DNA of 64,000 bases, taken from IMG/VR virus record IMGVR_UViG_3300033141_002949, positions 1,354 to 65,353 of that record, one strand, 5' to 3'. How positions within the stretch are numbered: position 1 is the first letter of the stretch; each line of letters begins with the position of its first letter. Shown here in pieces: positions 1 to 64,000 of this stretch. Source of the stretch: a virus (Duplodnaviria > Caudoviricetes). The notes under the pieces are model-generated. The model searched no databases and was not told the origin of the DNA. It saw nothing but the letters and a program-made list of their open reading frames with translations. Position numbers and translations under genes: made by a program.

Positions 1-5
1 CAGGC

Positions 6-308
6 TTGACAGGAACACCACCGATGCTTCTTGAGATCACACTCGTGTTCGGTGGGTTCGTATTCGGCGTGATTGTCACGTCCTGGCTGGCGGTGAGCCG
101 CCTGTGCTCGCAGGAGGAGGAACACCGTGAGTACAAGCCGTTGAACAAGCAGCCGCTTGAGGACTACGGTCCATGCTGCGGGACGTGCGCACACTGGAAC
201 TCGATAAATGGCTGGTGTGAGAAGCGGGGCGCTTACTATCGCGGCGACGCATCGCGCTGCGAGGATTGGCAATCGTTTGACCCTTACAGGAGGAATGACT
301 GTGACTAA
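6..308 (+). CDS. hypothetical protein (N-terminal TM helix, Cys-rich C-terminus); start uncertain
   Basis: Hydrophobic stretch followed by CCGTCAHW...C motif; same orientation as neighbouring genes. Confidence 0.55.
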   Translation: MTGTPPMLLEITLVFGGFVFGVIVTSWLAVSRLCSQEEEHREYKPLNKQPLEDYGPCCGTCAHWNSINGWCEKRGAYYRGDASRCEDWQSFDPYRRNDCD

Positions 309-422
309 CCGACCTGTTCTTCTATTGCCCCCGGACTCTGCGGTCTACCACCTCGCCGTAGATGAAGTGGCGACAGTGGAGGTCAGTACTGCACTGGTCT
401 CCCAAGGGGGGAGGCGTATACG

Positions 423-716
423 ATGATCTCGGCATACCTAGAGAGGTTGACGCACAGCCTGCGGTCCAGGGGCGCTCGGCTGTCATACTTCCCGCCAGAC
501 AAGAAACTTAGGCGTGAGCGCAACTTGAAGTTGGGGCGTGAGCTGGGATACGGTCTGGCTATCTGGCCAGATGAGGATATCGACTTTCACCTTGGCGCGC
601 TATACGGGAAGTTCATCGTGATACCGTCACTAGACCGGACCGGTGTCGTTATCAGCGCAAAGGAATGGGTAGCAGCAGTCAAGGAGGGGATTGCATGGGG
701 ACGAAGGAGTTACTGA
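423..716 (+). CDS. hypothetical protein
   Basis: GGAGG RBS upstream of ATG; 97 aa ORF. Confidence 0.6.
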   Translation: MISAYLERLTHSLRSRGARLSYFPPDKKLRRERNLKLGRELGYGLAIWPDEDIDFHLGALYGKFIVIPSLDRTGVVISAKEWVAAVKEGIAWGRRSY

Positions 717-747
717 CATACTCTCCCCACTGAAGTGGGGAGCATCC
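713..747 (-). mobile_element. orphan IS605-type right-end remnant
   Basis: Minus strand GGATGCTCCCCAC-TTCA-GTGGGGAG-AGTATGTCAG resembles typical IS605/TnpB right ends (GC hairpin followed by ..ATGTCA[A/G]); no partner end found. Confidence 0.45.
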
Positions 748-779
748 GACGCTGAGATTCAGTGAAAGGAGATGGCGCG

Positions 780-1007
780 ATGACTAACGCTTGCTGCGAC
801 GTTCTGAAAAGGTATGCCGAGGAGTACCCGGCCACGTTTGAGATGTCGGAGAACATCTTCGATGTAGCAACCGGAGAGCTGTACCCGCCCGCCTGGATAC
901 TTCGCATGTACAAGTACACCAAGAGGCGTCGCGTGGCATTTGTAGGGCGCAGCTGGGCGTACATGACGTACTGCCCGTTCTGTGGGCGGAAATTGCGAGA
1001 CGAGTAG
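780..1007 (+). CDS. small Zn-ribbon-like hypothetical protein
   Basis: AAGGAG RBS; N-terminal CC and C-terminal YCPFCGRKL. Confidence 0.65.
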   Translation: MTNACCDVLKRYAEEYPATFEMSENIFDVATGELYPPAWILRMYKYTKRRRVAFVGRSWAYMTYCPFCGRKLRDE

Positions 1008-1018
1008 AGGCGAGTGAC

Positions 1019-1255
1019 ATGTCTGACCTGTTCCAATCTTTATTTGTGCTGGGGGTTATGGCCCTGGTTGTGGTGGGTGCGTTTCTGCTGTGTCGTGAGG
1101 TTCTGTGCTGGTACTGGAAGATCAACGAAATGTTGACTTTGCTACGCCGCATCGCTGACCATCGGGATGACGGGCGGTGCAGATGCTCCCTAGGCGAGTC
1201 GGCGGAGTGTGAGCGCAGAGACGAAGTGAGGTCAAAGTTTGTGAATGAGGAATGA
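1019..1255 (+). CDS. small membrane protein
   Basis: TM segment followed by CWYWKINE motif; GAGG RBS. Confidence 0.6.
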   Translation: MSDLFQSLFVLGVMALVVVGAFLLCREVLCWYWKINEMLTLLRRIADHRDDGRCRCSLGESAECERRDEVRSKFVNEE

Positions 1256-1264
1256 GGAGGGAAC

Positions 1265-1573
1265 ATGATCTTGCCGAGACTAGGCAGATGGACGCGACAT
1301 GTTGGATCCCGTTTGATTTGGGAGCGCCTGTATCTAGACGGGTACCGCTGGACGCCGTTTTGTTGGGTGCGAAGGCGGCACCCGAAGATCTCCATTTGGG
1401 AGAAGGCGCGTCGATATGATGAGCTCATCGAATGCCTCGATGACCACGGCCTTGCGATGCTCTATCGCAAGGGGGACGAGCTAAAGAGAACAGACGGAGA
1501 GGGCTGGACTGCTGGTTATCTCTTACAGAAGTTGTGCCGATATGCGGGCTTTGTGCCCGAGCCAAAGGAGTAA
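1265..1573 (+). CDS. hypothetical protein
   Basis: AGGAGG RBS upstream of ATG. Confidence 0.65.
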   Translation: MILPRLGRWTRHVGSRLIWERLYLDGYRWTPFCWVRRRHPKISIWEKARRYDELIECLDDHGLAMLYRKGDELKRTDGEGWTAGYLLQKLCRYAGFVPEPKE

Positions 1574-1593
1574 ACGGCTGGACCCTAAGCGCG

Positions 1594-1637
1594 TGGCGGT
1601 GCAGGGGATGGACGCCGGCTCGCTACCGGCACCGCCA
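1594..1637 (+). ncRNA. miniature tRNA-like stem (acceptor-like plus T-arm-like), putative
   Basis: TGGCGGTGC...GCCGG-CTCGCTA-CCGGC-ACCGCCA; shares both ends with the 1870-1948 element. Confidence 0.3.
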
Positions 1638-1673
1638 TTGGCCGGAGGCGTGAAGCGAAGAGAGGAGAGAGTG

Positions 1674-1865
1674 ATGCCTGAGTCATGTTGCGCTTTAGGA
1701 TGCACCCGACCTGCCGACTGGGCGATGTACGACGACGATCCGCTTTGTGAGACGTATGCGTGCGGGTCGCACGTGGTGGAACTGTTGCAGGCAGGGACAG
1801 TGAACCACGTTTGGTGGTGCGGAGAAGAGGAGGTTGCTCCGCGTAGTGACAGGGCGGAGCAGTAA
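1674..1865 (+). CDS. small Cys/His-rich hypothetical protein
   Basis: GAGGAG RBS; CC...C...CGSH. Confidence 0.55.
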   Translation: MPESCCALGCTRPADWAMYDDDPLCETYACGSHVVELLQAGTVNHVWWCGEEEVAPRSDRAEQ

Positions 1866-1869
1866 CCAC

Positions 1870-2080
1870 TGGCGGTGCAAAGGGAGAGGCCATCCTCGTG
1901 ACGGCGAGGACAATGTGCCCAGGCCGGTGCAACTCCGGCCCACCGCCACATAGCCGGCGGCTTACACATGACGAAAGGAGGAACTCCCTGACCACCGCCG
2001 GCAGTATGGCCGAGGCGTGAAGCGAACACAGGAGAGCCGAGTGGTGGAACCGTACCCCTTATGCACACGCCTCGGCCATG
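1870..2080 (+). ncRNA. putative structured RNA cluster including a tRNA-like element (1870-1948)
   Basis: GGCGGTG/CACCGCC-A stem, GGCCGG-TGCAACT-CCGGCC arm, TCCTCG/CGAGGA arm; further closing stems GCCGGCGG/CCGCCGGC and ATGGCCGAGGCGTG/CACGCCTCGGCCAT. Confidence 0.4.
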
Positions 2081-2118
2081 CATAGAGTCGCTCTGTACAG
2101 AAAGGTGCTGTGGGGAGG

Positions 2119-2670
2119 ATGCGTATGACCAAGATACCGGTGCCAGCAGATGAAGACTACGAAGATGCTGTACTCGCCGTCTACCATGCGGACCCACTTG
2201 TGTCCGTCGACGATCTTGCTAAGCGATATGACATCTCGCGCGCACAGGTCCTCAGCATTCTGGAGGATAACGGCGAGATGTGCCGGCGTTGCGGGCTCCT
2301 GTGGCGGCGCTGTATACTGTACCCGGACACGCCGCGCGAACATCGCATGGAATACGATGCCGAGACAAGGCTGTGCGAGTTGTGCATCGAAGAGGTCGGG
2401 CAACAGCTGCCGATGGCCGGGCGACCGGGTGTGGAGGAGCTGGGGCCTAGGGCCGTGGTCGTCTATGGCGCAGTCAGGCGGTGCCCGCAGGTGGACGGTG
2501 GGAAGTATCGCGTGAATGTTGACGCCATGGCCAGGAGGGTAGATATGGCGCGTTCGACGATCCGCCGTTGGCTGAAGAGGCTCTGTGAGGAGGGCTATCT
2601 GCGCGATCTTACGCCGGACGCATCGAATCAGCCACACGTCTATGCGATCCGTGAGCGAAAGGAGGACTGA
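2119..2670 (+). CDS. HTH DNA-binding protein (two HTH-like segments, central Cys motifs)
   Basis: SVDDLAKRYDISRAQV and AMARRVDMARSTIRRWLKRL; CxxC pairs. Confidence 0.65.
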   Translation: MRMTKIPVPADEDYEDAVLAVYHADPLVSVDDLAKRYDISRAQVLSILEDNGEMCRRCGLLWRRCILYPDTPREHRMEYDAETRLCELCIEEVGQQLPMAGRPGVEELGPRAVVVYGAVRRCPQVDGGKYRVNVDAMARRVDMARSTIRRWLKRLCEEGYLRDLTPDASNQPHVYAIRERKED

Positions 2671-3137
2671 TGTTGTCGAAATTGGTTATCGCTTTCGTGG
2701 GCTGCTGGAACCGCCTCACGTCGATGCCTACACAACGAGTTTGCGGCAGCGTAGCGGCAGCTAGTCCTGCGGCGACGCTGTGTGGTCCTACACCGGAGGA
2801 ACTAAAAGCCCGTTGGGAGGAGATGCGAGCAAACTGGCAAGACCTGACTCATGCACAACGTTCCGCGCGGCAGGATGCCTACCAAAAGCAAGTCACGGGA
2901 AGTTACGTGCGTTGGACGGGTGACATCGTCGATGTGTATGCCGATGGCACTGTGTGGGTTAGCACTCGTGCTGGCAACGGAATCATCGACGTGGTGTTTC
3001 GCATTCCGGTGGAGCAAGCGGGCCAGTATGACAAGGGGCAACCAGTGACTTTCGAAGGCACGATCCGCCGAGTGGAAAAGGACGTTCTTTTCTCTGTTCT
3101 AGAGGTGCACTTAGAAGACGCGAGAGTGTTGCCGTGA
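2670..3137 (+). CDS. OB-fold-like protein
   Basis: VRWTGDIVDV...KGQPVTFEGTI pattern typical of tRNA_anti-like OB folds. Confidence 0.55.
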   Translation: MLSKLVIAFVGCWNRLTSMPTQRVCGSVAAASPAATLCGPTPEELKARWEEMRANWQDLTHAQRSARQDAYQKQVTGSYVRWTGDIVDVYADGTVWVSTRAGNGIIDVVFRIPVEQAGQYDKGQPVTFEGTIRRVEKDVLFSVLEVHLEDARVLP

Positions 3138-3177
3138 ACGGGTGTGGGAAGGAAGGCAACACGTGGAGGTTTAGTAA

Positions 3178-5025
3178 ATGACAAACCTGTACAAAAAAGG
3201 TGCCCACTGTGCGGGGTGCCCCCTACGCACAGGGGTTTTGGTGCCAGGCCGTTGGGCGCGGGGGGCACAGGGGGATAAGGCGGATGTAGTGTTAGTAGGC
3301 GAGGGGCCGGGGCGCTTCGAGGTTGCCTTCGGCAAAGCCTTCGTAGGCCCCAGCGGGGAGCTGCTCGACAAAGTTACGCGCGGTCTCAATCTCGGCAACG
3401 TGTACCTGACCAATACAGCCTTATGTCAAGTGGAGGGCGACAAGGACAAAGCCGTAGCCGCCAAACACTGCCGGGAGCGCCTGTTCGCTGAGTTATGTCA
3501 ACTGCAACCCCGCATCATCGTGGCCCTTGGCAACGTGGCTATGATGACGCTGCTATCCTGCCCCTCAGGGATCACCAAGCGGCGCGGTGTGTTGCATGAC
3601 GTAGTGCTGAACGGCAAGCGCGTCCCGGTGATGCCCACGTTCCATCCTGCGGCGGTGCTGCGTAACCCCGGCTGGTACACCGATTTGCGCGCCGACCTGA
3701 GCACTGTAGCTACGCTACTAGAGCAGCCCAAGATCGACGCTACATCGCGCAGGCCCATAGATGTGTCCTACACGGTAACTCACGATGTCGGTGAGGTCTT
3801 TCGTGCCGCCGAGCGTGGCGACTACGCTGTACTAGACCTGGAGACTGAGGGCCTGGACTGGACGCGGCACAAAATCCTGTGCGCCGTGATCGCCACGGCG
3901 CAGGGGGTGTACATCGTCCCGCAGGATGTCGTGTACGGAGAGGAATTCAAGCGGCGACTACGGGAGTCGCGTGTTGCCTGGTCAGGACACAACGCCAAGT
4001 TCGACCGCAACTTCGTTTTGGCCCACCTGGGTGTGCCGCTGAAATTCAAGTTCGACACTATGCTGGCCAGCTACCTGCTGGACGAGCGCGGCGGCATACA
4101 CAGCTTGAAGGACATCGCGCGACGCATGTACGACGCTCCCGATTGGGAAGCCCCGATACAGGATGCCCTGAAGGGCAAAGTCACTCTGCCGGATGGAGGG
4201 AAGCGCAACAAGCACTACGGAGACATCCCACGGGATACGCTCTTCCGCTACGCTGCACAGGATGGGCACTACCAGTACAAGCTGACCTGGGACCTCGCCA
4301 AACAAATCGTGGCACAGGGGAGGTTGCGTTGGGTGTTCGAGAACCTGTTGATGCCCGCGACGGACGCCCTCTCCAACGCGGAGGTGCGCGGCGTGCAAAT
4401 AGACGTGGACTATCTGAGGAAACTACGACCGGAGTATGAGAGGCGCTGTGACGCCCTGACCCGCAAAATGGTCGACATAATCGGGCACGACCTGAATCCC
4501 CGCTCCCCTGTGCAAGTCGCCAAAGTGATCTTCGATGAGTTGGGCGTCCCCCAGCATCACCGCTTTGGGCGCAGCACAAACTGGAACAACGTGCTCATGC
4601 ACCATAGGGACGTGCCCTTCGTGGCGCTGCTCGGCGACTTTCGCAAGGCGGACAAACTCCTCAGCACCTACGTGAAGGGTCTGCTCAAATACGTGGACGC
4701 GCAAGATCCGCCTCGCGTACATACCACGTACAAGATCCACGGGACGGTTACGGGGCGCCTGAGCAGCGAGGCCCCCAACATGCAGAACATCCCACGGGAT
4801 GTCAAGGACATCAAGCGGGCCTTCGTTGCAAGCCCAGAACACCTGTTGATCTACGCGGATTTCAGTCAGATCGAGTTGAGGATGCTCGCCTGGTTCTCCC
4901 GCGACGAGTGGCTGATGCAGGTGTACAGGGATGGACGGGACCTGCATGGGGAGATGGCCGAGGTGTTGTTCGGCGAGGACTACACCCCGGAGCAGCGAAG
5001 CTTTGCGAAACGTCTAAATTTCGGT
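3178..5025 (+). CDS. polA: DNA polymerase family A with N-terminal uracil-DNA glycosylase-like domain, exon 1
   Basis: CAGCPL, GEGPG and TFHPA (family 4 UDG); DLETEGL, HNAKFD, YAAQD (3'-5' exonuclease); TGRLSS..PNMQN, DFSQIELR (motif A); RSFAKRLNFG (first half of motif B). Confidence 0.93.
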
Positions 5026-5254
5026 CAACGTCTGCAAGGCCGAAGAAAAACTCGCTCAATTGCTGGAAACCTAACCCTGCGAAGGTATGGCAATCAGCAG
5101 CCAGGGCATCTAGGGATAGATGCGAATGGTTCAGAGACTCACAGCGCAACTAGACCAGTTGCGGTCTGGGATGCCGCGCAAGCGGCATAACACGGCGAGA
5201 CCAGACACTCTGGTAAGGTATAGTCCACGCCACACCGAAAGGGTGGAGCACGTG
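5026..5254 (+). ncRNA. group I self-splicing intron (229 nt, no ORF)
   Basis: P AATTGCTGGAAA (5058), Q AATCAGCAG (5092), R GGTTCAGAGACTCA (5128), S AAGGTATAGTCC (5215); P1 UUCGGU^C pairs with GGCCGAA with a U-G wobble at the splice site; terminal G5254; splicing restores KRLNFG/IAYG in frame. Confidence 0.95.
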
Positions 5255-5752
5255 ATTGCATATGGTCGTAGTGTTGTAGCTGTGGCTGAGGATGGTATGT
5301 ACGACCTGAGGGCGGAGGACGCGGAGCGCATCGAGCGGGATTTCTTCGGTCGAATGCCGGGCGTGGTGAAATGGAAGGAGCGTGTCTATGACGACCTGTT
5401 AGCACAGGGGTACATCGAGAGTCCTACGGGAAGGCGTAGGCGGTTCCCGTTCATACCGGAGCGGGGGTCCTCACGTGCTGCGATCTTCCGTGAGGCAGTG
5501 AACTTTCTGCCGCAGTCGTCGGCGTCCGACGCGACGCTGCTGTCCTTCATCCATTGCGACAGCGCGGGCTTGCGTCCCATACTGACGGTTCACGACTCCA
5601 TCCTGTGTGACGTGCCAGGGAAGAGCGCCAGCGACGCGGCGGAGACGCAGCGTGAGATCATGGAGCGCACCGCCCGAGACCTGTACGGGGGGAGTGTACC
5701 TTTCATTGTCGAGATTGGCACAGGGAAGAACTGGGCAGACGCGGAGGGATAA
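5255..5752 (+). CDS. polA: DNA polymerase family A, exon 2 (spliced protein 781 aa)
   Basis: IAYG completes motif B; TGRRRR, REAVNFLPQSSASD, TVHDS (motif C). Confidence 0.93.
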   Translation: MAYGRSVVAVAEDGMYDLRAEDAERIERDFFGRMPGVVKWKERVYDDLLAQGYIESPTGRRRRFPFIPERGSSRAAIFREAVNFLPQSSASDATLLSFIHCDSAGLRPILTVHDSILCDVPGKSASDAAETQREIMERTARDLYGGSVPFIVEIGTGKNWADAEG

Positions 5753-6102
5753 TGGACGACTTTCAGGAGCAAGTTGCGAAGTTCAGGGCGCGTGTAGAGC
5801 CTTGGTTTCCCACACCGGACATCAGGGATACATACATCTTTCTCACTACTGAGGTTGCCGAGCTGGGCGATCTGCTGGTGCGCACGATGCCCAACGGCGA
5901 GTACTTGCGTAACAGCGATGATCCCGTGACCAAGGAGCAATTCAAAAACGAGCTCGGCGATACGTTGTTCATGTTGGCGACCTTGGCGACGCAGATGGAT
6001 GTGAGCCTGCCGGAGGCGCTGGCGCACGTGTTGGAGAAGATAGAACGGCGGGTCGCAGATGAGATCGCCCGTAACGCAAGGAGGAAACTTCATGGTGCCT
6101 AA
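5752..6102 (+). CDS. MazG-like NTP pyrophosphohydrolase
   Basis: TEVAELGD and ELGDTLF motifs. Confidence 0.8.
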   Translation: MDDFQEQVAKFRARVEPWFPTPDIRDTYIFLTTEVAELGDLLVRTMPNGEYLRNSDDPVTKEQFKNELGDTLFMLATLATQMDVSLPEALAHVLEKIERRVADEIARNARRKLHGA

Positions 6103-6289
6103 CTGGTTCCGTGACTGTGGATGGGACATCGATCTCCGTGAGGTAGTCGCAGTCCAGACGTACAACACGGGGAGCATCGTCGTACACATGAGGGGAGGAA
6201 CCGCGATCACGCTGATTGCTATCGCTGCAAAAGAGTTCCTTACGAACTGGGACCTTTGGTTGGCTGAGCAGAAGGTGAAACATGGATAG
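6092..6289 (+). CDS. hypothetical protein
   Basis: AGGAGG RBS; fills the gap between coupled genes. Confidence 0.6.
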   Translation: MVPNWFRDCGWDIDLREVVAVQTYNTGSIVVHMRGGTAITLIAIAAKEFLTNWDLWLAEQKVKHG

Positions 6290-6761
6290 ACAGTGGGTGA
6301 CTTACGACGTGGACCCCGACCAGCCGGTCCTTTTGGCCCTGGACCCCGGTGAGACCACAGGATACGCCGTGATGCTGCTGGAGCCGCTATTGGACAGTGA
6401 GCAAATGCCCATCTTGGTGGAACACGGTGTGATCTCCAGGTGGCGGGGTATCAACAAGATTCTCAACGTGTACAATCCTGATGCAGTGGTCGTGGAGAAG
6501 TTTCTCCTCTACCCGTGGAAGGCCAAGGAGCAAGCCTTCAGCGACATGGCCCCCGTGCAGGTTATCGGCGTCGTCGAGTACCTGGCCGAGGAGCGCTCCA
6601 TCCCCGTAGTGCAGCAACCCGCACAGGTGGCAAAAGCTGTAAAGATTTCACAGGAACTTCGTAGCGCGATTCGGAACAGCCACGCCATCGATGCTGTTTG
6701 TCACGGGATAGCCTATCTGCGAACGGTCAAGCGAGCGCAGTCAACCGAGAGAGAACCATGA
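6282..6761 (+). CDS. RuvC-like Holliday junction resolvase
   Basis: LALDPGETTG, VVVE, HAIDA. Confidence 0.8.
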   Translation: MDRQWVTYDVDPDQPVLLALDPGETTGYAVMLLEPLLDSEQMPILVEHGVISRWRGINKILNVYNPDAVVVEKFLLYPWKAKEQAFSDMAPVQVIGVVEYLAEERSIPVVQQPAQVAKAVKISQELRSAIRNSHAIDAVCHGIAYLRTVKRAQSTEREP

Positions 6762-6946
6762 GAAAGATACTTCGCGCCTGTGTGCTTCTAGCCACGCTCT
6801 TCGCGTTGAACACCGTGCGGAGGGCGCTGCTGCTCGTTGTGAGGCTCCTGCTGAGAGCCAATGACGGCCTCCTGCGGGTCATGACCGCCCTGGGGCGCGT
6901 CATAGACCGCGTGATCTGTAACTTGGAGGAGGGCCTTGATGCTTGA
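6758..6946 (+). CDS. small hydrophobic hypothetical protein
   Basis: ATGA overlap with the preceding gene. Confidence 0.45.
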   Translation: MRKILRACVLLATLFALNTVRRALLLVVRLLLRANDGLLRVMTALGRVIDRVICNLEEGLDA

Positions 6947-7031
6947 TTTGTTCTGCGCGGCACTCTTCTCGTTGGTGTACGCCGTGGGCTTTTGGGTCTG
7001 TTGGATGTCCAAAAGAAAGGTCAGGTAGTTC

Positions 7032-8726
7032 GTGCGCTACGTTTCCAAAAGTAGAGGTCTAGACCGCCTCGTTTGTGCGGGGATGGAGGCGCGCCGGGCC
7101 GCACCGTTCGTCGGGTTCATTTCTGGCGTACAGTTCCGCAGGGGCACCTTGAATGCCCCTGCGGAGACCCGAATGTACGAACTGTTGTGCGCCTCGGGCG
7201 CGGAGCCGGACGACGCCGCTATCAGATGGTACGACGCGCAGATGGAACAGGAGAGGGCCTTCGTCGACCTGATCAACCGCGATGATGTCGACCTGAAACA
7301 CCCCAAGGCCCACGAGCTGCGTCCCTACCAACGTGTAGGCGCGGATACCCTGGTCCGCCGTTCCAGAACCCTCCTGTGCGATGACCTGGGATTGGGCAAA
7401 ACCGCTCAGAGTGTCGTGGCTGTCGACATCAGTAGACATAATAAGAACATCCTGGTCGTGTGCCCTGGCAGTGTGAAGCGTCAGTGGCGGGACGAGATCG
7501 TGCGCTGGACGGCATACCCGGAGGTGCCCGTTACAGTCATAGAGGCCGCTACGCGAGAGGAGCAGCAGGCGCAGGCACAGGGGGGTTGGGTGATCGTCAA
7601 CTATGAATGCCTGCGCGTGGACTTTGACTTGGAACAGCGGAGGGCGTTAGGGCGCCCCAGGTGGGTCGTGACGGGCGCGCCGGACTTTTACACGGGGCGT
7701 CTGTGGGATTGGGTCATTCTGGACGAGGCGCACAGGCTAAAGTCTCGCAAGTCACAGATCTTCCGCTGCTTGTGCGAGCTGCGCACACGAAGGCTGGCCG
7801 TTCTTACGGGGACGCCGTTTGGCAACCATCCTGCCGAGTTGTGGACGTTGCTGCACTTGCTGGACCCCAAACGGTATTCGAGTTATTGGCGATTCTTCGA
7901 TATGTACGTGGATTACGAGGAGGACCCCATCTTCGGTGGTCGCCGGATCGTGGGGGAGCGCAATCCTGAGGTACTGCGGAGGGAGTTGGCGCACCAGATG
8001 ATCATGCGTAAGAAGCGCGACGTAGCCTCTCAGTTGCCGCCGAAATACTACCAGACGTTGCAGGTCCCCTTACTGCCCAAACAGGCTGAGTACTACAAGG
8101 AGATGCGCGACGACCTGCGCGTCACGTATGAGAGCGGCGCGGAGCTTGAGGCGAGCAGTGTGATAGCACAGATCGTCCGCCTACGCCAAATCCTGTCGAC
8201 CCCTTACACGCTGGGGCTTCCCGACGTATCGTCGAAGTTGGACGCCGTAGAAGAGATTGTAGATGATACAGAGGAACGGGTTTTGGTCTTTACGCTATTT
8301 CGGGATACGGTGAAGGCCGTGTGCCGTCGCTTGGAGGGGCGTGGGATATCCCACGTACACATCCTGGGTGGGATGTCGTCCGAGGACGTCGGCGCCGCTG
8401 CGCGGGCCTTGAACAATGGGGACGTTCGCGTCCTAGTGGCCACGCTGGGCGCGGGGGGTGTGGGCTTGAACCTGGTCGGGGCGTCCACGGTGGTCTTCGT
8501 GGAGAAACACTGGAACCCCGCCGTACAGGAACAGGCAGAGAACCGTGCTCATCGCATAACCAGCACGCTCCCCGTGCACATTATCGACCTGATGTGTCCG
8601 CGCACGGTGGACGATCTGGTGGACGAGGCGGTCCGTACAAAGTTGGCTATGCAACAGGCCATCTTCTCTCAACCCCTACGGGAGGCTGTCGAGGCCTTAC
8701 TCTCTATGGAACCGGAGGTCGGCTAA
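7032..8726 (+). CDS. SNF2-family helicase; start uncertain
   Basis: LRPYQ, DDLGLGKT, LDEAH, LTGTP, GVGLNL, QAENRAHR. Confidence 0.92.
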   Translation: MRYVSKSRGLDRLVCAGMEARRAAPFVGFISGVQFRRGTLNAPAETRMYELLCASGAEPDDAAIRWYDAQMEQERAFVDLINRDDVDLKHPKAHELRPYQRVGADTLVRRSRTLLCDDLGLGKTAQSVVAVDISRHNKNILVVCPGSVKRQWRDEIVRWTAYPEVPVTVIEAATREEQQAQAQGGWVIVNYECLRVDFDLEQRRALGRPRWVVTGAPDFYTGRLWDWVILDEAHRLKSRKSQIFRCLCELRTRRLAVLTGTPFGNHPAELWTLLHLLDPKRYSSYWRFFDMYVDYEEDPIFGGRRIVGERNPEVLRRELAHQMIMRKKRDVASQLPPKYYQTLQVPLLPKQAEYYKEMRDDLRVTYESGAELEASSVIAQIVRLRQILSTPYTLGLPDVSSKLDAVEEIVDDTEERVLVFTLFRDTVKAVCRRLEGRGISHVHILGGMSSEDVGAAARALNNGDVRVLVATLGAGGVGLNLVGASTVVFVEKHWNPAVQEQAENRAHRITSTLPVHIIDLMCPRTVDDLVDEAVRTKLAMQQAIFSQPLREAVEALLSMEPEVG

Positions 8727-8989
8727 CCCGTCAGGGCGCGCACGACGGCCGTTGTAGCCAGCGTGACCGCTATCGCGGTGATGACGGTAAGGACAACGTG
8801 GCGCACTGGTGCCAACCACGCCTCGCGTTGCGCAATGATCCTGTCCAGCCGTCTGTTCTGTTCTTGCAGCTCGACGGCCAGGTTGCGCACACAAACGAGA
8901 ATCAGACGTTGCAGCCGCTCTTGAGAGATATTGTCGCCTACTAGTGCTGTGTCTACTTCTCGAATGATCTCGTCGGTTTTATCAGACAT
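8723..8989 (-). CDS. holin/spanin-like small membrane protein
   Basis: Coiled coil plus C-terminal TM helix immediately downstream of the endolysin. Confidence 0.5.
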   Translation of the reverse strand: MSDKTDEIIREVDTALVGDNISQERLQRLILVCVRNLAVELQEQNRRLDRIIAQREAWLAPVRHVVLTVITAIAVTLATTAVVRALTG

Positions 8990-8994
8990 CGCAC

Positions 8995-10707
8995 TCACCA
9001 ATCCAAAGCGTTGATTTTCATTGGGTCCCACTCGCCCTCACGAGTCCACAGGATCTTTCTGGCAAAGCCTTGTATGACGACGTTGCCCTCACGGGCCTCC
9101 GGCGTCTGCGGGGCGCCCAGGGCGTCCCAACGCGCGCGTTTGACGAAGGCGCTATTGGGGTTGTAGGGTATCCCCGCTTTATCCCATCCAACGTGCTGCC
9201 ACGCTATCTGACGGATTCGCTCTGTGGAGATGTCCACGGTGGGCCTCCTGGTGAATGGGTGGGCGTTCCACTCTTGCTTTAGAAGGGCAACAACGGGGAG
9301 GTCGCCCCCATGACGGCGGTTGTCATGCCACGCGGCCCAGGCGAAGCCATCGTGTTGATGTCCCCACTCGGCCACGAACCACATACATTGGCAGAACAAT
9401 GAGTCACGCCAACGCCCGGTCCTGAACCCACGCAGGAGTTCCACGTTGTACTGGGCGTGCAGGGACACGTCGATCTTGGGATAGCGTGGGTCCTGGTGCC
9501 ACTCCGGTTCATACCCTGCCTCCGTGCCCAAGAGTGGTAGGGAACGCCCGTAGCGCGCCTTTACCAGATCGTCTATCCATTCGTAATCCAGAAAGTGACA
9601 GCCAGGCACGGGTTCCCCAGGGCGGTCCCGGTAATCTAGCGGGTGGTTGAGGGGCCTGTTGTGTACGGCCAGGGCAGCACCATCGAGGCTGCGCATGTGT
9701 CCGTGCTTTTCCAGCCAATCGAAGGTCACGTTGTACCATTTATGGTGGGGATAGTGACCGCCAGGAGCCAGGGCGGGCAGCAACGGAATGCCGCCAGCTG
9801 CCTTGATAACTTCCTGGTTCCTTAACCACTGTTGGCAGACCTTATCCACGTGCGCGCCCTCATTCCACTCTGCTTCGTCCCATTCATCTTTCAGGTTCGG
9901 TTCGTTGCCGAACTCAAAGTAGCGGGCGCCCGCGTCAGTGTACGCGCGCACGACGTTGCCCTCGACGACGTAATGGGGATGCGGGCGGGGGGCGTAGAGC
10001 CTGACGATGACTTCTATCCCGTGCGCGGCGAGTACGCGCGCCATCTCAACCTTGTTGGTGCCGAAGACCAAGAGCTTGAACCACGTCATGCCGTGGCTGC
10101 GCATGTAGCGAGCAAAGTCCGCGAGGTCGCCGGGTTGGGCGTAGACGCCTGTGGAGTCGTGGTATCCCCAACCCGTATCCTCCGTCGGTCGCGGATAACC
10201 TTGCATGTCCCCTCCTAGAAGGTGCTTCCATTTGTCCCAAGTGTCGCCAGGGCAGGCGGTGGGGTTGTTTTGGGCGACCTTGTAACCCTCCTTGTGCCCC
10301 ACAACCCTGAGTATACCATAACGCTCCTGCAACCGTTCACGCAGGGCACAGAAGGAGTCCGTCTGTGCGTCCGTTGGGTGCACACGCGAAAAGTCTCCCA
10401 CCAGGGCCACGCCGAGGGCGCGATTGTTCTCCGAGAGGGGATCGTTGATGTCGCCCATCCCGGCGTGCCAGACGCGATCCTCATAGTCGTTGCACCACCA
10501 GATCTGACCGTCGTGCGTTATCACGTAGTGGTAGCAAATCGCAGGGCGGTCACGGACGTTGACGTGGTAGTCGGCGATGAGCGGGACGGGATACTCGGGC
10601 GGCGTGTTCGTATGGTGAACGACCAACGAGTCTATAGCCCTATTACGTTGATCCCACCTTTTAGTTGGATGTCGGACCAGCGTCTTCCTGGCGTCGAAAA
10701 TGTGCAT
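8995..10707 (-). CDS. endolysin: N-acetylmuramoyl-L-alanine amidase plus glycoside-hydrolase-like (TIM barrel) domain
   Basis: VVHHT, YHYVI, WHAG, VGHKE, TACPG (amidase_2); GNEPN and TEAG (GH-A clan-like acid/base and nucleophile); GGAGG RBS. Confidence 0.85.
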   Translation of the reverse strand: MHIFDARKTLVRHPTKRWDQRNRAIDSLVVHHTNTPPEYPVPLIADYHVNVRDRPAICYHYVITHDGQIWWCNDYEDRVWHAGMGDINDPLSENNRALGVALVGDFSRVHPTDAQTDSFCALRERLQERYGILRVVGHKEGYKVAQNNPTACPGDTWDKWKHLLGGDMQGYPRPTEDTGWGYHDSTGVYAQPGDLADFARYMRSHGMTWFKLLVFGTNKVEMARVLAAHGIEVIVRLYAPRPHPHYVVEGNVVRAYTDAGARYFEFGNEPNLKDEWDEAEWNEGAHVDKVCQQWLRNQEVIKAAGGIPLLPALAPGGHYPHHKWYNVTFDWLEKHGHMRSLDGAALAVHNRPLNHPLDYRDRPGEPVPGCHFLDYEWIDDLVKARYGRSLPLLGTEAGYEPEWHQDPRYPKIDVSLHAQYNVELLRGFRTGRWRDSLFCQCMWFVAEWGHQHDGFAWAAWHDNRRHGGDLPVVALLKQEWNAHPFTRRPTVDISTERIRQIAWQHVGWDKAGIPYNPNSAFVKRARWDALGAPQTPEAREGNVVIQGFARKILWTREGEWDPMKINALDW

Positions 10708-10755
10708 TTGTCTGTTCCCACCTCCGGCTCCTACGCGCCGTGGTCGGCGCCGCAC

Positions 10756-11157
10756 TCAGGATGCTTCATCCACCAGCAGCGGCCCCAGTGCGATCAGCAC
10801 TGCCGGCTCAATGTCGCCCACGGACTCCAGGTCGGCTACAGTAATCGTCTCGCTAACCTCGACCTCGGTCTCGAGCAGCTCATTGTAGGACGCTTGGAAC
10901 GCTGCCATGTTGGTCAACTTGTACTGCCGCTGTGAGCCGTCCGGCGAGACGTTCGTGCGTACCATCTCGCCGTTGGCGTCGCGCTCGGCGTACTGCTCGA
11001 TGAGCTTTTGGCGCTCCGCTTCGGCGTCGTCCAGATGTGCTTTGACTTCCTTGATTAGCCGTCGTACCTTGAGCGCCGCCGCGAAGCTCATACGCCGCTG
11101 TGCGATGGCATTCAGTGCGCTCGTCGCTTGCTGCGCGTCTCGGATGGTGATTTGCAT
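10756..11157 (-). CDS. hypothetical protein, possible tail-fibre-associated/chaperone
   Basis: AAGGAG RBS; ERQKLIEQYAERDANGE motif; lies right after the fibre gene. Confidence 0.6.
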   Translation of the reverse strand: MQITIRDAQQATSALNAIAQRRMSFAAALKVRRLIKEVKAHLDDAEAERQKLIEQYAERDANGEMVRTNVSPDGSQRQYKLTNMAAFQASYNELLETEVEVSETITVADLESVGDIEPAVLIALGPLLVDEAS

Positions 11158-11167
11158 GTGTGCTCCT

Positions 11168-14100
11168 TTACCTACCCCAAGCGTGAATGGTGTAGCTCCT
11201 TGTCGTACTGTAACCGTTCTGCACTTTTATCGCGAAATCCTCCCAGTATACATTTATCTTGTTTGCGGTATCTTTCGTGGTGCTGAAACGCGCGGTATCA
11301 CCAGAGACGATAACTTGTGCGCTAATATCCAGGCGAAATAACGCACAACGGCCAGCACTGCTAGATTCAACGAATACCAAGCCATGATTAAGCGGCAGCG
11401 TTATAATCTCCCCCGCTGCATGTGACGCATTGGTGGTTTGTGACACAAACTGCCCAGTAGCAGAGGATGCCAGGCTAGTATTACCAATCACAATGTCACC
11501 AGAAACTTTGATATCGCCCGCCCCCGCTCCCGTCGCCGTGCCAAGGTTGAGACCGCCCTCCACGACGACGCTATCGGGGGTATGCATCACGTCCGCTGCA
11601 CTGCGATACCACTGTGCATCCCCACCGATCAAGAGGCCCGCAGCGCTGCCCGTAGCTGGCAACTGTGTTTGACGTGTTTCGGTCACCTGAAGCACGACCT
11701 GTGACGCCCAGGAGCCAACTCCGTCATTCGTCAACAACTGAAGGCGGCCTTCTCTGTCCGCCTCAGCGAAGTTCGGACCGGTTTTCGCAGCTACCCTGGC
11801 AACCTCTCGCGCTGCTGTTCCGGTATGAGCATAGAAAATAAAGGCGCCAGCGGTATCACCGCCAGGAACGGCGGTTGGGAGAGCCTTAGTCCCTCGTGCT
11901 GTCATAAGGGCACAGAGCGGGTGGCTGGTCGTAGTGCCCGTATAATCCGCGACGGTAAAACCCGGATATCGGGCCACCGTACTGGAGGTGTTCTCAAGCA
12001 GCAGCATCTTGGAGTCGGCATCAGCGAAGCTCACCTGAAGATGCACATTCGGGTCAAGTGCAGTTGGACCGATATTGAGGCTATCTGATATCCCGACAGC
12101 TCCGGTTACGTCAAGTGCATTGACTGGAGCCATGCCGATCCCCAGGCGCTCCAACTGCAAATAGCCGTCGGCGTCAGTCTTGAGCAGCGCACTGGCTGCG
12201 CCAGGGTCGGCGCTTGGCGTGAGGAGACCCAGTGTGTCAGTCGCCGTGAGGCCGACCACTTGCAACGCCGAGCCAGTGACGGTGTGGTAGGCACCAACCA
12301 CATCATGAGCGACCGTGCCACCGCCAGGCAAATTGCCGATCTGTACCCGCTTCTTGGCGTTGCCAGCCTCAGAGTCTTCGATGAGCAACACGTCCGCGCT
12401 GGCTGGTGTAGTTTTCTCAGGGACGAGTACGATCTCGCCGGCCACGTTGTCATGTATGGCGTCCACATCGGTGTGGTCCAGGTCGGTGATATCCGCCTCG
12501 ACGTGATTGTGTGATGGCAGATCACCCGCCTGTATCGCACCCCAGGCGAAAGTTGTAGCGCCAGTGGCCCGCAGCACGTGGCCGACAGTCAAGCCGCTCT
12601 CGGTATGGTCAGGACCGCTAAGGACGTGACTCTGCGGATGGTGTGGGGCGTCGTCGCCGATAGCCGTGTGCTCCGCCGGCGTCAGAACGTCGGCCAGCGT
12701 AAGCTCCTGTCCCACGAGACTCAAAGCCGGATCGCTCCCGGCACCAAGGGTTACCGGCGCATGGTGCTGATCGGCAAGGACGTTCGTGAGGTTGGCATGA
12801 TCTACTTGTGTTGGGTCCCCCGCCGAGTGGTCATGCGCATCATAGCTGGCCTTTAGCCCTGCTATATCCACGCCATCCACCGTGCCCGTAACGCCAATGT
12901 TGCCGGTGACATCCAGCGCGTTAGTCGGAGCCATGCCGATTCCCAAACGCTCCAACTGCAAATAGCCATTGGCGTCGCTTTTCAACAATGCGCTATTCGC
13001 GCCAGGGTTGGCGCTTGGCGTGAGCAACCCGATTGTATTCGGCGCGGTCGCGCCAACCACGGAGAGGGCCGGCCCCGTAAGCGTGTGGTCACCACCAACC
13101 ACATCGTGTACCTGCGTATGGTGCTGGTTGGCTGTTACCCCGGCAAGGTCGTCGTGGTGGACGGGAGTCGTCGTAGGGAAGAGAACCTCAAAAGCGCTCT
13201 CGACGGCGGTGAGTTCCGTGTCGTTCTTGAATACGATGATCTTCGCCACGAGGGTGGCGAACTCGGAACAGATATCCGGAATATCGGGGAGTGGCGCGAT
13301 CTCCGCATCGTACAGCTTGTACGAGTCGCGGCCGTAGACCGTATCCACGTGGCCGTCATGGTGCAGGAATACCCAATGGATCCCGTAGCGGTTAGGTGCA
13401 AGTGGGGCCAGACCGGTACCTGTATCGTAGTTGACGTTATCTATCGTCGCCTGATCCCTAGCAGTGAAAGTCCAGTTCCCCGCGCCATCGTGATACCAGG
13501 CCCGAAATCTGTCAGCACCGCTTGTATCAAAGGCATCTGTGGTGAATCGTTCGAGACCCGAATATAGCACGCCCTCGGTGAGTGAAAAGTGGAGCGACCC
13601 CTCGTCAGCGATGATAGCCCCAGAGACGCGCTCAACCCTCCGTGCGTCGCGGATCCGTTTATGCAGGCGCTGCAACGTGTTGTAGAGATAGCCGCCAGAC
13701 TGTAGGATGTGTAGTTCTGTGCCACTCCTGAACACCCGACCGATGATGAACTCGGTCATGCGGTTGATGGATGTTTCATCGTCCGTGACCTCGATCGTGC
13801 CAGCGGACGTTCCGTAGATCCAGTTGACCTTTTCATCGGTCAGCGCAAGATGAGTGACGGCCGGACAGTCGATGAAAGCTATAACGCCATCGATCTCATC
13901 GTCGGTCCGCTTGACCATCGCCTTGACCGCGCCGACATCGACCCGGCCGTCAGCGATACTGCCGTCGTCTGTGCCATCCGGCACGTTTGCGACGGTGATG
14001 GTCGTGTCGTCATCCTCGGCGTCGTAGATGGAATCGCCCACGGTCGTGTAATCACCGTCGTTGCCAGTGCTGCCTGAAACGGTGAAGACGACTCCGTTCG

Positions 14101-15880
14101 TGAAGTAAGCCGTCACATCGCCAGCTATCTTGAAAGTATTAGCTACATCGTCTGCGGCTTTGATGGCATAAGAGGTCGCGGTGATCTCTCCGCCGTCGAT
14201 CAGCCCAGCGGACTGCGTGATGTTCGCCCAGTGTTGGAAGTACTTATAGGTCGGAGTATTGATCCACTCCATGACCACGTTGCCTCGGATCTCGTTGCTC
14301 ACGTCCAGGCTGCCCGTGATAAGGAGATCCTCACCGCTGGGTGTGATGGTCAAGTCACCGGTGTTGCCAACCGTGAACTGGGCGTAGTTGTCCGCGTCAT
14401 AGGCTAGCCGGAGTTGCTCGTCAGTCTTGATAAGATGCAGCTTGGCCGAGGCTGCGTAGGCACCGGATACGATGTCCACAGCGGCCTCCCCAATGCCCCC
14501 GATGACCGCCGTGTTGCTGGCCGTAACAGCAGCCCGGTAGCCGATGGCGATGCTCTTGGACACGTCGCCGCTGGGATCGCCCCAGCCGGCCCAACCCGCG
14601 CCGGCCTGAAAACCGATGTAAGTGTTGTGCTGGCCGGTCGCCACGGCGTTCGCGCCGGCCATGTACCCGATCATGACGTTGCCGGGGCCGCTGGTCACGT
14701 CCTCACCGGCTTCGCTGCCGACGAAAGTGCCATAGCCGGCGGTTGTCTCCCCGCCGGCCATATGGCCAACAGCGGTATTCTTCTCACTGTATCCTGTGAC
14801 ACTCCCGAGTGCATAATCGCCAATAGCAACGTTGTAGTCCCCTGTGGTGAGACTATACAGTGCCATATCGCCGACAGCGACATTATCGGAGCCGTACTCA
14901 AGGCTGAACAATGCCCACGGCCCTACGCCAACATTGTACTCTGAGAGTGGATTGTTGACCCATCGCAATGCTTGATAGCCGATACCGACGTTGAACGAAC
15001 CATCACTGGCCCTGGACATAGCCTCAGGGCCTATGGCCGTATTGTAGTCTCCGTCTTCCAGGTTCCGTCCCGCATCGTAACCGATAGCCACATTGCCGGT
15101 GCCGGCGGTCGCATTGAGCAAGGAGAAAGCGCCTACGGCGACGTTCTGGTCACCGTCCAGAAGGGAGCCGCCCGCTGAGCGCCCCACGGCGGTGTTGTCG
15201 CTGCCAGTGGTAAGAGCGGAGAGTGCGTTGCCGCCCAGAGCCGTGTTCCAGATACCCGTCGTGACCTTCTGTCCGGCGTGATAACCCACAGCCACGTTGT
15301 ACTCGCCGCTGGTCAGGTCCTGTAACACCTCGCCGCCGATGCCCACGTTGAACTGGGCATTGATGCTGTGGGAGAAGTTGCCAGCGTTATAGCCCCAGAA
15401 TACGTTGCGAGACTCGAACTCGTGGAAGAGCCGCATCCGTGTCCAGCTATAGTCGCTGGGGCCGCCGCGAGCAACGAAAAATTGCTGGCCGTTGAGCACG
15501 TCTACCAGATAACCGTTATTGGTGATCGTCCCAGTCACTTGACAATCACGCAGTGTAGCATCCCAGCCCACTGTGACAGCACCATCGATGACAGTATTGT
15601 GTAGCCCCTGGCCAACCACCTCCACACCATCAGGTATCGTGACGTTCTCCGCAAATGTCCCTGACAACGCCCAAATCGTGTCCCCCGCGCTGGCTGCTGC
15701 ACATGCTTCGCCAATGGACGAAAACTGTGCAAATGAAGAGCCGTCTGCGTAGAACAACAAAACACGGTCGGAAATTGCAGGAGGTAAATCCTCAGAACGC
15801 TCGTAGGCCTCTCGCACCTCCAACTTGCGGATGCGGCGTTCCAACTCACGGAACCTGGTCCCTATGATGTCGGTCGTCAT
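11168..15880 (-). CDS. large tail fibre / receptor-binding protein (1570 aa)
   Basis: Many NxAxGxxAL (YadA-head-like) repeats, His-rich motifs, internal duplication; last gene of the tail module. Confidence 0.8.
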   Translation of the reverse strand: MTTDIIGTRFRELERRIRKLEVREAYERSEDLPPAISDRVLLFYADGSSFAQFSSIGEACAAASAGDTIWALSGTFAENVTIPDGVEVVGQGLHNTVIDGAVTVGWDATLRDCQVTGTITNNGYLVDVLNGQQFFVARGGPSDYSWTRMRLFHEFESRNVFWGYNAGNFSHSINAQFNVGIGGEVLQDLTSGEYNVAVGYHAGQKVTTGIWNTALGGNALSALTTGSDNTAVGRSAGGSLLDGDQNVAVGAFSLLNATAGTGNVAIGYDAGRNLEDGDYNTAIGPEAMSRASDGSFNVGIGYQALRWVNNPLSEYNVGVGPWALFSLEYGSDNVAVGDMALYSLTTGDYNVAIGDYALGSVTGYSEKNTAVGHMAGGETTAGYGTFVGSEAGEDVTSGPGNVMIGYMAGANAVATGQHNTYIGFQAGAGWAGWGDPSGDVSKSIAIGYRAAVTASNTAVIGGIGEAAVDIVSGAYAASAKLHLIKTDEQLRLAYDADNYAQFTVGNTGDLTITPSGEDLLITGSLDVSNEIRGNVVMEWINTPTYKYFQHWANITQSAGLIDGGEITATSYAIKAADDVANTFKIAGDVTAYFTNGVVFTVSGSTGNDGDYTTVGDSIYDAEDDDTTITVANVPDGTDDGSIADGRVDVGAVKAMVKRTDDEIDGVIAFIDCPAVTHLALTDEKVNWIYGTSAGTIEVTDDETSINRMTEFIIGRVFRSGTELHILQSGGYLYNTLQRLHKRIRDARRVERVSGAIIADEGSLHFSLTEGVLYSGLERFTTDAFDTSGADRFRAWYHDGAGNWTFTARDQATIDNVNYDTGTGLAPLAPNRYGIHWVFLHHDGHVDTVYGRDSYKLYDAEIAPLPDIPDICSEFATLVAKIIVFKNDTELTAVESAFEVLFPTTTPVHHDDLAGVTANQHHTQVHDVVGGDHTLTGPALSVVGATAPNTIGLLTPSANPGANSALLKSDANGYLQLERLGIGMAPTNALDVTGNIGVTGTVDGVDIAGLKASYDAHDHSAGDPTQVDHANLTNVLADQHHAPVTLGAGSDPALSLVGQELTLADVLTPAEHTAIGDDAPHHPQSHVLSGPDHTESGLTVGHVLRATGATTFAWGAIQAGDLPSHNHVEADITDLDHTDVDAIHDNVAGEIVLVPEKTTPASADVLLIEDSEAGNAKKRVQIGNLPGGGTVAHDVVGAYHTVTGSALQVVGLTATDTLGLLTPSADPGAASALLKTDADGYLQLERLGIGMAPVNALDVTGAVGISDSLNIGPTALDPNVHLQVSFADADSKMLLLENTSSTVARYPGFTVADYTGTTTSHPLCALMTARGTKALPTAVPGGDTAGAFIFYAHTGTAAREVARVAAKTGPNFAEADREGRLQLLTNDGVGSWASQVVLQVTETRQTQLPATGSAAGLLIGGDAQWYRSAADVMHTPDSVVVEGGLNLGTATGAGAGDIKVSGDIVIGNTSLASSATGQFVSQTTNASHAAGEIITLPLNHGLVFVESSSAGRCALFRLDISAQVIVSGDTARFSTTKDTANKINVYWEDFAIKVQNGYSTTRSYTIHAWGR

Positions 15881-17223
15881 GGCGCGACCTCCTCAGGGCG
15901 TATCACATCGGGCCAATGTACGAGGCGAGGATACACGTGCTCTCCCCGCTCGTCAAGCAACACACGCACTTCGATGATCCTGAAATCGTAGTATACGTCA
16001 TCGTAGTGCACCGTAACGCGGTCACCTAAGTCCCAATCTACGCCGTACAGTGAACCTATTGTAGGAAGGGCCTCAAAGGTGAGACTTATAACGTCCTTGC
16101 GCTCGGCGAGGTAGGCGTCGGCCTGGGCCATCAGGTCCGCCGTCTGGGTGTACTGTGTGGCTTCCACCAGGCTCTCGACGAAGTTCCACGGGGAATGGTA
16201 CTGCGCGTCCGTCAGGCTGTAACGACGCACGCGCTCGCGGGTGGCCCCTATACCATCGCCCAACGCGACCGCGCTGGTTACCTCGCGCGTGCGGTCCCGT
16301 ACAAACTCCACCCTGTGCATGTTCCCGTTCTCTAGGGCGAATATTACAGGGTTGTTGCCTTCAGGGTTGTCCCACCTGCGGTCCACACCGTAACTGTCGT
16401 AATATATATGAAACATGTACACATCGTCGTACCGAACCACGTCGAAATCGAAACCTACGCCGTCGGCGTACATTTCGAGTTCTTCTGAAAGCTGCGTCCA
16501 GCGGAAGTTCAACGCCTCTGCGGGCGTCGGTCCTTCTCCCTTATTAGGTTCCACGTAGAAATAAGGCATGTTGCGCTCAGCGTCCTCCGCCGTGGTCATC
16601 TGGCGACGCACCACCTCGCGCATCACGTCGGTGAAAGTGCCGGAAAGCGTCAGAAAGTCCTGACCCACAGGGGGAACGATGATGCGGCGCTTGAGGAGGG
16701 ACCGCAGATCGAACCCCTGCGAGAAAAACCGTAGAACGTCGTCTGCCCGAGGAAGCTCCGTGCCCCAACGACGGTTCAGACCATCGAAATCCTTGTACCA
16801 ATCGCCCCCAGGCGGCTTGCGATGCACGACCACCAACCGGTCCAGGATGAAATATTCCATCGGTATCTTGCTGGCCGCACCGCGCAACGTGTAAGTCCCC
16901 CAGCCGTGATGTCCAAAACCATTGATGGTGCGCGTGTACTCAAGCGTCTCGAACTCATCTATAATACTAAGCACCGTACCATCATAATCCGCGACGAACA
17001 CCTGTGCGCGCCCACTGAGCTTGTCCAGCACAGGGGGAGTTGGGGCGGGAATGGATGGTCCAACAGGATGTATATCTACCTCGACGAGTACCTGCGTGGC
17101 CCGTTGCGGCTGGTCTTCAAGGTGCTCGGCTTCAACAAGTACCTGCGTGACACGTTGTGGCTGGTCCTCAAGGTGCTCGGCTTCGATTATGGTTTGGGTT
17201 ACTCGCCGAGCTGGGTCAGCCAT
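15877..17223 (-). CDS. siphovirus minor tail protein (Gp37-like/Tal hub)
   Basis: GDGIGATR and YGVDWDLGDRVTV; position downstream of Dit. Confidence 0.75.
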   Translation of the reverse strand: MADPARRVTQTIIEAEHLEDQPQRVTQVLVEAEHLEDQPQRATQVLVEVDIHPVGPSIPAPTPPVLDKLSGRAQVFVADYDGTVLSIIDEFETLEYTRTINGFGHHGWGTYTLRGAASKIPMEYFILDRLVVVHRKPPGGDWYKDFDGLNRRWGTELPRADDVLRFFSQGFDLRSLLKRRIIVPPVGQDFLTLSGTFTDVMREVVRRQMTTAEDAERNMPYFYVEPNKGEGPTPAEALNFRWTQLSEELEMYADGVGFDFDVVRYDDVYMFHIYYDSYGVDRRWDNPEGNNPVIFALENGNMHRVEFVRDRTREVTSAVALGDGIGATRERVRRYSLTDAQYHSPWNFVESLVEATQYTQTADLMAQADAYLAERKDVISLTFEALPTIGSLYGVDWDLGDRVTVHYDDVYYDFRIIEVRVLLDERGEHVYPRLVHWPDVIRPEEVAP

Positions 17224-18224
17224 TAGGACACCTCCATACCAGCTTCGAGTGCGTTGACCTTGGCGATAGTCCAGTCGGTAGAATCAGGTGCCTGATCGAA
17301 AATCTCAGTGAAATACTTGTAAGACGTATCCACTGCTAAGTTGCCGCCCTTATAATCCGTGCTACTGTACCGCAGGACGCGCTTGAAGTTACCTGAACCG
17401 GCCGCAGCAAGCTTCACCCGAGCGAGCCACTGTACTGCGTCCACTATGCCAGTTGTGGGTTCAAGGTCTTCCAGGGTATATGTGTCGATCTGACCTACCA
17501 CGTCATCTTCCACATAGTCGATGTCGTCGTTTGGTGGCACCTCATCTACACACTCATAGTTCGCGCCTGCACTGGGGGTAAAGTCGGTGTGCGCGCCTGC
17601 GCCATTCGGCTTGAGTCCGTAAATGCCACCGCGCCCAATCCAAGAATTGTTCTTGGAACCCGTCGTGTCGTTTACAGCGATGTCGTCTAGGTATCCTATC
17701 CACTCGTCGCCGCCAGCAGAACCCCAACGCGCCACGCTTAGGTTGGCGTTACCAGTTTGCTGCGTATCCCCTGCAAAATCTATGACCTGAACGCCATCGA
17801 GTTTCACCGTGACTACCCCAGCGGCATCGTCGATCTTGATGTGTGCCTCAAGACACGTCCAAGCATTCAAGGGCAACGGGCTTGAGCTAGTTGCTAATAA
17901 AGTGCTCTCATCTCCACGGTACAATCGAAGCTGACGAGTAAGCCTATAAATATAAAGAGATATCTGAGCACCTCCAGCACTATCCCTAAACAAAAGCAAC
18001 TTACGAATGCTATCGCCCGTCCCACCCTTATAGTAGATGCCCGCGCGCAGAAAAATTTCACTAGGATCTCCTGGAATATCGTGATAAACCTCTTTACCGT
18101 ATCCGCCCACATACGCAGAATAGACACCAGTTCGGACCGTCTCGGAACTGATTACCGCGTTGGTTGAAGGTAGCACCACATCCAAACTGCCTGCCTCGAA
18201 CCCCGTCATAAAAATCCTAGCCAC
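17223..18224 (-). CDS. tail/baseplate protein with lectin-like beta-sandwich
   Basis: WTCLEAHIK...VKLDG...YLDDIAVND pattern. Confidence 0.65.
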   Translation of the reverse strand: MARIFMTGFEAGSLDVVLPSTNAVISSETVRTGVYSAYVGGYGKEVYHDIPGDPSEIFLRAGIYYKGGTGDSIRKLLLFRDSAGGAQISLYIYRLTRQLRLYRGDESTLLATSSSPLPLNAWTCLEAHIKIDDAAGVVTVKLDGVQVIDFAGDTQQTGNANLSVARWGSAGGDEWIGYLDDIAVNDTTGSKNNSWIGRGGIYGLKPNGAGAHTDFTPSAGANYECVDEVPPNDDIDYVEDDVVGQIDTYTLEDLEPTTGIVDAVQWLARVKLAAAGSGNFKRVLRYSSTDYKGGNLAVDTSYKYFTEIFDQAPDSTDWTIAKVNALEAGMEVS

Positions 18225-18285
18225 CTATACCTCCCTCACCGGTGCTGTACTAAGGATAACATTCCGCCTTCAACGCACTCCCATG

Positions 18286-19167
18286 TTACAAAACACCGTC
18301 CAATGCACTCCGCACTGGCACGAAGAGCACCGTCAGACGACGATCCACCATGTTCGCCGAGTCGGGGTCCGGCACGGTGGCGCGCCAGATTTGCCCTTTG
18401 ATCGTGCGTGAGCCATACGTGATCTGCATGGCCCAATGCGCTGTGAAGTGGTTGTACCCTACCGTGTCCAATATAGCGGAGTGCGTCTCCTCCACCGCGC
18501 CGTTCAGATCCACACGGAAGGCCACACGACCGCCGCTGCCGGACACTGGGCCGTCAAACGTGCAGCTCAACCAGACCAGGATGATACCATCCCACGGGAC
18601 GTACTTGGTGATGGAGCAGTCGGCAATGTCCGTCCACGTCTCCGTAGGTAGGTTGGCGGACAGGCTCCAATTGGAGGTCGCGCCGCTGCCCACAGGGGTG
18701 GGTTCAAAAAGGCCCTTGATGCGCTCATCGGTGAGCGTTATATTACCGCCGGTTGTAATCGACACCTGCCAGAGGGCAATCTCCCACAGAACGCCCGCGT
18801 TCTGCGTCAGCGCGGGAGCGCCGGTGCCCTCAGATGGATTTTGCAAGTGCGCCAACCGTATTTCCTGTGCGGCATAGTCGGAGCGCAGGACGATGCGGTC
18901 TATGCGAGTGCTCACGCTGGGCGTGGGAACGGAAAAGTCTGTGTTGTCATCCGTCTCACACACTCGTCCCCAAATCTGGCCTGCGCCATTCGTGACGCGC
19001 ACAGTGTTGGCCGCCGGTACGGAGGCGTTCCAACCCCAAAACACACCACCGGGAAAGGAGGCATGTGTATTCCAAGTGTTCCGCACGTAGTGCGTAAAGA
19101 CCTCAGCGGAGTAGGGACCGCAATCTCCCAACGCATCTCCATCCCACGGGAGGCTTATCGTAGTCAT
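18286..19167 (-). CDS. minor tail protein
   Basis: RIDRIVLR...PALTQ..WEIAL..LTDER pattern. Confidence 0.7.
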   Translation of the reverse strand: MTTISLPWDGDALGDCGPYSAEVFTHYVRNTWNTHASFPGGVFWGWNASVPAANTVRVTNGAGQIWGRVCETDDNTDFSVPTPSVSTRIDRIVLRSDYAAQEIRLAHLQNPSEGTGAPALTQNAGVLWEIALWQVSITTGGNITLTDERIKGLFEPTPVGSGATSNWSLSANLPTETWTDIADCSITKYVPWDGIILVWLSCTFDGPVSGSGGRVAFRVDLNGAVEETHSAILDTVGYNHFTAHWAMQITYGSRTIKGQIWRATVPDPDSANMVDRRLTVLFVPVRSALDGVL

Positions 19168-19168
19168 G

Positions 19169-20074
19169 TTACACTCCTATCCAGCGTTCGTACCATTCCA
19201 TATGAACGTTTGAATCTGCACCTGTGCCAAAAGCAGATACCTGCAACTGTGTGTCCTCACCGCTCTCCCTGTTGGGTTGCAGGTAAAAGTCCATCATGAC
19301 AGACTCCGGCGTGAGCGCCCAATAGATGTTCCCCCGCGTGCTGGACACTACGCTCCTGTGAGGAAATAGCGTTCTGATAGTGACGACCTCCCCGCGAGCT
19401 ATGCTAGTATTCAGTTGCAGGACAGCCCCCGTCGAGAGGTTGTGAATCGCTGGGCTGGTCATTGGACCGGTCAGCGTGATCGTAGGATACGCCGGCCATG
19501 TGCCGTTTATCGTCACGGTCTTCAGGTCGCTGATATGTGTAGCGCCATGGAAGATGATCGGGAACGTGGCAGGGAACACCAACTCGGTGATCACGATTGG
19601 CTCCTCGGCCCAAAGCAGTTCCCTACGCTCGCCGAACCACACGGGATCGTCCACCTGAAAGCGCAGTGCAAGCCGCTGTTGACGTGGACTCCCTGAGGTC
19701 CCCAGGTCCCCTTCCGCCCCCGCGTCATAGTACACATCGTGCAGGGCCATGATGCGCCCGTCGGGGTAATGCAGCTCCAACTGTAAAGCGCCCACACGAG
19801 GATTCAACAACTCTATGAGGTTCTGCCGTAAGCGCCACAGGTGCTCGCGGGAGCAGGCGTCCAGGACGACCGTCAGAGTGACCAAACGGGGCTGTAGGTA
19901 GAAATTATCAAATGACACACCGTGCTGAAACGGTGCCCGCACGACATTGTGCGCTATAGGGGGCATCCCGATGCCGCTCATGGACACCAGCGCCGTGGGC
20001 GCCGTGAAGTAGACCCGCCCGTTCGCTGAATCCCGCAGTTTGAAGAACTCGCCGTTATACATAGATTTCCCCAC
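19169..20074 (-). CDS. distal tail protein (Dit)
   Basis: Follows the TMP; PRLVTL, DPVWF, YPTITLTGP. Confidence 0.75.
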   Translation of the reverse strand: MGKSMYNGEFFKLRDSANGRVYFTAPTALVSMSGIGMPPIAHNVVRAPFQHGVSFDNFYLQPRLVTLTVVLDACSREHLWRLRQNLIELLNPRVGALQLELHYPDGRIMALHDVYYDAGAEGDLGTSGSPRQQRLALRFQVDDPVWFGERRELLWAEEPIVITELVFPATFPIIFHGATHISDLKTVTINGTWPAYPTITLTGPMTSPAIHNLSTGAVLQLNTSIARGEVVTIRTLFPHRSVVSSTRGNIYWALTPESVMMDFYLQPNRESGEDTQLQVSAFGTGADSNVHMEWYERWIGV

Positions 20075-22608
20075 TAAATCAGCTGCGCGAGTAGCTCTAT
20101 GTCCGCCTTGACGCTGGCCGGAGTCTGTACGCTTGGGTAGGTGGCCTGGACGTGGAACTCTGGACCCGTCTGCGTTATGTAGGTCGTGTTGTACGTGGGG
20201 CCGGCCATCATCGCCCCGAGGAAGCCCGTCATCGTGTCCAGCATGTTACGCATTCTGGCCACCTCCTCAGGTTCCGGCGTGCCTCTGGGGATCACAGGTT
20301 CGAGTGTGCGCTCTTCCTCCTCGATCTCGGGCGGGTGCGGCGGCACAGGAACAGGAACGGTAACGGGGGGCGCAGGAGTTGGTGTCGGCTCCGGTAGGGG
20401 AGGCGCTGGCGGCTCCCGTGGCGGAGTAGGCACAGGGGGAGTTGGGGCGGGGGCGGGCGTCACCTCTAACGGTGCCGGCGGCTCGGGTACGGAGGGAAGT
20501 TCCGGATACTCTTCGGCGAACTTCTTAAGCTCTTCGATGTACGCCTCCATTGCCAGGCGCGTGCGCTCCGCAGCTTTGGCGCGTTCCTCCTCCAAGTCGA
20601 GCAGATTTCGTAGATGCTCTTCTTGTTCCTTTAGCATCTCAAGGTGGTCACGTTCCTTCCCCAACGTGACTGAGAGTGCACTCTGATACCTTTGTGCGAG
20701 TTCAAGGGCGCGTTCCAGACGGATGCGCTCCTCCACCTGGCGGTCCTCGGCGAGTTGCAACTCCTCGCGGGCGCGGAGGACCCGCTCGTTCTCCAAGTCG
20801 ATCTGACGGTCGAGCGCTCGAAGTTGCTTGTCGAGCGCCTTCAGTTGTATCTCCGCGATGGTCTCAAGGTTTTGAATGCGTTCGCGCTCGTCCTGGAGCT
20901 GCCGCTGCATGAGGGCCAGTTCCTCTTGCTGGCGAGCAACGAGGTCCCCCTGTGCGATTTTCTGAGAGCGCAGTTCGAGAGCGCGCATAGAGCCGGCGCG
21001 CCCCAGAATCCTGTTGCGGACGTTCTCTATGAACAGCTCGTGCTCGATGACTTGCAGTCGCGCGCGGGAGGCGTCCACGAGCTGCTGGAACTTCTCAACC
21101 TGTGCCTCTAGCGCCGCCAAGTGCATTTCGAGCCGCTCGCGCTCCAGTTCTACGAGTTCCTGAAGGTCCTCGCGCTGGCGTTGAAGTTCCCTCCGCTGTC
21201 TTTCTAATGGAATGGTGATTGCCCGCGCGCTCGCTTCGACACGTCGCAGGTTGTTCCTGAGGGGTAGCAGCGCATCGTCCAGTGCGTCTATCTGCGCCTG
21301 CCAAGCTCTAGTAGCGTCGGCAGCTCTCTCGACTTGGCGTTCCAAATCGGCTATGCCCGCCTCTGCTAAGCGCACCCACGTGCGTGCGTCCTGCCAAAGC
21401 TGCGTCATTCGGTCGATAATCGGCGATGTAACGGCTATCTTCTCCAGGGGGATTTCCATTATTTTATCAAAAGCAGAGCGCGCACGTTGCGCTGCCGCCG
21501 CCGTGAGGTCCAGGCTGCCGGCCAGATCGTCCGCTGCCCTAGCCGAGTTGCGTGCCCAGGCGACGAAACCTGCCGTGACCAAGGCGACTACCGCAGCCAC
21601 CAGCGCAGCCACCCAACCACCCGAAATACCTAAGGCGCCCGCCAACTTAGTCAGGAACGGCAGCGCCCCTGCCAACGCTTTGATCGCAAGGACAGTCTTG
21701 GTGATAGCGAACGCTACCGAGGCGATGGTGCCCGCTGCTGCCGTAGTTACGGCGACCGTGGCGATGAAGTCGGTGATCAACTCCTTCGTCTCAGGGGAGA
21801 GCTGTTCCAAATTCTCCAACAGGTCTGCGAAGGCGCCCACAACCTTCGCCGCCGCCGGGAGTAGTTGCTCGCCGAGACTCTTACGTATCTCCTCAGATGC
21901 TGTAGCTACGCGCTCCATCTGGTAGGCCAACTGGTCCTGAGTCTCCGCGTGCGCGCCGGAGACGCGCACGGCCTGCTCCATGGTGTAGTTGTACACGGCC
22001 TGCTGGCGCTCGGCCAGCGTCAGCTCAGAGGTCTTCTTGTCCAACGCACGTGCAGCACGGTTGTAGACATCCTCTGCACGCACAGCGATGCCCACTGCAC
22101 GCAGCCCCTCTGCGTTGCCCGATATATAGGCTTGTGTGAGGGCCGTCAAAACGGCGATGCGTTCCTGGTCGTAAGCTGTCGCTATGTCGTTGGCCGCCGC
22201 CGCCAGCTCGATTGCATGTGTGGCCTCCAACTGCGCGCCTATGAGACTATTGATAACCGTATGCGCCTCACGGGAGGTGTACAGCTGCTCCCGCATACTC
22301 GCTACGATCTTATCAATAGTCTCGGCGCTCACACCGTTGATCAAAGCCATGACGCGCGTCGCCGTAGTCAAACTCTCGGCGTCCTTGGCCGCGCTCAAAA
22401 ACGACGTAGACAACGCGGCCGCAGCCGCACCAACGGCCATAAGGGTGCCGCCCAGGAGCGCGGCACCACGCGCGGCAGCGCGCATGGCGGTCTCCGTGTC
22501 GACGGCCTCCCCCATCCTCTTCGCTATAGACTCGACGCGGCGAAGGCCAGACTCCACGGCGGCGACGCCCAAGAGCTGTAGTTGTAGTCCCACGAACGGC
22601 ACGGCCAT
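20074..22608 (-). CDS. tape measure protein; start uncertain (22608 or 22641)
   Basis: Ala-rich helical protein with hydrophobic segments, long coiled coil and Pro-rich C-terminus; follows the chaperone pair. Confidence 0.8.
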   Translation of the reverse strand: MAVPFVGLQLQLLGVAAVESGLRRVESIAKRMGEAVDTETAMRAAARGAALLGGTLMAVGAAAAALSTSFLSAAKDAESLTTATRVMALINGVSAETIDKIVASMREQLYTSREAHTVINSLIGAQLEATHAIELAAAANDIATAYDQERIAVLTALTQAYISGNAEGLRAVGIAVRAEDVYNRAARALDKKTSELTLAERQQAVYNYTMEQAVRVSGAHAETQDQLAYQMERVATASEEIRKSLGEQLLPAAAKVVGAFADLLENLEQLSPETKELITDFIATVAVTTAAAGTIASVAFAITKTVLAIKALAGALPFLTKLAGALGISGGWVAALVAAVVALVTAGFVAWARNSARAADDLAGSLDLTAAAAQRARSAFDKIMEIPLEKIAVTSPIIDRMTQLWQDARTWVRLAEAGIADLERQVERAADATRAWQAQIDALDDALLPLRNNLRRVEASARAITIPLERQRRELQRQREDLQELVELERERLEMHLAALEAQVEKFQQLVDASRARLQVIEHELFIENVRNRILGRAGSMRALELRSQKIAQGDLVARQQEELALMQRQLQDERERIQNLETIAEIQLKALDKQLRALDRQIDLENERVLRAREELQLAEDRQVEERIRLERALELAQRYQSALSVTLGKERDHLEMLKEQEEHLRNLLDLEEERAKAAERTRLAMEAYIEELKKFAEEYPELPSVPEPPAPLEVTPAPAPTPPVPTPPREPPAPPLPEPTPTPAPPVTVPVPVPPHPPEIEEEERTLEPVIPRGTPEPEEVARMRNMLDTMTGFLGAMMAGPTYNTTYITQTGPEFHVQATYPSVQTPASVKADIELLAQLI

Positions 22609-22641
22609 ACCCGCCGTGCCTGGTAAACTACGTCCTAACAC

Positions 22642-22890
22642 TTATGGCTTCCTTCCTTGCCTCGGCTGCATTTTCCGCCTTAACACGGTGGACAACTTTT
22701 GCTGCGCCCGAAAATGCGCCACACACATCGCCCTCTCGTGGGGCGGCAACGACATGAACCTCCCATACTCCATATGAGAGAACCGCGCGGCCTCTCGCAT
22801 CTCCCAGAGGTAACTGAACCGCACCTCCGGCTCGGGGTCTCTAGGCGGTGGAAGCGCCTCCAAAGCGCTATCCAACGGCTCTCCGTCCAC
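22642..22890 (-). CDS. tail assembly chaperone, C-terminal (gpT-like) ORF
   Basis: Overlaps the end of the upstream chaperone in another frame; lies directly before the TMP. Confidence 0.6.
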   Translation of the reverse strand: MDGEPLDSALEALPPPRDPEPEVRFSYLWEMREAARFSHMEYGRFMSLPPHERAMCVAHFRAQQKLSTVLRRKMQPRQGRKP

Positions 22891-23440
22891 GAAGATCTGG
22901 AAACAACTTTTCCGCTTCGGCGATGTCCTCCTCTGTCACTCCGCTCAGGCGGTTGCACATACTCTGGATCTTCTCGTAATCGTCTGCCGTAGTGATCACG
23001 CGATAGCGTAACCACTCTACATAACGGGCTGCGGGGGACGTCGGTACGACGACGCCCAACCAGGCAAGCTCCTCCAACCAGTCGTCGTCCTCCTCGAAAG
23101 GTTTTATGTCCTCTGGAAGACCTACGACCTCTACACCGCGAAGGAGCGTCAACCGCTGCACCGCCTCGGAGATGTTCAGCGTCCTCTCGCGCAAAGCCGC
23201 TATATACTCGGGGTCATCGGGGTTCGGCTCCTTCCAACGTTTACCACCCGACTCTATCTCTACCATCGGTGGCTTCGGCTCGGGGAACTGCGTCCAGATG
23301 CGGGACAGCATAGAGTTGGGAAGGGCCTTGCATAGGACCCTGGCCCCGTTGGAAAGTGTGACCTCTGGAGAGAACTCGTCCTTTCCCTCAGCAACGTTCT
23401 CGACTGCCTGTACGACCTTCTCCTCGTTTACCTCGGACAT
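22868..23440 (-). CDS. tail assembly chaperone (gpG-like)
   Basis: Between major tail protein and TMP; acidic; GGAGG-type RBS. Confidence 0.7.
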   Translation of the reverse strand: MSEVNEEKVVQAVENVAEGKDEFSPEVTLSNGARVLCKALPNSMLSRIWTQFPEPKPPMVEIESGGKRWKEPNPDDPEYIAALRERTLNISEAVQRLTLLRGVEVVGLPEDIKPFEEDDDWLEELAWLGVVVPTSPAARYVEWLRYRVITTADDYEKIQSMCNRLSGVTEEDIAEAEKLFPDLRGRRAVG

Positions 23441-23477
23441 CCTCGCCCTCCACTACGTGCGCCCTCGAATGCTTCTC

Positions 23478-23512
23478 GCACAGGGGAGTGGAGGGCGCAC
23501 ACTCCCCTGTGC
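23478..23512. terminator. 13-bp hairpin after the major tail gene
   Basis: GCACAGGGGAGTG/CACTCCCCTGTGC; no U-tract on the minus strand. Confidence 0.45.
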
Positions 23513-23527
23513 TTTATCGGAACGGGT

Positions 23528-25024
23528 TTACGCTCCGACGACCAGGATGCCATCCTCGTCGTCTTCGCCAACTCCGCCGCCGACGACAAAGTTAGGACTG
23601 ACCCCCGCCGAGAGGGAGTATATCCCGTTGTTGCTTGGGATGCTTCCCGCGCCCTCGGGCAGGATGTACCAGGAATTACCGTGGTCGATGGTCCGCAGGA
23701 TGCGCCCATCGTAGCCAGTCGCCACATCGTACTTGGTATGCGCCAAGAACCCGAACGGTCCGGCGGGATGTCGTGCGAACACGATGTCCTCCACCCTCCC
23801 TGTGCCGGAGCCTGGGAAGGTGATCTCGGACCAGGTAGCGCCCGCATCGTTGGTGTACCAGAGGTGGCCTGCGTTGTCGCCAACCAACCAACGATACGTG
23901 GTCTGCATCCACACACAGTTGATGTCGTCCAAGGTGGGTGTCGTGGGGGCCAGCGCCCATGCCAGGCCTCCGTTGTTGGTGTACAACAGCGTACCGTTTC
24001 CGCCGCCCACCAGAACGTCCTGCGAGTTGCAGGCGTGGATACAAGTAAGGTCTTCCCCCGCCGCCAGAGTGCCGGCCTCTTGGACCTCGTATGAGGACGT
24101 TGGCGACTCAGAGAACCAGATGTGCCCGTTCGTGCCAACTACCCACACAATCGTCGCAGCCAGTGCGAAGACGGCGATGGGGTCTGCCACCCCTGCGAAA
24201 CCGTCGGTCACTTCTGCCCAGGTGTCCAGTGACGTAAGATCCGCATAGCTCACGGAGCCAGCCGCCGTGGAGGGCACCAATACGCGGGCACCAGCGACGG
24301 CCAACCCCGTGGGCTGCTCGTCGCCCGTCAGCGTAGTGATGTCGTACTCCATGACCGTCCTGCCCTGGTTGATGGAGACGATCAGCTCGGGGGGAAGCCC
24401 TGGCGACGCTGCGCCCGAGCCTTGCATGACTGCAAGGATTCGTTGGTTGCCGTCCGACAGATAGCCGCAATCCCCACAGGAGATGTAGTCGGCTACCAGA
24501 ACTTTCACTACGGTGCGCAAGATTGCCTCGTCAGCGCGCTCAGTAAGCATCATACGACGCACCTCTTGGATGCGCGTAGCCGACAGGCTGGCGGTCAACT
24601 CGACGAGGGCCTGCTGGTCCTCCGAGATGGCCGTGAGATCGGTCGCCTCGATGCTGGACAGTTCCGCGCCCTCGAAATCGAAGATGAGGTCCCATCCCCT
24701 ATGCAAGTCCGTAGGGTCCTGGCAGGAGCCGTAGTGCACCTGCAAGTGCAGAGGACACGGCGTCTCCATGAGTTCGTTGGCATGACTCAAACGGGCGGAA
24801 ACCGACGTGGTTGGAAGCCCGGCCTCACCCTTGATCTTGCCGACGATCTCGAACTGGTCGTATGCCTTCATGGACGGTTCCTTGATTGGAGTCACGTCCC
24901 CAAAGGGGATCGTGAATCCGCCCATACGCATACGGCCTCGATATTCTAGCGGATGATCGGGGCTGCCTCCGTACATTTGGAGAAAGACCCGGCCTTGGCC
25001 TGTCTTGAAGATTCGCTCAGGCAT
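23528..25024 (-). CDS. major tail (tube) protein with C-terminal BNR/YCF48-like beta-propeller
   Basis: Position before the chaperones; repeated TNNGGLAW, TNDAGATW, TIDHGNSW Asp-boxes. Confidence 0.7.
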   Translation of the reverse strand: MPERIFKTGQGRVFLQMYGGSPDHPLEYRGRMRMGGFTIPFGDVTPIKEPSMKAYDQFEIVGKIKGEAGLPTTSVSARLSHANELMETPCPLHLQVHYGSCQDPTDLHRGWDLIFDFEGAELSSIEATDLTAISEDQQALVELTASLSATRIQEVRRMMLTERADEAILRTVVKVLVADYISCGDCGYLSDGNQRILAVMQGSGAASPGLPPELIVSINQGRTVMEYDITTLTGDEQPTGLAVAGARVLVPSTAAGSVSYADLTSLDTWAEVTDGFAGVADPIAVFALAATIVWVVGTNGHIWFSESPTSSYEVQEAGTLAAGEDLTCIHACNSQDVLVGGGNGTLLYTNNGGLAWALAPTTPTLDDINCVWMQTTYRWLVGDNAGHLWYTNDAGATWSEITFPGSGTGRVEDIVFARHPAGPFGFLAHTKYDVATGYDGRILRTIDHGNSWYILPEGAGSIPSNNGIYSLSAGVSPNFVVGGGVGEDDEDGILVVGA

Positions 25025-25310
25025 TTTTGTTACCTCCGGTGATACGCTCCAGAAAGTCGTGTACCCAGTTGGAACCCCTCCCCAACAGGATACCCGTAAG
25101 GATCACACCGACGTAGGGGATAGCACTCTCCAACCGCAGGAATTCCGTGAAGAGATCCAGCGAGAAGTTGAACGCCAGCAGTACACCTACCAAAGGGGCC
25201 ACGTACTTCTTATAACGGTCCGCCGGTGTGTCGGTCAGGAAATACTCCGTAAGGCTCTCAGCCAAGAACGCCAAGAGCGTCGTAACCAACGTCGTGTCTA
25301 TAACACTCAT
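25017..25310 (-). CDS. small membrane protein, holin-like
   Basis: Three hydrophobic segments; TGILLGRGSNWVHD; AGGAGG RBS. Confidence 0.65.
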   Translation of the reverse strand: MSVIDTTLVTTLLAFLAESLTEYFLTDTPADRYKKYVAPLVGVLLAFNFSLDLFTEFLRLESAIPYVGVILTGILLGRGSNWVHDFLERITGGNKNA

Positions 25311-25318
25311 TGCTCCTC

Positions 25319-26545
25319 CTAAACGCTAATACCCATCGGCGCATGAAGTTCCCTCGTGACCAGCTGGTAGGCCTCCCACGCGCCATTTTGTGCCCCCCAC
25401 GGGCATATCTGCTGCGCGTATGGAGGGTTGTCGGGGATCATCTGCCAACGCTCCACGAGATTCTGTGGCGGCCCATACGTGTCGAGCGTCTTCGCCACCC
25501 GCGCCGTAGCCAACGCTGCAACCGCTCGCGCCATGCGGGGACTCATCCAGCCGTGAGCGTTCAGGGCTACCCCCGCCTGATAGTGACAACGCACCACGTC
25601 TGGTCGTCCAGGGAGGCTCCCGGCCACCCAAACAGCGTCGTCCTCATCCCACGTGGCCGGAATGACGTGTACGTCGCTCGTCACACCGTCGCGCACCTGC
25701 ATCACTCCACGCCGAGCTGCGTAGTACGTAGGGTCTGTTGTGGCGATGCTTTGACGAAGGAACTCCACAGGGGCGTTGTCCTCTCCCTCCGTGGTCGTCG
25801 TCTCACGATAGACATTCACTGTCTTCAGGTAGTTGTCGGGGTCGTCGCCATCGATCCCGCGCGTAGCACCCTCCTCTGTGCCGTAGTACTCCCACAGGTC
25901 GGGCAGCACGAATTGAGCGCTGTTTCCGCGAATCGTAATGCCCGTTTCGAGCAACGTAAAGCGCAGGAACCGTATACGGTTTTCGCACGACACGTCGTCG
26001 TTGTGGACGACTACGATCTCCCCGGCAGACCAACCGCTCGCGTCTATGTCGGGGATCACAATCTCTGCGGTCTCCTTGAAGCCGTCCCCATCATTGTCAA
26101 TATAGTCTACTGTCACGTCCAACGCGACCTCCTGGACGCGACGACGCCCAGGCGCTTGCAGGTGCCCCCAATTCAAGGTCATTCGCGGATACAGCCTATA
26201 AAAATCCCTGTATCCGGCTGGGATGTCGTGCAGTTGTAGCAAACCAACCTCAGGCAGCCCCGTCGCCCGTGGGAACTGATGTACCTCGTTCGTGATCCAT
26301 ACGGGGGCGGGCCAATATCTCAACCTTTCGGCGATGGTCTGTTCCGCCTCTGCGATGGCCACGGCCAGCTCTTCACGGGAGGCCTTGCCGCTGGCCATCC
26401 AACCGTGCTGGTACCACAACGTAGACACATCCCGTTTAGGCGGGAACTGCGCACAGATGACCGAGTTGAAATGTCTCGGCTCTTGGCCGGTGATGAACGC
26501 ATATTGATCCAGACTCAGGAGTGTCGGGGTGCTCGCTTTAGCCAT
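25319..26545 (-). CDS. head-tail adaptor-like virion protein
   Basis: AIAEAEQTIAERL..P and YQAG motifs; position between head and tail genes. Confidence 0.6.
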   Translation of the reverse strand: MAKASTPTLLSLDQYAFITGQEPRHFNSVICAQFPPKRDVSTLWYQHGWMASGKASREELAVAIAEAEQTIAERLRYWPAPVWITNEVHQFPRATGLPEVGLLQLHDIPAGYRDFYRLYPRMTLNWGHLQAPGRRRVQEVALDVTVDYIDNDGDGFKETAEIVIPDIDASGWSAGEIVVVHNDDVSCENRIRFLRFTLLETGITIRGNSAQFVLPDLWEYYGTEEGATRGIDGDDPDNYLKTVNVYRETTTTEGEDNAPVEFLRQSIATTDPTYYAARRGVMQVRDGVTSDVHVIPATWDEDDAVWVAGSLPGRPDVVRCHYQAGVALNAHGWMSPRMARAVAALATARVAKTLDTYGPPQNLVERWQMIPDNPPYAQQICPWGAQNGAWEAYQLVTRELHAPMGISV

Positions 26546-29181
26546 CAGCGCTCCTCTACGGGGACGACCCTGAAGATGCCCGGCCATCGCCTCAGGAAGA
26601 AGTCCACGTCCTTAGACTTAACGTACTGCCTCGAATCCTTGCCTTCTCCAAAGTGGTATCTGCCGCCGCCCGGCACGCGGAGGACTCTGTGCCCAGAAAT
26701 CCCAGAGGACATCTCCAACAGCACGCCTCTATCCTTGACATCATTGGGCTGCGTTTGCAACACTGTAGGTCGCTTCACTTGCAGGATACCATTAGAGGCC
26801 CCTGACGCGCATCGACTGCAACTGCGTCTGGGTTTGGGAACCGCCGATGCGTACCTGGCTTTGATCCTCTCCAAAAGCTCGTCCTCTCGCTCCAGACTTG
26901 CCTCGCGGCGCAGCCCTGTATCGTAGCAGTACACGAACAGCGGCTTCGGAACGCGGACGCCTTTGTACCCCTCCAGGCCCAGACGGATCATATAGTCCCA
27001 ATCTTCCCACAAAGGGAGCGTTTCGTCAAAACCGCCAACCGTCTTCCAGGCCGCCTTAGGATGCACGTTGGTCACGGCAAAGAGCGCGTACTCCAACAAA
27101 CGGGACAGGTTCCAGTTCTTCGCCTGATGTTCCTTGCCCTCGGGACTCGAAATCCAATCCGTGTACACGATGACGGAATCCGTCTCGCAGTTCTCGGTGA
27201 TCTCCAAGGTGGCCTTGAAGTAGTCCCTCAGGAGATAGTCGTCGGCGTCCAGAAAGCACAGGAACCGCCCACGCGCGATCTCCGCCCCTACATTGCGCGC
27301 TGCGGAGACGTTTCCTGGGTGTGGATTCTCCAACCAACGCACCCAGGGGTACACCTGCTCGTAAGGTATCGCGCCCCCTTGCTGGCGCAGAGGGACGATC
27401 TCCTGCGTATCGTCCACGACAATGAGCTCCCATCGCGGGTCCGTCTGCGCCGCCACAGACTCTATGGCTTTGCGGACGTGCTCTACATGGCGCGGGCCTA
27501 CGGGGATGACCACCGAGACCATCGGCTCGTCGTAAGGGTAGACAGGATGCGAGATATGCTTCGGCGGCACACGGGAGGCAATGGGCTGCGACCCCCCGTT
27601 GGCCCCCGGGAGCCAAAAGGACCAGTCTGGCTCCTTCCCTGCGCCACGAACCTTGCTGGTCGCGCTCTTATCGTGCATCCGATAGACATACACCGGCTCC
27701 TCGGTGACTTGCGCGATGTCGTAGCCGGCGAGGGTCAGGCGCGTCCACAGCTCCGCGTCCTCTGCCGGAGCCAACAGTTGTCTGAAGCCCCCTGTACGGA
27801 GGAAAGCCTCTCGACGCATCATGTTGAAGCTGGGCACGCAGTTCTGACGATTCACCTGCTTCGACGCATCGAAAGCGCCCGGCCAGGCGCCCACGCTTGT
27901 GGTCTTAGCCTCCGCGTCGGTCAGATACAGCTTTCCGTAGGCCAGCCCCAGACGACGATCCGCAAGCATCGGCTTCAGCAGTCGCCTCAACGCGCCAGGC
28001 ATCAGGAAATCATCCGCGTCGAGGAAGCATATGAATGGAGCCTCAGACGCCATTGCGCCGGCGTTGCGTGTGTCGGCGACGCCTGTGTTCGCTTTGTCGA
28101 TTACACGACAGCGGGGGTCGTCGCCTATGGCCTCGCGGATGACCTCCAGAGAGCCATCCGTCGAGCCGTCGTTGACTACGATCAGTTCCCAATCGACGCC
28201 TTTCTGCTCTTTGACACTCTCAATAGCCCTGCCCACGTACTGTTCGTAATTATAACACGGAATGATAACCGAGACCTGCGCCTGCGACTCCTCCCGTTTG
28301 GCAGCTAAAGCGGCGTTGTACACCGTGCGATACGCACGCGCAGCGTTCTTCCAGGTGTACGACAGCGCCCTCTCTCGTGCGGCCTTGCTCAAGCGTTCGT
28401 AGTTGTCCAGAATATAGTGCAGGCCCTCCCGCTCAGCGTCCAGATCGTAGGGATCAACCAGATATCCCTCAACGTCGTGCCGCACGATGTCCGGCGTCGC
28501 CCCCCACTTCCAACCGAGCACAGGGAGACCGGCGGCCATCGCCTCCAACGTCCCGATGCCAAACGTCTCCTTGGTGGACGAATAGTAGATGCCACACCTG
28601 TAGATGACCTCCCGCATTCGTTGTATAGGCTGGAGGCCGATGACCGTGACGTTGCGGGCTTCTTCGCCAAAGGTGGTCACGAACCGAAAATCTGGACACG
28701 CCTCCGCGAGTCGGTTTACGGGCTTGGGGTTGCATACGTCTGTATCGCGGTTCTTGTTCCACAGGACGATAGCGCGCACCTCTCGCGGTCCCGGTGCAGG
28801 CCACTCCCGCATGTCTATCCCATGCGGGACGACATGCGGCCAGAAGCCTAGGTCGCGGGCGAAGATCTCCCCGACCCACCGGCTGGGCACGGTCACGGCG
28901 TATGCCGAACGCACCGCGTCTATGACGCGCGCGTTCACCTCCCACGCCCAGGAACCCATAGACAACGACGCCGTAGGGTACAGCCCGTGACAATGCACCA
29001 CATCAACCGGATCGCCGTTAGGCGAACAGATGTGGACGGCTCGCAAATGCGCATCATCGCGGTCGGAGGTCAACTCGACGCCTACCGCTGGCAGTGTGCG
29101 GTGCATGTAATACACAGCAACGTCGAGACCGCTGTTGAGGCGCTCTACAGGTTTTGGATTTGGATGCAACCAAACTCTCAT
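26545..29181 (-). CDS. multidomain glycosyltransferase (GT4 + GT2 + GT2)
   Basis: ETFGIGTLEAMAAGLP (GT4); two VSV[IV]IP..., VV[ND]D, RNxGA, FLDADD, EDx[ED] sets (GT2). Confidence 0.92.
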   Translation of the reverse strand: MRVWLHPNPKPVERLNSGLDVAVYYMHRTLPAVGVELTSDRDDAHLRAVHICSPNGDPVDVVHCHGLYPTASLSMGSWAWEVNARVIDAVRSAYAVTVPSRWVGEIFARDLGFWPHVVPHGIDMREWPAPGPREVRAIVLWNKNRDTDVCNPKPVNRLAEACPDFRFVTTFGEEARNVTVIGLQPIQRMREVIYRCGIYYSSTKETFGIGTLEAMAAGLPVLGWKWGATPDIVRHDVEGYLVDPYDLDAEREGLHYILDNYERLSKAARERALSYTWKNAARAYRTVYNAALAAKREESQAQVSVIIPCYNYEQYVGRAIESVKEQKGVDWELIVVNDGSTDGSLEVIREAIGDDPRCRVIDKANTGVADTRNAGAMASEAPFICFLDADDFLMPGALRRLLKPMLADRRLGLAYGKLYLTDAEAKTTSVGAWPGAFDASKQVNRQNCVPSFNMMRREAFLRTGGFRQLLAPAEDAELWTRLTLAGYDIAQVTEEPVYVYRMHDKSATSKVRGAGKEPDWSFWLPGANGGSQPIASRVPPKHISHPVYPYDEPMVSVVIPVGPRHVEHVRKAIESVAAQTDPRWELIVVDDTQEIVPLRQQGGAIPYEQVYPWVRWLENPHPGNVSAARNVGAEIARGRFLCFLDADDYLLRDYFKATLEITENCETDSVIVYTDWISSPEGKEHQAKNWNLSRLLEYALFAVTNVHPKAAWKTVGGFDETLPLWEDWDYMIRLGLEGYKGVRVPKPLFVYCYDTGLRREASLEREDELLERIKARYASAVPKPRRSCSRCASGASNGILQVKRPTVLQTQPNDVKDRGVLLEMSSGISGHRVLRVPGGGRYHFGEGKDSRQYVKSKDVDFFLRRWPGIFRVVPVEER

Positions 29182-29406
29182 AGAAAATCGGTGCAGGAAA
29201 CTGTCGTCTTTAGACGATAGAGGAACGCACCTTCCTCCTTCCTTGACTCAATGGCGCTTGGCTTGACAAGCCGTGTCTCTTCTGCCGCACTGCCCGTATC
29301 CTGTACACAAGTCCACACTTTGAGGCCAACCCAACCCCAGTAGGGGTGGGGTACAGACCCGAAAACTGGAAGGGCAAGCCGCCTGCTTTATCTGGCGGTA
29401 GTTGAC
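29182..29406 (+). mobile_element. non-autonomous IS200/IS605-type miniature element (225 bp)
   Basis: Follows TCAT; left hairpin CTGTCGTC-TTTA-GACGATAG; right end GCAAGCCGCCTGCTTTATCTGGCGGTAGTTGAC; removing it restores an AAA-TGA/ATG overlap; left end is 57/63 identical to 53372-53434. Confidence 0.8.
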
Positions 29407-29981
29407 TTCCTGGCACTGCGTGACCGCCTTCTACGGGTGTATTTCAAACGCCTCCAGGCCAGAATGTTCGAGTCGATAACGTGCGGCTCGCCCAATGTAG
29501 CCGTTTCGTAGCCCCACTGCTGGAAATCGTCTGGCATGAGCGCCGAACGGTGCGCTTCGTAGGGGTTTCCATGCACTGTCCCCTGTGGATAGCGCCCCCA
29601 CGGAGACCCCAAAATGACAACGCGACGAGTAATGCGCTCCAAACGCCACAGGGCATCCGGGATATCCTCGTAGTCAAGGTGCTCCGGCCCGTGCCACCAC
29701 ACGGTGTAGTCGAACATATGATGGCCCAGCACCAGACGATCCGCCTCACGGACATCCCCACATACGATGTTGTGGATCATCTCCTTGTGCTTTATCTCGT
29801 CGATGTATGGAGGCCAAATCTCCAACACAGTAAGGCGGTTGCCGGCTCGATATAGATCGATGCCGTAATGGAAGCGGTCCTTATTCGCCCCCACGTACAA
29901 AAGATCGCCAGGCTCCTCTATCAGCTCGGGCACTCGATCTATGATTTGCGGCCAACGCGCCAGGATGAGCGGTGTAGCCAC
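29388..29981 (-). CDS. SAM-dependent methyltransferase-like protein
   Basis: LLYVGA, VLEIW, GDVR, FDY...PEHL; last five codons are supplied by the inserted element. Confidence 0.75.
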   Translation of the reverse strand: MATPLILARWPQIIDRVPELIEEPGDLLYVGANKDRFHYGIDLYRAGNRLTVLEIWPPYIDEIKHKEMIHNIVCGDVREADRLVLGHHMFDYTVWWHGPEHLDYEDIPDALWRLERITRRVVILGSPWGRYPQGTVHGNPYEAHRSALMPDDFQQWGYETATLGEPHVIDSNILAWRRLKYTRRRRSRSARKSTTAR

Positions 29982-31006
29982 TAAGACACTCCTTCCTCAG
30001 AACGGCCTTGTCCAATTGTCAGGTTGTGTGATACAATTTGATCCCACCAAAAGATATTTGGTTGCTTCGCTAGAATGGCCTTCAACCATGACTGATCCCC
30101 TGCCGCAGCGCGGTTGAAAGCGTGAATCGTGTCGTCGTACAACTGTCGACGCACCGCAAAGCAGTTGCACACCATGTGACCGTTCGCCACGTCGATCTCC
30201 TTCGGCGGTAGGTTCCAAGCACATGGCTTCGGCGCCAGACTTTGTACTCGCCAAATTCTCCAAGCCACCATGTCTGGGTTGCCTTTGAAGTCCTGAAAGT
30301 GTCGCAGCTCGCGGATCAGCGTCACCTCGGTGATGATATCGTCGTCGTCTAGAACCATCACCCACTCACCGCGCGCACGTCCAGCAGTCTCTGAGATTCT
30401 ACGATTAGCGGCCTCCAAGCCGGCGCCGTCGTCGTCCACCAGGATGATATGCTCATACTCCGCGTGCGTTTGTGCCTTCAGCGATGCGATGTTCAACGCC
30501 AGCTGACGGGGACGACGGCAGGTGCGCGTTATAACGCTCAGATAGGGAACACGTGACGGCGGGCCGCCGGGCATTCGATATATCCAAAGGTCTCCTACAG
30601 CGCGTTCAAGCGTCAAGGGTTGAAGGTCAACTGCGTCGCCCCGCAAAATCAACACGCCGCCAGGTTGCAATCGTTCAACCCAGACCGCGCAGTTGGTCGC
30701 ATCCCCTAAGTAGACCAATTCTACGCGCCCCCCGCGCCACGCAGATGTGAACGCCGCAGCGTCCAAATCTATCGCACAGGGGGAATCGGAGGCGCAGCCC
30801 ACGATGGTTGCGCCAGGGCAGCCGGCACGCAAAGCCGGCACTGCGCCTACGTCCAGTACCACGAAGGTGGGCGTTCGTCGCCCTGGCCACACGCGGATGG
30901 ACAGCGCCAGGTCACGCAGGGCGCGACGCTGCTTCTCCTCCAGTGGACCAAGCGCACTCACGATGTGTCCCTCCCGCGCGGCCACCGTTGCATGGTCCAA
31001 ACGCAC
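29981..31006 (-). CDS. GT2 glycosyltransferase with degenerate methyltransferase-like N-terminus
   Basis: LSVITRT..RP, ILVDD, WVMVLDDDD; VLDVGA and LQPGGVLI. Confidence 0.75.
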   Translation of the reverse strand: MRLDHATVAAREGHIVSALGPLEEKQRRALRDLALSIRVWPGRRTPTFVVLDVGAVPALRAGCPGATIVGCASDSPCAIDLDAAAFTSAWRGGRVELVYLGDATNCAVWVERLQPGGVLILRGDAVDLQPLTLERAVGDLWIYRMPGGPPSRVPYLSVITRTCRRPRQLALNIASLKAQTHAEYEHIILVDDDGAGLEAANRRISETAGRARGEWVMVLDDDDIITEVTLIRELRHFQDFKGNPDMVAWRIWRVQSLAPKPCAWNLPPKEIDVANGHMVCNCFAVRRQLYDDTIHAFNRAAAGDQSWLKAILAKQPNIFWWDQIVSHNLTIGQGRSEEGVS

Positions 31007-31611
31007 GCTCCTACGTCCACGGTGCCCTTGAAGTAGAAGTTCTGGTACTCTAGGATGGGCACTGCCGCGCCCAGGAAGGGGCGCAGGTCGTGTTTGCGTT
31101 CCCGCACACGTGTAGTACCCTCCAGTTCCGTCTCCCAGGGTGTCTCTCCAGGAACCAAAAGTCCACGCAGCACGTCTCGACGCCAGATTGCCGCCTGCAA
31201 GGACAGCGCGTATTGGGCGTCCTTGTCGATGTAACAGAAACGTTTGTCCGGCTCGTATGGACGCCCCACCGGTGTAAACATCTTAGAGAGGCGTACACAA
31301 TCCGCCTCGCCGTCCTGCACCAGCCTCTCTGCGGCGGCCACCGCGTCCGCATCTGCTTGGCTGAGAAAGAAGTCATCCAACCACAGAAGCACCACGTCGT
31401 CGGTACAATGGTGGTCTAGATAGAGCAGGACGTTCGATGCAAACTGTTGGTCCTGCCCCACGTAGACGACTTCCGCTTGCACGTTCTCGATGCGCTCCGT
31501 ACAAGCGACCACCGTGATCTCCGGGCACTCCGCCCAGTTAGCGCGCAGGAAATGCACGTTGGCTGGAATGAGATGCGTATATTTGTCGCAAACAGGAATG
31601 ACTACACGCAT
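30958..31611 (-). CDS. GT-A fold glycosyltransferase-like protein
   Basis: LLWLDDFFL, SLQAAIWR, TPWETE. Confidence 0.7.
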   Translation of the reverse strand: MRVVIPVCDKYTHLIPANVHFLRANWAECPEITVVACTERIENVQAEVVYVGQDQQFASNVLLYLDHHCTDDVVLLWLDDFFLSQADADAVAAAERLVQDGEADCVRLSKMFTPVGRPYEPDKRFCYIDKDAQYALSLQAAIWRRDVLRGLLVPGETPWETELEGTTRVRERKHDLRPFLGAAVPILEYQNFYFKGTVDVGACVWTMQRWPRGRDTS

Positions 31612-32564
31612 CGGGCACCCTCCACCTGTTGCAGAATCCACGGGTAGGTGCGGGCGATTCCCTCTTCCAAACTCACCTCCGAGCGCCAGCCGATGGATTC
31701 AATGCGCGCGTGTGAGAAGTTCCTGGATTGCACCCCCACCGGCCCATCAACGTGCCGAACGCGGATACGTTTGCCCGCTACGCGAGCCACCACATCCACC
31801 AAGTCGTTCACCGAAACGTATTCCGAGCGGCCAATGTTGCAGGGACCCTCCAAGTCGGACTGCATGAGCGCACATATCCCCCGCACCAAGTCGTCCACGT
31901 AGGTGTATGACCGCACCGCCGTCCCGTCCCCCCAAACATCGATTTCCCCGCCATCCTCAACCTCGGCCACCTTACGACAAATCGCTGCGGGCGCTTTCTC
32001 CCGCCCCCCGCGCCACGTTCCGTAAGGTCCGTAGGTGTTCTCGAAACGAGCAATGCGTACCTGGATGGGATAGTGTCGAGCGTAAGTCATCACGACGCGC
32101 TCCGAGTAGAGTTTCTCCCAACCATACTCGTTGGCTGGGTACGCTGGATAGGCACCGTCCTCAGCCATCTCCGGCTCTCCAATATCCATATCTCGATAGA
32201 CGCAGACACTGGAGGCAAAGAAGTATCGGCCCACTCCCAACTGCGACGCCGCATGTATTGTGTTTAAGTTTATCAAAGCGTTGTGACGTACAATCTCGCA
32301 CTCGGCCTTGCTGATAAACCCCATGCCGCCCATGTCGGCAGCCAGCGCGTAGACCTCATCAAAGGGACCGCCTCGGATGACCAACGCTCTGGCGACATCC
32401 CGTGGATCGCGCAGGTCCGCAATGACGAACTCGTCGGCGGCGGTCTTCCGAAAATCCGGCAGCTTGATGTCCACGCCACGCACCCAATAGCCGTGGGCCT
32501 TTAGAGCGCGCACCAGATGTCCGCCGATAAAGCCTCCAGCACCCGTCACACAGGCTCTCTTCAT
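31602..32564 (-). CDS. NAD-dependent nucleotide-sugar epimerase (GDP-mannose 3,5-epimerase-like)
   Basis: TGAGGFIG, LAADMGGMGFI, SSVCVY, YGWEK, GGREKAPAAICRKV, GPVGVQSRN. Confidence 0.9.
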   Translation of the reverse strand: MKRACVTGAGGFIGGHLVRALKAHGYWVRGVDIKLPDFRKTAADEFVIADLRDPRDVARALVIRGGPFDEVYALAADMGGMGFISKAECEIVRHNALINLNTIHAASQLGVGRYFFASSVCVYRDMDIGEPEMAEDGAYPAYPANEYGWEKLYSERVVMTYARHYPIQVRIARFENTYGPYGTWRGGREKAPAAICRKVAEVEDGGEIDVWGDGTAVRSYTYVDDLVRGICALMQSDLEGPCNIGRSEYVSVNDLVDVVARVAGKRIRVRHVDGPVGVQSRNFSHARIESIGWRSEVSLEEGIARTYPWILQQVEGARCV

Positions 32565-32585
32565 CGCACCTCACTGTTCTCTAAC

Positions 32586-32612
32586 GGGCGGGGGCATTGA
32601 CCACCCCCGCCC
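32586..32612 (-). terminator. GC hairpin downstream of the capsid gene
   Basis: GGGCGGGGG/CCCCCGCCC stem; weak U-tract. Confidence 0.5.
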
Positions 32613-32643
32613 TGTGTTTCAGCCGCGACTAGACGCTCTCTAC

Positions 32644-34086
32644 CTAGCTCCAAGGAGTGTAGAAGTCAGGGGGAGTATCATACTCCTCGACCCCACCCTT
32701 CTTGAAGTAGGGGCTGTCCTCGTCGTAGCTGCGTAGATGCTGCAACGGCGAATACTTGACGTGCTGGATCTTACCGGCCAACTGCGGGGTACGCAGAATG
32801 ATGCGCGGTTCGATCTTGGCCTGAATCTTGAAGCACCAGTTTAGACTCTGAACGCTCCACAGATACCGACCACCATCGGAAGGCCAGAACTGCTGTTTGT
32901 TGTTCAGCACGGAGAGGTCCGACTGCGCTGTACGGTAGTCCAGGAACTCCCAATAGCACACGGGGATGCCCGCAGCCCGGAGGGGTACCACGAAGATGTC
33001 TGACGCAAACTCGCCGGGTTCCAGATTTTGGTTGTTGGCGTTGTTGTGCTCGAAGATACCGTCGTCTGTTACCACGGGAACTTGCACACCGTTGATCCAC
33101 AGGAAGGACCCCTGGCGCATAGCATCGCGCAACTCGACGTTGTTACGGTCGTTGATGACAATGCTTGTGCCGGTGGGCATGTTGACGCCCCCACGGTCAG
33201 TGAGGTACCTGACCGGCCACACCGCCGTGATCTCGAAGAACAGCTCGGGTCGCATGGCGATCACCCACTGCACAGGGGCCAGACCCATACGATTGGCATT
33301 GTGCTGTAGGTAGTACAGCATCATCGCCAGGTAGCGAACGATGTCCGGGTCCTCACCCGAAACATCGTTGTAGTTGAAGTCCTTCACGTCGGAGTCCAGT
33401 GCTGGGGCCACAGTGTTCGTGAAGGCATCCACGTGGCCGGTGGCAATCAGAGTATCCAGACCCGGAAACTCCTTGTACCCACCGCCCACGTTGTTGTTCA
33501 ACGGGGAGCCGTTCCACACTTGAGATACCAGAAGGTTCTGGAGCATCTTGCCCACCACGACCATCTGCGTCTGGATAACGCTCTGGATGAACGTGGCGGT
33601 GTCCTGCGCCTCGGAAGGCATCAGGGTATGACGGCCCCCGAACACGCTGCCGAGAACCCGAAGGTCCGTGGTCAGCCTTTTGTTCAGGATGCCGACAATC
33701 TCGTTGTACTCCATCTCCTTCGAGGAGCGCGTGTACCGCCCGAAGGGAGCAGTAGTGTGCGCGACCTCCATCACTCCAGACGGAGCGTCATCACAGGGAC
33801 CCGCCGGCTCAGCGCCGCCGTCGGATTCGAACCCGGTGATGAAGGGAAAGACCGGACTCAACTCGCTGGTAGGGACCACGGGGAGCATAGCGTCGATACC
33901 GCGAGGGGACATCGAGGCGTTGATCACCGTGTCGTCTAGACCAAAGTTCGAGAAGAGTCCGCCAGGACCGAACATGAGCTGCGCGTCCGCCGTGCCGCTG
34001 ATGGCTTTGGCGCTGGACTGCAACTTGGAGAGGGTGTCCAGCGACTTCTGAACACCTTTCAGGATTTCGACTACTTCCCTGTCCAT
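32644..34086 (-). CDS. major capsid protein
   Basis: Follows the protease/scaffold; GGAGGT RBS; EFPGLD motif; downstream hairpin. Confidence 0.8.
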   Translation of the reverse strand: MDREVVEILKGVQKSLDTLSKLQSSAKAISGTADAQLMFGPGGLFSNFGLDDTVINASMSPRGIDAMLPVVPTSELSPVFPFITGFESDGGAEPAGPCDDAPSGVMEVAHTTAPFGRYTRSSKEMEYNEIVGILNKRLTTDLRVLGSVFGGRHTLMPSEAQDTATFIQSVIQTQMVVVGKMLQNLLVSQVWNGSPLNNNVGGGYKEFPGLDTLIATGHVDAFTNTVAPALDSDVKDFNYNDVSGEDPDIVRYLAMMLYYLQHNANRMGLAPVQWVIAMRPELFFEITAVWPVRYLTDRGGVNMPTGTSIVINDRNNVELRDAMRQGSFLWINGVQVPVVTDDGIFEHNNANNQNLEPGEFASDIFVVPLRAAGIPVCYWEFLDYRTAQSDLSVLNNKQQFWPSDGGRYLWSVQSLNWCFKIQAKIEPRIILRTPQLAGKIQHVKYSPLQHLRSYDEDSPYFKKGGVEEYDTPPDFYTPWS

Positions 34087-36527
34087 TATGACTCACCTCC
34101 ACTGAGAGTCTTGAGGAGACTCATGCTGAGACCCCTGACGGCCTTGGGCACCTCGTCGGGGTCCACATCCTCAACATCCTTATCGGTCACGTTGTCGTCG
34201 CTCTGAGATGGACGGGCGTCCTGAAGGTCGATCCCCAGCGGGACCTGCTTGTCGCGCAGCTCCTTCAGTTCCTTCTGCATCTCGTCGATCCTCTCTGTGA
34301 AGTCGGAGATCACCTCGCCGAGGGAGCGAAGCACCTCTGCCAAATCTTCATCTTTGTTGGCGGGTTCCGCATCCGCGTCGTCCGATTCGATCCCCGACTT
34401 CTCGTCGTCCTTGTAGACGGCGGCGTCGTCCACACACTTAGTGTTCACGGCGTCCACCCGTGCCACGATGCGGTCGACGAGCTCATCGTCGCCGACGACC
34501 TCTCGCAGCAGTTTTTCCTTATTGGCATCCATCGAAACCTCTCCTTGTGTGTCTATGCTGGTAAAGGGATTGGAAGACCATTCTGTAGGGACTATGGATC
34601 GCTCTAGGATACGGATATGTTCCCATACACGCTTGACCTTTACGCCCTTTACCTCTACGTCCTTATGAACGTCCTCGTCCTTGTAGGTGAACCCTATCGA
34701 GACCTTGAACTTGCCTGGATGCTTCGCGGTGTACTCGCGCACCTTTGTGGCTACGTCGTCGCTGTGCCACAGACCCGATTCGATGAGCACCACACCGTCT
34801 GCAACGCGGAAATCGCAAACACCAAAGTCCAAATTTGGAACGTGCCAGAACCGCAGCGGCCCCAGGTCCCCCGTCTCCTCCGCCGCAGCCTGCAACGCTT
34901 TGCTGGATACGATCTCCCCGTCTCTATCCAGAAAGCCCGTCGACGAGATGCTGACCCAACGGTACCTCCCATCCGTCTGCTTGACTGTAAAGAAGTCGAC
35001 CTCCTTCTTACGCCGCTTGGTCAGCGCGCTCCAGGCGTTTTTGAGAGTCGTCCACAGGGGATTGGCTGGGAGTTCCTTCTCTTCGGTGTCGTCAGGCACA
35101 GGGGACCACTCCTGCACAGGGGAGATATCCACCGCGCCATCCTCGTCGATTTGATAGGGAACCTTGCAGCGCTGACGCTCGCTGCCATTAAATATATCTA
35201 CAACCAAGTGTTTTGCCAACAGGTCGACGATAACTGGTGCGTCGGCCTCATCGCCCGCTGCGTCCTCGTAGACACGCAAGAAGGCGTCCTGCACCTTGGT
35301 CACAGGACTGTCGTCGTCCTTGGTCTCCTCTTCGAGTATCCGACGCGCTCGGGCCTGTACGCGCCGGATAACGGCCTCGGGGAGGTTAGACTGTGGCGCA
35401 CGCGCAAGCGCGTTGCGCAGGTGTGGAAGATCCACCTCGCCCTTCTCGTTTCGATACGGAAAGTAGCGCAGGCTTCGAGGGGTCGTCTTTCCCTCATCGT
35501 CCTTCTTGCCTCCCGGCGCGATGTACAGGAACGCGCTGTCGGGCAAGTTGTTGATGTAGGCCCGCGTCCATACTGCTTTCTCTTCAGTCTCAGTCACCGT
35601 GGTTACCTCCTCGCCCTTGTCCAGCGGAAAGGACATCTCCTCTGCCAGTAACTTCCGCGCTTCAAGGGCAACACGCCTCTCCATCGTCCAATAGCGCCGG
35701 TTTTCCGGCACCTTCTCACGCACAGAGGAAGGAAGGCAGCTCACCCCCTTGGGCGGTAGCCAGTTGTTCTTCACCGCCGTCCGCGACAGTACGTAGGGGC
35801 GTGTGTCCTCTGGGCGCTCCATCAGCCAGTAATTACCCGCGTGCCCTTCAAGCACCGCCTTGTTGTCCACCGGCTGTCCTTCCACGCCCTCGACGTACTC
35901 GTCTGTGGGCCAACCATCTTCTCGTCGGGCACGGTGCCGCCCTAGACGGCGAAACACAATGCGGCCCTTCCAGCGTTCTCCATCTACGAAAAACTCGGAG
36001 AGCTGTGGAAGTTGAGCGCCCCAATCTACCCTCCCCTCGTCAATCTTGACTATGCTGCCATAATCTTTCACTCCTGGCACAAGGGGGTCGTCTGGGTCGG
36101 CCACGCGCAGTTTACCATCCACTTCCAACCATGCGGTAGGCATCTTGGTCGTCTTGGGCCGCGCGTAGATCTGCGCCCTGCGAACTGCACCCCCCTCCAC
36201 CTCGCGCCGACGAATATCTCCAGCATCGAAGTCCACACGCCACAGGCTCTCGTCCTTCAGAGCCTCCTGGATGGACTTGCCCTCAGGTAGCGGTCCCTTG
36301 TGCTGGATCTGTACGCTCCAACCCTCTACAAAGTTCTCGTCACCGTTGACGTACTCGAACCGCCAGTCCCCGTGCGCATAAGGACCTACCGCGTGTACCT
36401 GGAAGGCGTAGTGCATCTCGGCGCTCTCGTCGGGGTAGCGCCCAGTGGCCTTGGCCGCGTCCTCGGAAAGCGGGAACGCTTCCAAGTGCTCGCGCTCGGA
36501 TGTTGTATCCCATTCGCCGTCGTACAT
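34086..36527 (-). CDS. multidomain prohead protease/scaffold with N-terminal LigD phosphoesterase-like domain
   Basis: QVH..HGDWRFE (PE-like); NNLPDSAF..HLRNALAR; DRDGEIV, WH, SIGF, ERSIV (HK97-type protease); acidic coiled-coil C-terminus. Confidence 0.7.
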   Translation of the reverse strand: MYDGEWDTTSEREHLEAFPLSEDAAKATGRYPDESAEMHYAFQVHAVGPYAHGDWRFEYVNGDENFVEGWSVQIQHKGPLPEGKSIQEALKDESLWRVDFDAGDIRRREVEGGAVRRAQIYARPKTTKMPTAWLEVDGKLRVADPDDPLVPGVKDYGSIVKIDEGRVDWGAQLPQLSEFFVDGERWKGRIVFRRLGRHRARREDGWPTDEYVEGVEGQPVDNKAVLEGHAGNYWLMERPEDTRPYVLSRTAVKNNWLPPKGVSCLPSSVREKVPENRRYWTMERRVALEARKLLAEEMSFPLDKGEEVTTVTETEEKAVWTRAYINNLPDSAFLYIAPGGKKDDEGKTTPRSLRYFPYRNEKGEVDLPHLRNALARAPQSNLPEAVIRRVQARARRILEEETKDDDSPVTKVQDAFLRVYEDAAGDEADAPVIVDLLAKHLVVDIFNGSERQRCKVPYQIDEDGAVDISPVQEWSPVPDDTEEKELPANPLWTTLKNAWSALTKRRKKEVDFFTVKQTDGRYRWVSISSTGFLDRDGEIVSSKALQAAAEETGDLGPLRFWHVPNLDFGVCDFRVADGVVLIESGLWHSDDVATKVREYTAKHPGKFKVSIGFTYKDEDVHKDVEVKGVKVKRVWEHIRILERSIVPTEWSSNPFTSIDTQGEVSMDANKEKLLREVVGDDELVDRIVARVDAVNTKCVDDAAVYKDDEKSGIESDDADAEPANKDEDLAEVLRSLGEVISDFTERIDEMQKELKELRDKQVPLGIDLQDARPSQSDDNVTDKDVEDVDPDEVPKAVRGLSMSLLKTLSGGES

Positions 36528-36538
36528 CAGAGTGCCAA

Positions 36539-37372
36539 CTACCCTTTCTTCAGACCGCGATCCGACGACTTGACGATCCTCGTGGACAGGTCCTGGATTA
36601 CGTCGGCAATCTCCTCGCTCATCTCTCGTTCGATCTCCGCCTTAACGATGTCCGTAAAGTGTCTGGGCATTACATACCACTTTTGCGGGTCGTCGCCCCA
36701 CTTGTTTGGACCCTGCCCACTTCGGGACTTGTACGGCGGGCGGAAGCGGTAGACGCGCCTCAGTCCGGGCTTGTAGCCTCTCCCGCGACCTCCGTAGCCC
36801 TGCGATCCGCCGTATGTACGACCTGACCTCAATTCACCTGGTGTAGTACGCGCCTGCCAGGGCACAAGGAAGGCCAAAGGACGCACGTCGGGGATCGCCT
36901 TCTTCCGACGATATATTACCGTGGGTAGACCGCCTCTGATCTCAACGGTTTTCTCGTAGAGGCCCGATGATGGTCCCATTCCCGGCGATTCCAAATCCCC
37001 ATAGCCAGGAACTTTATAAGAGAAGGCCGGCACGCCCCGGTCTATGATCGCGTACAGCGGGCTGTCGGTCCCGAATATCACGTACAGGTCGGCAAGCGTT
37101 CTTGGTCCCTTCGCGCTGGCTTTATGCACCTTGAATCTCGGCTTGGGAGAGCGCCAAGTGCTCGTCGTCTTTCGATATAGCCTGTTCCCCCGTGCCCCCT
37201 TCTTTTTCAGCCAGTCGAACAGGTAGGGGCGCATCTTGTCTACCTGCCACTCAGCGAGCTGGATGGCTTTGACTTGAACCCCGAACTTGTCGACGTAGGA
37301 GGCCGTATAACGATTCGCAGCGCCGCGCACCTTCAAGGTGCCGGCCTGAATCATTACAGGCCATTCAGCCAT
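36539..37372 (-). CDS. basic virion morphogenesis protein
   Basis: Overlaps the portal stop; lies within the head module. Confidence 0.55.
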   Translation of the reverse strand: MAEWPVMIQAGTLKVRGAANRYTASYVDKFGVQVKAIQLAEWQVDKMRPYLFDWLKKKGARGNRLYRKTTSTWRSPKPRFKVHKASAKGPRTLADLYVIFGTDSPLYAIIDRGVPAFSYKVPGYGDLESPGMGPSSGLYEKTVEIRGGLPTVIYRRKKAIPDVRPLAFLVPWQARTTPGELRSGRTYGGSQGYGGRGRGYKPGLRRVYRFRPPYKSRSGQGPNKWGDDPQKWYVMPRHFTDIVKAEIEREMSEEIADVIQDLSTRIVKSSDRGLKKG

Positions 37373-38711
37373 CTCGAATCCCCGCCTTGCGCGCCAGGCG
37401 CTCGACCTTCTCCCAACTGTCTTGTAGATCGCTCATAGAGCGCACCAAGAGGTCTATCTCCTCCTCGGACTCCTCCATCTCCTGTAAGAAACTCTCCGGG
37501 GCGTCGCCCTCATCGACGGCCAATTGCAGCGCCTGCGCCGGAGTAAGTTCCTGGGCGTTCAACCGCAGGGCGCGCTCACGGGCGCGGAGGAGCCGCAGCT
37601 GGATGCGCTCCTGCTCGGCCACAGGGTCTGTGGAGGCGAACTGGAACTCCGTCGTCGGTGGAAGGACGAAAAAGTTCAGCATGTACTCCAACTGTTGAAT
37701 GAGCACCCCCGGCCCCTTGCCCCTGGCGCGCGCAGCCATCTCCGTGGCCTGTGTCGCGGCCCCAAAGCCACCGCCGGGCATGGGCGCGAACTCGGTGTAA
37801 TCCGTACCGAACCCCATCGCCAGGGTGGTGATGTACCACTTGAGCGTCGTATCCTCGTCGTAGCCGTCGGGGAGTCCCGCCAGCTCGATGAGTTCTGCGG
37901 CGACGGCCTGCCCCGGGTCCTGCGAGGCCAGGATGATGGGTGATGTGTAGACGGTCTGGCCCTCCTCGATTTGCTCCCGCTTGGCAGATTCGAGAGCCTC
38001 CTTCACGCGCCCCTCGCGGACGCCCTGCAATACGAGGATGCCCGGCACGCGCTTGCCGGACAATTTCTGTCGTTTGTAGATACCTATATCCCTAAGAGTT
38101 TGGGCGGCACGGAGGATTCTCGAAATGGCCGAATATCCGTAGCCACGCTTGTCCTCACGGGGGCTGGGCATGTCCGTGAGCGGGAAGACCTCGTACCACT
38201 TTAGTTCGTGCTTGCGGTTTCGACGGTCGGTGTAAATGACGGGCGTCTCCAAATCCCCTGTGCGTTGGCAGCGCTGCGAATCGAGATGCGCCAGACCGAC
38301 TATCGGCGTGCGGGGTGTAGCGTTCCGTGGTCGAATGAACTCCACGAAGCCCCCGTTGTCCTGCGTGAGGTTGTCTTGCGTGACCTTCATCACGAAAGAC
38401 ATCCAGCCAGCGCCCAGGTCGGCCATCATCAAGACGCGCCGCCAGTGGGTGACGCTCTTTCGGGGACCTCTCAGTTTGAAGTCCAGCGCCGCGACCTTGG
38501 CGCACATAGAGTACACCGCACCCGCCAAGATGGGTTCCGTGCGCCACAGTTTATCGAGTTCCCGGTCGCGCGCGCGGGAGGGCCAGGCGGGGATGTTATC
38601 GCCCACCGAGGCCAGGAAGAACACCAGGGGCGACTCGGAGGCCAGGGCCTCCGAGGTGCGGTCCTGAACGCTCAACCTGTGCAGTTCCTTGGGGTCCTCT
38701 ACTGGTGTCAT
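37365..38711 (-). CDS. portal protein
   Basis: Directly after TerL with ATGA overlap; GGFVE and GYSAI; about 450 aa. Confidence 0.8.
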   Translation of the reverse strand: MTPVEDPKELHRLSVQDRTSEALASESPLVFFLASVGDNIPAWPSRARDRELDKLWRTEPILAGAVYSMCAKVAALDFKLRGPRKSVTHWRRVLMMADLGAGWMSFVMKVTQDNLTQDNGGFVEFIRPRNATPRTPIVGLAHLDSQRCQRTGDLETPVIYTDRRNRKHELKWYEVFPLTDMPSPREDKRGYGYSAISRILRAAQTLRDIGIYKRQKLSGKRVPGILVLQGVREGRVKEALESAKREQIEEGQTVYTSPIILASQDPGQAVAAELIELAGLPDGYDEDTTLKWYITTLAMGFGTDYTEFAPMPGGGFGAATQATEMAARARGKGPGVLIQQLEYMLNFFVLPPTTEFQFASTDPVAEQERIQLRLLRARERALRLNAQELTPAQALQLAVDEGDAPESFLQEMEESEEEIDLLVRSMSDLQDSWEKVERLARKAGIRDG

Positions 38712-40087
38712 GAATACCACCGTTGCAGGTAGTCTGTCAGCATAGGATCGCGTTGCGCCCACTCAGGTATTTGTGTTTGCTTTTGCTTTTGAGGCGTCGG
38801 CTGCTCCTCGGTCTGTTTGAATTCCCCCAAATCCTTCAGGTGCAGGCCGTAGCGCATGGCGTCGGCGGCGTTGTCGGATTCCTTGCGTGGGCGCTTGGTG
38901 TTTTCATCTATAACATACGCCTTTATTTCCTGTATGGCAAACTCGCACCTCGGGTGGAAGCGGACGTGCGCCACGCCGTCCCCGTCGCGTATCCAGCTGG
39001 CGGTGTGCTTGATGCCCTCCTCCACGTTATGTGAAGCAGCCACGGTGTCTATGCCCGCGTCCCACAGGCGGCGGCGGAACTCTGCCGCCGAGGAGTCCAC
39101 GTAGGCCACGGAGGGGGTGATGTCCGGCGCGTGGGTGGTGAGCTGTTGCAAGGCGTTGACTATGGAGACCTCCGCGACCTCGTACTCCGCTACGTACTCG
39201 TCAAAAACGTTTACAAAAGGTGGGACTTCCTGGGCGAACAGGATCACCCGTGGGTGGCCACGGGTGTAGCCGTCGTCCACCCACCACTCCACAGGGAGAC
39301 CGGGGATGTACTCCGCGTCCTCGGTGACGTTGCTGTTTGGGTCGTCCGGGTCAGTGATGAAGTCCTCCCAGACCGCGCCCTCCATCGTAATGAACTCCCC
39401 GTGCAGCTCCTGTTGCGCGTAGCGCCCCGAGTACATGCCCTTCAGCATGAGGTAGTGCAGATCGTCCAGGTTCTCGCGGTTGTCGTCCGTGGAGCCGTGG
39501 AAGCGCTCCACGATGGGGCCTTCGTAGCCCGATTCTCGTAAGATCTTCAGGGTTCTATCATCGAAGATGCCCTTCACGAACACGTCGTACAGCCAGTGGT
39601 TTATGCCTGCGGGAGTGGTAGTGATCCACAGCTGGGGCTGGGGACCGATGCGGATACGGGCGGCCAGCACGTCGAAGGCCCGGCGGGTTCGCTTGCGGGC
39701 CAGCTCGTCGCCCCAGGCCCAGTTGATGTTCAAACCCGCCCAGGAGGACTCGTCCTCGATGCCTCCGTAATAGACGGTGACGACCTTGCGGTTGACTTCA
39801 AAAGTAAGGACTTTTTTCTGGGTATAGGGATGGTCCAGATGGGCGTTCGTGCAGTAGGACCACGGACACCACTTGGCGAACTCCGGCCAGGTGGACTTGG
39901 CCAGTTGTGGAAAGTCCGGGGCGACGATGGCCCCGTCTTGTCCACGGGCGATCTTGGTAACGGCCTTCACCGCGCCAGCAGCCGTCTTTCCGCTCCCTGT
40001 GCCGCCTATGAAGGCCGCGTACCGGGCACGGGAGAGGAGGAAGTCCCGCTGTTGCGCACTATTTGGTATGAAGGTCAGCTTCGCCAT
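38708..40087 (-). CDS. terL: terminase large subunit
   Basis: GGTGSGKT Walker A, WGDE Walker B, TTTP, DDGY, DNAADAMRY. Confidence 0.92.
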   Translation of the reverse strand: MAKLTFIPNSAQQRDFLLSRARYAAFIGGTGSGKTAAGAVKAVTKIARGQDGAIVAPDFPQLAKSTWPEFAKWCPWSYCTNAHLDHPYTQKKVLTFEVNRKVVTVYYGGIEDESSWAGLNINWAWGDELARKRTRRAFDVLAARIRIGPQPQLWITTTPAGINHWLYDVFVKGIFDDRTLKILRESGYEGPIVERFHGSTDDNRENLDDLHYLMLKGMYSGRYAQQELHGEFITMEGAVWEDFITDPDDPNSNVTEDAEYIPGLPVEWWVDDGYTRGHPRVILFAQEVPPFVNVFDEYVAEYEVAEVSIVNALQQLTTHAPDITPSVAYVDSSAAEFRRRLWDAGIDTVAASHNVEEGIKHTASWIRDGDGVAHVRFHPRCEFAIQEIKAYVIDENTKRPRKESDNAADAMRYGLHLKDLGEFKQTEEQPTPQKQKQTQIPEWAQRDPMLTDYLQRWYS

Positions 40088-40589
40088 CGTCGTCTACGAT
40101 CTCGGTGAGGATTTCGATCAGCTCAAGTTGGTCGGATTGGTCGGATTGGTCGGATTGAGCGGGTAGAGCGGGCTGGCTGGGTTGAGCGGGTAGGGCGGGT
40201 TGGCTGGATTGAGCGGGCTGGGCGGGGAGGGCGGGCGTGATGTAAACGACTAGCTGATCCGTGTCCAGGCGGTGACCCACATCAATGTCCAGGCGGTCGG
40301 AGTAGACGCCCAGGGCTTGTAGGGCGAGCTTGATGGCCGAGACTTGGCCGGTTTCGGCTTTCCTGGCCAGGGCGCGCATGATCTGGGGCAGGCGTTTGCC
40401 GATCTCGGCGCGCGCGCGGATGAACGCACCATCCCAGAAGCCGGGAAGGTGCTCCCAGGCGTACAGTTGGGCCTTCGTCACCCCGAACTTGGCGCAGAAC
40501 TCGTCGTGAGTCTTGAGTTTTGGCGGACGGTCGTCTGGGTGCGTGGCCAACCAGAACTGGTATTTCTGCTGGACGACTGTTAGGGCCAT
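40059..40589 (-). CDS. terS: terminase small subunit (HTH) with low-complexity repeat tail
   Basis: Upstream of TerL; HTH-like FCAKFGVTKAQLYAW; GQVSAIKL; PALPAQ/SDQ repeats. Confidence 0.7.
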   Translation of the reverse strand: MALTVVQQKYQFWLATHPDDRPPKLKTHDEFCAKFGVTKAQLYAWEHLPGFWDGAFIRARAEIGKRLPQIMRALARKAETGQVSAIKLALQALGVYSDRLDIDVGHRLDTDQLVVYITPALPAQPAQSSQPALPAQPSQPALPAQSDQSDQSDQLELIEILTEIVDDDGEADLHTK

Positions 40590-40595
40590 GAGGCT

Positions 40596-40624
40596 AGAAT
40601 AGCACACATGGTGGTTACTGTCAA
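40596..40624 (-). promoter_or_regulatory. sigma70-type promoter of the late operon, probably leaderless
   Basis: TTGACA-17 bp-TATTCT with extended TG; ATG 6 nt after the -10. Confidence 0.75.
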
Positions 40625-40630
40625 GTGCGG

Positions 40631-40705
40631 AAATTTGTAGGGGTAAGTGTCTATAAAATTTTGTAGGGGTAAGTGTCTATAAAATTTTGTAGGGGTAAGT
40701 ATCTA
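40631..40705. repeat. three tandem 26-bp repeats
   Basis: AAAATTTTGTAGGGGTAAGTGTCTAT at 40655, with variant copies at 40631 and 40681. Confidence 0.9.
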
Positions 40706-40986
40706 GCGACGTGGGGGGAGATAAGAATCTCTCTCCGCTTGACATAACGTCACCTAACAGACTCGAAAGCGCCGCGCGCACGCCAAAAAACTGGCAAGCA
40801 ATACAAACGTTATGTCTAGTAAGGCTGTGGTACACTGTGAGCGCCCATAGGGGCCGCGACGAACGCGACGCGACGCACACACATGCGCGCGCGTGCACGC
40901 GCGCGCGCAAGCGTCGCTTGAGATATATAGTCACTCGCTCGCGCGCATACGCGCGCGCGGGCACACGCACACACGGAGGTTATGTC

Positions 40987-41208
40987 ATGTCCACAGACCG
41001 CAACCACACCGACGCGCGCGCCCGCGCGCGCGAGTACGCGCGCGCGGTGGCATGCGCGCGCGACATGTTACGCGACGCACGCGCGTATGGAACGCGCGCG
41101 CACGTCGTGGAATGCGTGCGAGCGCTTGCGCGCGCGGAGCGCGCGCACATGCTCGCATTGCAGGAACTCGAAAGGCTCTTGGACGACGGGAGGGAGCGTG
41201 CATGCTAG
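40987..41208 (+). CDS. Ala/Arg-rich hypothetical protein
   Basis: GGAGGT RBS; encoded by CGCG-rich DNA. Confidence 0.5.
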   Translation: MSTDRNHTDARARAREYARAVACARDMLRDARAYGTRAHVVECVRALARAERAHMLALQELERLLDDGRERAC

Positions 41209-41290
41209 TGTAGTCGCTATAACGCTGGTTACATTCGTAGTCGTGTACGTGTGTACACGACGATCGCGCTATCGCACAGAGGAGGGCACA

Positions 41291-41977
41291 ATGACGACTC
41301 AAGTGACTATCTCGGCTGATCAGATTGCGCGGCGCCATGATTTTTTGCGCGGCGCGCAAACGTCTATATCGCGCGCCGTGCGTGTGTTAGGCGACGAGTT
41401 GGATATGGCCTTCACGACGCTGATCGAGAGCGACGCGCGCATCTTAGCGCGCGCGGATAGTGACGCGCGGGCGGCACAAGCGCCCGCGCCAAAGTCCGCG
41501 CCCGAGCCAAAGTCCGCGCCCGAGCCAAAGTCCGCGCCCGAGCCAAAGTCCGCGCCCGAGCCAAAGTCCGCGCCCGCCGCCGCCGACGACACGGCGGCGG
41601 ACGTATGTCCGTGCGGTTCGAACCGCGCGGATTGGCCAACGGCCGCGCAATATTGTCCCTATTGCGGCCGGCCGCGTGACGCGCAAATACCGCCGGAAAG
41701 GACCGCCGCGCAAAACTGGAAGGCCACATGGGAGAGCAATGGAACCTTGAGCCTACACGTCGACATGTCGCGCGGTAAAACGCGCGTAACAGACGCCTTC
41801 GGCGGGCCGGCCCGCCGAGGGAGCGCTTTCCTGGCCACTACGGGCCGCCGAACGCAAACCAAGCGTGGTAAAACCTACTACGCTGAAGTATCCGTGCCGG
41901 CGGAGTTGCGAAGCACGGTTGGCGTCGGAACGGTCAAGGTCCGGCTGCAGGTGATCGCACCGGACTTGCTGGACTAG
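41291..41977 (+). CDS. hypothetical protein with KSAPEP repeats and Zn ribbon
   Basis: AGGAGG RBS; CPCG..YCPYCG; followed by a terminator. Confidence 0.7.
   Translation: MTTQVTISADQIARRHDFLRGAQTSISRAVRVLGDELDMAFTTLIESDARILARADSDARAAQAPAPKSAPEPKSAPEPKSAPEPKSAPEPKSAPAAADDTAADVCPCGSNRADWPTAAQYCPYCGRPRDAQIPPERTAAQNWKATWESNGTLSLHVDMSRGKTRVTDAFGGPARRGSAFLATTGRRTQTKRGKTYYAEVSVPAELRSTVGVGTVKVRLQVIAPDLLD
41480..41576 (+). repeat. five tandem 18-bp repeats
   Basis: CCAAAGTCCGCGCCCGAG units at 41489, 41507, 41525, 41543 and 41561. Confidence 0.95.
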
Positions 41978-41995
41978 TCCAGACCGACCAACCAA

Positions 41996-42034
41996 GACGC
42001 GCGACGTGTGACGGCACACGTCGCGCGTCGTTTT
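41996..42034 (+). terminator. intrinsic terminator
   Basis: 15-bp stem GACGCGCGACGTGTG/CACACGTCGCGCGTC followed by GTTTT. Confidence 0.7.
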
Positions 42035-42192
42035 AGAGTATATTGTAAACGGTTACAACGTAATCGTTTCCATACTGTAGGACCAAGTGGACAAAGTGGA
42101 TCCACTTGGTCCTTGCCCCATAGTATAATAGCACGCGACGCGCGAGGCAAAAAATAATATGCGCGTCACGTGCTATAGAAAAAATGCAGCGC

Positions 42193-42257
42193 GCACAGAA
42201 ACGCGCATAAAACTATATAATCGCAAAGATTGTGTAGTTTTATGCGCGTTTCTGTGC
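42193..42257. repeat. 23-bp perfect inverted repeat
   Basis: GCACAGAAACGCGCATAAAACTA / TAGTTTTATGCGCGTTTCTGTGC. Confidence 0.9.
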
Positions 42258-42284
42258 CGAACCAATGCGCGAAAGGAGTACAGT

Positions 42285-42578
42285 ATGTTGGTGCGGTTAG
42301 AGTTAGACGGAAAGTTATCGCAACCAATGGAGGAGCACCAAGCAAAGGTGCTCCTCCAGCGCGTCGCGGATAAGCGACGCGCCAATAGAATAAAAATCGT
42401 GCGCTATGTCCCGGCCGCACAGAGGCCGGGACATAGCACAAACAACGCCCATTGCCAGTATGCGGGTTGGTCTTTTGGACCAACCCGCGAGGAAGCGCGG
42501 AGCAAGTGCGATGCTCTGCGCCAGAAGTATAAGAAGGCCACGATGTGCCCAACGCTCCGAGCACTGGGCACAACGTGA
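42285..42578 (+). CDS. hypothetical protein
   Basis: AAGGAG RBS. Confidence 0.6.
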   Translation: MLVRLELDGKLSQPMEEHQAKVLLQRVADKRRANRIKIVRYVPAAQRPGHSTNNAHCQYAGWSFGPTREEARSKCDALRQKYKKATMCPTLRALGTT

Positions 42579-42656
42579 CTCACCCCTCCGTGTGCGGGGG
42601 TGGGGGGTCTTTGTGAAAGACCCCCCACCCCATTATATTCTACAGAGGAGGACGAC

Positions 42657-43157
42657 GTGGTCATCGAGGAGATAATGGAGTGCAGGGGTGCAACTTCCGT
42701 CTCGTGCCCCTTCGACTGGTACGAGACGGAGGAGGTCGCCCGCTCTGGGTACCTGCGGGTATCCGACAACTGGGAGGTCATATATATGACATCCCGAGGA
42801 GGCCACCTGGTGCGGGTCTGGGCGGGACCCGCAGGAGACCGGTCTTGGTGGCCATCGAACTGGCGACGCCGTCACCCAGCGGAGACGTTGGACCACATGC
42901 GCCAGCGCATTCGTCGGCGTAAGGAAGCGGCCCGCCGTCGTCTCCAGCGGGAGAGAGAGCAAGACGAAGCTCTCCGGCGGGCCGCTGCTGAGCGAGACCG
43001 CCAAGAAGCCGAAGCCGCCAAGTGGCGGCTCACGCACTGCGAGTGTGGGGCCGAGATTCCGCCCGGGCAGCGGTTCTGCACGAAGTGCGCCGAAGCACAT
43101 AGGCTGGCAGTGCGCCAGATGATGGCGCGCTACCTGCGCAAAGTACGGGAGGCATAA
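42657..43157 (+). CDS. hypothetical protein with C-terminal Zn ribbon
   Basis: AGGAGG RBS and GTG start; CECG...FCTKC. Confidence 0.6.
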   Translation: MVIEEIMECRGATSVSCPFDWYETEEVARSGYLRVSDNWEVIYMTSRGGHLVRVWAGPAGDRSWWPSNWRRRHPAETLDHMRQRIRRRKEAARRRLQREREQDEALRRAAAERDRQEAEAAKWRLTHCECGAEIPPGQRFCTKCAEAHRLAVRQMMARYLRKVREA

Positions 43158-43158
43158 C

Positions 43159-43434
43159 ATGGACAACGTTATCGTTTCGCGCCACGTTGGCGCAGTCGAG
43201 TGGCTGCGCCAGCGTGGAATCACGGGGCGGGTGATCGAACACGCTACCGCCGAGGATGTTCGGGGCCGTGTCGTTTACGGCACGCTGCCCCTCCACCTGG
43301 CGGCGGAAGCCGCCCGGGTGGTCGCAATCGACCTGCCCCGATTGCGACCAGAGCAGCGAGGCAAAGACCTAAGCCCCGCCGAAATGGACGCGGCGGGAGC
43401 GCGACTGATAGCATATAAGGTCTTGCTATTGTAG
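43159..43434 (+). CDS. csx16: Csx16-like protein (putative cyclic oligoadenylate ring nuclease)
   Basis: SRHVGAVEWL, GTLPLHLAA, RGKDLS..EM..AGARL match the Csx16 (Cas_VVA1548) signature. Confidence 0.8.
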   Translation: MDNVIVSRHVGAVEWLRQRGITGRVIEHATAEDVRGRVVYGTLPLHLAAEAARVVAIDLPRLRPEQRGKDLSPAEMDAAGARLIAYKVLLL

Positions 43435-43441
43435 CGGAGAG

Positions 43442-43477
43442 AGAGGTTAGACGGATATCCGTCTAACCTCTTTTTTT
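43442..43477 (+). terminator. intrinsic terminator
   Basis: AGAGGTTAGACGGA-TA-TCCGTCTAACCTCT followed by a T-run. Confidence 0.85.
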
Positions 43478-43550
43478 CTCGGGGCCTATCGGCATTGCGC
43501 GAAAAATCTGCGAGGAGATTATTGCGCAAAAAACGCACGAGGAGGTTACA

Positions 43551-43823
43551 ATGGCACAAAAACACTATCACGTTCTGGTAGGTATGCCTGGATACATGCC
43601 AGAGACGAACGAGGTATACCAAACGCTGCGCGATGCGCGTGACGCTGCGCAATGGCACGCGGACACTTACCGCGACGATTGGGACCCGGGCTATAAGGTC
43701 ACGGGGAACAAACGCGACGGCTACGAGATCATGCCGCGCGATGCGTCAATCTATACGCTCCCTACGACGATCACTATCGTAGAATGCTATGAGCCAGAAT
43801 GCCTGGAGCACAGGGAGGACTAG
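43551..43823 (+). CDS. hypothetical early protein
   Basis: AGGAGGT RBS. Confidence 0.7.
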   Translation: MAQKHYHVLVGMPGYMPETNEVYQTLRDARDAAQWHADTYRDDWDPGYKVTGNKRDGYEIMPRDASIYTLPTTITIVECYEPECLEHRED

Positions 43824-43824
43824 C

Positions 43825-44067
43825 ATGTTGAAAGATGGCGAAGTGCGTTACTTGAACAACTCTGGGACCCGCTGGATTCTGAAAGGAGCCAAAGCGCGTC
43901 TTATCGTAGCGCGTGACAAGTACGACAAAATCCGCCGTGTGAAGTATTTCGAACAGTTTGGGAACTTTGCAGTGTTGGCCTTCGATTATCGCGGTCGGGT
44001 GGTCAAAGGTTTGCCCGACCCGTTCCGCGACGTTGTGGGCAACGTTGTTGTGCGTATCGAACCATGA
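43825..44067 (+). CDS. hypothetical early protein
   Basis: GGAGG RBS. Confidence 0.6.
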   Translation: MLKDGEVRYLNNSGTRWILKGAKARLIVARDKYDKIRRVKYFEQFGNFAVLAFDYRGRVVKGLPDPFRDVVGNVVVRIEP

Positions 44068-44269
44068 AAGTCGACACGCGGCCCACAACCGGTTTGCCCG
44101 CCGCGTTGGAGTCTATAGAGAACGCCACGCGCGTTCTCTATAGGCTCATCGACGCGCTACACTTAGAGGTTCAAGCAAAGCCACGGCGACAACTGCCGCC
44201 GCGCGGTCCGTTGACGGTCTCCATGTGGCCGCAGCCTGCGGCGTCGCACGTCCGTGACGCACTGGAGGA

Positions 44270-44521
44270 ATGACCATGGTTATACCAAATGCAGAAACGA
44301 CGCTACGAGAACTTGAAGACATGCTCTGGGGCGACTGGCGAGAGACACAGGACAACCCAGGGCAGCATGGCACGCGCAATCTACGCATCGACATGACGGA
44401 CGTTGGCAATATCCGAGTCTGGTTCAAGACCGCTTGCGGCTGCTTTCTCAGCGGTAGTGGCACAAACCTGCACGAGGCAATCGCTATGCTCTTGGACGCA
44501 TACCATCGGCACATAAACTAG
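44270..44521 (+). CDS. hypothetical early protein
   Basis: GGAGG RBS; ATGA overlap. Confidence 0.55.
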   Translation: MTMVIPNAETTLRELEDMLWGDWRETQDNPGQHGTRNLRIDMTDVGNIRVWFKTACGCFLSGSGTNLHEAIAMLLDAYHRHIN

Positions 44522-44560
44522 AAAACGCCGATCAGACAATAAACCGAGAGGAAGGTTGCA

Positions 44561-45166
44561 ATGGGCAAAAGTTACACGTACCACGTCGTAGGGTACGCCG
44601 CGCGAGCCGACGACCCCACGGACCTACACTATCTATTCCCGGCTATGAACCGAGGCGAGATTAGCCAGCAGAGAAACAGAGCCAAGCGCCAAGGTCTTAG
44701 GATGATGTTCTGGAGAGCACAGACGGAGACCGGCGAACGCCTTCTCGGGGGCGACTACGCGCCCGACTCGCAGGTTCAGGGGACTAAAGTCGTAAGCTGC
44801 CCCATCTGCAAAGGCCGTGGCTGTGTCATCTGCGAGCACTCGGGCGTATGCCCACCAAATCACTGGGAGCGGTGGCAGCCGTGGCAGTTGGAAGCGTTCA
44901 GGCAAGCTGCTTTGGGCTATCAAAAGGAGGTAAACATGTGTCTCGCTGAACGGCTGGACGGAGCGCGCTTGGTGCGCTGGGACCCGATTTCTAACCTCAT
45001 ACTTGTCTGGTTCGGTGGGCACGGGGTCCACGCCTTCACGGTGGGCGGCAAGGAGGTCGCCTACTGGAATACTGGCGACGCTGCCCAAATCAACGCCGCT
45101 GTAGAGGACATCGAGGCCAGTATGGAGGAGAGGATAGACCAGCAGGATTATCCTCTCTACAGCTAG
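44561..45166 (+). CDS. hypothetical protein; probable in-frame fusion with a second start at 44936
   Basis: CPICKGRGCVIC; internal AAGGAGGT-ATG. Confidence 0.6.
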   Translation: MGKSYTYHVVGYAARADDPTDLHYLFPAMNRGEISQQRNRAKRQGLRMMFWRAQTETGERLLGGDYAPDSQVQGTKVVSCPICKGRGCVICEHSGVCPPNHWERWQPWQLEAFRQAALGYQKEVNMCLAERLDGARLVRWDPISNLILVWFGGHGVHAFTVGGKEVAYWNTGDAAQINAAVEDIEASMEERIDQQDYPLYS

Positions 45167-45339
45167 CGCTCTACCAAAAGAGCGCAAAGCAGTTTTTAGC
45201 CTTGCGTCTAGGAAACCGCGATCAATGCGAGTCGAAAAATCTCTCCATTGGTTGCGGTTTTCTAGGCGCTCCCGCAAGTCTTTCCCTCTTTTTTCTCTGC
45301 TGTCTCTTGCTGTCCTATGCACTCTTTTCCAGTCTTTTG

Positions 45340-45790
45340 GACTTCCCAAAGAACTTTCCGCTTTCACAGAAAGTTCTGCCGCTTTCACACAATATGCCTC
45401 TCTGCGCTTGCCATATTATCATACACTCAAAAGCAAAAAACAGAAAACTATCTATATCTTTTCTACACTTTTGGCAGATAAACCTGCTTTTCTACACTTT
45501 GTGAAATGACCCCCCTTCTATAAGAACTTTATATATATATATATATATAAGCGGATAATGACTTTCCGCTTCTCTCTTAAAAACTTCTTCTTTTCTGCCC
45601 CTACCCCCCTCCGCGCCAGGGTGTAGAAAAGCGAGTTTATCTGCCAAAAGTGTAGAAAACCTCGCGGTCTTTTCCGGTTGACTCCAGTATATGCCATGAT
45701 AAACTGGCAGCAAAATGCATCTAAATTTTCATTTGCTGCCACTTTCACAAAAAGTTCTTCCAGTTTCACAACTGTTTTTTCCACTTCCCT
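45340..45790. other. AT-rich non-coding region, candidate replication origin
   Basis: 39-bp inverted repeat (45459-45497 / 45621-45659) flanking a (TA)n run; further CTTTCACA.AAAGTTCT direct repeats. Confidence 0.55.
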
Positions 45791-45883
45791 CTGTGCCCGT
45801 TTTCACAGGCCCCTGCCAGTTTATCTCCTGCAAATGCGCACTGCATTTGCAGGATACGCTGCATGACACGAAAGGACGGAAGC

Positions 45884-46258
45884 ATGTGCATGTTATCAGA
45901 AGCCTGGCGCCGTGGGGTGCATGTGCAGATGGGCGTCTGTCCGTTTTGCTTGGCCGCCCCGCCGCACGAGACCCACGAAGTATCTGTCTCTCAGGAGCAC
46001 AATCTCGTCACCATTAGAAACACGTGTCACAATGGACATGTCTGGCAGTCGTTGTATACTTTGATCGACGCGCTGCCCGACGCGGAACCCATCGCCACGG
46101 TGCATGTGAGCACGGCGTACATGCTAGCCGACGATAACAACCTTGAGGAGCCGGGGTCCATCGCCCGCCAGATGCTCCCCTCTGTGCCCGAGGACGCCGT
46201 AGAGTACTTGACACCCATGAGCGACGGTTTTTTGGTAACGTTCTACGAACGAGAATGA
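45884..46258 (+). CDS. hypothetical protein
   Basis: AAGGA RBS; CPFC...CHNGH. Confidence 0.55.
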   Translation: MCMLSEAWRRGVHVQMGVCPFCLAAPPHETHEVSVSQEHNLVTIRNTCHNGHVWQSLYTLIDALPDAEPIATVHVSTAYMLADDNNLEEPGSIARQMLPSVPEDAVEYLTPMSDGFLVTFYERE

Positions 46259-46557
46259 GTATCTTCTTGCGTGTGCTTGTGCTATCTATCTCTCTACGGT
46301 ACGGACTAGACCCTGCGTATAGTGCCTGCATCGTAGAGCACGAATCCTCATGGCGCGCTGACGCGGTGGGGCGCGCTGGTGAAATCGGCTTGACACAGAT
46401 CATGCCCTCCACGGGCGAATGGTTCGCAGAGATGGCCGGCATAGAGTGGTGCGAGGATTCCCTGTACGACCCGGAGTACAACCTGGAGTTGTTCGCTTGG
46501 GCCGTGACAAACGGGTACGCCGAACATTGGTCGACGCATTCATTGTGTAAACCGTAA
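46255..46557 (+). CDS. small lytic transglycosylase (SLT domain)
   Basis: HESSW...GEIGLTQIMPST...LYDPEYN. Confidence 0.8.
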   Translation: MSIFLRVLVLSISLRYGLDPAYSACIVEHESSWRADAVGRAGEIGLTQIMPSTGEWFAEMAGIEWCEDSLYDPEYNLELFAWAVTNGYAEHWSTHSLCKP

Positions 46558-46572
46558 ACAGAGGAGGTCAGC

Positions 46573-46887
46573 ATGGGGACTTTGGATTTCACAACGCGCA
46601 ACGTGCGGTGGTACGGCGAGCCTATAACGGTGCGCCTGCTGCCGTTCGGAACGCGCTACAAAGTCATCGAAACCAACTCTAGTTGGTGCAAGCGCCTAGA
46701 GGCCTACTACGCAGAGCGCCTCGATTTCTGGCGTAACTACCCACATCCTTGTGACGTCCAAGAACAAGCACATCGGGACATTCTCCGGGAGTTCTTCTTC
46801 GTACCCTTACCAAAGTCCCGACGCCTTGCCGGGCCTTGGTGCACCGGGCACATACGTGACGAGGACTCCGTGGTGTGGACAATCTGA
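46573..46887 (+). CDS. hypothetical protein
   Basis: AGGAGGT RBS. Confidence 0.65.
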   Translation: MGTLDFTTRNVRWYGEPITVRLLPFGTRYKVIETNSSWCKRLEAYYAERLDFWRNYPHPCDVQEQAHRDILREFFFVPLPKSRRLAGPWCTGHIRDEDSVVWTI

Positions 46888-46908
46888 GCCAGAGAAAGGA
46901 GGACCACA

Positions 46909-47145
46909 ATGAGGGGCATACGATTCTATCGAGAACCTAACGGGAACTGTATAGCAATCGACACTGAGACCCCGCTTCTGGGAGACGTCGCATGGGGAGC
47001 AGCAGGGCTGTACGACCGCCCCAACTCCCCTGTGGCGTCGACTGGCGTGTCGCGCGCATACTTGCGCGACGAGTGTAAGCGGATATCTGAGAAGCGGGCG
47101 CGCGAGTTGCACCCCAAACTGTTCGAGTATCTGGAGGTGGAATGA
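46909..47145 (+). CDS. hypothetical protein
   Basis: AAGGAGG RBS. Confidence 0.65.
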   Translation: MRGIRFYREPNGNCIAIDTETPLLGDVAWGAAGLYDRPNSPVASTGVSRAYLRDECKRISEKRARELHPKLFEYLEVE

Positions 47146-47147
47146 CA

Positions 47148-47441
47148 ATGGGGGCGAATACATTCTACACACGCTCTAGAGGCGGAACGCCGGAGGAGGC
47201 GTTCCGCCGCGCCGTGGACATGGCTCGCTACAGGTTCGGTCATGACGGCTACACTGGCTCTATAGCCGAGAAGGAAAGTTTCGTCATGGTAGAGGTCCCC
47301 AGAGGGGCGGAGCCAGAGGAACACGCCTACACGCTCCTCATGGCGCGCGGTGTGGACAAGTGGGGACCGGCAGGGTGCATCGTTCTTGAGCCAGAGAAAG
47401 GAGAAAAGGAGTATCTGTTTTTCGGTTGGGCGCCGTCGTGA
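47148..47441 (+). CDS. hypothetical phage protein
   Basis: MGA..F...GHDGYTGSIAEK...KWGPAGCI...YLFFGWA pattern. Confidence 0.7.
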   Translation: MGANTFYTRSRGGTPEEAFRRAVDMARYRFGHDGYTGSIAEKESFVMVEVPRGAEPEEHAYTLLMARGVDKWGPAGCIVLEPEKGEKEYLFFGWAPS

Positions 47442-47465
47442 AACTGAATGGTTAGGGAGGAAAAC

Positions 47466-47669
47466 ATGCATTGGAGCGACGCGGAGCATTGGTGGGTATG
47501 TGATTGCGGGGCCGTGCTGCCCGACGCCCCACGCGGGGACCAAGGGCGCGGCCTTGTGCAGTGCCGACGGTGCGGCCAGTGGTGGCGGTTCGGCTACTGG
47601 CTGCTGAACCGCTGGCCCGGCGATAAGGGCAACACTGGTCTAGAACCCAGGCGGGCCATGATGTACTAG
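47466..47669 (+). CDS. small Zn-ribbon protein, paralogue A
   Basis: WWVCDCGAVLPDAPRGDQ..VQC..CG; GGAGG RBS. Confidence 0.6.
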   Translation: MHWSDAEHWWVCDCGAVLPDAPRGDQGRGLVQCRRCGQWWRFGYWLLNRWPGDKGNTGLEPRRAMMY

Positions 47670-47724
47670 CCGCTAGGGTGGCTCTGGCCTCTACCAGAGC
47701 CACCCCGCAAAGGAGGTTATCACC

Positions 47725-47949
47725 ATGCTACCGCCAGAAGTCCACACGTTCATTGGCCGCTACTACGGCCACCGCGCGCACCCGGTTGCCGTCGCCGTCG
47801 ATGGTGATGGCATCGAGTACATCATCACCAAGCAGAACGGCCATCGGACCATCGGGGCATATGCCCCAAATGGCACCTGGCGGACCCTAGCGCCGTCACA
47901 TGTGCCGGATGGTCTGGCTTGGTCGTTGTACTGGGTGCAACCGGTCTAG
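47725..47949 (+). CDS. hypothetical protein
   Basis: AAGGAGGT RBS; flanked by hairpins at 47676-47706 and 47956-47984. Confidence 0.6.
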   Translation: MLPPEVHTFIGRYYGHRAHPVAVAVDGDGIEYIITKQNGHRTIGAYAPNGTWRTLAPSHVPDGLAWSLYWVQPV

Positions 47950-48000
47950 GCCTTACCCCACGGGGGATATCATCCCCCGTGGGGAAGCAGAAAGGGGGTT

Positions 48001-48273
48001 ATGATGAGACTCACAGTCGATCAGTTGTTTGAGGCTGCTCGCATTCTGGATGCGGCGACCGGGCCGTCCATTCGCGTCGGTTACCAAGAGGTAGCCGGCG
48101 TCCCAGATGATGATAGATTCATCTGGGCGCGGGGCAACTGGGACCGTGCACGCGGGCAGTCGCTTGTCTTAGCGGTCTGGGTGCCGCAGGACGAGCAGGG
48201 GGGCGATGGTACTTGCCTCCTGTGGGATGATGGCGAAATCCTTGTCATCGACGAGGATGAAGACTCTGCATAA
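48001..48273 (+). CDS. hypothetical protein
   Basis: G-rich RBS; co-oriented with neighbours. Confidence 0.55.
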   Translation: MMRLTVDQLFEAARILDAATGPSIRVGYQEVAGVPDDDRFIWARGNWDRARGQSLVLAVWVPQDEQGGDGTCLLWDDGEILVIDEDEDSA

Positions 48274-48283
48274 GGAGGTCAGC

Positions 48284-48670
48284 GTGGAAATCTATGTCGA
48301 TGATTGGCCCTACCTCAACAGCTGGATTGTTCAGGAATACCACGATGTCATGCTGGTACTTCCTGCAACGCTTCCGCCGCAGCCGCCGGGCGAGCGTCCG
48401 CTATGGGCTGAGTTAGCTTCTCGCGCCGAGCGACGAATGGAACTACTCGGCTATAGAAACACGGCGGGCAAAGGAAACTGGGATGAAGGGGTTGCCATGT
48501 TTGAGCGAACCCATGCGCCAGCGACGTACAAAGACCTGTTATCTGAACTTGCCACAGGAGAAGAGGTGCGACATATACGAGCGCTAATCGACGCTCGGGG
48601 CGCAGAGTTGTCCGATCCGATTGCCCCGGACTTCTTCGACGTGCTCTCCGAAGAGGGCTACCCGGTCTAA
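48284..48670 (+). CDS. hypothetical protein
   Basis: TAAGGAGGT RBS and GTG start. Confidence 0.6.
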   Translation: MEIYVDDWPYLNSWIVQEYHDVMLVLPATLPPQPPGERPLWAELASRAERRMELLGYRNTAGKGNWDEGVAMFERTHAPATYKDLLSELATGEEVRHIRALIDARGAELSDPIAPDFFDVLSEEGYPV

Positions 48671-48727
48671 TCTGTCGAGGCGTTACGCCCTTGCAAGTCT
48701 GGACGGATTAACACAGAGAGGAGCAAC

Positions 48728-48934
48728 ATGACGTATCAGTATTGGGCGCACAAGCGTAGCGGAGAGGTCTACGCCGTGCGCTTGGAGCATGGCCGGGTCA
48801 CGGGCGTATGTGGGCCATTGCATCGCTCTGAGGCCGTCACAACAAACCTGCTCAACATGCACTATGACGACCACCCAGAGGATGTGGCGTGGCTACGCAA
48901 GGCCGACAACGACTTTGTACTGTACGAACCGTAA
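48728..48934 (+). CDS. hypothetical protein
   Basis: AGGAG RBS. Confidence 0.6.
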   Translation: MTYQYWAHKRSGEVYAVRLEHGRVTGVCGPLHRSEAVTTNLLNMHYDDHPEDVAWLRKADNDFVLYEP

Positions 48935-48944
48935 GGGGGGTAGC

Positions 48945-49136
48945 GTGGACAAATGGTGGGTATGTGATTGTGGGGCCGTGCTGCCCGACGCCCCGCGCGG
49001 GGACCAAAGCCGGGGTCTGGTGCAGTGCACCAAGTGTGGGGCCTGGTGGCGGTTCGACTACTGGCCTTCACGCGGGTGCCCTCGCTGGCCGGTTATGGAT
49101 GGTCCGGAGCCCAGGCTGGTTATTACAGGTGACTAG
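48945..49136 (+). CDS. small Zn-ribbon protein, paralogue B
   Basis: Near-identical N-terminal half to 47466-47669. Confidence 0.6.
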   Translation: MDKWWVCDCGAVLPDAPRGDQSRGLVQCTKCGAWWRFDYWPSRGCPRWPVMDGPEPRLVITGD

Positions 49137-49148
49137 AAAGGGGATGTG

Positions 49149-49412
49149 ATGGAACTCTACATTGTGTTTCGTAACCGTGGGGATTCTCTTTACTACGTGG
49201 CCCGCGTTAGCGACCGTGCGCGGTGCGTAGGCGGGCCTTTCGTGTACTTTGACGACGCACACACTGCCGCTGCGAGGTTGGCCAGCCCCGCAGCTGTCTA
49301 CGGTACTTGGCCGGCAGAGTTCGGACAGCGTGCGGCGGACTATGCCAGCGATCTGAATGTGGACGATCTGCCGCGCGATGCTTATATCGTTCGTCGCCAG
49401 AGAGGAGGCTAA
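49149..49412 (+). CDS. hypothetical protein
   Basis: Co-oriented and tightly packed. Confidence 0.5.
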   Translation: MELYIVFRNRGDSLYYVARVSDRARCVGGPFVYFDDAHTAAARLASPAAVYGTWPAEFGQRAADYASDLNVDDLPRDAYIVRRQRGG

Positions 49413-49413
49413 C

Positions 49414-49764
49414 ATGACAGGCGAGATGCACTGGGTAAACCAGGATGGAACAGACTCCAACGGTGATGTGTGGAAGATACACGCAGCGGTTGCCAAGGCC
49501 GTCGGTGGAAGGCTAATGCCTTTCGACGTGTACCAAGGCCCCTACATCGTGGTCGGCCCGGACCTGCGTGTGGGCAGAACACCCGTGAATGCGCGGCACT
49601 TGGGCATCGTGCGCCTTTGGCTGTACGTCAAAGACGACCTTGTAGGGGTCGTCTACCGCGAGGACACAGACACGTACCGAGAATACCTGCCTATAGACGA
49701 CGCGGATGAGGCCTGCAACGCTGCATATGATTTGCTTCAAGAGGAGGTGTCACTGACATGCTAG
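49414..49764 (+). CDS. hypothetical protein
   Basis: AGGAGG RBS. Confidence 0.6.
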   Translation: MTGEMHWVNQDGTDSNGDVWKIHAAVAKAVGGRLMPFDVYQGPYIVVGPDLRVGRTPVNARHLGIVRLWLYVKDDLVGVVYREDTDTYREYLPIDDADEACNAAYDLLQEEVSLTC

Positions 49765-50405
49765 TGACAATGGAGAACTCAGAGGTACGACTGTCCTTGT
49801 CTCCGGACTGTTTGGACGACGGACCGAGAAGGGAGTGGGATAACCTGGGCCACATGGTCTGCTGGCATAACCGCTACACGTTAGGAGATGAGGGGTTACC
49901 AGCGTCGCCGGAGGATTGGTTCTACGACATGGCCTGCGCTCTCCCCGGCGATTGCCGCAAGGCCGAGCGCCTGTGTGAGCAGGGCCGGCTTCAAGAGTAC
50001 GTTCTAGGGCACCCAGACTTGCTGTATCTGGACTTGTTCCTGTTCGACCACAGCGGACTTGCTATGTCCACGTCGTCTCGAACATTTCGAGCCTGTGACC
50101 CCCTTGGTTGGGATTGGGGACAGGTGGGTTACATCTACGTGACCAAGGACGAGCTACGCGCGGAGTTCGGCGTACAGCGGTTGAGCAAAGCGCGATTGAA
50201 GCAGGCTGAAGAGATACTGAGGCAGGAGGTCGCCGTTTATAATATGTGGCTGCAAGGCGACGTATGGGCGTACACCATCGAGTCGCGGAGCACAGGGGAG
50301 ATACTGGACTCCTGCGGCGGCTGCTATGGAATCGATGCTCTCCGATTCCAAGTGCCTGAAGAATATCACGATCTATTGGAGGAGGTGTTAGAGTGCGCAA
50401 TCTAG
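49758..50405 (+). CDS. conserved hypothetical protein of mobile elements
   Basis: PRREWDNLG.MVCWH.RY.LGD, DHSG, WDWGQVGYIY, DSCGG motifs. Confidence 0.75.
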   Translation: MLVTMENSEVRLSLSPDCLDDGPRREWDNLGHMVCWHNRYTLGDEGLPASPEDWFYDMACALPGDCRKAERLCEQGRLQEYVLGHPDLLYLDLFLFDHSGLAMSTSSRTFRACDPLGWDWGQVGYIYVTKDELRAEFGVQRLSKARLKQAEEILRQEVAVYNMWLQGDVWAYTIESRSTGEILDSCGGCYGIDALRFQVPEEYHDLLEEVLECAI

Positions 50406-50662
50406 GTGCTTTTTTGGCAGCGTCCGTCCCTCTTCGAATCACGGACTTGCAAGAGCGGGGCGGGCCTGGACCGGAGGAGTGGGCCTGGGCTGTCGACTTC
50501 GGAGAGGCGTTGACCTACCAGAGAGATGTATTGCTCTTTGGGGACGCGCGACGCGCGTCCGGATTGGCAAACGACCTCTCCCGTGCCGTGGCGATACTGG
50601 CCTTCGCTCCGGGCGGTGTGTCTGTCTTTGGACAGCACTTTGAGGCCAAGAAGGAGGGTTGA
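50393..50662 (+). CDS. hypothetical protein
   Basis: GGAGGAGG RBS; LAFAPGGVSVFG.HF. Confidence 0.6.
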   Translation: MRNLGAFLAASVPLRITDLQERGGPGPEEWAWAVDFGEALTYQRDVLLFGDARRASGLANDLSRAVAILAFAPGGVSVFGQHFEAKKEG

Positions 50663-50875
50663 CGTGATTACTCTGACGGTCACAGAGCAAGAGTATCGAA
50701 CAATCCTGGCCGCGCTGCATATGTGGCAGGATGCCCGCCGTGGGGCGATGAGCCACAGCCTGAACGACGCGCAGCACATCAGTAGGCTATGGAGCATAGC
50801 CACGGCGCACGGGCAGATCATGGGCCTAACCCCTACCGAGGGGAACGCCCTTATAGCCTCACTGGAGGCGCAAAA

Positions 50876-51739
50876 ATGTTCTATGAGACGCGAGTAGATC
50901 GCGGAGACGATGGTATGTTGCGCTTGAGGACCCCTTACAATCCGGCATTGGTTGCCGCACTGAAGGCCGCCGTGCCCACCTCCGAGCGCAAGTGGAACCG
51001 CTTTGACAAGGTGTGGGAGGTGCACCCCCGGCACGCACGAACGCTTGAACAGTTGGTCCGTCGGCATTTGGGGGAGGAGCTACAGATTCCCAAAGAGTAC
51101 ACCGTCGAGCGCCAACCGAGTAAGATGTCCATAGACTTGCACTACCTGGGGGCCTGTCGGGACCGTGGCGGCGGCGAGTCGGCGGCTTATGGTTGGGATG
51201 GTCGTGATTGGCGCTACGTCATATCGGAGAGCGTGCTGCGCTCTTGGTTCGGCGCTCCCGCATCGCCCGACGATGCCGTAAGTCTGTATGCGGTACTTGG
51301 TGTCCGGCAGGGGGTGGGCGCCGACGTTCTCCGAAAGGCGTACCGGCGCATCGCCTTTCAGTGGCACCCTGACAGGTGCAAGGAGCCGGACGCCAAAGAG
51401 CAGTTCCAAGCCGTGCAGCACGCCTATGAGGTGTTGAGCGACCCCGTGCAGCGTGCCAAGTACGACGCTGGACTCGCCCTGGCCGCGACTGTGACAGACA
51501 GCGGGCGTCCCGTGGCGCGCACGCGCGGGTACCGCGCGCCCTTGCGCACAGGGAGATTGGAGGTGATGGCCTTGGAGATGGGCGACAAGGTGATCGTGCA
51601 TGACATCCTAGATTGGCAGGACATACAAGACGCACAGGGGCGGACGCTCTACGCAGAGTGGGATACGCGAATGCAGGAAGTTGTCGAGCTGTGGGTGCCT
51701 GCTCCCCCTGTGCCCGGCACGACCGGGCCGAGTATGTGA
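50876..51739 (+). CDS. DnaJ (J-domain) protein with HARP-like N-terminal region
   Basis: LYAVLGV..RKAYRR...WHPDR...AYEVLSDP..RAKYD. Confidence 0.85.
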   Translation: MFYETRVDRGDDGMLRLRTPYNPALVAALKAAVPTSERKWNRFDKVWEVHPRHARTLEQLVRRHLGEELQIPKEYTVERQPSKMSIDLHYLGACRDRGGGESAAYGWDGRDWRYVISESVLRSWFGAPASPDDAVSLYAVLGVRQGVGADVLRKAYRRIAFQWHPDRCKEPDAKEQFQAVQHAYEVLSDPVQRAKYDAGLALAATVTDSGRPVARTRGYRAPLRTGRLEVMALEMGDKVIVHDILDWQDIQDAQGRTLYAEWDTRMQEVVELWVPAPPVPGTTGPSM

Positions 51740-51760
51740 AACTAGCAAAGGAGTGGCTAA

Positions 51761-52321
51761 ATGGAACTCGCAATCGTTCCGGGCAGCATCGCTGATGTAG
51801 CCAAGGCCGAGGGCCGCAGCGTCGCTGAGAGCTTTATATCCTGTGACGCTGTGATCGTGTTCGACTCGTCGGGGTCGATGGCTACACGCGATGCGCGTAA
51901 CGGTCGGGCGCGGTACGACGTGGCCTGCGAGGAATTGCGCGCGTTGCAGGAGCGCCTGCCGGGGAAGCTGGCGGTAGTCGCCTTCTCGGATTCGGTGATT
52001 TTCGTGCCCGGCGGGGAGCCGCCCCTGTTGGGCGGCGGGACGGACTTGACTCAAGCGTTGCGTTTCGTCAAAGTCGCCGACGTAGCGGGCATTCGGATTA
52101 TCGTAGTCTCCGATGGCGAGCCGAACGACCCCGTGAGCGCCCTGCATGTAGCGGAGGAGTTCTCGGGCCGTATAGACACGGTGTACGTTGGCCCAGAGGA
52201 GATGCCATGGGGTCGGGATTTCCTTCAGCAACTCTCCCGTGCGCATAGAGGGGCGATGTACGTCGCCGACCGTGCGAACGAGCTCGCAGACAAGGTGCAG
52301 TTACTGTTGGAAGGAGCGTAG
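51761..52321 (+). CDS. von Willebrand factor A domain protein
   Basis: DSSGSM MIDAS, GGT, VSDGEP. Confidence 0.88.
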   Translation: MELAIVPGSIADVAKAEGRSVAESFISCDAVIVFDSSGSMATRDARNGRARYDVACEELRALQERLPGKLAVVAFSDSVIFVPGGEPPLLGGGTDLTQALRFVKVADVAGIRIIVVSDGEPNDPVSALHVAEEFSGRIDTVYVGPEEMPWGRDFLQQLSRAHRGAMYVADRANELADKVQLLLEGA

Positions 52322-52322
52322 C

Positions 52323-52760
52323 ATGGCAGTTCACTATCTAGAGCACATGGACATCTTCCGTATGATTCATCCCCGTGTCATCCCTGTGAACTGCGTTGGC
52401 TCCTGCGGCACAGGCATTGCCAGGCAGTTCGCATTGCAAGAGCCACGGTTGGCGTTGGCCTTTGCAGGCTACGTCAAGGAGCATGGCTTTCACCCTGGGG
52501 ATTGCCTGTATCTGCCCTGGGATGTCGGCTACGTCTTCATGGCTACCAAGAACGCGCCGTGGAACCCGAGTACGATGTCCTGGGTGCGTCAAGGGTTGGA
52601 GACCCTGCGGGAGCGTGCCCCTGTGTGGAGGTTGTCCAACGTGGCCCTGCCCAGAGTGGGGTGCGGGTGCGGTGGGTTGGATTGGAAGAATGTCAAGCCG
52701 GTGGTAGAGGAGGTGTTGGGTCCGTCGGATGTGACGGTGTGGGTATGCTTGTACCCGTAG
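52323..52760 (+). CDS. macrodomain protein (DarG/TARG1-like ADP-ribose hydrolase fold)
   Basis: PVNCVGSCGTGIARQF, ATK, ALPRVGCGCGGLDW. Confidence 0.85.
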   Translation: MAVHYLEHMDIFRMIHPRVIPVNCVGSCGTGIARQFALQEPRLALAFAGYVKEHGFHPGDCLYLPWDVGYVFMATKNAPWNPSTMSWVRQGLETLRERAPVWRLSNVALPRVGCGCGGLDWKNVKPVVEEVLGPSDVTVWVCLYP

Positions 52761-52764
52761 GGTG

Positions 52765-52835
52765 TCGGGGGGTGTGCGGAGGCTGATACACACCCCCCAC
52801 CTCGCCACACGCACAGTGAGCAGGAGGTCTCACAT
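52765..52835 (-). ncRNA. putative small RNA with two CCUCC-loop hairpins
   Basis: GUGAG-ACCUCCUG-CUCAC and GGGGGGUGUG-UAUCAGCCUCCG-CACACCCCCC directly downstream of a strong minus-strand promoter. Confidence 0.55.
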
Positions 52836-52839
52836 CCCC

Positions 52840-52868
52840 AGTATACGTGGAATCAGCCGTGGTGTCAA
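52840..52868 (-). promoter_or_regulatory. near-consensus sigma70 promoter, antisense to the surrounding genes
   Basis: TTGACA-17 bp-TATACT on the minus strand. Confidence 0.8.
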
Positions 52869-52886
52869 GAGGAGAGGAGGTCTTCA

Positions 52887-53402
52887 ATGAACGAAGGTGT
52901 AGTCATAGTCGTTCACGACGGGCGCGTCGAGCGCGTACACATGGACAGCCAAAGTCCCGTAGTCGTCGTAGACCTCGACGACGCGGCTTTCGGGGACAAC
53001 TACGTGTACGAGCCACAGGTTCAGTCGTTGGAAAGTCTTTGCACGAAATACCGCTTGGCCGTCAACAGGTACTTTTTCCTGTCTGGGGACGACGTGAAGA
53101 TTTCCGATGAGGTACGCGCTCTCATGAATGTGTACTCTCACGTGACGACAAAACCTGTCGAATACGATCTGGACGACTGGTACACGATTGTAGACTGGCT
53201 CGTTTGGTCCAAGCTGAAAGAGATGGTGGGAGAGGATGAAGAAACGCAACTGGATACGTTGGCGTTTATTGCCAAGGCGTTGCAGGATATGCGCTGGCTT
53301 GCGGAGCATGGCGCGCGGCTGAAAGAGAAGAGGCGGGAGAAGCTATGGTCACGACCTGACGACTGTGGAGAAAGGAGGAAGGTGCATTCCCCTGTCGCCT
53401 AA
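52887..53402 (+). CDS. hypothetical protein
   Basis: AGGAGGT RBS; stop codon lies in the IS-end hairpin. Confidence 0.65.
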   Translation: MNEGVVIVVHDGRVERVHMDSQSPVVVVDLDDAAFGDNYVYEPQVQSLESLCTKYRLAVNRYFFLSGDDVKISDEVRALMNVYSHVTTKPVEYDLDDWYTIVDWLVWSKLKEMVGEDEETQLDTLAFIAKALQDMRWLAEHGARLKEKRREKLWSRPDDCGERRKVHSPVA

Positions 53403-53430
53403 AGACGGCGGTTTCCTGCACCGATTTTCT
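53372..53430 (-). mobile_element. orphan left end of the same IS200/IS605-type element
   Basis: 57/63 identity (counting the flanking ATGA) with 29240-29178; again abuts ATGA. Confidence 0.75.
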
Positions 53431-53952
53431 ATGAAAGTTGATGCCGCGATATGGTCCGCTGAGAGGGCACTGGAGGCGCGCGGCTATCGTATAATGCCTA
53501 TTGACCCTGTGGACCCCTCACTGTGGGCCTACACACGTTATGACCGACGGCACGTCTACGTGCGTCCCGACCTGTCGGAGCGCGAGACCCTTCTGGCCTT
53601 ACTACACGAGATGGGGCACGTAGAGTTGCACGCGGGCACAGACAGAAGCAAGATTGCGACGTACCTTCGAGATGTGGAGGCGGAACTGACGGCGATGCGT
53701 ATGCTGCGCCTGTTACGTCAAACGTCCAACGGCATCTCGATGGACTATCTCAAAAACGAAACCGCCGGCCATGGAGACGTTCTCTCCATCGTGCTGACGT
53801 TGGACGCCGACCGTTTGGAGCGAGCTGCCGCGCGTCTGGTAGGTGGGATGTGGGCCTGCTATCTGCCCAGGATGCTTTGGGAGCAGTTGACAAGAAGCCG
53901 AAAGTATGCTACACTTTCTTTAGTGGACAGTGGTCAGGAGGAGGAGGCATAA
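53431..53952 (+). CDS. ImmA/IrrE-like zinc metallopeptidase
   Basis: LLHEMGHVELH...VEAE. Confidence 0.75.
   Translation: MKVDAAIWSAERALEARGYRIMPIDPVDPSLWAYTRYDRRHVYVRPDLSERETLLALLHEMGHVELHAGTDRSKIATYLRDVEAELTAMRMLRLLRQTSNGISMDYLKNETAGHGDVLSIVLTLDADRLERAAARLVGGMWACYLPRMLWEQLTRSRKYATLSLVDSGQEEEA
53887..53915 (+). promoter_or_regulatory. sigma70-type promoter
   Basis: TTGACA-17 bp-TACACT with extended TG. Confidence 0.7.
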
Positions 53953-54749
53953 TGGGCCGCGTCTACATCGTAGGCCGCGTGCTCGACGCTTTCGACGAGC
54001 AGGCGGCGAAGTTAGTACCCCGACCCCGCGAACTGTTATCCCATGTGCTCGTGTCCAGACATCACGTCCTGGACGAGACCAACCGTGCTATCGCCGCGCG
54101 GTACGATAACACCCCGCTTGAACTCTTGCGCTCCGCGCGTGTAGAGCGCGCCGCGCAGTACGTGGTGCGCGATCTCTGTTGGGCGCTCAATCTACGCAGT
54201 CACAGCGTTGCTACGTTCATCGTAGAGGACACCATTCCCATTCTCCACGTTATGCCGGACGAGTTAGGCGATGTTGTGGATTTTGGCGGCAAGATACCCA
54301 GCCGTCCGCAGGTGGGTCTGGACGCACACCTGTACCGCGCTATACAGCGGCGCATAGAGGTGTGCAGGCTCCCTGACCAATCCCGTGACGAAAACATCTC
54401 CGTTCAGGAGTACGTTACGGCCCTCGTGCAGAGCATTCCCCCAGAGAACTTACTGAGTTATCTAAACTCCGATGACTTTATGGAGTGGCGCAAGGCACGC
54501 GCCGGCGTGAAGTACCGTGCCGTTCCCGTGTCGCGCACGATCTACATCGCGTTGAGGCACATAAAGACGGAGTTGAACATACCCATGTCGCAGATGCTCT
54601 CCTACTTGGTGGAAAAGGATCTGAAGGCCACCGAGGTCGCAGTGAGTATGAGTGAGGGCGGGATACCTGAGGATGTTCGCAAGTATTGGATACGAGAGGT
54701 GAAAACGCTTCTGAACATTGACGAGGAGCGCGGCGTGCGATGGGAATGA
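53952..54749 (+). CDS. hypothetical protein, possible DNA-binding regulator
   Basis: Strong GGAGGAGG RBS; ribbon-helix-helix-like C-terminal segment. Confidence 0.65.
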   Translation: MGRVYIVGRVLDAFDEQAAKLVPRPRELLSHVLVSRHHVLDETNRAIAARYDNTPLELLRSARVERAAQYVVRDLCWALNLRSHSVATFIVEDTIPILHVMPDELGDVVDFGGKIPSRPQVGLDAHLYRAIQRRIEVCRLPDQSRDENISVQEYVTALVQSIPPENLLSYLNSDDFMEWRKARAGVKYRAVPVSRTIYIALRHIKTELNIPMSQMLSYLVEKDLKATEVAVSMSEGGIPEDVRKYWIREVKTLLNIDEERGVRWE

Positions 54750-54970
54750 CGGACATCTGTCTTGGACCGGTAATAGTCGCCACTGTTGGATTGGCCGTCT
54801 CGCTGGTTCGGGCTTTGGATACGCCAGAGCACAACGCTGGGGATTTGGAACCCGCCGGGGGTGACGATCCGGATTTCTACGTCTACTCTGAGGAGGGGGT
54901 TAGGAAGGTCGCCTACAAAGGAAGTCCGATGTACGGTGCGATCCAAGCCTCTCTACGTCGTAGGAGGTAA
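54746..54970 (+). CDS. small membrane protein
   Basis: ATGA overlap; N-terminal TM. Confidence 0.5.
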   Translation: MTDICLGPVIVATVGLAVSLVRALDTPEHNAGDLEPAGGDDPDFYVYSEEGVRKVAYKGSPMYGAIQASLRRRR

Positions 54971-54972
54971 AC

Positions 54973-55260
54973 GTGCGCCTAGATACATCGTTCGTGCGCC
55001 GCATGTTCGCCCTGGGCAACCATAAGAGGTTGCGCATCCTGGCGCTCCTCGCGGAACGCCCCAGGACGCACAGGGAGATATTGATGAATCTGCGCAGCAT
55101 CACCGACGCGGGGTACCACCTGCGGCTCCTACAGCGTTTGAGCATCATAAACAAGGACGCATCAGACCCTCACGATGTCGTGTACTCGCTGCGGCCTGAG
55201 GCTATTGAGCACGTGATCCTTGCATTGGAAGAGTTCTTAGAGGAGGTCAAACATGAATAG
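54973..55260 (+). CDS. ArsR-like winged HTH regulator
   Basis: ALGNHKRLRILALL...YHLRLL...YSL. Confidence 0.75.
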   Translation: MRLDTSFVRRMFALGNHKRLRILALLAERPRTHREILMNLRSITDAGYHLRLLQRLSIINKDASDPHDVVYSLRPEAIEHVILALEEFLEEVKHE

Positions 55261-55465
55261 GACGGCATTGCAGGAGATGATTTGGGAGCAGTACAGCGCA
55301 CAGACCAGCACAGTAGAGGAATACCTTCGGCTTGGCAACTCTGCGGAGTGCTACGTGCAGGACCTAACAACGTTCTGCGCCGAAGGCCTCGACGAGGAGG
55401 AGCGCGCGTTCGTCGAGGCACGAGTGCGTGAACTCGTCGAGGGTGATCTGCGTCAGATCGACTAG
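55253..55465 (+). CDS. hypothetical protein
   Basis: AGGAGGT RBS. Confidence 0.6.
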   Translation: MNRTALQEMIWEQYSAQTSTVEEYLRLGNSAECYVQDLTTFCAEGLDEEERAFVEARVRELVEGDLRQID

Positions 55466-55548
55466 CCCAGTACGGCAGGGGGCGAGGCTCGTGGACTACC
55501 ATGAGCCTCGCAAGCCTGGGTGGGTTAGCAGAGACGAGGAGGCTAAAT

Positions 55549-56556
55549 ATGAGTAAACCTGTCATACACATCACCGACGTGCAGACCTTCGTGCAGTGTC
55601 GCTACCGATGGTACTACTCGTCGCCGCTCCAGAACAACCTGGAGCCTGTACGACCCAACAAGCACTTGCTGTTGGGCACAGCCGTCCACGCGGCGTTGGC
55701 CGCGTACTACGACCCGTCGGTGCCACGCTCGGCTGACGTGCTCATCAGCGCATACGAAGAGCACACAGCCGAGGCATTGGTCGCGTTGGAAAGGGAGATC
55801 ATCGAGGTTCCCGAGGACGTGATCGAGGCCTACAGCTTGGGTCGCGTCATGCTGGACCACTACGCAGTGTGGGCGCCCCATCACGATGATTTCGAGGTCC
55901 TGTTGACCGAGTACACGCTGGAGCACGACTGGGGGGATTTCACGTTCCAAGGGACTGCCGACGCCGTGGTTCGTAGGGGCGACGACCTGTGGATTGTGGA
56001 GCACAAGACGTACACCCACGTGCCGTCGGGGACCGCGCTGGGCTTCTCTATGCAACCGCCAGCGTACATTCACGCCGCTCGAAGGGACCCCGAGATAGTC
56101 AAGCACGGCAACGTCGTGGGTGTCCTGTACAACATCCTGCGAAAGTATCCCCCTGCCAGTCCGGGGGTCCTCAAGTCCGGCAAGCTGTCCCGGCGTGCCA
56201 ATATCGCTTGCAGCCCCTACTGGTTCGCGCACTGCGTGCGCGAGGCCGGCCAGGACGTATCGGAGTACGCGGACTTCATTGACACGTTGGACCCCTTCAA
56301 GTTAAACTACCGAGCATACATCACCGTGAGCGACCAGCGGATGCGCGTGTTCGAGGATTATCTGCGTGTCCTGGCGGACGAGATGCTGAACGAGCACAAC
56401 GTTAGGCTGTACCCCGCGAATCCCATATACAACTGTGACAACTGCGGGTACCAATCCCTCTGTGCCCAAGCCCTGTACGGTGAGCCGTGGGAGCCGCTGG
56501 TGGGCTTGGAGTACAGAGATCGATCCACCGGTGGCGAGGACGATAAACATGATTGA
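55549..56556 (+). CDS. PD-(D/E)XK (RecB/Cas4-like) exonuclease
   Basis: QCRYRW, GTAVH, GTADAV, IVEHKT, CDNCGYQSLC. Confidence 0.88.
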   Translation: MSKPVIHITDVQTFVQCRYRWYYSSPLQNNLEPVRPNKHLLLGTAVHAALAAYYDPSVPRSADVLISAYEEHTAEALVALEREIIEVPEDVIEAYSLGRVMLDHYAVWAPHHDDFEVLLTEYTLEHDWGDFTFQGTADAVVRRGDDLWIVEHKTYTHVPSGTALGFSMQPPAYIHAARRDPEIVKHGNVVGVLYNILRKYPPASPGVLKSGKLSRRANIACSPYWFAHCVREAGQDVSEYADFIDTLDPFKLNYRAYITVSDQRMRVFEDYLRVLADEMLNEHNVRLYPANPIYNCDNCGYQSLCAQALYGEPWEPLVGLEYRDRSTGGEDDKHD

Positions 56557-57940
56557 TGGTATAACGCTTCACTGTGGCGATGTCATTGATGTCGCCAAAG
56601 ACTTTCCAGATGAATCCTTCACTGCGGTTTTCACGGACCCGCCGTATGGGTTATCTGGCACGCCAGATATGGTTGACGTGTTGAGCCATTGGCTGAACGG
56701 TGACGACTACGTGGCGCGTGGCGGCGGATTCATGGGCAAGTCGTGGGACTCGTTCGTGCCCGGGCCTAGCGTGTGGAAGGAAGTGTTCCGTCTGCTGGTC
56801 CCAGGTGGGGTGCTGCTTGTCTTTGCTGGCACGCGAACTGCCGATCTTTTAGGGGTGGCTATTAGATTAGCAGGCTTTGAAAAGTTCGACGAGATTGACT
56901 ACTTGCACGGCGGGCTGCCCCCACAGATAGAGTGGTTGTATGGCTCGGGGTTCCCCAAGTCACACGATGTTAGTAAGGCCATTGACCGTGAGGCAGGGGC
57001 AGAGCGAAAGGTGGTGGGACGAGTCAAGGGTCGCGGAAGCAATAGCGGAGAGGGGCGTTACAACTGGAACAATCCTGACGATAAGGCTGATAGGACATGG
57101 TATGACGCCACGGTTCCCGCTACGCCCGCCGCCCACATCTGGGCTGGCTACGGCACAGCGCTTAAACCCGCACATGAAATCATCCTGTGCTTCCGCAAGC
57201 CGCGTGAGGCTACCTACGCACAGACGGCGGTGGAACATGGCGCGGGGGCGCTGAACATAGATGGGTGTAGGATTGAGACGAACGAGAGCACGGTTAGAAC
57301 TGTTGGTAGAACAGCAGCAGACGGGTGGGGCCTGAACAAGCAGGCTGGGCTGACACGAGGAAGCGATCGAGGTCGCTGGCCTGCTAACGTCATCCTGGAT
57401 GAGGAGGCGGGTGCTCTGCTGGACGCGCAGAGCGGGTACAGCAAAACGAAACGTATTGAGAAGCCTTCTAACTGTGGCGGCACGTTTCAGACGAATCGGG
57501 GACCACGCGGACACACCGACTCTGGCGGCGCTTCCCGCTTCTTCTACTGCGCTAAGGCCAACAAGCGCGAGCGAGACGCAGGGCTGGAGGGCATGGATCA
57601 AAAGAGGCGCGATCTCTCTCGCCATTCTGAACAACCCAGCATGAATAGTGGAGAGGGCAACCCGTACAATCGCGGCGTAATCCCCGTATTCAATTATCAT
57701 CCGACGATTAAGCCGTTAGCCCTCTGTGAGTATCTGGCGCGCCTCATCGTGCCACCGCTAGAGTACCGTGACACGGCGCGGCTCCTGGTGCCGTTTGCTG
57801 GCTCAGGGAGCGAGATGATAGGTGCGATGCAGGCGGGCTGGCGGAACGTCGCAGGCATAGAGATAAGCGAGGAGTATATCGAGATTGCCAAACAACGCAT
57901 AGCGTACTGGTGCAAACAAGGTGTACAAGACAAGGAATAG
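56549..57940 (+). CDS. DNA methyltransferase (N4-C/N6-A, beta class)
   Basis: TDPPY, WLYGSGFPKS, HPTIKP, PFAGSGS. Confidence 0.92.
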   Translation: MIDGITLHCGDVIDVAKDFPDESFTAVFTDPPYGLSGTPDMVDVLSHWLNGDDYVARGGGFMGKSWDSFVPGPSVWKEVFRLLVPGGVLLVFAGTRTADLLGVAIRLAGFEKFDEIDYLHGGLPPQIEWLYGSGFPKSHDVSKAIDREAGAERKVVGRVKGRGSNSGEGRYNWNNPDDKADRTWYDATVPATPAAHIWAGYGTALKPAHEIILCFRKPREATYAQTAVEHGAGALNIDGCRIETNESTVRTVGRTAADGWGLNKQAGLTRGSDRGRWPANVILDEEAGALLDAQSGYSKTKRIEKPSNCGGTFQTNRGPRGHTDSGGASRFFYCAKANKRERDAGLEGMDQKRRDLSRHSEQPSMNSGEGNPYNRGVIPVFNYHPTIKPLALCEYLARLIVPPLEYRDTARLLVPFAGSGSEMIGAMQAGWRNVAGIEISEEYIEIAKQRIAYWCKQGVQDKE

Positions 57941-57949
57941 GAGGATGAC

Positions 57950-58771
57950 ATGCCATTGATGCGTATGGAAGAGTTGGAGGGCAACTGCTTGCGGTTGCTG
58001 GTTTACGGGCCGCCTGGTGTGGGTAAGACCTACCTGTGCGGCACCGCTCTGGACGTGCCGGATATGCTCCCCATCCTGTGGGTCGAGTGTGATGGAGGTC
58101 TGGTCACGGTGCGGGATAAACTCCGCGAGCACTGGGAAGAGGGCATCAAAGTCTTGAAGCTGGAGAGCCAGTCCGACGTGAACACGCTGTACAGCGCCGT
58201 GGGCAGCGCCAAGACGAAAATGCGAACTCTAGTGATCGACTCGATCACCGAGCTGTACGCGCTGTTGCTGGAGATCAGATTGACTACACAAGGGCGAGCG
58301 GGTGGCCTTCCGCAGTTGCAGGACTACGGCGCGGTCTCCGGTCAGGTCATCGAACTGCTGCGCACGATGGCTCGCCGTGACGATGTGAACTTTATCTGTA
58401 CGGCGGGCGAGCAGATGCAGAGCGACGATCTGACCGGCGCAATGTACATCGTGCCGGACATCACCGGCAAGATGGCGGTGCGCGCACCCAGATTCTTCCA
58501 CATCGTAGGTTACATGACGGCGGACATACGTGCCAACTCTAAAGGCGAGATCCGCCGCGCGGTGCGCACTTTGCAAATACAACCCTACGGGCGCGTGTAC
58601 GCAAAGGACCGCACGCCGAACGCAGCGCTGGGCGCTGCGCTGGCTAATCCTGACATCCAGACCCTTTATGATGCGATCAATGGACGTTTGCCTGGCGGTG
58701 TACCGAGGGGCAGCGCCAGCGACGACGGTATAGCCGATTCCGAAGCCGAGGAGGGTAACGACAATGGGTGA
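57950..58771 (+). CDS. AAA ATPase (Sak4/AAA_24-like recombination protein)
   Basis: YGPPGVGKT, LVIDSITE, AKDRT. Confidence 0.85.
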   Translation: MPLMRMEELEGNCLRLLVYGPPGVGKTYLCGTALDVPDMLPILWVECDGGLVTVRDKLREHWEEGIKVLKLESQSDVNTLYSAVGSAKTKMRTLVIDSITELYALLLEIRLTTQGRAGGLPQLQDYGAVSGQVIELLRTMARRDDVNFICTAGEQMQSDDLTGAMYIVPDITGKMAVRAPRFFHIVGYMTADIRANSKGEIRRAVRTLQIQPYGRVYAKDRTPNAALGAALANPDIQTLYDAINGRLPGGVPRGSASDDGIADSEAEEGNDNG

Positions 58772-59225
58772 CGCTTTTACAGTTGACTTTTCAGATGTGC
58801 AGGACTTTGTGACGCAAGACCTCGACGTGGGCGTCTATGACGCGGTAGTCGTAGACGTGAAAGCGGATGTTTCCCGCGCCGGAAAGCCAATGCTGACCTG
58901 GACGTTGGCCATCGAGAACGACGACCAGTTCGAGGGCGGCCTGGTCTCCTACCGCACGTCGCTACAGCCGCAAGCACTGTTCAATCTGCGACGAACGCTG
59001 GAGGCTTTGGGCGTGGACAGGGAAGAGCTTCGAGGGCAGTTCCAGGTGAACCCGCCCGACTACATCGACGAGCCTTGCGCAGTCGTGATTGAGGAGTCTG
59101 TGAATCCCAATAACGGACAACTCATGAAGAACGTCTCACGGATCATCTCACGTGAGGACCGTGCGCGCTTTGTCGCAGCTACGGCGCCTACACAGGAGGA
59201 CCCGTCGGACCTCTTTAAGAGTTAG
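58764..59225 (+). CDS. DUF669-like single-stranded DNA binding protein
   Basis: VDFSDV...G.YDA...S.AGKPML.W; acidic C-terminus ending DLF; follows the AAA gene. Confidence 0.7.
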   Translation: MGDAFTVDFSDVQDFVTQDLDVGVYDAVVVDVKADVSRAGKPMLTWTLAIENDDQFEGGLVSYRTSLQPQALFNLRRTLEALGVDREELRGQFQVNPPDYIDEPCAVVIEESVNPNNGQLMKNVSRIISREDRARFVAATAPTQEDPSDLFKS

Positions 59226-59232
59226 CCACGCG

Positions 59233-59269
59233 GAGGGAGCGGGACGACCCTCGGAATCCCGCTCCCTTC
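59233..59269 (+). terminator. hairpin after the SSB gene
   Basis: AGGGAGCGGGA/TCCCGCTCCCT stem. Confidence 0.45.
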
Positions 59270-59296
59270 GTCTCAATGTCGAAGGTAAGGTGAGCA

Positions 59297-61861
59297 ATGC
59301 TCCTCGATGTACTGTTTGCTGACCTTCCAGCAGACCAGCAGATTTACGTGGCGTGGAAGACCGCAGATCGCAGCGCGCCGTACACAATGGACGAATGGCG
59401 CGCCCTTGCGTGGAATACGTCCCTACACGGAAGCCTGGACGATGTAAACGCCTTCGTGGATGCACACCCGTATAGCGACATCTACTACGGGGTGGTGCCG
59501 CGAAAAAACAACGATCGGAACTCGCTAGCCCCTGTGCTCACCCTGTGGGTTGACATCGACGCTAAAGAGTTCGGAGGCGATCTGGATAGAGCACGGGCGG
59601 CATACGAGGCCTTTCCTGCACGACCGTCTGGCGTTGTGAAATCGGGACACGGTTTTCACGTCTATTGGCTTCTGCTGAACGCTGTGAGCGCCGACACCGC
59701 ACAGAGGGTCATGAAAGCTCTCGTTGCGTTTCACGGGGCGGACGATCTGCACCACCCCAAATCCGTGCTGCGCGTGCCTGGAACGTACAACTGGAAGGTG
59801 TACGATGATCCCGTATCAGTCTCGGAGGTGTACGTTGATGATGCGTTAAGGTATGAGGCGTCGGACTTGGAGGCGCTCTGCAATGTAAGCGCTCAAACGC
59901 GCGTGATGATCACCAAAGGCGTGCTTCCGCGCAAGACACGTAGACGCCCAAACCCCACACGCTCTGAGCGTGACTGGCACGTGCTCAGGGAGCTCTTAGA
60001 CGTAGGGGTCAGCGAGGCCGGTATTCGTACTATCTTTGACTATCAGCCAGTTGGCGACAAGTACCGCGCTGAGGGTGAGCACTACCTGACGCATACGTTG
60101 AACAATCTGCGCGGCCAGAACACAGGGGGCAACAAGGGGCTTGGGATTCAGGACGCCGACGATGGGTATTATGTCAATACACAGGCGGGGCGGGTGCGCC
60201 TGAGCACTTTCACGTTCGACCCGCAGCGAGTGGTGGTGAATACGGACGGCGCCGGCGAGGACGCCCTGCTGGGTACTATACATACAGAGGACGGGTCCAC
60301 GCCGGACATATTGCTGCCTAAGAGTGCCTTTGCTACATCACAGGCGTTTATGCGCTATCTGCCGCGTATAGAGTGGCAATGGTTGGGGAGCGACCAGCAC
60401 ACCAAGGCCTTGCTCTTGCATCTCACGCAGCAAGTCCGCAGTGAGGACACTGAAACGGTGTATGGAACGTCGGTTATCGGTCGCCACGGAGAATACTGGG
60501 TGACGCGGGAGGGGACGTTGGGCCGTGAGAAGTTCTACTCACCTGCGGACGCCCCAATCATCTACGTAGATCCTGCTGTGACCAAGATGCACGAGACGGA
60601 GATAGTCCCCGCGCTGCGGTACGGCTTCCCCGATGAGGACCGTTACAGACGTTTGGTGTGCACCATAGCGGATCTGCTGCCCAAGATCAATCGAGAGGAG
60701 GTGATCCTCCCCGCCCTAGGTTGGTTCGCGGCCTGCCCCATCAAGCCCCTGTGTGAGGACCTGGACATTCGTTTTCCGCACCTCAATGTCTTCGGGATGA
60801 AGGGCGCCGGCAAGACGAGCATGTTGTATCACGTCCTCATGCCTCTATTGGGTATGTATAAGCCGCGCGCCTGGACGCCGAACACGACAACGTTTATACT
60901 GAGGACGTTGTTCTCCTGCACCAACGCGATTCCCGTGCATTTTGGCGAGTTCAGGAGCGCCACCTTGGGGAACACTCGCAACGATTTCATGCGGGTCGTC
61001 CTGCAAGCCTACGAGTGGGGGCGCGACGCCCGTGGGCGGGCCGACCTGACCACGGAGGACTTTAAGCTGGACGCGCCCGTGGTCATAGATGGTGAGGATG
61101 CGGTAGCCGACCCCGCCTTCAAAGAACGCTCTATCGTCGTGGGGATGCGCATGGAAGATGTGATGGAACACCAGCCAGCCAACGAAGCGTATCAGGCGCT
61201 CACACTGCTTCCGTTGCACGACTTCGCAGGAGAGTACATCAGATACACACTCTCCGTGGACTTGGACGATTTGAGAGAGCGCCACCAGCGCGCTCTACAG
61301 AAAGCACGGGAGATGTGGGAGTCCCCGCTTCCGGACAGGCCGAGGAATAACATGGCCGTCGTGCTTTTGGGTCTGGAGCTGTTCAACGAGCATCTGGAGG
61401 CGTGGGGCGCCAAGCCGATACGTATTCCTCGCACTATCTTCGATCCGATGCTTGAAAACGTGTTGGCGCTCCGCCCCGATGGAACCCCACGCGCCTTGGT
61501 GGACAGGTTCGTCGAGGACGTTATCAACGCGGTCGCGTCGCAGTCTCTACGCAGCGGGAGATTCATCTATGCTTACGAGCCGCGCTCAAAGACCCTGTGG
61601 GTGCACCTTTCAAGCGCTCTCAATTGGTGGGAGCGCGAACGCAGATCACGCGGCAAGGTGACGCTGGATGCGCCCGCTATACGTGCGCAGCTGTCAGAGC
61701 GCTCGGATTACACCGTGCGCGAGCAGATCAAAGACACGGGCAACTTTGGCACCGTCATGTGTGTGGGCTTTCGTGTGGATCGATGTCACGAGGTGGGCCT
61801 AGAGGTACCGGACGACATACCAGCAACGGGTGTACTGGTAGGGGGAGGTGCAGTCATATGA
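59297..61861 (+). CDS. primase-helicase (RepB/AEP-type primase plus P-loop domain)
   Basis: WVDID, SGHGFHVYW, LRVPGTYN; GMKGAGKT. Confidence 0.85.
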   Translation: MLLDVLFADLPADQQIYVAWKTADRSAPYTMDEWRALAWNTSLHGSLDDVNAFVDAHPYSDIYYGVVPRKNNDRNSLAPVLTLWVDIDAKEFGGDLDRARAAYEAFPARPSGVVKSGHGFHVYWLLLNAVSADTAQRVMKALVAFHGADDLHHPKSVLRVPGTYNWKVYDDPVSVSEVYVDDALRYEASDLEALCNVSAQTRVMITKGVLPRKTRRRPNPTRSERDWHVLRELLDVGVSEAGIRTIFDYQPVGDKYRAEGEHYLTHTLNNLRGQNTGGNKGLGIQDADDGYYVNTQAGRVRLSTFTFDPQRVVVNTDGAGEDALLGTIHTEDGSTPDILLPKSAFATSQAFMRYLPRIEWQWLGSDQHTKALLLHLTQQVRSEDTETVYGTSVIGRHGEYWVTREGTLGREKFYSPADAPIIYVDPAVTKMHETEIVPALRYGFPDEDRYRRLVCTIADLLPKINREEVILPALGWFAACPIKPLCEDLDIRFPHLNVFGMKGAGKTSMLYHVLMPLLGMYKPRAWTPNTTTFILRTLFSCTNAIPVHFGEFRSATLGNTRNDFMRVVLQAYEWGRDARGRADLTTEDFKLDAPVVIDGEDAVADPAFKERSIVVGMRMEDVMEHQPANEAYQALTLLPLHDFAGEYIRYTLSVDLDDLRERHQRALQKAREMWESPLPDRPRNNMAVVLLGLELFNEHLEAWGAKPIRIPRTIFDPMLENVLALRPDGTPRALVDRFVEDVINAVASQSLRSGRFIYAYEPRSKTLWVHLSSALNWWERERRSRGKVTLDAPAIRAQLSERSDYTVREQIKDTGNFGTVMCVGFRVDRCHEVGLEVPDDIPATGVLVGGGAVI

Positions 61862-62268
61862 GTTGGAGGGATGAATGGCGCAAGGACTTGGAGCGTTTAC
61901 GGGCCACAGGAGGTCACGTCCCCGCCGTGAGCGTGGACGGCCACGTGATGGAGGCTCTAGACGCCTACGTGCAGCGCCTAGAGAAGACTCACTGTGAACT
62001 AAGCACGTTGGTGCAGCAGATGCCGGTGGGATGGAGTTTGGAGCGCACCAAGCGCGGCTGGGCCTGTAGGCCTCGGTGTCCAAACGCGAGCAAGTGTCCA
62101 AATCGGCCCGACGTGATAGGTATTGGCAGTAAGGCTGCCGACGCACTGCGCGACGCACTAAGAGAGAAGGAGGTGAGAAATAATAACGACAGAACAAACG
62201 AGCAGCGAGATGAGGCTCTACGCGACCACCAGTGCGCAGACCTTGGTACCAGGAGGACACATGAGTAG
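61858..62268 (+). CDS. hypothetical protein
   Basis: GGAGGT RBS; ATGA overlap. Confidence 0.55.
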   Translation: MSWRDEWRKDLERLRATGGHVPAVSVDGHVMEALDAYVQRLEKTHCELSTLVQQMPVGWSLERTKRGWACRPRCPNASKCPNRPDVIGIGSKAADALRDALREKEVRNNNDRTNEQRDEALRDHQCADLGTRRTHE

Positions 62269-64000
62269 CTCCAAGCACGCTCACGCCTGGGGACCCGATA
62301 ATCCCCATCCCCTGTCTCAGATCAAGACTGAGCTCGTCTGGGAGGGCAAATACGACGAGTATGGCAATCGCCGACCCATCTCGCTGCCACCTAGCCCAGT
62401 GCCTTTGCAGCGGATCGAGGCGGTAGACGATCCCTACGACCGCGTGCGCGCGCAGCAGGGCCAGGCCCACCGCGACGACTTTCGGAACATGCTGATCTGG
62501 GGCGACAACAAGCTGGCTATGCACAGCTTGCTAGAGCAGTTTCGTGGTCAGGTCGACCTAATCTACATCGATCCCCCATTTGGTAGGGGAGGGGACCTCA
62601 CGGTCCGCGTTGAGTTGGGCGAGAACACGGATCTTGAGGAGGTCGCCTATCGTGACGCTTGGGGCAAGGACACCGACTCTTATCTTCGCATGATGGCGTC
62701 AAGGGTAGCGCTTATGCATGATCTCCTTGCAGAGCAGGGAGCTCTGTTCGTCCACTGCGACTGGCGTATGAACAGCCTGCTGCGGCTGCTGCTAGATGGC
62801 GTCTTTGGCCCCAAGTGTTTTCGGAACGAGATCATCTGGCGCAGAGCACCCAACCTTGGTCGGCAAGCTGCGGCTAGCCAACTGGGGCGAGTCGTCGATA
62901 CAATCTACGTGTACAGCAAGACACCAGGAAGCGAGTTCGCCGGCCAGATGCCTACGACGCAAGTCAAACTGCCCACAAACCGATCTGGCAAGCCGGTCGG
63001 TACGAAGTGGGACGAAGAGAGGCAGGCGTACTTCACCACTGCACCGAGGGGCGACTACACGGACGATAGCATCGCGCGGTTGGAAGAACAAGGACGTGTG
63101 TATCGAGCCTCTTCTGGCAAGATATACATCAAGTACTTCCTCACGCAGGGTCAGAATGGCGACTGGTATAGAGAACGTCCTGTGGATACGCTGTGGGATG
63201 ATGACGGCGTGCGCCCGCTGAGACATTGCAGCCAAGACGAGCTTGGGATTGGATACGCCACGCAGAAACCGGAGGGTCTGCTCACGCGCATCGTGGAGTG
63301 GGCGTCTTCTCCAGGCGCGCTGGTTGCCGACTTCTTCTGTGGCTCCGGCACCACCCTGGCCGTAGCTGAAAAGCTCGGCCGCCGCTGGATCGGCGTGGAC
63401 TTGGGGCGCTGTGCCATCCACGCCAGCCGCAAGCGCCTGATCCGAGTCCAGCGGGAGCTGTATGACGCCGGGCAGCCCTACCGCTCCTTCGACGTCTACA
63501 ACCTGGGCCGCTATGAGCGCCAGTGGTGGCAGCTGGAGCGACTCGCGGGCGCCGACCGCGAGCACCGTGCCCTGGTGCTGCGGTTCTACAAGGCCGCGCC
63601 CTTGGAACATCCGCCCAGCCCCCTGCTGCACGGAGGCAAGGCGGGCGCTTACGTCCACGTCGCGCCCATTGATACTGTCTTCGGGCGGGATGATCTACTA
63701 GCAGTGACCCGGGCTGCACGCGCCGCCGGCGCCCGCCAGGTGGATTGCCTGGCCTGGGAGTTCGAGATGGATCTGGCCCGCGAGAGACAAGCCGTCTCCA
63801 GGGAGATGGGGCTCCAGATCCGGCTGAGGTACATTCCCCGCGAGATTATGGAGGCCAACCGGTCGGAGTGCCAGTTCTTCGAGGTTGGGTACGTCTCGGC
63901 TGAGGCGATACGGCACCCCGATGGCGGTGTGGACGTGCGCCTCATCGATTTTGCTCCTGCTCTGGCCGAGGTGCCTGAGAAGAAAATGAAGGAGCTACGA
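62261..64000 (+). CDS. adenine DNA methyltransferase, type III Mod-like; runs off the window end
   Basis: AGGAGG RBS; translated by hand: TELVWEGKYD, LIWGDNK, LIYIDPPF, YATQKPEGLL, ADFFCGSGTT. Confidence 0.9.
   Translation, partial: MSSSKHAHAWGPDNPHPLSQIKTELVWEGKYDEYGNRRPISLPPSPVPLQRIEAVDDPYDRVRAQQGQAHRDDFRNMLIWGDNKLAMHSLLEQFRGQVDLIYIDPPFGRGGDLTVRVELGENTDLEEVAYRDAWGKDTDSYLRMMASRVALMHDLLAEQGALFVHCDWRMNSLLRLLLDGVFGPKCFRNEIIWRRAPNLGRQAAASQLGRVVDTIYVYSKTPGSEFAGQMPTTQVKLPTNRSGKPVGTKWDEERQAYFTTAPRGDYTDDSIARLEEQGRVYRASSGKIYIKYFLTQGQNGDWYRERPVDTLWDDDGVRPLRHCSQDELGIGYATQKPEGLLTRIVEWASSPGALVADFFCGSGTTLAVAEKLGRRWIGVDLGRCAIHASRKRLIRVQRELYDAGQPYRSFDVYNLGRYERQWWQLERLAGADREHRALVLRFYKAAPLEHPPSPLLHGGKAGAYVHVAPIDTVFGRDDLLAVTRAARAAGARQVDCLAWEFEMDLARERQAVSREMGLQIRLRYIPREIMEANRSECQFFEVGYVSAEAIRHPDGGVDVRLIDFAPALAEVPEKKMKELR

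Follow-up and report, generated by a model that had tools for sequence, protein, structure and literature searches.

What is the DNA that parts two neighbouring genes of an uncultivated phage when relatives keep the same genes almost in contact? The junction lies between two sugar-modification genes on the minus strand of the window, i.e., the whole 64,000-nt stretch that we analysed. The upstream gene (29388-29981, minus strand) encodes a 197-aa protein that matched no family in Pfam or PHROG. Its fold is that of class I SAM-dependent methyltransferases: Foldseek ranks SAM methyltransferases first (E about 2e-8, TM about 0.6), and the AlphaFold model has a pLDDT of 86.6, with residues 183-197 below 50, so that its final ~15 residues are predicted to be disordered. 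The downstream gene (26545-29181, minus strand, ATG at 29181) encodes an 878-aa multidomain glycosyltransferase in which Pfam recognises one GT4 and two GT2 regions, and its N-terminus aligns with relatives from residue 1-3.

Between them lies a noncoding intercistronic spacer of 206 nt (29182-29387, minus strand). None of its frames carries coding signal, the log-likelihoods per codon being -0.17, -0.19 and -0.04 against an in-frame reference mean of 0.33 and a 5th percentile of 0.14. An initial annotation, made from the letters alone, had described a slightly longer segment (225 bp, 29182-29406) as a miniature IS200/IS605-type element inserted at an ATGA stop/start overlap. As detailed below, its observations are partly confirmed and its interpretation is partly supported. 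Two of its statements hold without change: both flanking genes are intact, and the sequence flanking the segment shows no duplication.

The spacer is absent from syntenic relatives

Homologues of the 197-aa protein are encoded in 57 viral loci, and three of these (L005, L006, and L011) keep the same three-gene order. Since the junctions of L005 and L006 do not differ, the three loci stand for two independent lineages. The distance from the methyltransferase stop to the glycosyltransferase ATG is 1 nt in one and 26 nt in the other, so the 206-nt spacer is extra, derived DNA, as the initial annotation had proposed for its segment. The 197-aa proteins of the two relatives are 61% and 59% identical to that of the window and 55% identical to each other, and a single gain in the lineage of the window would be the more parsimonious account. 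Counted crudely from ORFs, the following gene begins at most 60 nt away in 46 of the 54 loci giving a value (3 of the 57 yielded none). The flanking genes are translationally coupled, or nearly so, in the syntenic relatives, and the spacer would be a lineage-specific noncoding insert that parts them.

Near relatives able to show an empty allele were absent from the ‘phages’ collection, and none was found in viral contigs queried with the 197-aa, 878-aa, 173-aa, and 171-aa proteins (the last two are introduced below). In metagenome contigs, the 197-aa protein gave 27 pattern matches, none of which was confirmed. It had also been argued that excision of the segment restores the usual overlap exactly. 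With 29182-29406 deleted, the methyltransferase does end in ...RSRSARK-TGA, and its stop overlaps the ATG. Of the 42 boundaries tried between 29388 and 29429, however, 13 do likewise; when one boundary in three restores the ATGA overlap, an ‘exact’ restoration carries little weight.

The start-proximal end of the spacer is a putative leader present twice

Only the 59-71 nt of the spacer beside the ATG recur, with one further copy in the phage, at 53372-53439. Copy A, found like its counterpart by a repeat search, spans 29173-29243 on the minus strand (core 29182-29240, 59 nt) and reads AAGGAGG, a 42-nt stem-loop, GAUUUUCU, the AUG (29181-29179), and the first glycosyltransferase codons. Copy B (53369-53439, plus strand) precedes the ATG at 53431 of a 173-aa gene (53431-53952, plus strand) whose product is M78-like metallopeptidase (Pfam Peptidase_M78, E 1.6e-4, slightly under the curated cut-off; phrog_87 metallo-protease, E 2e-7). 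The first 31 nt of copy B consist of the final codons and stop of a 171-aa gene (52887-53402, plus strand), whose TAA at 53400-53402 sits in the hairpin loop. A complete relative, G001, has neither the leader nor the M78-like gene.

The two copies are 89% identical over 71 nt (29173-29243 versus 53369-53439, E 1.6e-21), with 53 of the 59 core positions the same. All eight differences are transitions, and the stretch from hairpin to start codon holds the longest run free of differences (24 nt). The copies are inverted relative to each other and 24,125 nt apart, and each sits on the sense strand of its downstream gene, directly at the start codon. Their sites share no sequence outside the leader, and hence no exchanged gene block is visible. 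The similarity spans AAGGAGG to ATGA plus AGTT; judged from its sequence, this extent is that of a translation-initiation region, and the downstream 59-71 nt of the spacer would be a structured initiation leader that the phage uses twice. The initial annotation had the segment steered to start codons. This stands in so far as one end recurs before another ATGA start, but the recurrence covers 59-71 nt only and occurs once.

A covariance model of the recurring end, run on 596 kb (the window and 58 loci), found no credible further copy: besides the two input copies, it returned three weak matches (E 0.8-5.6). Word scans, which diverged copies can escape, gave no exact 23-mer match in the viral collection, no exact 21-mer match in the metagenome collection, and a single exact 20-mer match in 596 Gb of genomes; the flanks of this match lack similarity, and by our estimate one such match is about what chance would give. 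A gapped-pattern scan of the viral collection, which diverged copies can likewise escape, returned three matches, every one in unrelated coding sequence.

The distal part holds predicted single-copy hairpins

The distal 171 nt (29240-29410) occur nowhere else in the phage, and about 150 nt of the spacer are single-copy. These ~150 nt upstream of the leader would form a series of hairpins, the first of which wraps the methyltransferase stop. It is a two-tier structure, apparent in sequence and folds (29360-29410, minus strand), of the form GGAAG...CCGCC-AGAUAAAGCA-GGCGG...CUUCC followed by AGUUUUCG, with the UAA stop inside AGAUAAAGCA. The initial annotation had taken it as the right end of its element, and the motif given there, GCCGCC-10 nt-GGCGGT-AGTTGAC ending at 29406, is indeed read in the sequence. 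Folded as plus strand DNA, this hairpin beats its shuffles (z -3.0, with 0 of 200 shuffles as good); folded as the minus strand, it reaches z -1.8, and a consensus terminator scan of the minus strand did not call it. It is terminator-like, if weakly so: with the short U run that follows, the stop-codon hairpin could be a weak terminator or a stabiliser of the RNA end.

Further into the spacer, the minimum-free-energy folds contain a G+C-rich hairpin, CCCCACCCC-UACU-GGGGUUGGG (29330-29351, minus strand), and a 13-bp palindrome, GGCTTGTCAAGCC (29260-29272), includes TTGACA on the plus strand, where the consensus scan lists it as a terminator-like site. Consensus scans of the segment called no sigma-70-like promoter on either strand and no sense-strand terminator. 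The distal part may nonetheless act as a terminator or promoter. Compared with shuffles, folding is not above chance for the whole 241 nt (z -0.99) nor for either strand of the distal part (z -0.30 as plus strand RNA, and 0.01). Rfam at gathering scores found no known RNA family in the whole window, and no tRNA came to light.

Two other origins for this DNA were tried and rejected. A 68-codon open frame (29416-29210, ending at the loop TAA) might have been a coding remnant; it carries no coding signal and does not significantly resemble the 171-aa protein encoded ahead of copy B. The distal part might also have been a diverged third copy of the leader, but the best ungapped alignment (20 of 30 nt), matched by 28 of 300 shuffles, is not significant.

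Folding of the leader and a putative split ribosome-binding site

The initial annotation had remarked on an AAGGAGG far upstream of the ATG, across a hairpin. This is the only Shine-Dalgarno sequence of the gene: in both copies, 52 nt separate GGAGG from the AUG, and neither AUG has a GGAG, GAGG, or AGGA within 20 nt. Most well-supported genes of the phage have GGAGG-type sites at a normal distance, whereas the glycosyltransferase and the M78-like gene do not. Nine other genes without a nearby Shine-Dalgarno were inspected for a distant one with a bridging stem, and no second example emerged.

When the Shine-Dalgarno and the AUG region are held open, both copies form the same closed stem-loop of 42 nt (-16.2 and -17.7 kcal/mol), leaving 2 + 8 = 10 nt between GGAGG and AUG. 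The closing stem is GGUGCR/UGCACC (GGUGCG/UGCACC in copy A, where the inner hairpin has the loop UAAA). Folding of the 42 nt would shorten the 52-nt gap to 10 nt and create a split, or ‘accommodated’, ribosome-binding site, so that translation would proceed through the folded leader. We give somewhat better than an even chance to this joint explanation, i.e., a lineage-specific noncoding spacer carrying a duplicated split ribosome-binding leader.

In the structure that leaves the Shine-Dalgarno free, 39 of 40 cells pair; of the differences between the copies, four leave the pairing intact (G-U or A-U changes) and one disrupts it. With only two copies, there is no compensatory, two-sided change (0 pairs). 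Neither copy folds better than chance when compared with shuffles (z -0.57 and -1.27). The 42-nt stem-loop is a constrained fold and not the minimum-free-energy one, which in both copies pairs the Shine-Dalgarno (GGAGGAA) with UUCCYCU. This hiding fold is more stable than the open form by 7.5 kcal/mol in copy A and 3.1 kcal/mol in copy B. The Shine-Dalgarno of copy A has an unpaired probability of at most 0.07, and four of the five GGAGG bases of copy B have at most 0.03, the central A having 0.93. Because the lowest-energy fold hides the Shine-Dalgarno, the leader may also serve as an on/off switch. Programmed bypass across the hairpin, as in T4 gene 60, was also considered and was given up, since the frame that precedes copy A has no coding signal.

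Alternative explanations

The hiding fold opens the way to a functional RNA of another kind, which we regard as distinctly unlikely and which could take three forms. The helix that hides the Shine-Dalgarno might repress and be opened by temperature or by upstream translation, or the hairpin might be the operator of a phage protein that co-regulates both genes. The minimum-free-energy folds of both copies agree with this, and the longest conserved run lies between hairpin and start codon; yet nothing is translated upstream of copy A that could open the helix, and no candidate RNA-binding repressor was identified. Alternatively, the Shine-Dalgarno might serve a mini-ORF of six codons, starting at GUG and ending at the loop UAA, with restart at the AUG 28 nt downstream. 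A GUG does follow AAGGAGGAAG in both copies, in frame with the loop UAA, and in copy B this UAA actually terminates the upstream gene, which would make termination-reinitiation natural there. Against the mini-ORF, its GUG is only 3 nt past GGAGG, a spacing shorter than those known to work well, and all four differences within it alter the amino acid, so the peptide itself is not conserved. In the third form, the distant Shine-Dalgarno would be a standby site.

The other explanations concern how the DNA arrived. The initial annotation had it as a 225-bp ORF-less element of IS200/IS605 type lying 3' of TCAT, mobilised by TnpA in trans and possibly encoding an omega-RNA with a guide from the methyltransferase flank. 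Like the members of this family and the ORF-less palindrome-associated elements, the segment has subterminal hairpins, lies next to a tetranucleotide, and comes without target duplication, and it is extra relative to the syntenic loci. TCAT (29178-29181) is the ATGA start of the glycosyltransferase gene seen from the other strand, and it is followed, as had been described, by AGAAAATC and a TTTA-loop hairpin of eight pairs, including one G-T, as plus strand DNA. The other boundary has a hairpin 7 nt away, and one end recurs beside another TCAT. The literature offers parallels: in the IS608 left end, TTAC pairs with AAAG and the hairpin foot is 19 nt away (PMC3201880), exactly the distance from TCAT to the foot of the eight-pair hairpin here, and ORF-less relatives encoding guide RNAs exist in bacteria (PMC10055086). 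Yet the 225-bp unit with two ends finds no independent support. The supposed right end and the interior each occur once, neither word scans nor the covariance model revealed a further copy, and the outer stem GGAAG/CTTCC crosses the boundary at 29406. The two palindromes of one element, recognised by one transposase, should resemble each other; the two boundary hairpins have unlike stem sequences and loops of 4 nt and 10 nt, and left and right ends are without significant similarity, their best local alignment being equalled by 28 of 300 shuffles. By the rule inferred from IS608, from which family members may differ, the GAAA 5' of the hairpin foot leaves TCAT unpaired. The similarity between copies A and B runs across the supposed cleavage site, extending 5 nt past TCAT into coding sequence with four of five positions identical. 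The 65,353-bp phage record had no match to Y1_Tnp, OrfB_IS605, or TnpB zinc-ribbon domains (PF01797, PF01385, and PF07282; E up to 1). As for the guide RNA, a search with Rfam 15 in or beside the segment, on both strands and with E up to 10, matched no family, omega-RNA-like or other, and the proposed scaffold strand is the plus strand RNA that folds no better than shuffles. The IS200/IS605-type label is not supported, and we hold this explanation to be extremely improbable. A transposon-derived guide-RNA passenger in a phage would be the more exciting claim; none of the tests run backs it. Very unlikely, too, is a looser version in which a mobile module, made of the 59-nt leader and perhaps the distal hairpins, lands on ATGA stop/start junctions and brings its own stop and hairpin-bridged Shine-Dalgarno, being moved perhaps by an IS200/IS605-like transposase in trans and perhaps expressing a plus strand guide RNA against element-free siblings.

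A different mobile or recombination-spread cassette is unlikely but deserves more attention. It might be the 59-nt leader, alone or together with the distal 150 nt, landing at stop/start junctions with its own Shine-Dalgarno and stop, or a composite regulatory cassette spread by recombination at short shared sequences, like PeSL. Both copies abut a start codon in the orientation of the gene, the syntenic relatives lack the insert and G001 lacks leader and M78-like gene alike, excising the exact 59-nt core of copy B yields a GAATGA stop/start overlap, as a mobile module would predict, and two of the three frames meet a stop codon within the module. On the other side, a single genome accounts for both copies, and the scanned collections yielded no other; the copies have no terminal repeats, target duplication, or candidate enzyme, and the frame coincidence has a one-in-three chance. 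In T4-like phages, PeSL are small noncoding cassettes with a stem-loop between genes, marking points of insertion or replacement (PMC4122927; PMC2839356); they combine terminator and promoter and serve as sites of exchange (PMC4122927). The DNA here resembles them as a small noncoding cassette with a stem-loop that recurs between genes. It differs in having no promoter detectable by consensus scan, two copies rather than many, a repeat that would be a translation leader instead of a promoter plus terminator, and no swapped gene block in view.

Comparison with split sites of T4

For a split ribosome-binding site, the closest precedents are T4 genes 38 and 25, where a structure in the RNA between Shine-Dalgarno and AUG shortens the gap from 22 to 5 nt and from 27 to 11 nt, respectively (PMC3014915). 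The leader shares with them a strong Shine-Dalgarno too far from the AUG, with a structure predicted here to reduce 52 nt to 10 nt, and a position at an intercistronic junction in a cluster of phage late or structural genes (PMC3014915). In contrast to the T4 cases, its predicted 42-nt structure contains an inner hairpin and is about twice as large, its 52-nt split is about twice the documented lengths, and its Shine-Dalgarno is hidden in a competing fold of greater stability. The T4 precedent for the principle makes the point a modest one. If the split-site reading is true, it bears on how phages rewire expression within tightly coupled operons, and 52 nt would be among the longest bridged spacings proposed. 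In another difference from T4, the leader is duplicated, and one leader would have been copied to two unrelated genes of a single phage.

Leader repeated before two genes

The stretch that adjoins the glycosyltransferase start codon recurs in the phage. Positions 29173-29243 (minus strand) match 53369-53439 on the opposite strand with 89% identity (E 1.6e-21), and each copy has the sense orientation of the gene downstream of it, which for the second copy encodes a 173-aa M78-like metallopeptidase (ATG at 53431). The similarity runs from AAGGAGG through ATGA to AGTT, 5 nt past the TCAT cleavage point proposed in the initial annotation, and ends sharply on both sides. Its 59-nt core (29182-29240 and 53372-53430) is identical at 53 positions. 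This is the only recurring portion of the spacer; the other 171 nt of the proposed element (29240-29410) are single-copy within the phage.

In 596 kb (the window and 58 loci), a covariance model recovered its two input copies and otherwise only three weak matches (E 0.8-5.6), none of them a credible further copy. An exact 23-mer had no match in the viral collection, where a gapped pattern matched three times, each within unrelated coding sequence, and an exact 21-mer had none in the metagenome collection. A 20-mer matched the genome collection once, in an Acidobacteria MAG with no similarity beyond those 20 bases; we estimate that one such match in 596 Gb is close to the chance expectation. 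Both the leader and the M78-like gene are missing from the complete relative G001.

In most well-supported genes of the phage, a GGAGG-type site precedes the start codon at the normal distance. The glycosyltransferase and peptidase genes have no Shine-Dalgarno site within 20 nt, and their only site is the AAGGAGG 52 nt upstream. When this site and the AUG region were held open to mimic the ribosome-bound state, the intervening 42 nt folded in both copies into one closed stem-loop (-16.2 and -17.7 kcal/mol), in which GGUGCR pairs with UGCACC, the inner hairpin has the loop UAAA, and AA plus GAUUUUCU, 10 nt, are left between GGAGG and AUG. Across the two copies 39 of 40 cells pair. All eight differences between them are transitions: at four the pairing is preserved by a G-U or A-U change, at one it is lost, and the remaining three fall on unpaired positions.

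These constrained folds suggest that the leader most likely acts as a hairpin-bridged (split) ribosome-binding site, a reading with serious caveats. The folded 42 nt would bring the distant AAGGAGG within 10 nt of the AUG, an arrangement shown for T4 genes 38 and 25 (PMC3014915); this is the closest known mechanism. Two sequences alone offer no compensatory change, and neither copy is more stable than its shuffles. In the minimum-free-energy fold the Shine-Dalgarno sequence is hidden by pairing to UUCCYCU, which makes a repressing switch an equally plausible role for the leader. The sequence also allows a reinitiation variant, in which a 6-codon GUG mini-ORF ends at the loop UAA before a restart; in the peptidase copy the upstream gene itself ends at this UAA.

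Spacer and its flanking genes

The source virus record is 65,353 bp long with direct terminal repeats, and the window covers its bases 1354-65353. The spacer (206 nt, 29387-29182) belongs to a late operon on the minus strand, between a 197-aa gene (29981-29388, TAA stop at 29390-29388) and the gene of an 878-aa glycosyltransferase with Pfam GT4 and GT2 domains (ATG at 29181-29179). One frame is open for 68 codons, and no frame carries a coding signal (log-likelihoods per codon of -0.17, -0.19 and -0.04, against a mean of 0.33 and a 5th percentile of 0.14 for real genes in frame).

The 197-aa protein has no sequence match in Pfam, PHROG or PDB. It was initially annotated as a methyltransferase, a label that holds at fold level because its AlphaFold model (pLDDT 86.6) matches SAM-dependent methyltransferases (E ~2e-8, TM ~0.6). 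It represents an unannotated phage family, without Pfam or PHROG model, of at least 57 viral loci (L005-L061), with an invariant WHGPEH motif, a predicted class I SAM methyltransferase fold and often an adjoining glycosyltransferase. Elsewhere on the minus strand, what looks like a 294-nt gap after a 422-aa gene (25025-25309) contains a short gene that starts with ATG at 25309 behind an AGGAGG. Its small hydrophobic product of ~90 aa may be a holin-like membrane protein; the greedy gene list missed this gene because a plus-strand ORF overlaps it.

The order upstream gene, methyltransferase, long glycosyltransferase is kept in 3 of the 57 loci. Two of these (L005 and L006) share one junction sequence, which leaves two independent syntenic relatives. 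In L011 a single base separates the methyltransferase stop from the glycosyltransferase ATG; L005 has a 26-nt spacer containing GGAGGG. The methyltransferases of the relatives are 61% and 59% identical to that of the window and 55% to each other, i.e., at about equal distances, and a single gain in the window's lineage would be the simplest history. By a crude count of ORFs across the whole family, 46 of the 54 loci giving a value have the next gene within 60 nt. The spacer does therefore look like extra DNA, as initially proposed, when set against spacers of 1 and 26 nt, but these relatives are too distant to count strictly as empty alleles; none closer was found in the phage collection, viral contigs or metagenome contigs.

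Distally, the 150 nt on the methyltransferase side contain a two-tier hairpin that encloses the methyltransferase stop and precedes AGUUUUC (from sequence and fold), and, in sequence, a G+C-rich hairpin and a 13-bp palindrome. The two-tier hairpin is possibly a weak terminator or RNA-end stabiliser, a role that we only infer, since a consensus scan detected neither a sense-strand terminator nor any promoter.

Mobile-element readings of the segment

The initial annotation had taken 29182-29406 for a 225-bp ORF-less IS200/IS605-type element inserted exactly at an ATGA overlap. All the sequence details it quoted are present at the coordinates it gave. Deleting this segment does give ...RSRSARK-stop overlapping the ATG, but 13 of the 42 boundaries tried do likewise, nothing independent fixes position 29406, and the GGAAG/CTTCC stem of the hairpin at that end spans the proposed boundary. 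Judged by the defining features of the family in PMC3201880 and PMC10055086, such an identity is very improbable. Hairpins lie close to both boundaries, there is no duplication, and the distance from TCAT to the foot of an 8-pair hairpin is 19 nt, the spacing given for the IS608 left end in PMC3201880; excising exactly the shared 59 nt of the peptidase copy also yields an ATGA overlap, an outcome with a chance of one in three. Against this, domains of the Y1 transposase, OrfB_IS605 and TnpB zinc-ribbon types are all absent from the phage, the two proposed ends are not significantly alike, and only one of them recurs. Nor did the suggested omega-RNA find support: neither strand of the segment or of its immediate flanks matched an Rfam family, even with E values up to 10 allowed, and the fold of the plus-strand RNA, the would-be guide scaffold, is not better than that of shuffled sequences (z -0.30). 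Transposon and guide RNA together make a long shot. Some other type of cassette, mobile or spread by recombination, is also unlikely, if less so; among known mobile analogues, ORF-less IS200/IS605 derivatives and the PeSL cassettes (PMC4122927) come closest.

Other repeats and RNA searches in the window

No Rfam family reached gathering scores anywhere in 1-64000, including the group I intron model at 5026-5254, a proposed intron in the DNA polymerase gene, where a divergent intron could escape these scores. The two leader copies are inverted relative to each other and 24,125 nt apart; homologous recombination across them would flip the intervening DNA, which carries the head genes, the early genes and, with them, the divergent control region. 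Three tandem 26-nt repeats (AATTTTGTAGGGGTAAGTGTCTATAA-like; 40631-40708) lie in the intergenic region from which the late and early gene blocks diverge and are candidate operator, promoter or origin repeats. Tandem arrays at 40118-40243 and 41462-41594, with periods of 9 and 18 nt, probably encode repetitive peptide stretches or belong to the control region. A 39-nt inverted repeat (45459-45497 and 45621-45659), 95% complementary and with arms 123 nt apart, lies in a region of lower G+C (0.53).

What the first reader, a model, noticed from the sequence alone, without database searches (positions are those of the whole stretch)
52741..52868. Strong antisense promoter in front of a putative sRNA with two anti-Shine-Dalgarno loops
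Seen: within about 23 kb of plus-strand genes, a TTGACA-17-TATACT promoter faces the other way. The predicted start (about 52833-52835) coincides with the base of hairpin GUGAG-ACCUCCUG-CUCAC. A second 10-bp hairpin also shows CCUCC in its loop. The only AUG is followed at once by UGA. ACCUCCU is the 16S rRNA 3' tail sequence, and most early genes here have AGGAGG(U) RBSs. Inference: a phage sRNA that could silence strong-SD mRNAs (its own early genes or host genes), or act antisense to the macrodomain/vWA/DnaJ genes. On the plus-strand transcript the same hairpins expose GGA loops, resembling CsrA sites, which is an alternative reading.
Basis: partly seen in the sequence, partly recalled or inferred. 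Interest (0 to 1): 0.72.

Follow-up and report, generated by a model that had tools for sequence, protein, structure and literature searches.

The report
Orphan backward promoter and hairpin RNA candidate
A 126-base gap between two early genes of an uncultured virulent phage holds a near-perfect bacterial promoter pointing backwards, followed by hairpins that display the mirror image of a ribosome-binding site; this is a plausible small regulatory RNA gene, but it has no usable relatives, no terminator and no expression data.

Summary
The sequence features are real. TTGACA-17-TATACT (52868-52840, minus strand) is the best sigma-70-type match in the window. It belongs to a set of four TTGACA-N16-18-TAnnnT sites, against 0.47 expected by chance. 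Two of the other three sit exactly where a promoter is needed. The site lies in a 126-bp spacer that is non-coding on both strands. A strong 10-bp GC hairpin and a weak 5-bp hairpin both carry CCUCC in their loops.

Several points weaken the small-RNA reading:
- There is no U-tract terminator on either strand.
- The 5' hairpin forms only if the RNA is about 93 nt or longer.
- No specific trans target stands out.
- There is no Rfam match.
- The strong hairpin resembles three other sense-strand hairpins between genes.
- No comparative or expression test was possible. The only relative is a 99% twin whose DNA I could not fetch, and no sequencing run was listed.

Best reading (about 0.35): a real backward promoter makes an untranslated RNA that pairs with the phage's own early mRNA at this gene junction and at the next gene's ribosome site. 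The scan has noted similar anti-ribosome-site phage RNAs on other DNA before. This example is an unconserved singleton, so interest is moderate to low.

The parts
52761..52886 (.). 126-bp non-coding spacer between the macrodomain gene (52323-52760, +) and a 171-aa ORFan gene (52887-53402, +)
   Evidence: ORF lists. Both flanking genes are on record as called, 145 aa and 171 aa. The 42-codon plus-strand frame and the antisense frames score as non-coding and are not on record.
52863..52868 (-). -35 hexamer TTGACA
52840..52845 (-). -10 hexamer TATACT, 17 bp from the -35, followed by a GGGG discriminator
52833..52835 (-). Predicted transcription start. G52833 is the 7th base after the -10. That is the same distance as the A of the ATG from the -10 at the late promoter.
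   Evidence: Inference. No transcript data.
52816..52833 (-). Weak 5' hairpin GUGAG/CUCAC with loop ACCUCCUG
   Evidence: It forms only in RNAs of 93 nt or more and is absent from the 75-nt MFE.
52767..52798 (-). Strong 10-bp GC hairpin with CCUCC in a 10-12-nt loop. It folds equally well on the plus strand, 6 nt after the macrodomain gene's stop codon.
52741..52815 (-). Extended, interrupted stem around hairpin 2, using G-U pairs. It exists only on the minus-strand RNA and reaches 20 nt into the macrodomain gene.
52628..52783 (-). Very C-rich, G-poor stretch of the would-be transcript (C/G 2.5-5.0). It resembles a Rho entry site.
   Evidence: Over the antisense strand of 45900-52700 the background median is 1.25 and the 95th percentile 1.94. 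A role for Rho is inference.
52870..52883 (+). Ribosome-binding site of the 171-aa gene. AGGAGGUCU at 52875-52883 repeats the plus-strand copy of hairpin 1 (52822-52830), so it is complementary to the hairpin-1 loop and 5' arm.

Best explanation
The spacer holds a working host-sigma-70-type promoter that fires leftwards, against the phage's rightward early operon. It would start an untranslated, C-rich, structured RNA at about 52833.

The RNA has no intrinsic terminator. It is probably ended by Rho in the C-rich tract inside the antisense of the macrodomain gene, and perhaps trimmed back towards the long stem around hairpin 2. That would give an RNA of roughly 90-200 nt, in which both CCUCC loops are open.

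It would act by base pairing on the phage's own rightward mRNA:
- It is the perfect complement of the macrodomain/171-aa gene junction. The two sense/antisense hairpin loops (GGAGG against CCUCC) could serve as first contact points.
- Its 5' loop also matches 9-10 nt of the ribosome site of the next gene, 45 nt further along the same mRNA.

The expected effect is cleavage or destabilisation of the early mRNA at this junction, and lower expression of the 171-aa / M78-peptidase pair. Collisions between converging polymerases would add to the effect.

Shown: the promoter match and its class enrichment, the non-coding nature of the spacer, the folds and the complementarity. Inferred: that the promoter fires, where the RNA ends, and every functional effect.
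For: - The site is the best promoter match of the window.
- TTGACA-N16-18-TAnnnT occurs 4 times against 0.47 expected, with 0 of 100 shuffles reaching 4. All four sites read TAnnCT, against 0.17 expected.
- The member at 40624-40596 ends 6 nt before the ATG at 40589 of the first late gene. The source also calls that gene from this ATG. The promoter is kept in a second strain, locus L023.
- The member at 53887-53915 is followed by AGGAGGAGGAGG and the ATG at 53952 of a gene on record as called.
- The spacer is non-coding. The 42-codon plus frame scores -0.28 per codon; only 0.5% of 206 in-frame 40-codon windows of real genes score -0.27 or lower. The antisense frames score -0.06 to -0.19, against 0.09-0.33 for real genes. 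None of these frames is on record.
- The minus-strand RNA folds better than shuffles (z -2.69) and better than the plus strand of the same interval (z -1.45).
- Both CCUCC motifs are unpaired with probability of about 0.96-0.99 in RNAs of 93 nt or more.
- Across the window, 10 hairpins on the minus-strand RNA and 6 on the plus-strand RNA carry CCUCC in the loop. The only two within 70 nt of each other are these.
- There is 9-nt exact complementarity to the adjacent gene's ribosome site.
- The C/G ratio reaches 5.0 just downstream of hairpin 2.
Against: - An 11/12 promoter match alone arises in 17 of 100 simulated windows.
- No U-tract terminator follows, although the phage has a canonical terminator elsewhere (43442-43471 plus T6).
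- Hairpin 1 is marginal and is absent from short RNAs.
- Hairpin 2 looks like three other sense-strand hairpins that lie between genes, just after stop codons, and also lack U-tracts: 47676-47705, 47956-47984 and 59234-59267. It may therefore serve the plus-strand mRNA.
- Hairpin energies are nearly the same on both strands.
- Predicted duplexes with 73 initiation regions are no better than for shuffled RNAs; 25 of 100 shuffles were as good.
- There is no Rfam match at E <= 1.
- The element is a singleton, so no conservation or covariation test was possible.
Confidence: 0.35

Rival explanations
1. The promoter match is fortuitous or silent, and the structures serve the plus-strand mRNA. Hairpin 2 would be one of this phage's hairpins placed between genes just after a stop codon, acting as a 3'-end protector, a processing site or a partial terminator at the boundary between early and replication genes. 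The extra GGAGG motifs would be sense-strand ribosome-site-like sequences, acting as standby or decoy sites or having no function.
For: - Three other perfect hairpins of 11-13 bp lie between plus-strand genes, directly after stops, without U-tracts.
- Hairpin 2 starts 6 nt after the TAG of the macrodomain gene.
- It folds on the plus strand at -21.5 kcal/mol, z -2.40.
- GGAGG is ten times commoner than CCTCC on the plus strand of 40700-64000: 81 against 8.
- A chance 11/12 promoter match is not rare, arising in 17 of 100 simulations.
- There is no minus-strand terminator.
Against: - A chance match falling in a spacer is improbable. 0.47 chance sites are expected in 128 kb of strand, and spacers are a small part of that; this scaling is my inference.
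- The plus-strand 136-nt spacer RNA folds no better than shuffles (z 0.02).
- No start codon lies at working distance from either extra GGAGG.
- No plus-strand promoter lies nearby to give a 5'-proximal stabiliser.
Confidence: 0.28
2. The promoter is real, but the RNA product does not matter. Converging transcription would act as an insulator, damping read-through from the early host-takeover genes (J-domain, vWA, macrodomain) into the next module. The mechanism would be transcriptional interference.
For: - The same promoter evidence as for the best explanation.
- The site sits at the boundary between the early genes and the peptidase, recombination and replication genes.
- There is no terminator and no specific trans target.
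Against: It does not explain why two loops display CCUCC, nor the minus-strand-specific extended stem.
Confidence: 0.15
3. One reading: a trans-acting small RNA that copies the 16S rRNA tail and masks strong Shine-Dalgarno sites of many phage or host mRNAs.
For: - ACCUCCU lies in loop 1 and CCUCC in loop 2, both open in RNAs of 93 nt or more.
- 14 of 39 provisional plus-strand starts have GGAGG upstream.
- There are 8-9-nt matches at the ribosome sites of genes starting at 52887, 46573, 55253 and 15880.
- C-rich loops that bind G-rich ribosome sites without a chaperone are documented for the 6C sRNA (PMC6486639, passages read).
Against: - Duplex energies are no better than for shuffles.
- Complementarity is generic, limited to the SD plus 1-3 bases.
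- There is no terminator, no conservation and no Rfam hit, including none to 6C or C4.
Confidence: 0.12
4. The spacer encodes a small protein. One candidate is the 42-codon plus-strand frame that fills the gap exactly: GTG at 52762, 1 nt after the stop of the macrodomain gene, ending in an ATGA overlap with the next gene. The other is a leaderless 46-codon minus-strand frame starting with GUG at 52833.
For: - The plus frame is open from 52762 to 52890 and is joined to both neighbours.
- The phage appears to use a leaderless start for its first late gene.
- 52833 is a GUG at the same distance from the -10 as that start.
Against: - Codon scores are -0.28 for the plus frame. They are -0.19 for the 64-codon minus frame, which contains the 46-codon one. 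Real genes score 0.09-0.33.
- None of these products is on record as a called gene.
- The plus frame has no ribosome site in front of it.
Confidence: 0.06
5. The plus-strand hairpins expose GGA and act as CsrA-type binding sites.
For: AGGA and CGGA lie in the plus-strand loops.
Against: - The phage record has no CsrA, while the control genomes ring.
- The host is unknown. The only lead, Chloroflexota, rests on atlas scores below 0.9.
- In the plus-strand fold, loop 2 is partly closed by a small inner helix.
Confidence: 0.03

Closest known systems
OOP RNA of phage lambda (cis-antisense RNA from promoter pO; review PMC12197685, passages read)
   Same: A host-type promoter inside a rightward operon fires backwards. 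It makes a short untranslated RNA complementary to the end region of the upstream gene's mRNA. In lambda the outcome is RNase III-dependent decay of that mRNA.
   Different: As I recall, OOP has its own intrinsic terminator and is conserved among lambdoid phages. Here there is no terminator and no relative. The start lies 73 nt beyond the upstream stop codon. The phage shows no integrase, resolvase or HTH_3 repressor, so it is probably virulent.
c4 antisense RNA of phages P1/P7 (Rfam C4; PMC12197685, passages read) and sar RNA of P22 (same review)
   Same: These are phage RNAs whose exposed loop sequences pair with the ribosome-binding region of a nearby phage gene and block its translation.
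   Different: There was no Rfam match of any family at E <= 1 in 50000-56000. As I recall, c4 is cut out of the same-sense transcript upstream of its target. Here the RNA would be made from its own backward promoter. Complementarity to the ribosome site is only 9-10 nt and is generic SD sequence.
6C sRNA of Actinobacteria (Rfam 6C; PMC6486639, abstract and passages read)
   Same: A hairpin RNA whose C-rich loops pair directly with G-rich ribosome sites, without a chaperone.
   Different: 6C is a chromosomal, widely conserved family defined by conserved cytosines in its loops. The candidate gives no match to it, is phage-borne, is unconserved, and its loops carry CCUCC rather than C runs.
   Same: Loops complementary to Shine-Dalgarno sequences.
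   Different: Those are host-encoded and conserved, and they have terminators. None of these properties was shown here.

Membership tests
Sigma-70-type (housekeeping sigma) promoter | -35 and -10 hexamers close to TTGACA / TATAAT, spaced 16-18 bp | tested here: met
   11 of 12 with a 17-bp spacer, the best match in the window. Class enrichment is 4 against 0.47 expected.
Sigma-70-type (housekeeping sigma) promoter | Lies in non-coding DNA, and other members of the same class sit in front of genes | tested here: met
   The spacer is non-coding. Sites 40624(-) and 53887(+) are correctly placed in front of genes.
Sigma-70-type (housekeeping sigma) promoter | A transcript 5' end 5-9 nt downstream of the -10 | not testable with these tools
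   No sequencing run was listed.
Stand-alone bacterial/phage small RNA gene | Intrinsic terminator (GC hairpin plus U-tract) defining the 3' end | tested here: not met
   No minus-strand terminator in 48000-58000. The nearest is at 45206-45183. Hairpin 2 is followed by GACACCCUAC.
Stand-alone bacterial/phage small RNA gene | Conserved sequence or structure in relatives, with covariation in the stems | not testable with these tools
   The only relative is a 99% twin contig whose DNA could not be fetched. No other homologous locus was found.
Rfam families 6C and C4 (and all others) | Covariance-model match | tested here: not met
   0 matches at E <= 1 over 50000-56000, both strands.
Anti-Shine-Dalgarno (C-rich loop) regulatory RNA, by mechanism | CCUCC-type motif unpaired in hairpin loops | tested here: inconclusive
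   Loop 2 is open in all lengths tested. Loop 1 is open only in RNAs of 93 nt or more, and is unpaired with probability 0.18-0.19 in RNAs of 69-75 nt.
Anti-Shine-Dalgarno (C-rich loop) regulatory RNA, by mechanism | Target initiation regions bind better than chance | tested here: not met
   The best duplex is -47.9 kcal/mol. Shuffled RNAs give a mean best of -46.3 +/- 3.2, and 25 of 100 shuffles are as good.
Cis-antisense RNA (OOP-like) | Backward promoter inside an operon, with a transcript complementary to the sense mRNA | tested here: met
   Geometry. Complementarity to the sense mRNA follows automatically if both strands are transcribed.
Cis-antisense RNA (OOP-like) | Overlap with the coding end of the upstream gene | tested here: inconclusive
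   The 3' end is unknown. The favoured fold reaches 52741, which is 20 nt inside the gene.
Intrinsic terminator of the plus-strand operon | GC hairpin followed by a U-tract | tested here: not met
   Hairpin 2 is followed by ACCUCGCCAC on the plus strand.
Small protein-coding gene | Codon usage like the phage's genes | tested here: not met
   Scores are -0.28 for the 42-codon plus frame and -0.06 to -0.19 for the antisense frames, against 0.09-0.33 for real genes.
CsrA binding site | GGA in hairpin loops of the mRNA, and a CsrA protein in the system | tested here: inconclusive
   GGA lies in both plus-strand loops. The phage record has no CsrA. The host is unknown.

The most novel reading that the evidence does not exclude
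A virulent phage, possibly of Chloroflexota, makes an RNA from a consensus host promoter that begins at a start-stop (AUG-UGA, or a 5' GUG). The RNA displays a copy of the 16S rRNA tail, ACCUCCU, in its 5' loop and a second CCUCC in a stable hairpin. It would mask Shine-Dalgarno sites of early messages in trans. This would be an RNA-only shut-off of early translation, favouring messages such as the leaderless first late gene that need no Shine-Dalgarno pairing.
Probability: 0.1. Interest if true: 0.7.

Novelty: new member of a known kind. Interest (0 to 1): 0.35.

Why it matters
If the promoter fires, this would be an antisense or anti-ribosome-site RNA in a virulent, uncultured phage from a poorly studied host group. 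It would add to the small set of phage regulatory RNAs, which are known mostly from temperate coliphages (review PMC12197685).

The location is also informative. It marks the boundary between a J-domain/vWA/macrodomain host-takeover block and the peptidase, recombination and replication genes, so it could show how such phages time these modules.

As it stands, the element is an unconserved singleton without expression data. Its value is as a candidate for a simple promoter and Northern test, not as a finding in itself.

Tried and rejected
RELATIVES
- blastn of 52300-53400 against the phage collection found no match. tblastn of the 171-aa protein and of the terminase against the same collection also found none.
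- The 171-aa protein found no relative in viral contigs or in metagenome contigs. Among 5.8 billion proteins it found only its own cluster.
- Cluster look-up showed a 99%-identical twin on a 16,267-bp contig.
- A 30-nt pattern covering hairpin 1 and the -10 found nothing in viral contigs.
- The hairpin-2 stem pattern found one unrelated phage, L032. It shares no protein with the window and has no similarity beyond the stem. I treat it as chance or convergence.
- Terminase relatives of about 50% identity lack both flanking genes, 0 of 5 records each.
- The 21 loci holding macrodomain homologues (38% identity or less) show no similar arrangement. Two of the 21 have a minus-strand promoter-like site of 9/12 or better within 260 nt, and both are AT-rich.
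- The terminase found nothing in genome contigs.

EXPRESSION
- The look-up of sequencing runs: none was listed and no RNA holder was listed.

OTHER CHECKS
- Target prediction by duplex energy gave no signal above shuffles.
- A single-sequence AlphaFold model of the 171-aa neighbour was poor (mean pLDDT 50.5), so I did not send it to a fold search.
- Repeat search: the spacer is not repeated elsewhere in the window.
- Coding readings were rejected on codon scores.
- Supplementary files of the two papers were not consulted.
Full report
CONTEXT. The window is bases 1354-65353 of a 65,353-bp IMG/VR virus record with direct terminal repeats. GC content is about 59%. Late genes run leftwards from about 40.6 kb: terminase at 38708-40087 and lysin at 8995-10755. 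Early and replication genes run rightwards from about 40.9 kb. No integrase, resolvase or HTH_3 repressor was found in the record, so the phage is probably virulent. The only host lead is Chloroflexota, from protein-atlas neighbours of the lysin with scores below 0.9.

The finding lies in a 126-bp gap (52761-52886). Upstream are a J-domain protein (50789-51739, DnaJ 2.7e-21), a weak vWA protein (51761-52321) and a macrodomain protein (52323-52760; phrog_335 1.1e-21, Pfam Macro 0.0031, below its cut-off). Downstream are a 171-aa ORFan (52887-53402) and a weak M78-type peptidase (53365-53952). Gaps of more than 100 bp are rare in this gene block; the others are at about 43435-43550 and 45167-45862.

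THE PROMOTER. TTGACA-17-TATACT at 52868-52840 on the minus strand is present as described. It is the only 11/12 match among seven sites of 10/12 or better on both strands of the window. Alone that is not decisive, because at least one 11/12 match arose in 17 of 100 Markov simulations.

The class, however, is clearly enriched. TTGACA-N16-18-TAnnnT occurs four times against 0.47 +/- 0.69 expected, and none of 100 shuffles reaches four. All four sites read TAnnCT, against 0.17 expected. TTGACA itself is not enriched (20 against 25.7), so it is the pairing with a -10 that is non-random.

Two of the other three members are placed exactly where a promoter is needed. The site at 40624-40596 (minus) ends 6 nt before the ATG at 40589 of the first late gene. 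That leaves no room for a ribosome site, so the message is probably leaderless. The source's gene call starts at that ATG, and the promoter is kept in a second strain (L023). The site at 53887-53915 (plus) is followed by AGGAGGAGGAGG and the ATG at 53952 of a 265-aa gene that is on record as called.

A chance member of this class falling in the small non-coding fraction of the window is unlikely. From the 0.47 expected over both strands, I estimate a few per cent at most. I therefore put the probability that the site is a working promoter at roughly two in three.

CODING POTENTIAL. A 42-codon plus-strand frame fills the gap exactly. It starts with GTG at 52762, one base after the upstream stop, and ends in an ATGA overlap with the next gene. 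Its codon score is -0.28 per codon. Only 0.5% of 206 in-frame 40-codon windows of real genes score -0.27 or lower, while 11% of out-of-frame windows score at least that high.

Antisense frames of 158, 73 and 64 codons score -0.08, -0.06 and -0.19, against 0.09-0.33 for real genes. The 64-codon frame contains a possible leaderless GUG at 52833. None of these products is on record as a called gene. The spacer is best treated as non-coding on both strands.

THE HAIRPINS. Hairpin 2 (52798-52767) is a perfect 10-bp GC stem: -23.3 kcal/mol, z -3.07 on the minus strand, and -21.5 kcal/mol, z -2.40 on the plus strand. Hairpin 1 (52833-52816) has 5 bp: -5.8 kcal/mol, z -2.0.

The 95-nt minus-strand RNA folds at -44.6 kcal/mol, z -2.69. 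The same interval on the plus strand gives z -1.45, and the 136-nt plus-strand spacer gives z 0.02.

In RNAs of 69-75 nt, ending just after hairpin 2, hairpin 1 has probability 0.01-0.02. Its CCUCC is then mostly paired to an internal GAGGU, with unpaired probability 0.18-0.19. In RNAs of 93 nt or more, hairpin 1 has probability of at least 0.98 and both motifs are open. The longer fold uses a G-U-containing extension of the stem around hairpin 2 that reaches 20 nt into the macrodomain gene.

No U-tract follows either hairpin on either strand. The phage does have at least one canonical terminator, at 43442-43471 followed by T6. No minus-strand terminator-like site lies between the start and 45206.

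The would-be RNA just beyond hairpin 2 is extremely C-rich and G-poor, with C/G up to 5.0. The background median is 1.25 and the 95th percentile 1.94. This composition resembles a Rho entry site. That is inference, and the composition may simply follow from the G-rich codons on the other strand.

THE CCUCC LOOPS. In the whole window, 10 distinct hairpins on the minus-strand RNA carry CCUCC in the loop, out of 158 motifs. On the plus-strand RNA the count is 6 of 99. These hairpins have a perfect stem of 5 bp or more and a loop of 6-12 nt. The only two within 70 nt of each other are these. From those densities I estimate about 0.15 such pairs by chance in the window. The chance that a pair sits directly behind the best promoter is far smaller.

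The confounder is that GGAGG is common on the sense strand, 81 against 8 CCTCC in 40700-64000. In addition, three other sense-strand hairpins lie just after stop codons without U-tracts (47676-47705, 47956-47984, 59234-59267). Hairpin 2 could therefore belong to that class and serve the plus-strand mRNA.

TARGETS. The longest exact complementarity to a ribosome site is 9 nt (AGGAGGUCU), and a G-U pair would extend it by one. It is with the very next gene, 52887. Matches of 8 nt occur at the ribosome sites of genes starting at 46573, 55253 and 15880. Duplex energies against 73 initiation regions are no better than for shuffled RNAs: best -47.9 kcal/mol against a mean best of -46.3 +/- 3.2, with 25 of 100 shuffles as good. 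There is thus no evidence for a specific trans target beyond generic anti-Shine-Dalgarno pairing. GGAGG precedes 14 of 39 provisional starts, so 'most' is too strong.

COMPARATIVE AND EXPRESSION EVIDENCE. None could be obtained.
- The 171-aa gene is an ORFan whose only relative is a 99%-identical twin on a 16,267-bp contig. That contig's DNA could not be reached.
- The phage collection, viral contigs and terminase relatives hold no homologous locus.
- The 21 loci with distant macrodomain homologues show no such element.
- Rfam gives no match at E <= 1.
- No sequencing run was listed.
- One unrelated phage contig has the same 10-bp stem with another loop, also between two genes. With 20 specified bases in a collection of that size, I regard this as chance or convergence.

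INTERPRETATION. The most economical account is a real backward promoter that makes an untranslated RNA. If that RNA exists, it is automatically the perfect complement of the early mRNA at the macrodomain/171-aa junction. The sense and antisense hairpins would offer two GGAGG/CCUCC loop-loop contacts. Its 5' loop also matches the ribosome site of the next gene on the same mRNA.

This works like lambda OOP or P22 sar, which are antisense RNAs made from a backward promoter (PMC12197685). It has a flavour of c4 and 6C, where loops pair with ribosome sites (PMC12197685; PMC6486639). It is not a member of any of those families, since there is no Rfam match, no terminator and no conservation. I give this reading 0.35.

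The rivals are:
- a silent chance match over sense-strand mRNA hairpins (0.28);
- transcriptional interference without a role for the RNA (0.15);
- a global anti-Shine-Dalgarno RNA (0.12);
- a small protein (0.06);
- CsrA sites (0.03).

The scan has logged the same kind of candidate on other phage DNA; 151 notes hold the search words. Several of those are conserved in relatives. This one is weaker because it is a singleton.

VERDICT. The element is a new, unverified member of a known kind (phage antisense or regulatory RNA). Interest is 0.35.

Noticed in passing
window 40589-40624 (minus strand): TTGACA-17-TATTCT, with TG before the -10, ends 6 nt before the ATG of the first late gene (176 aa, on record as called from that ATG). 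This leaves no room for a ribosome site, so the late-operon message is probably leaderless. The promoter is kept in a second strain (L023).
   Followed up: partly
window 40631-40708: Three tandem 26-bp repeats (100/96/81% identity) lie directly upstream of the late promoter's -35, in the divergent control region. They are a candidate binding array for an activator or repressor.
   Followed up: no
window 53887-53954: An internal promoter, TTGACA-17-TACACT with TG, lies inside the 3' end of the M78-peptidase gene. It is followed by AGGAGGAGGAGG and the ATG at 53952 (TAATG overlap). The 299-aa ORF listed from GTG 53850 is therefore better read as a 265-aa gene.
   Followed up: partly
window 47676-47705, 47956-47984, 59234-59267: Perfect hairpins of 11-13 bp lie between plus-strand genes, a few bases after stop codons, and are not followed by U-tracts. 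Hairpin 2 of the finding may belong to this class of intercistronic hairpins.
   Followed up: partly
window 52762-52890 (plus strand): A 42-codon, very arginine-rich frame fills the spacer exactly, from one base after the upstream stop to an ATGA overlap with the next start. Its codon score (-0.28) argues against it being a gene.
   Followed up: yes
window 45167-45862: A low-GC region without a convincing gene. It holds a 39-nt inverted repeat (45459-45497 / 45621-45659, 95%), a TATA palindrome and several promoter-like sites with TAnnCT -10 hexamers. It is probably a second control region of the rightward arm.
   Followed up: no
window 29173-29243 and 53369-53439: A 71-nt inverted repeat, 89% complementary, links the late glycosylation cassette and the start of the M78-peptidase gene. 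It matches the earlier notes about a miniature-element end.
   Followed up: no
window 40870-41062, 41462-41594, 40118-40243: Alternating CG-rich palindromes lie around the first rightward gene. There is also an 18-nt tandem repeat (six overlapping 43-nt copies at 18-nt spacing) inside the 331-aa gene, and a 9-nt tandem repeat inside the first late gene.
   Followed up: no
L032 5453-5484: An unrelated viral contig has the identical 10-bp stem (G6TGTG / CACAC6) with a different 12-nt loop, also between two same-strand genes. It shares no protein similarity with the window.
   Followed up: yes
window 8998-10755 (minus strand): The nearest named atlas clusters of the amidase-type lysin are mostly from Chloroflexota (scores 0.77-0.89). 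This is a weak lead to the host phylum.
   Followed up: no
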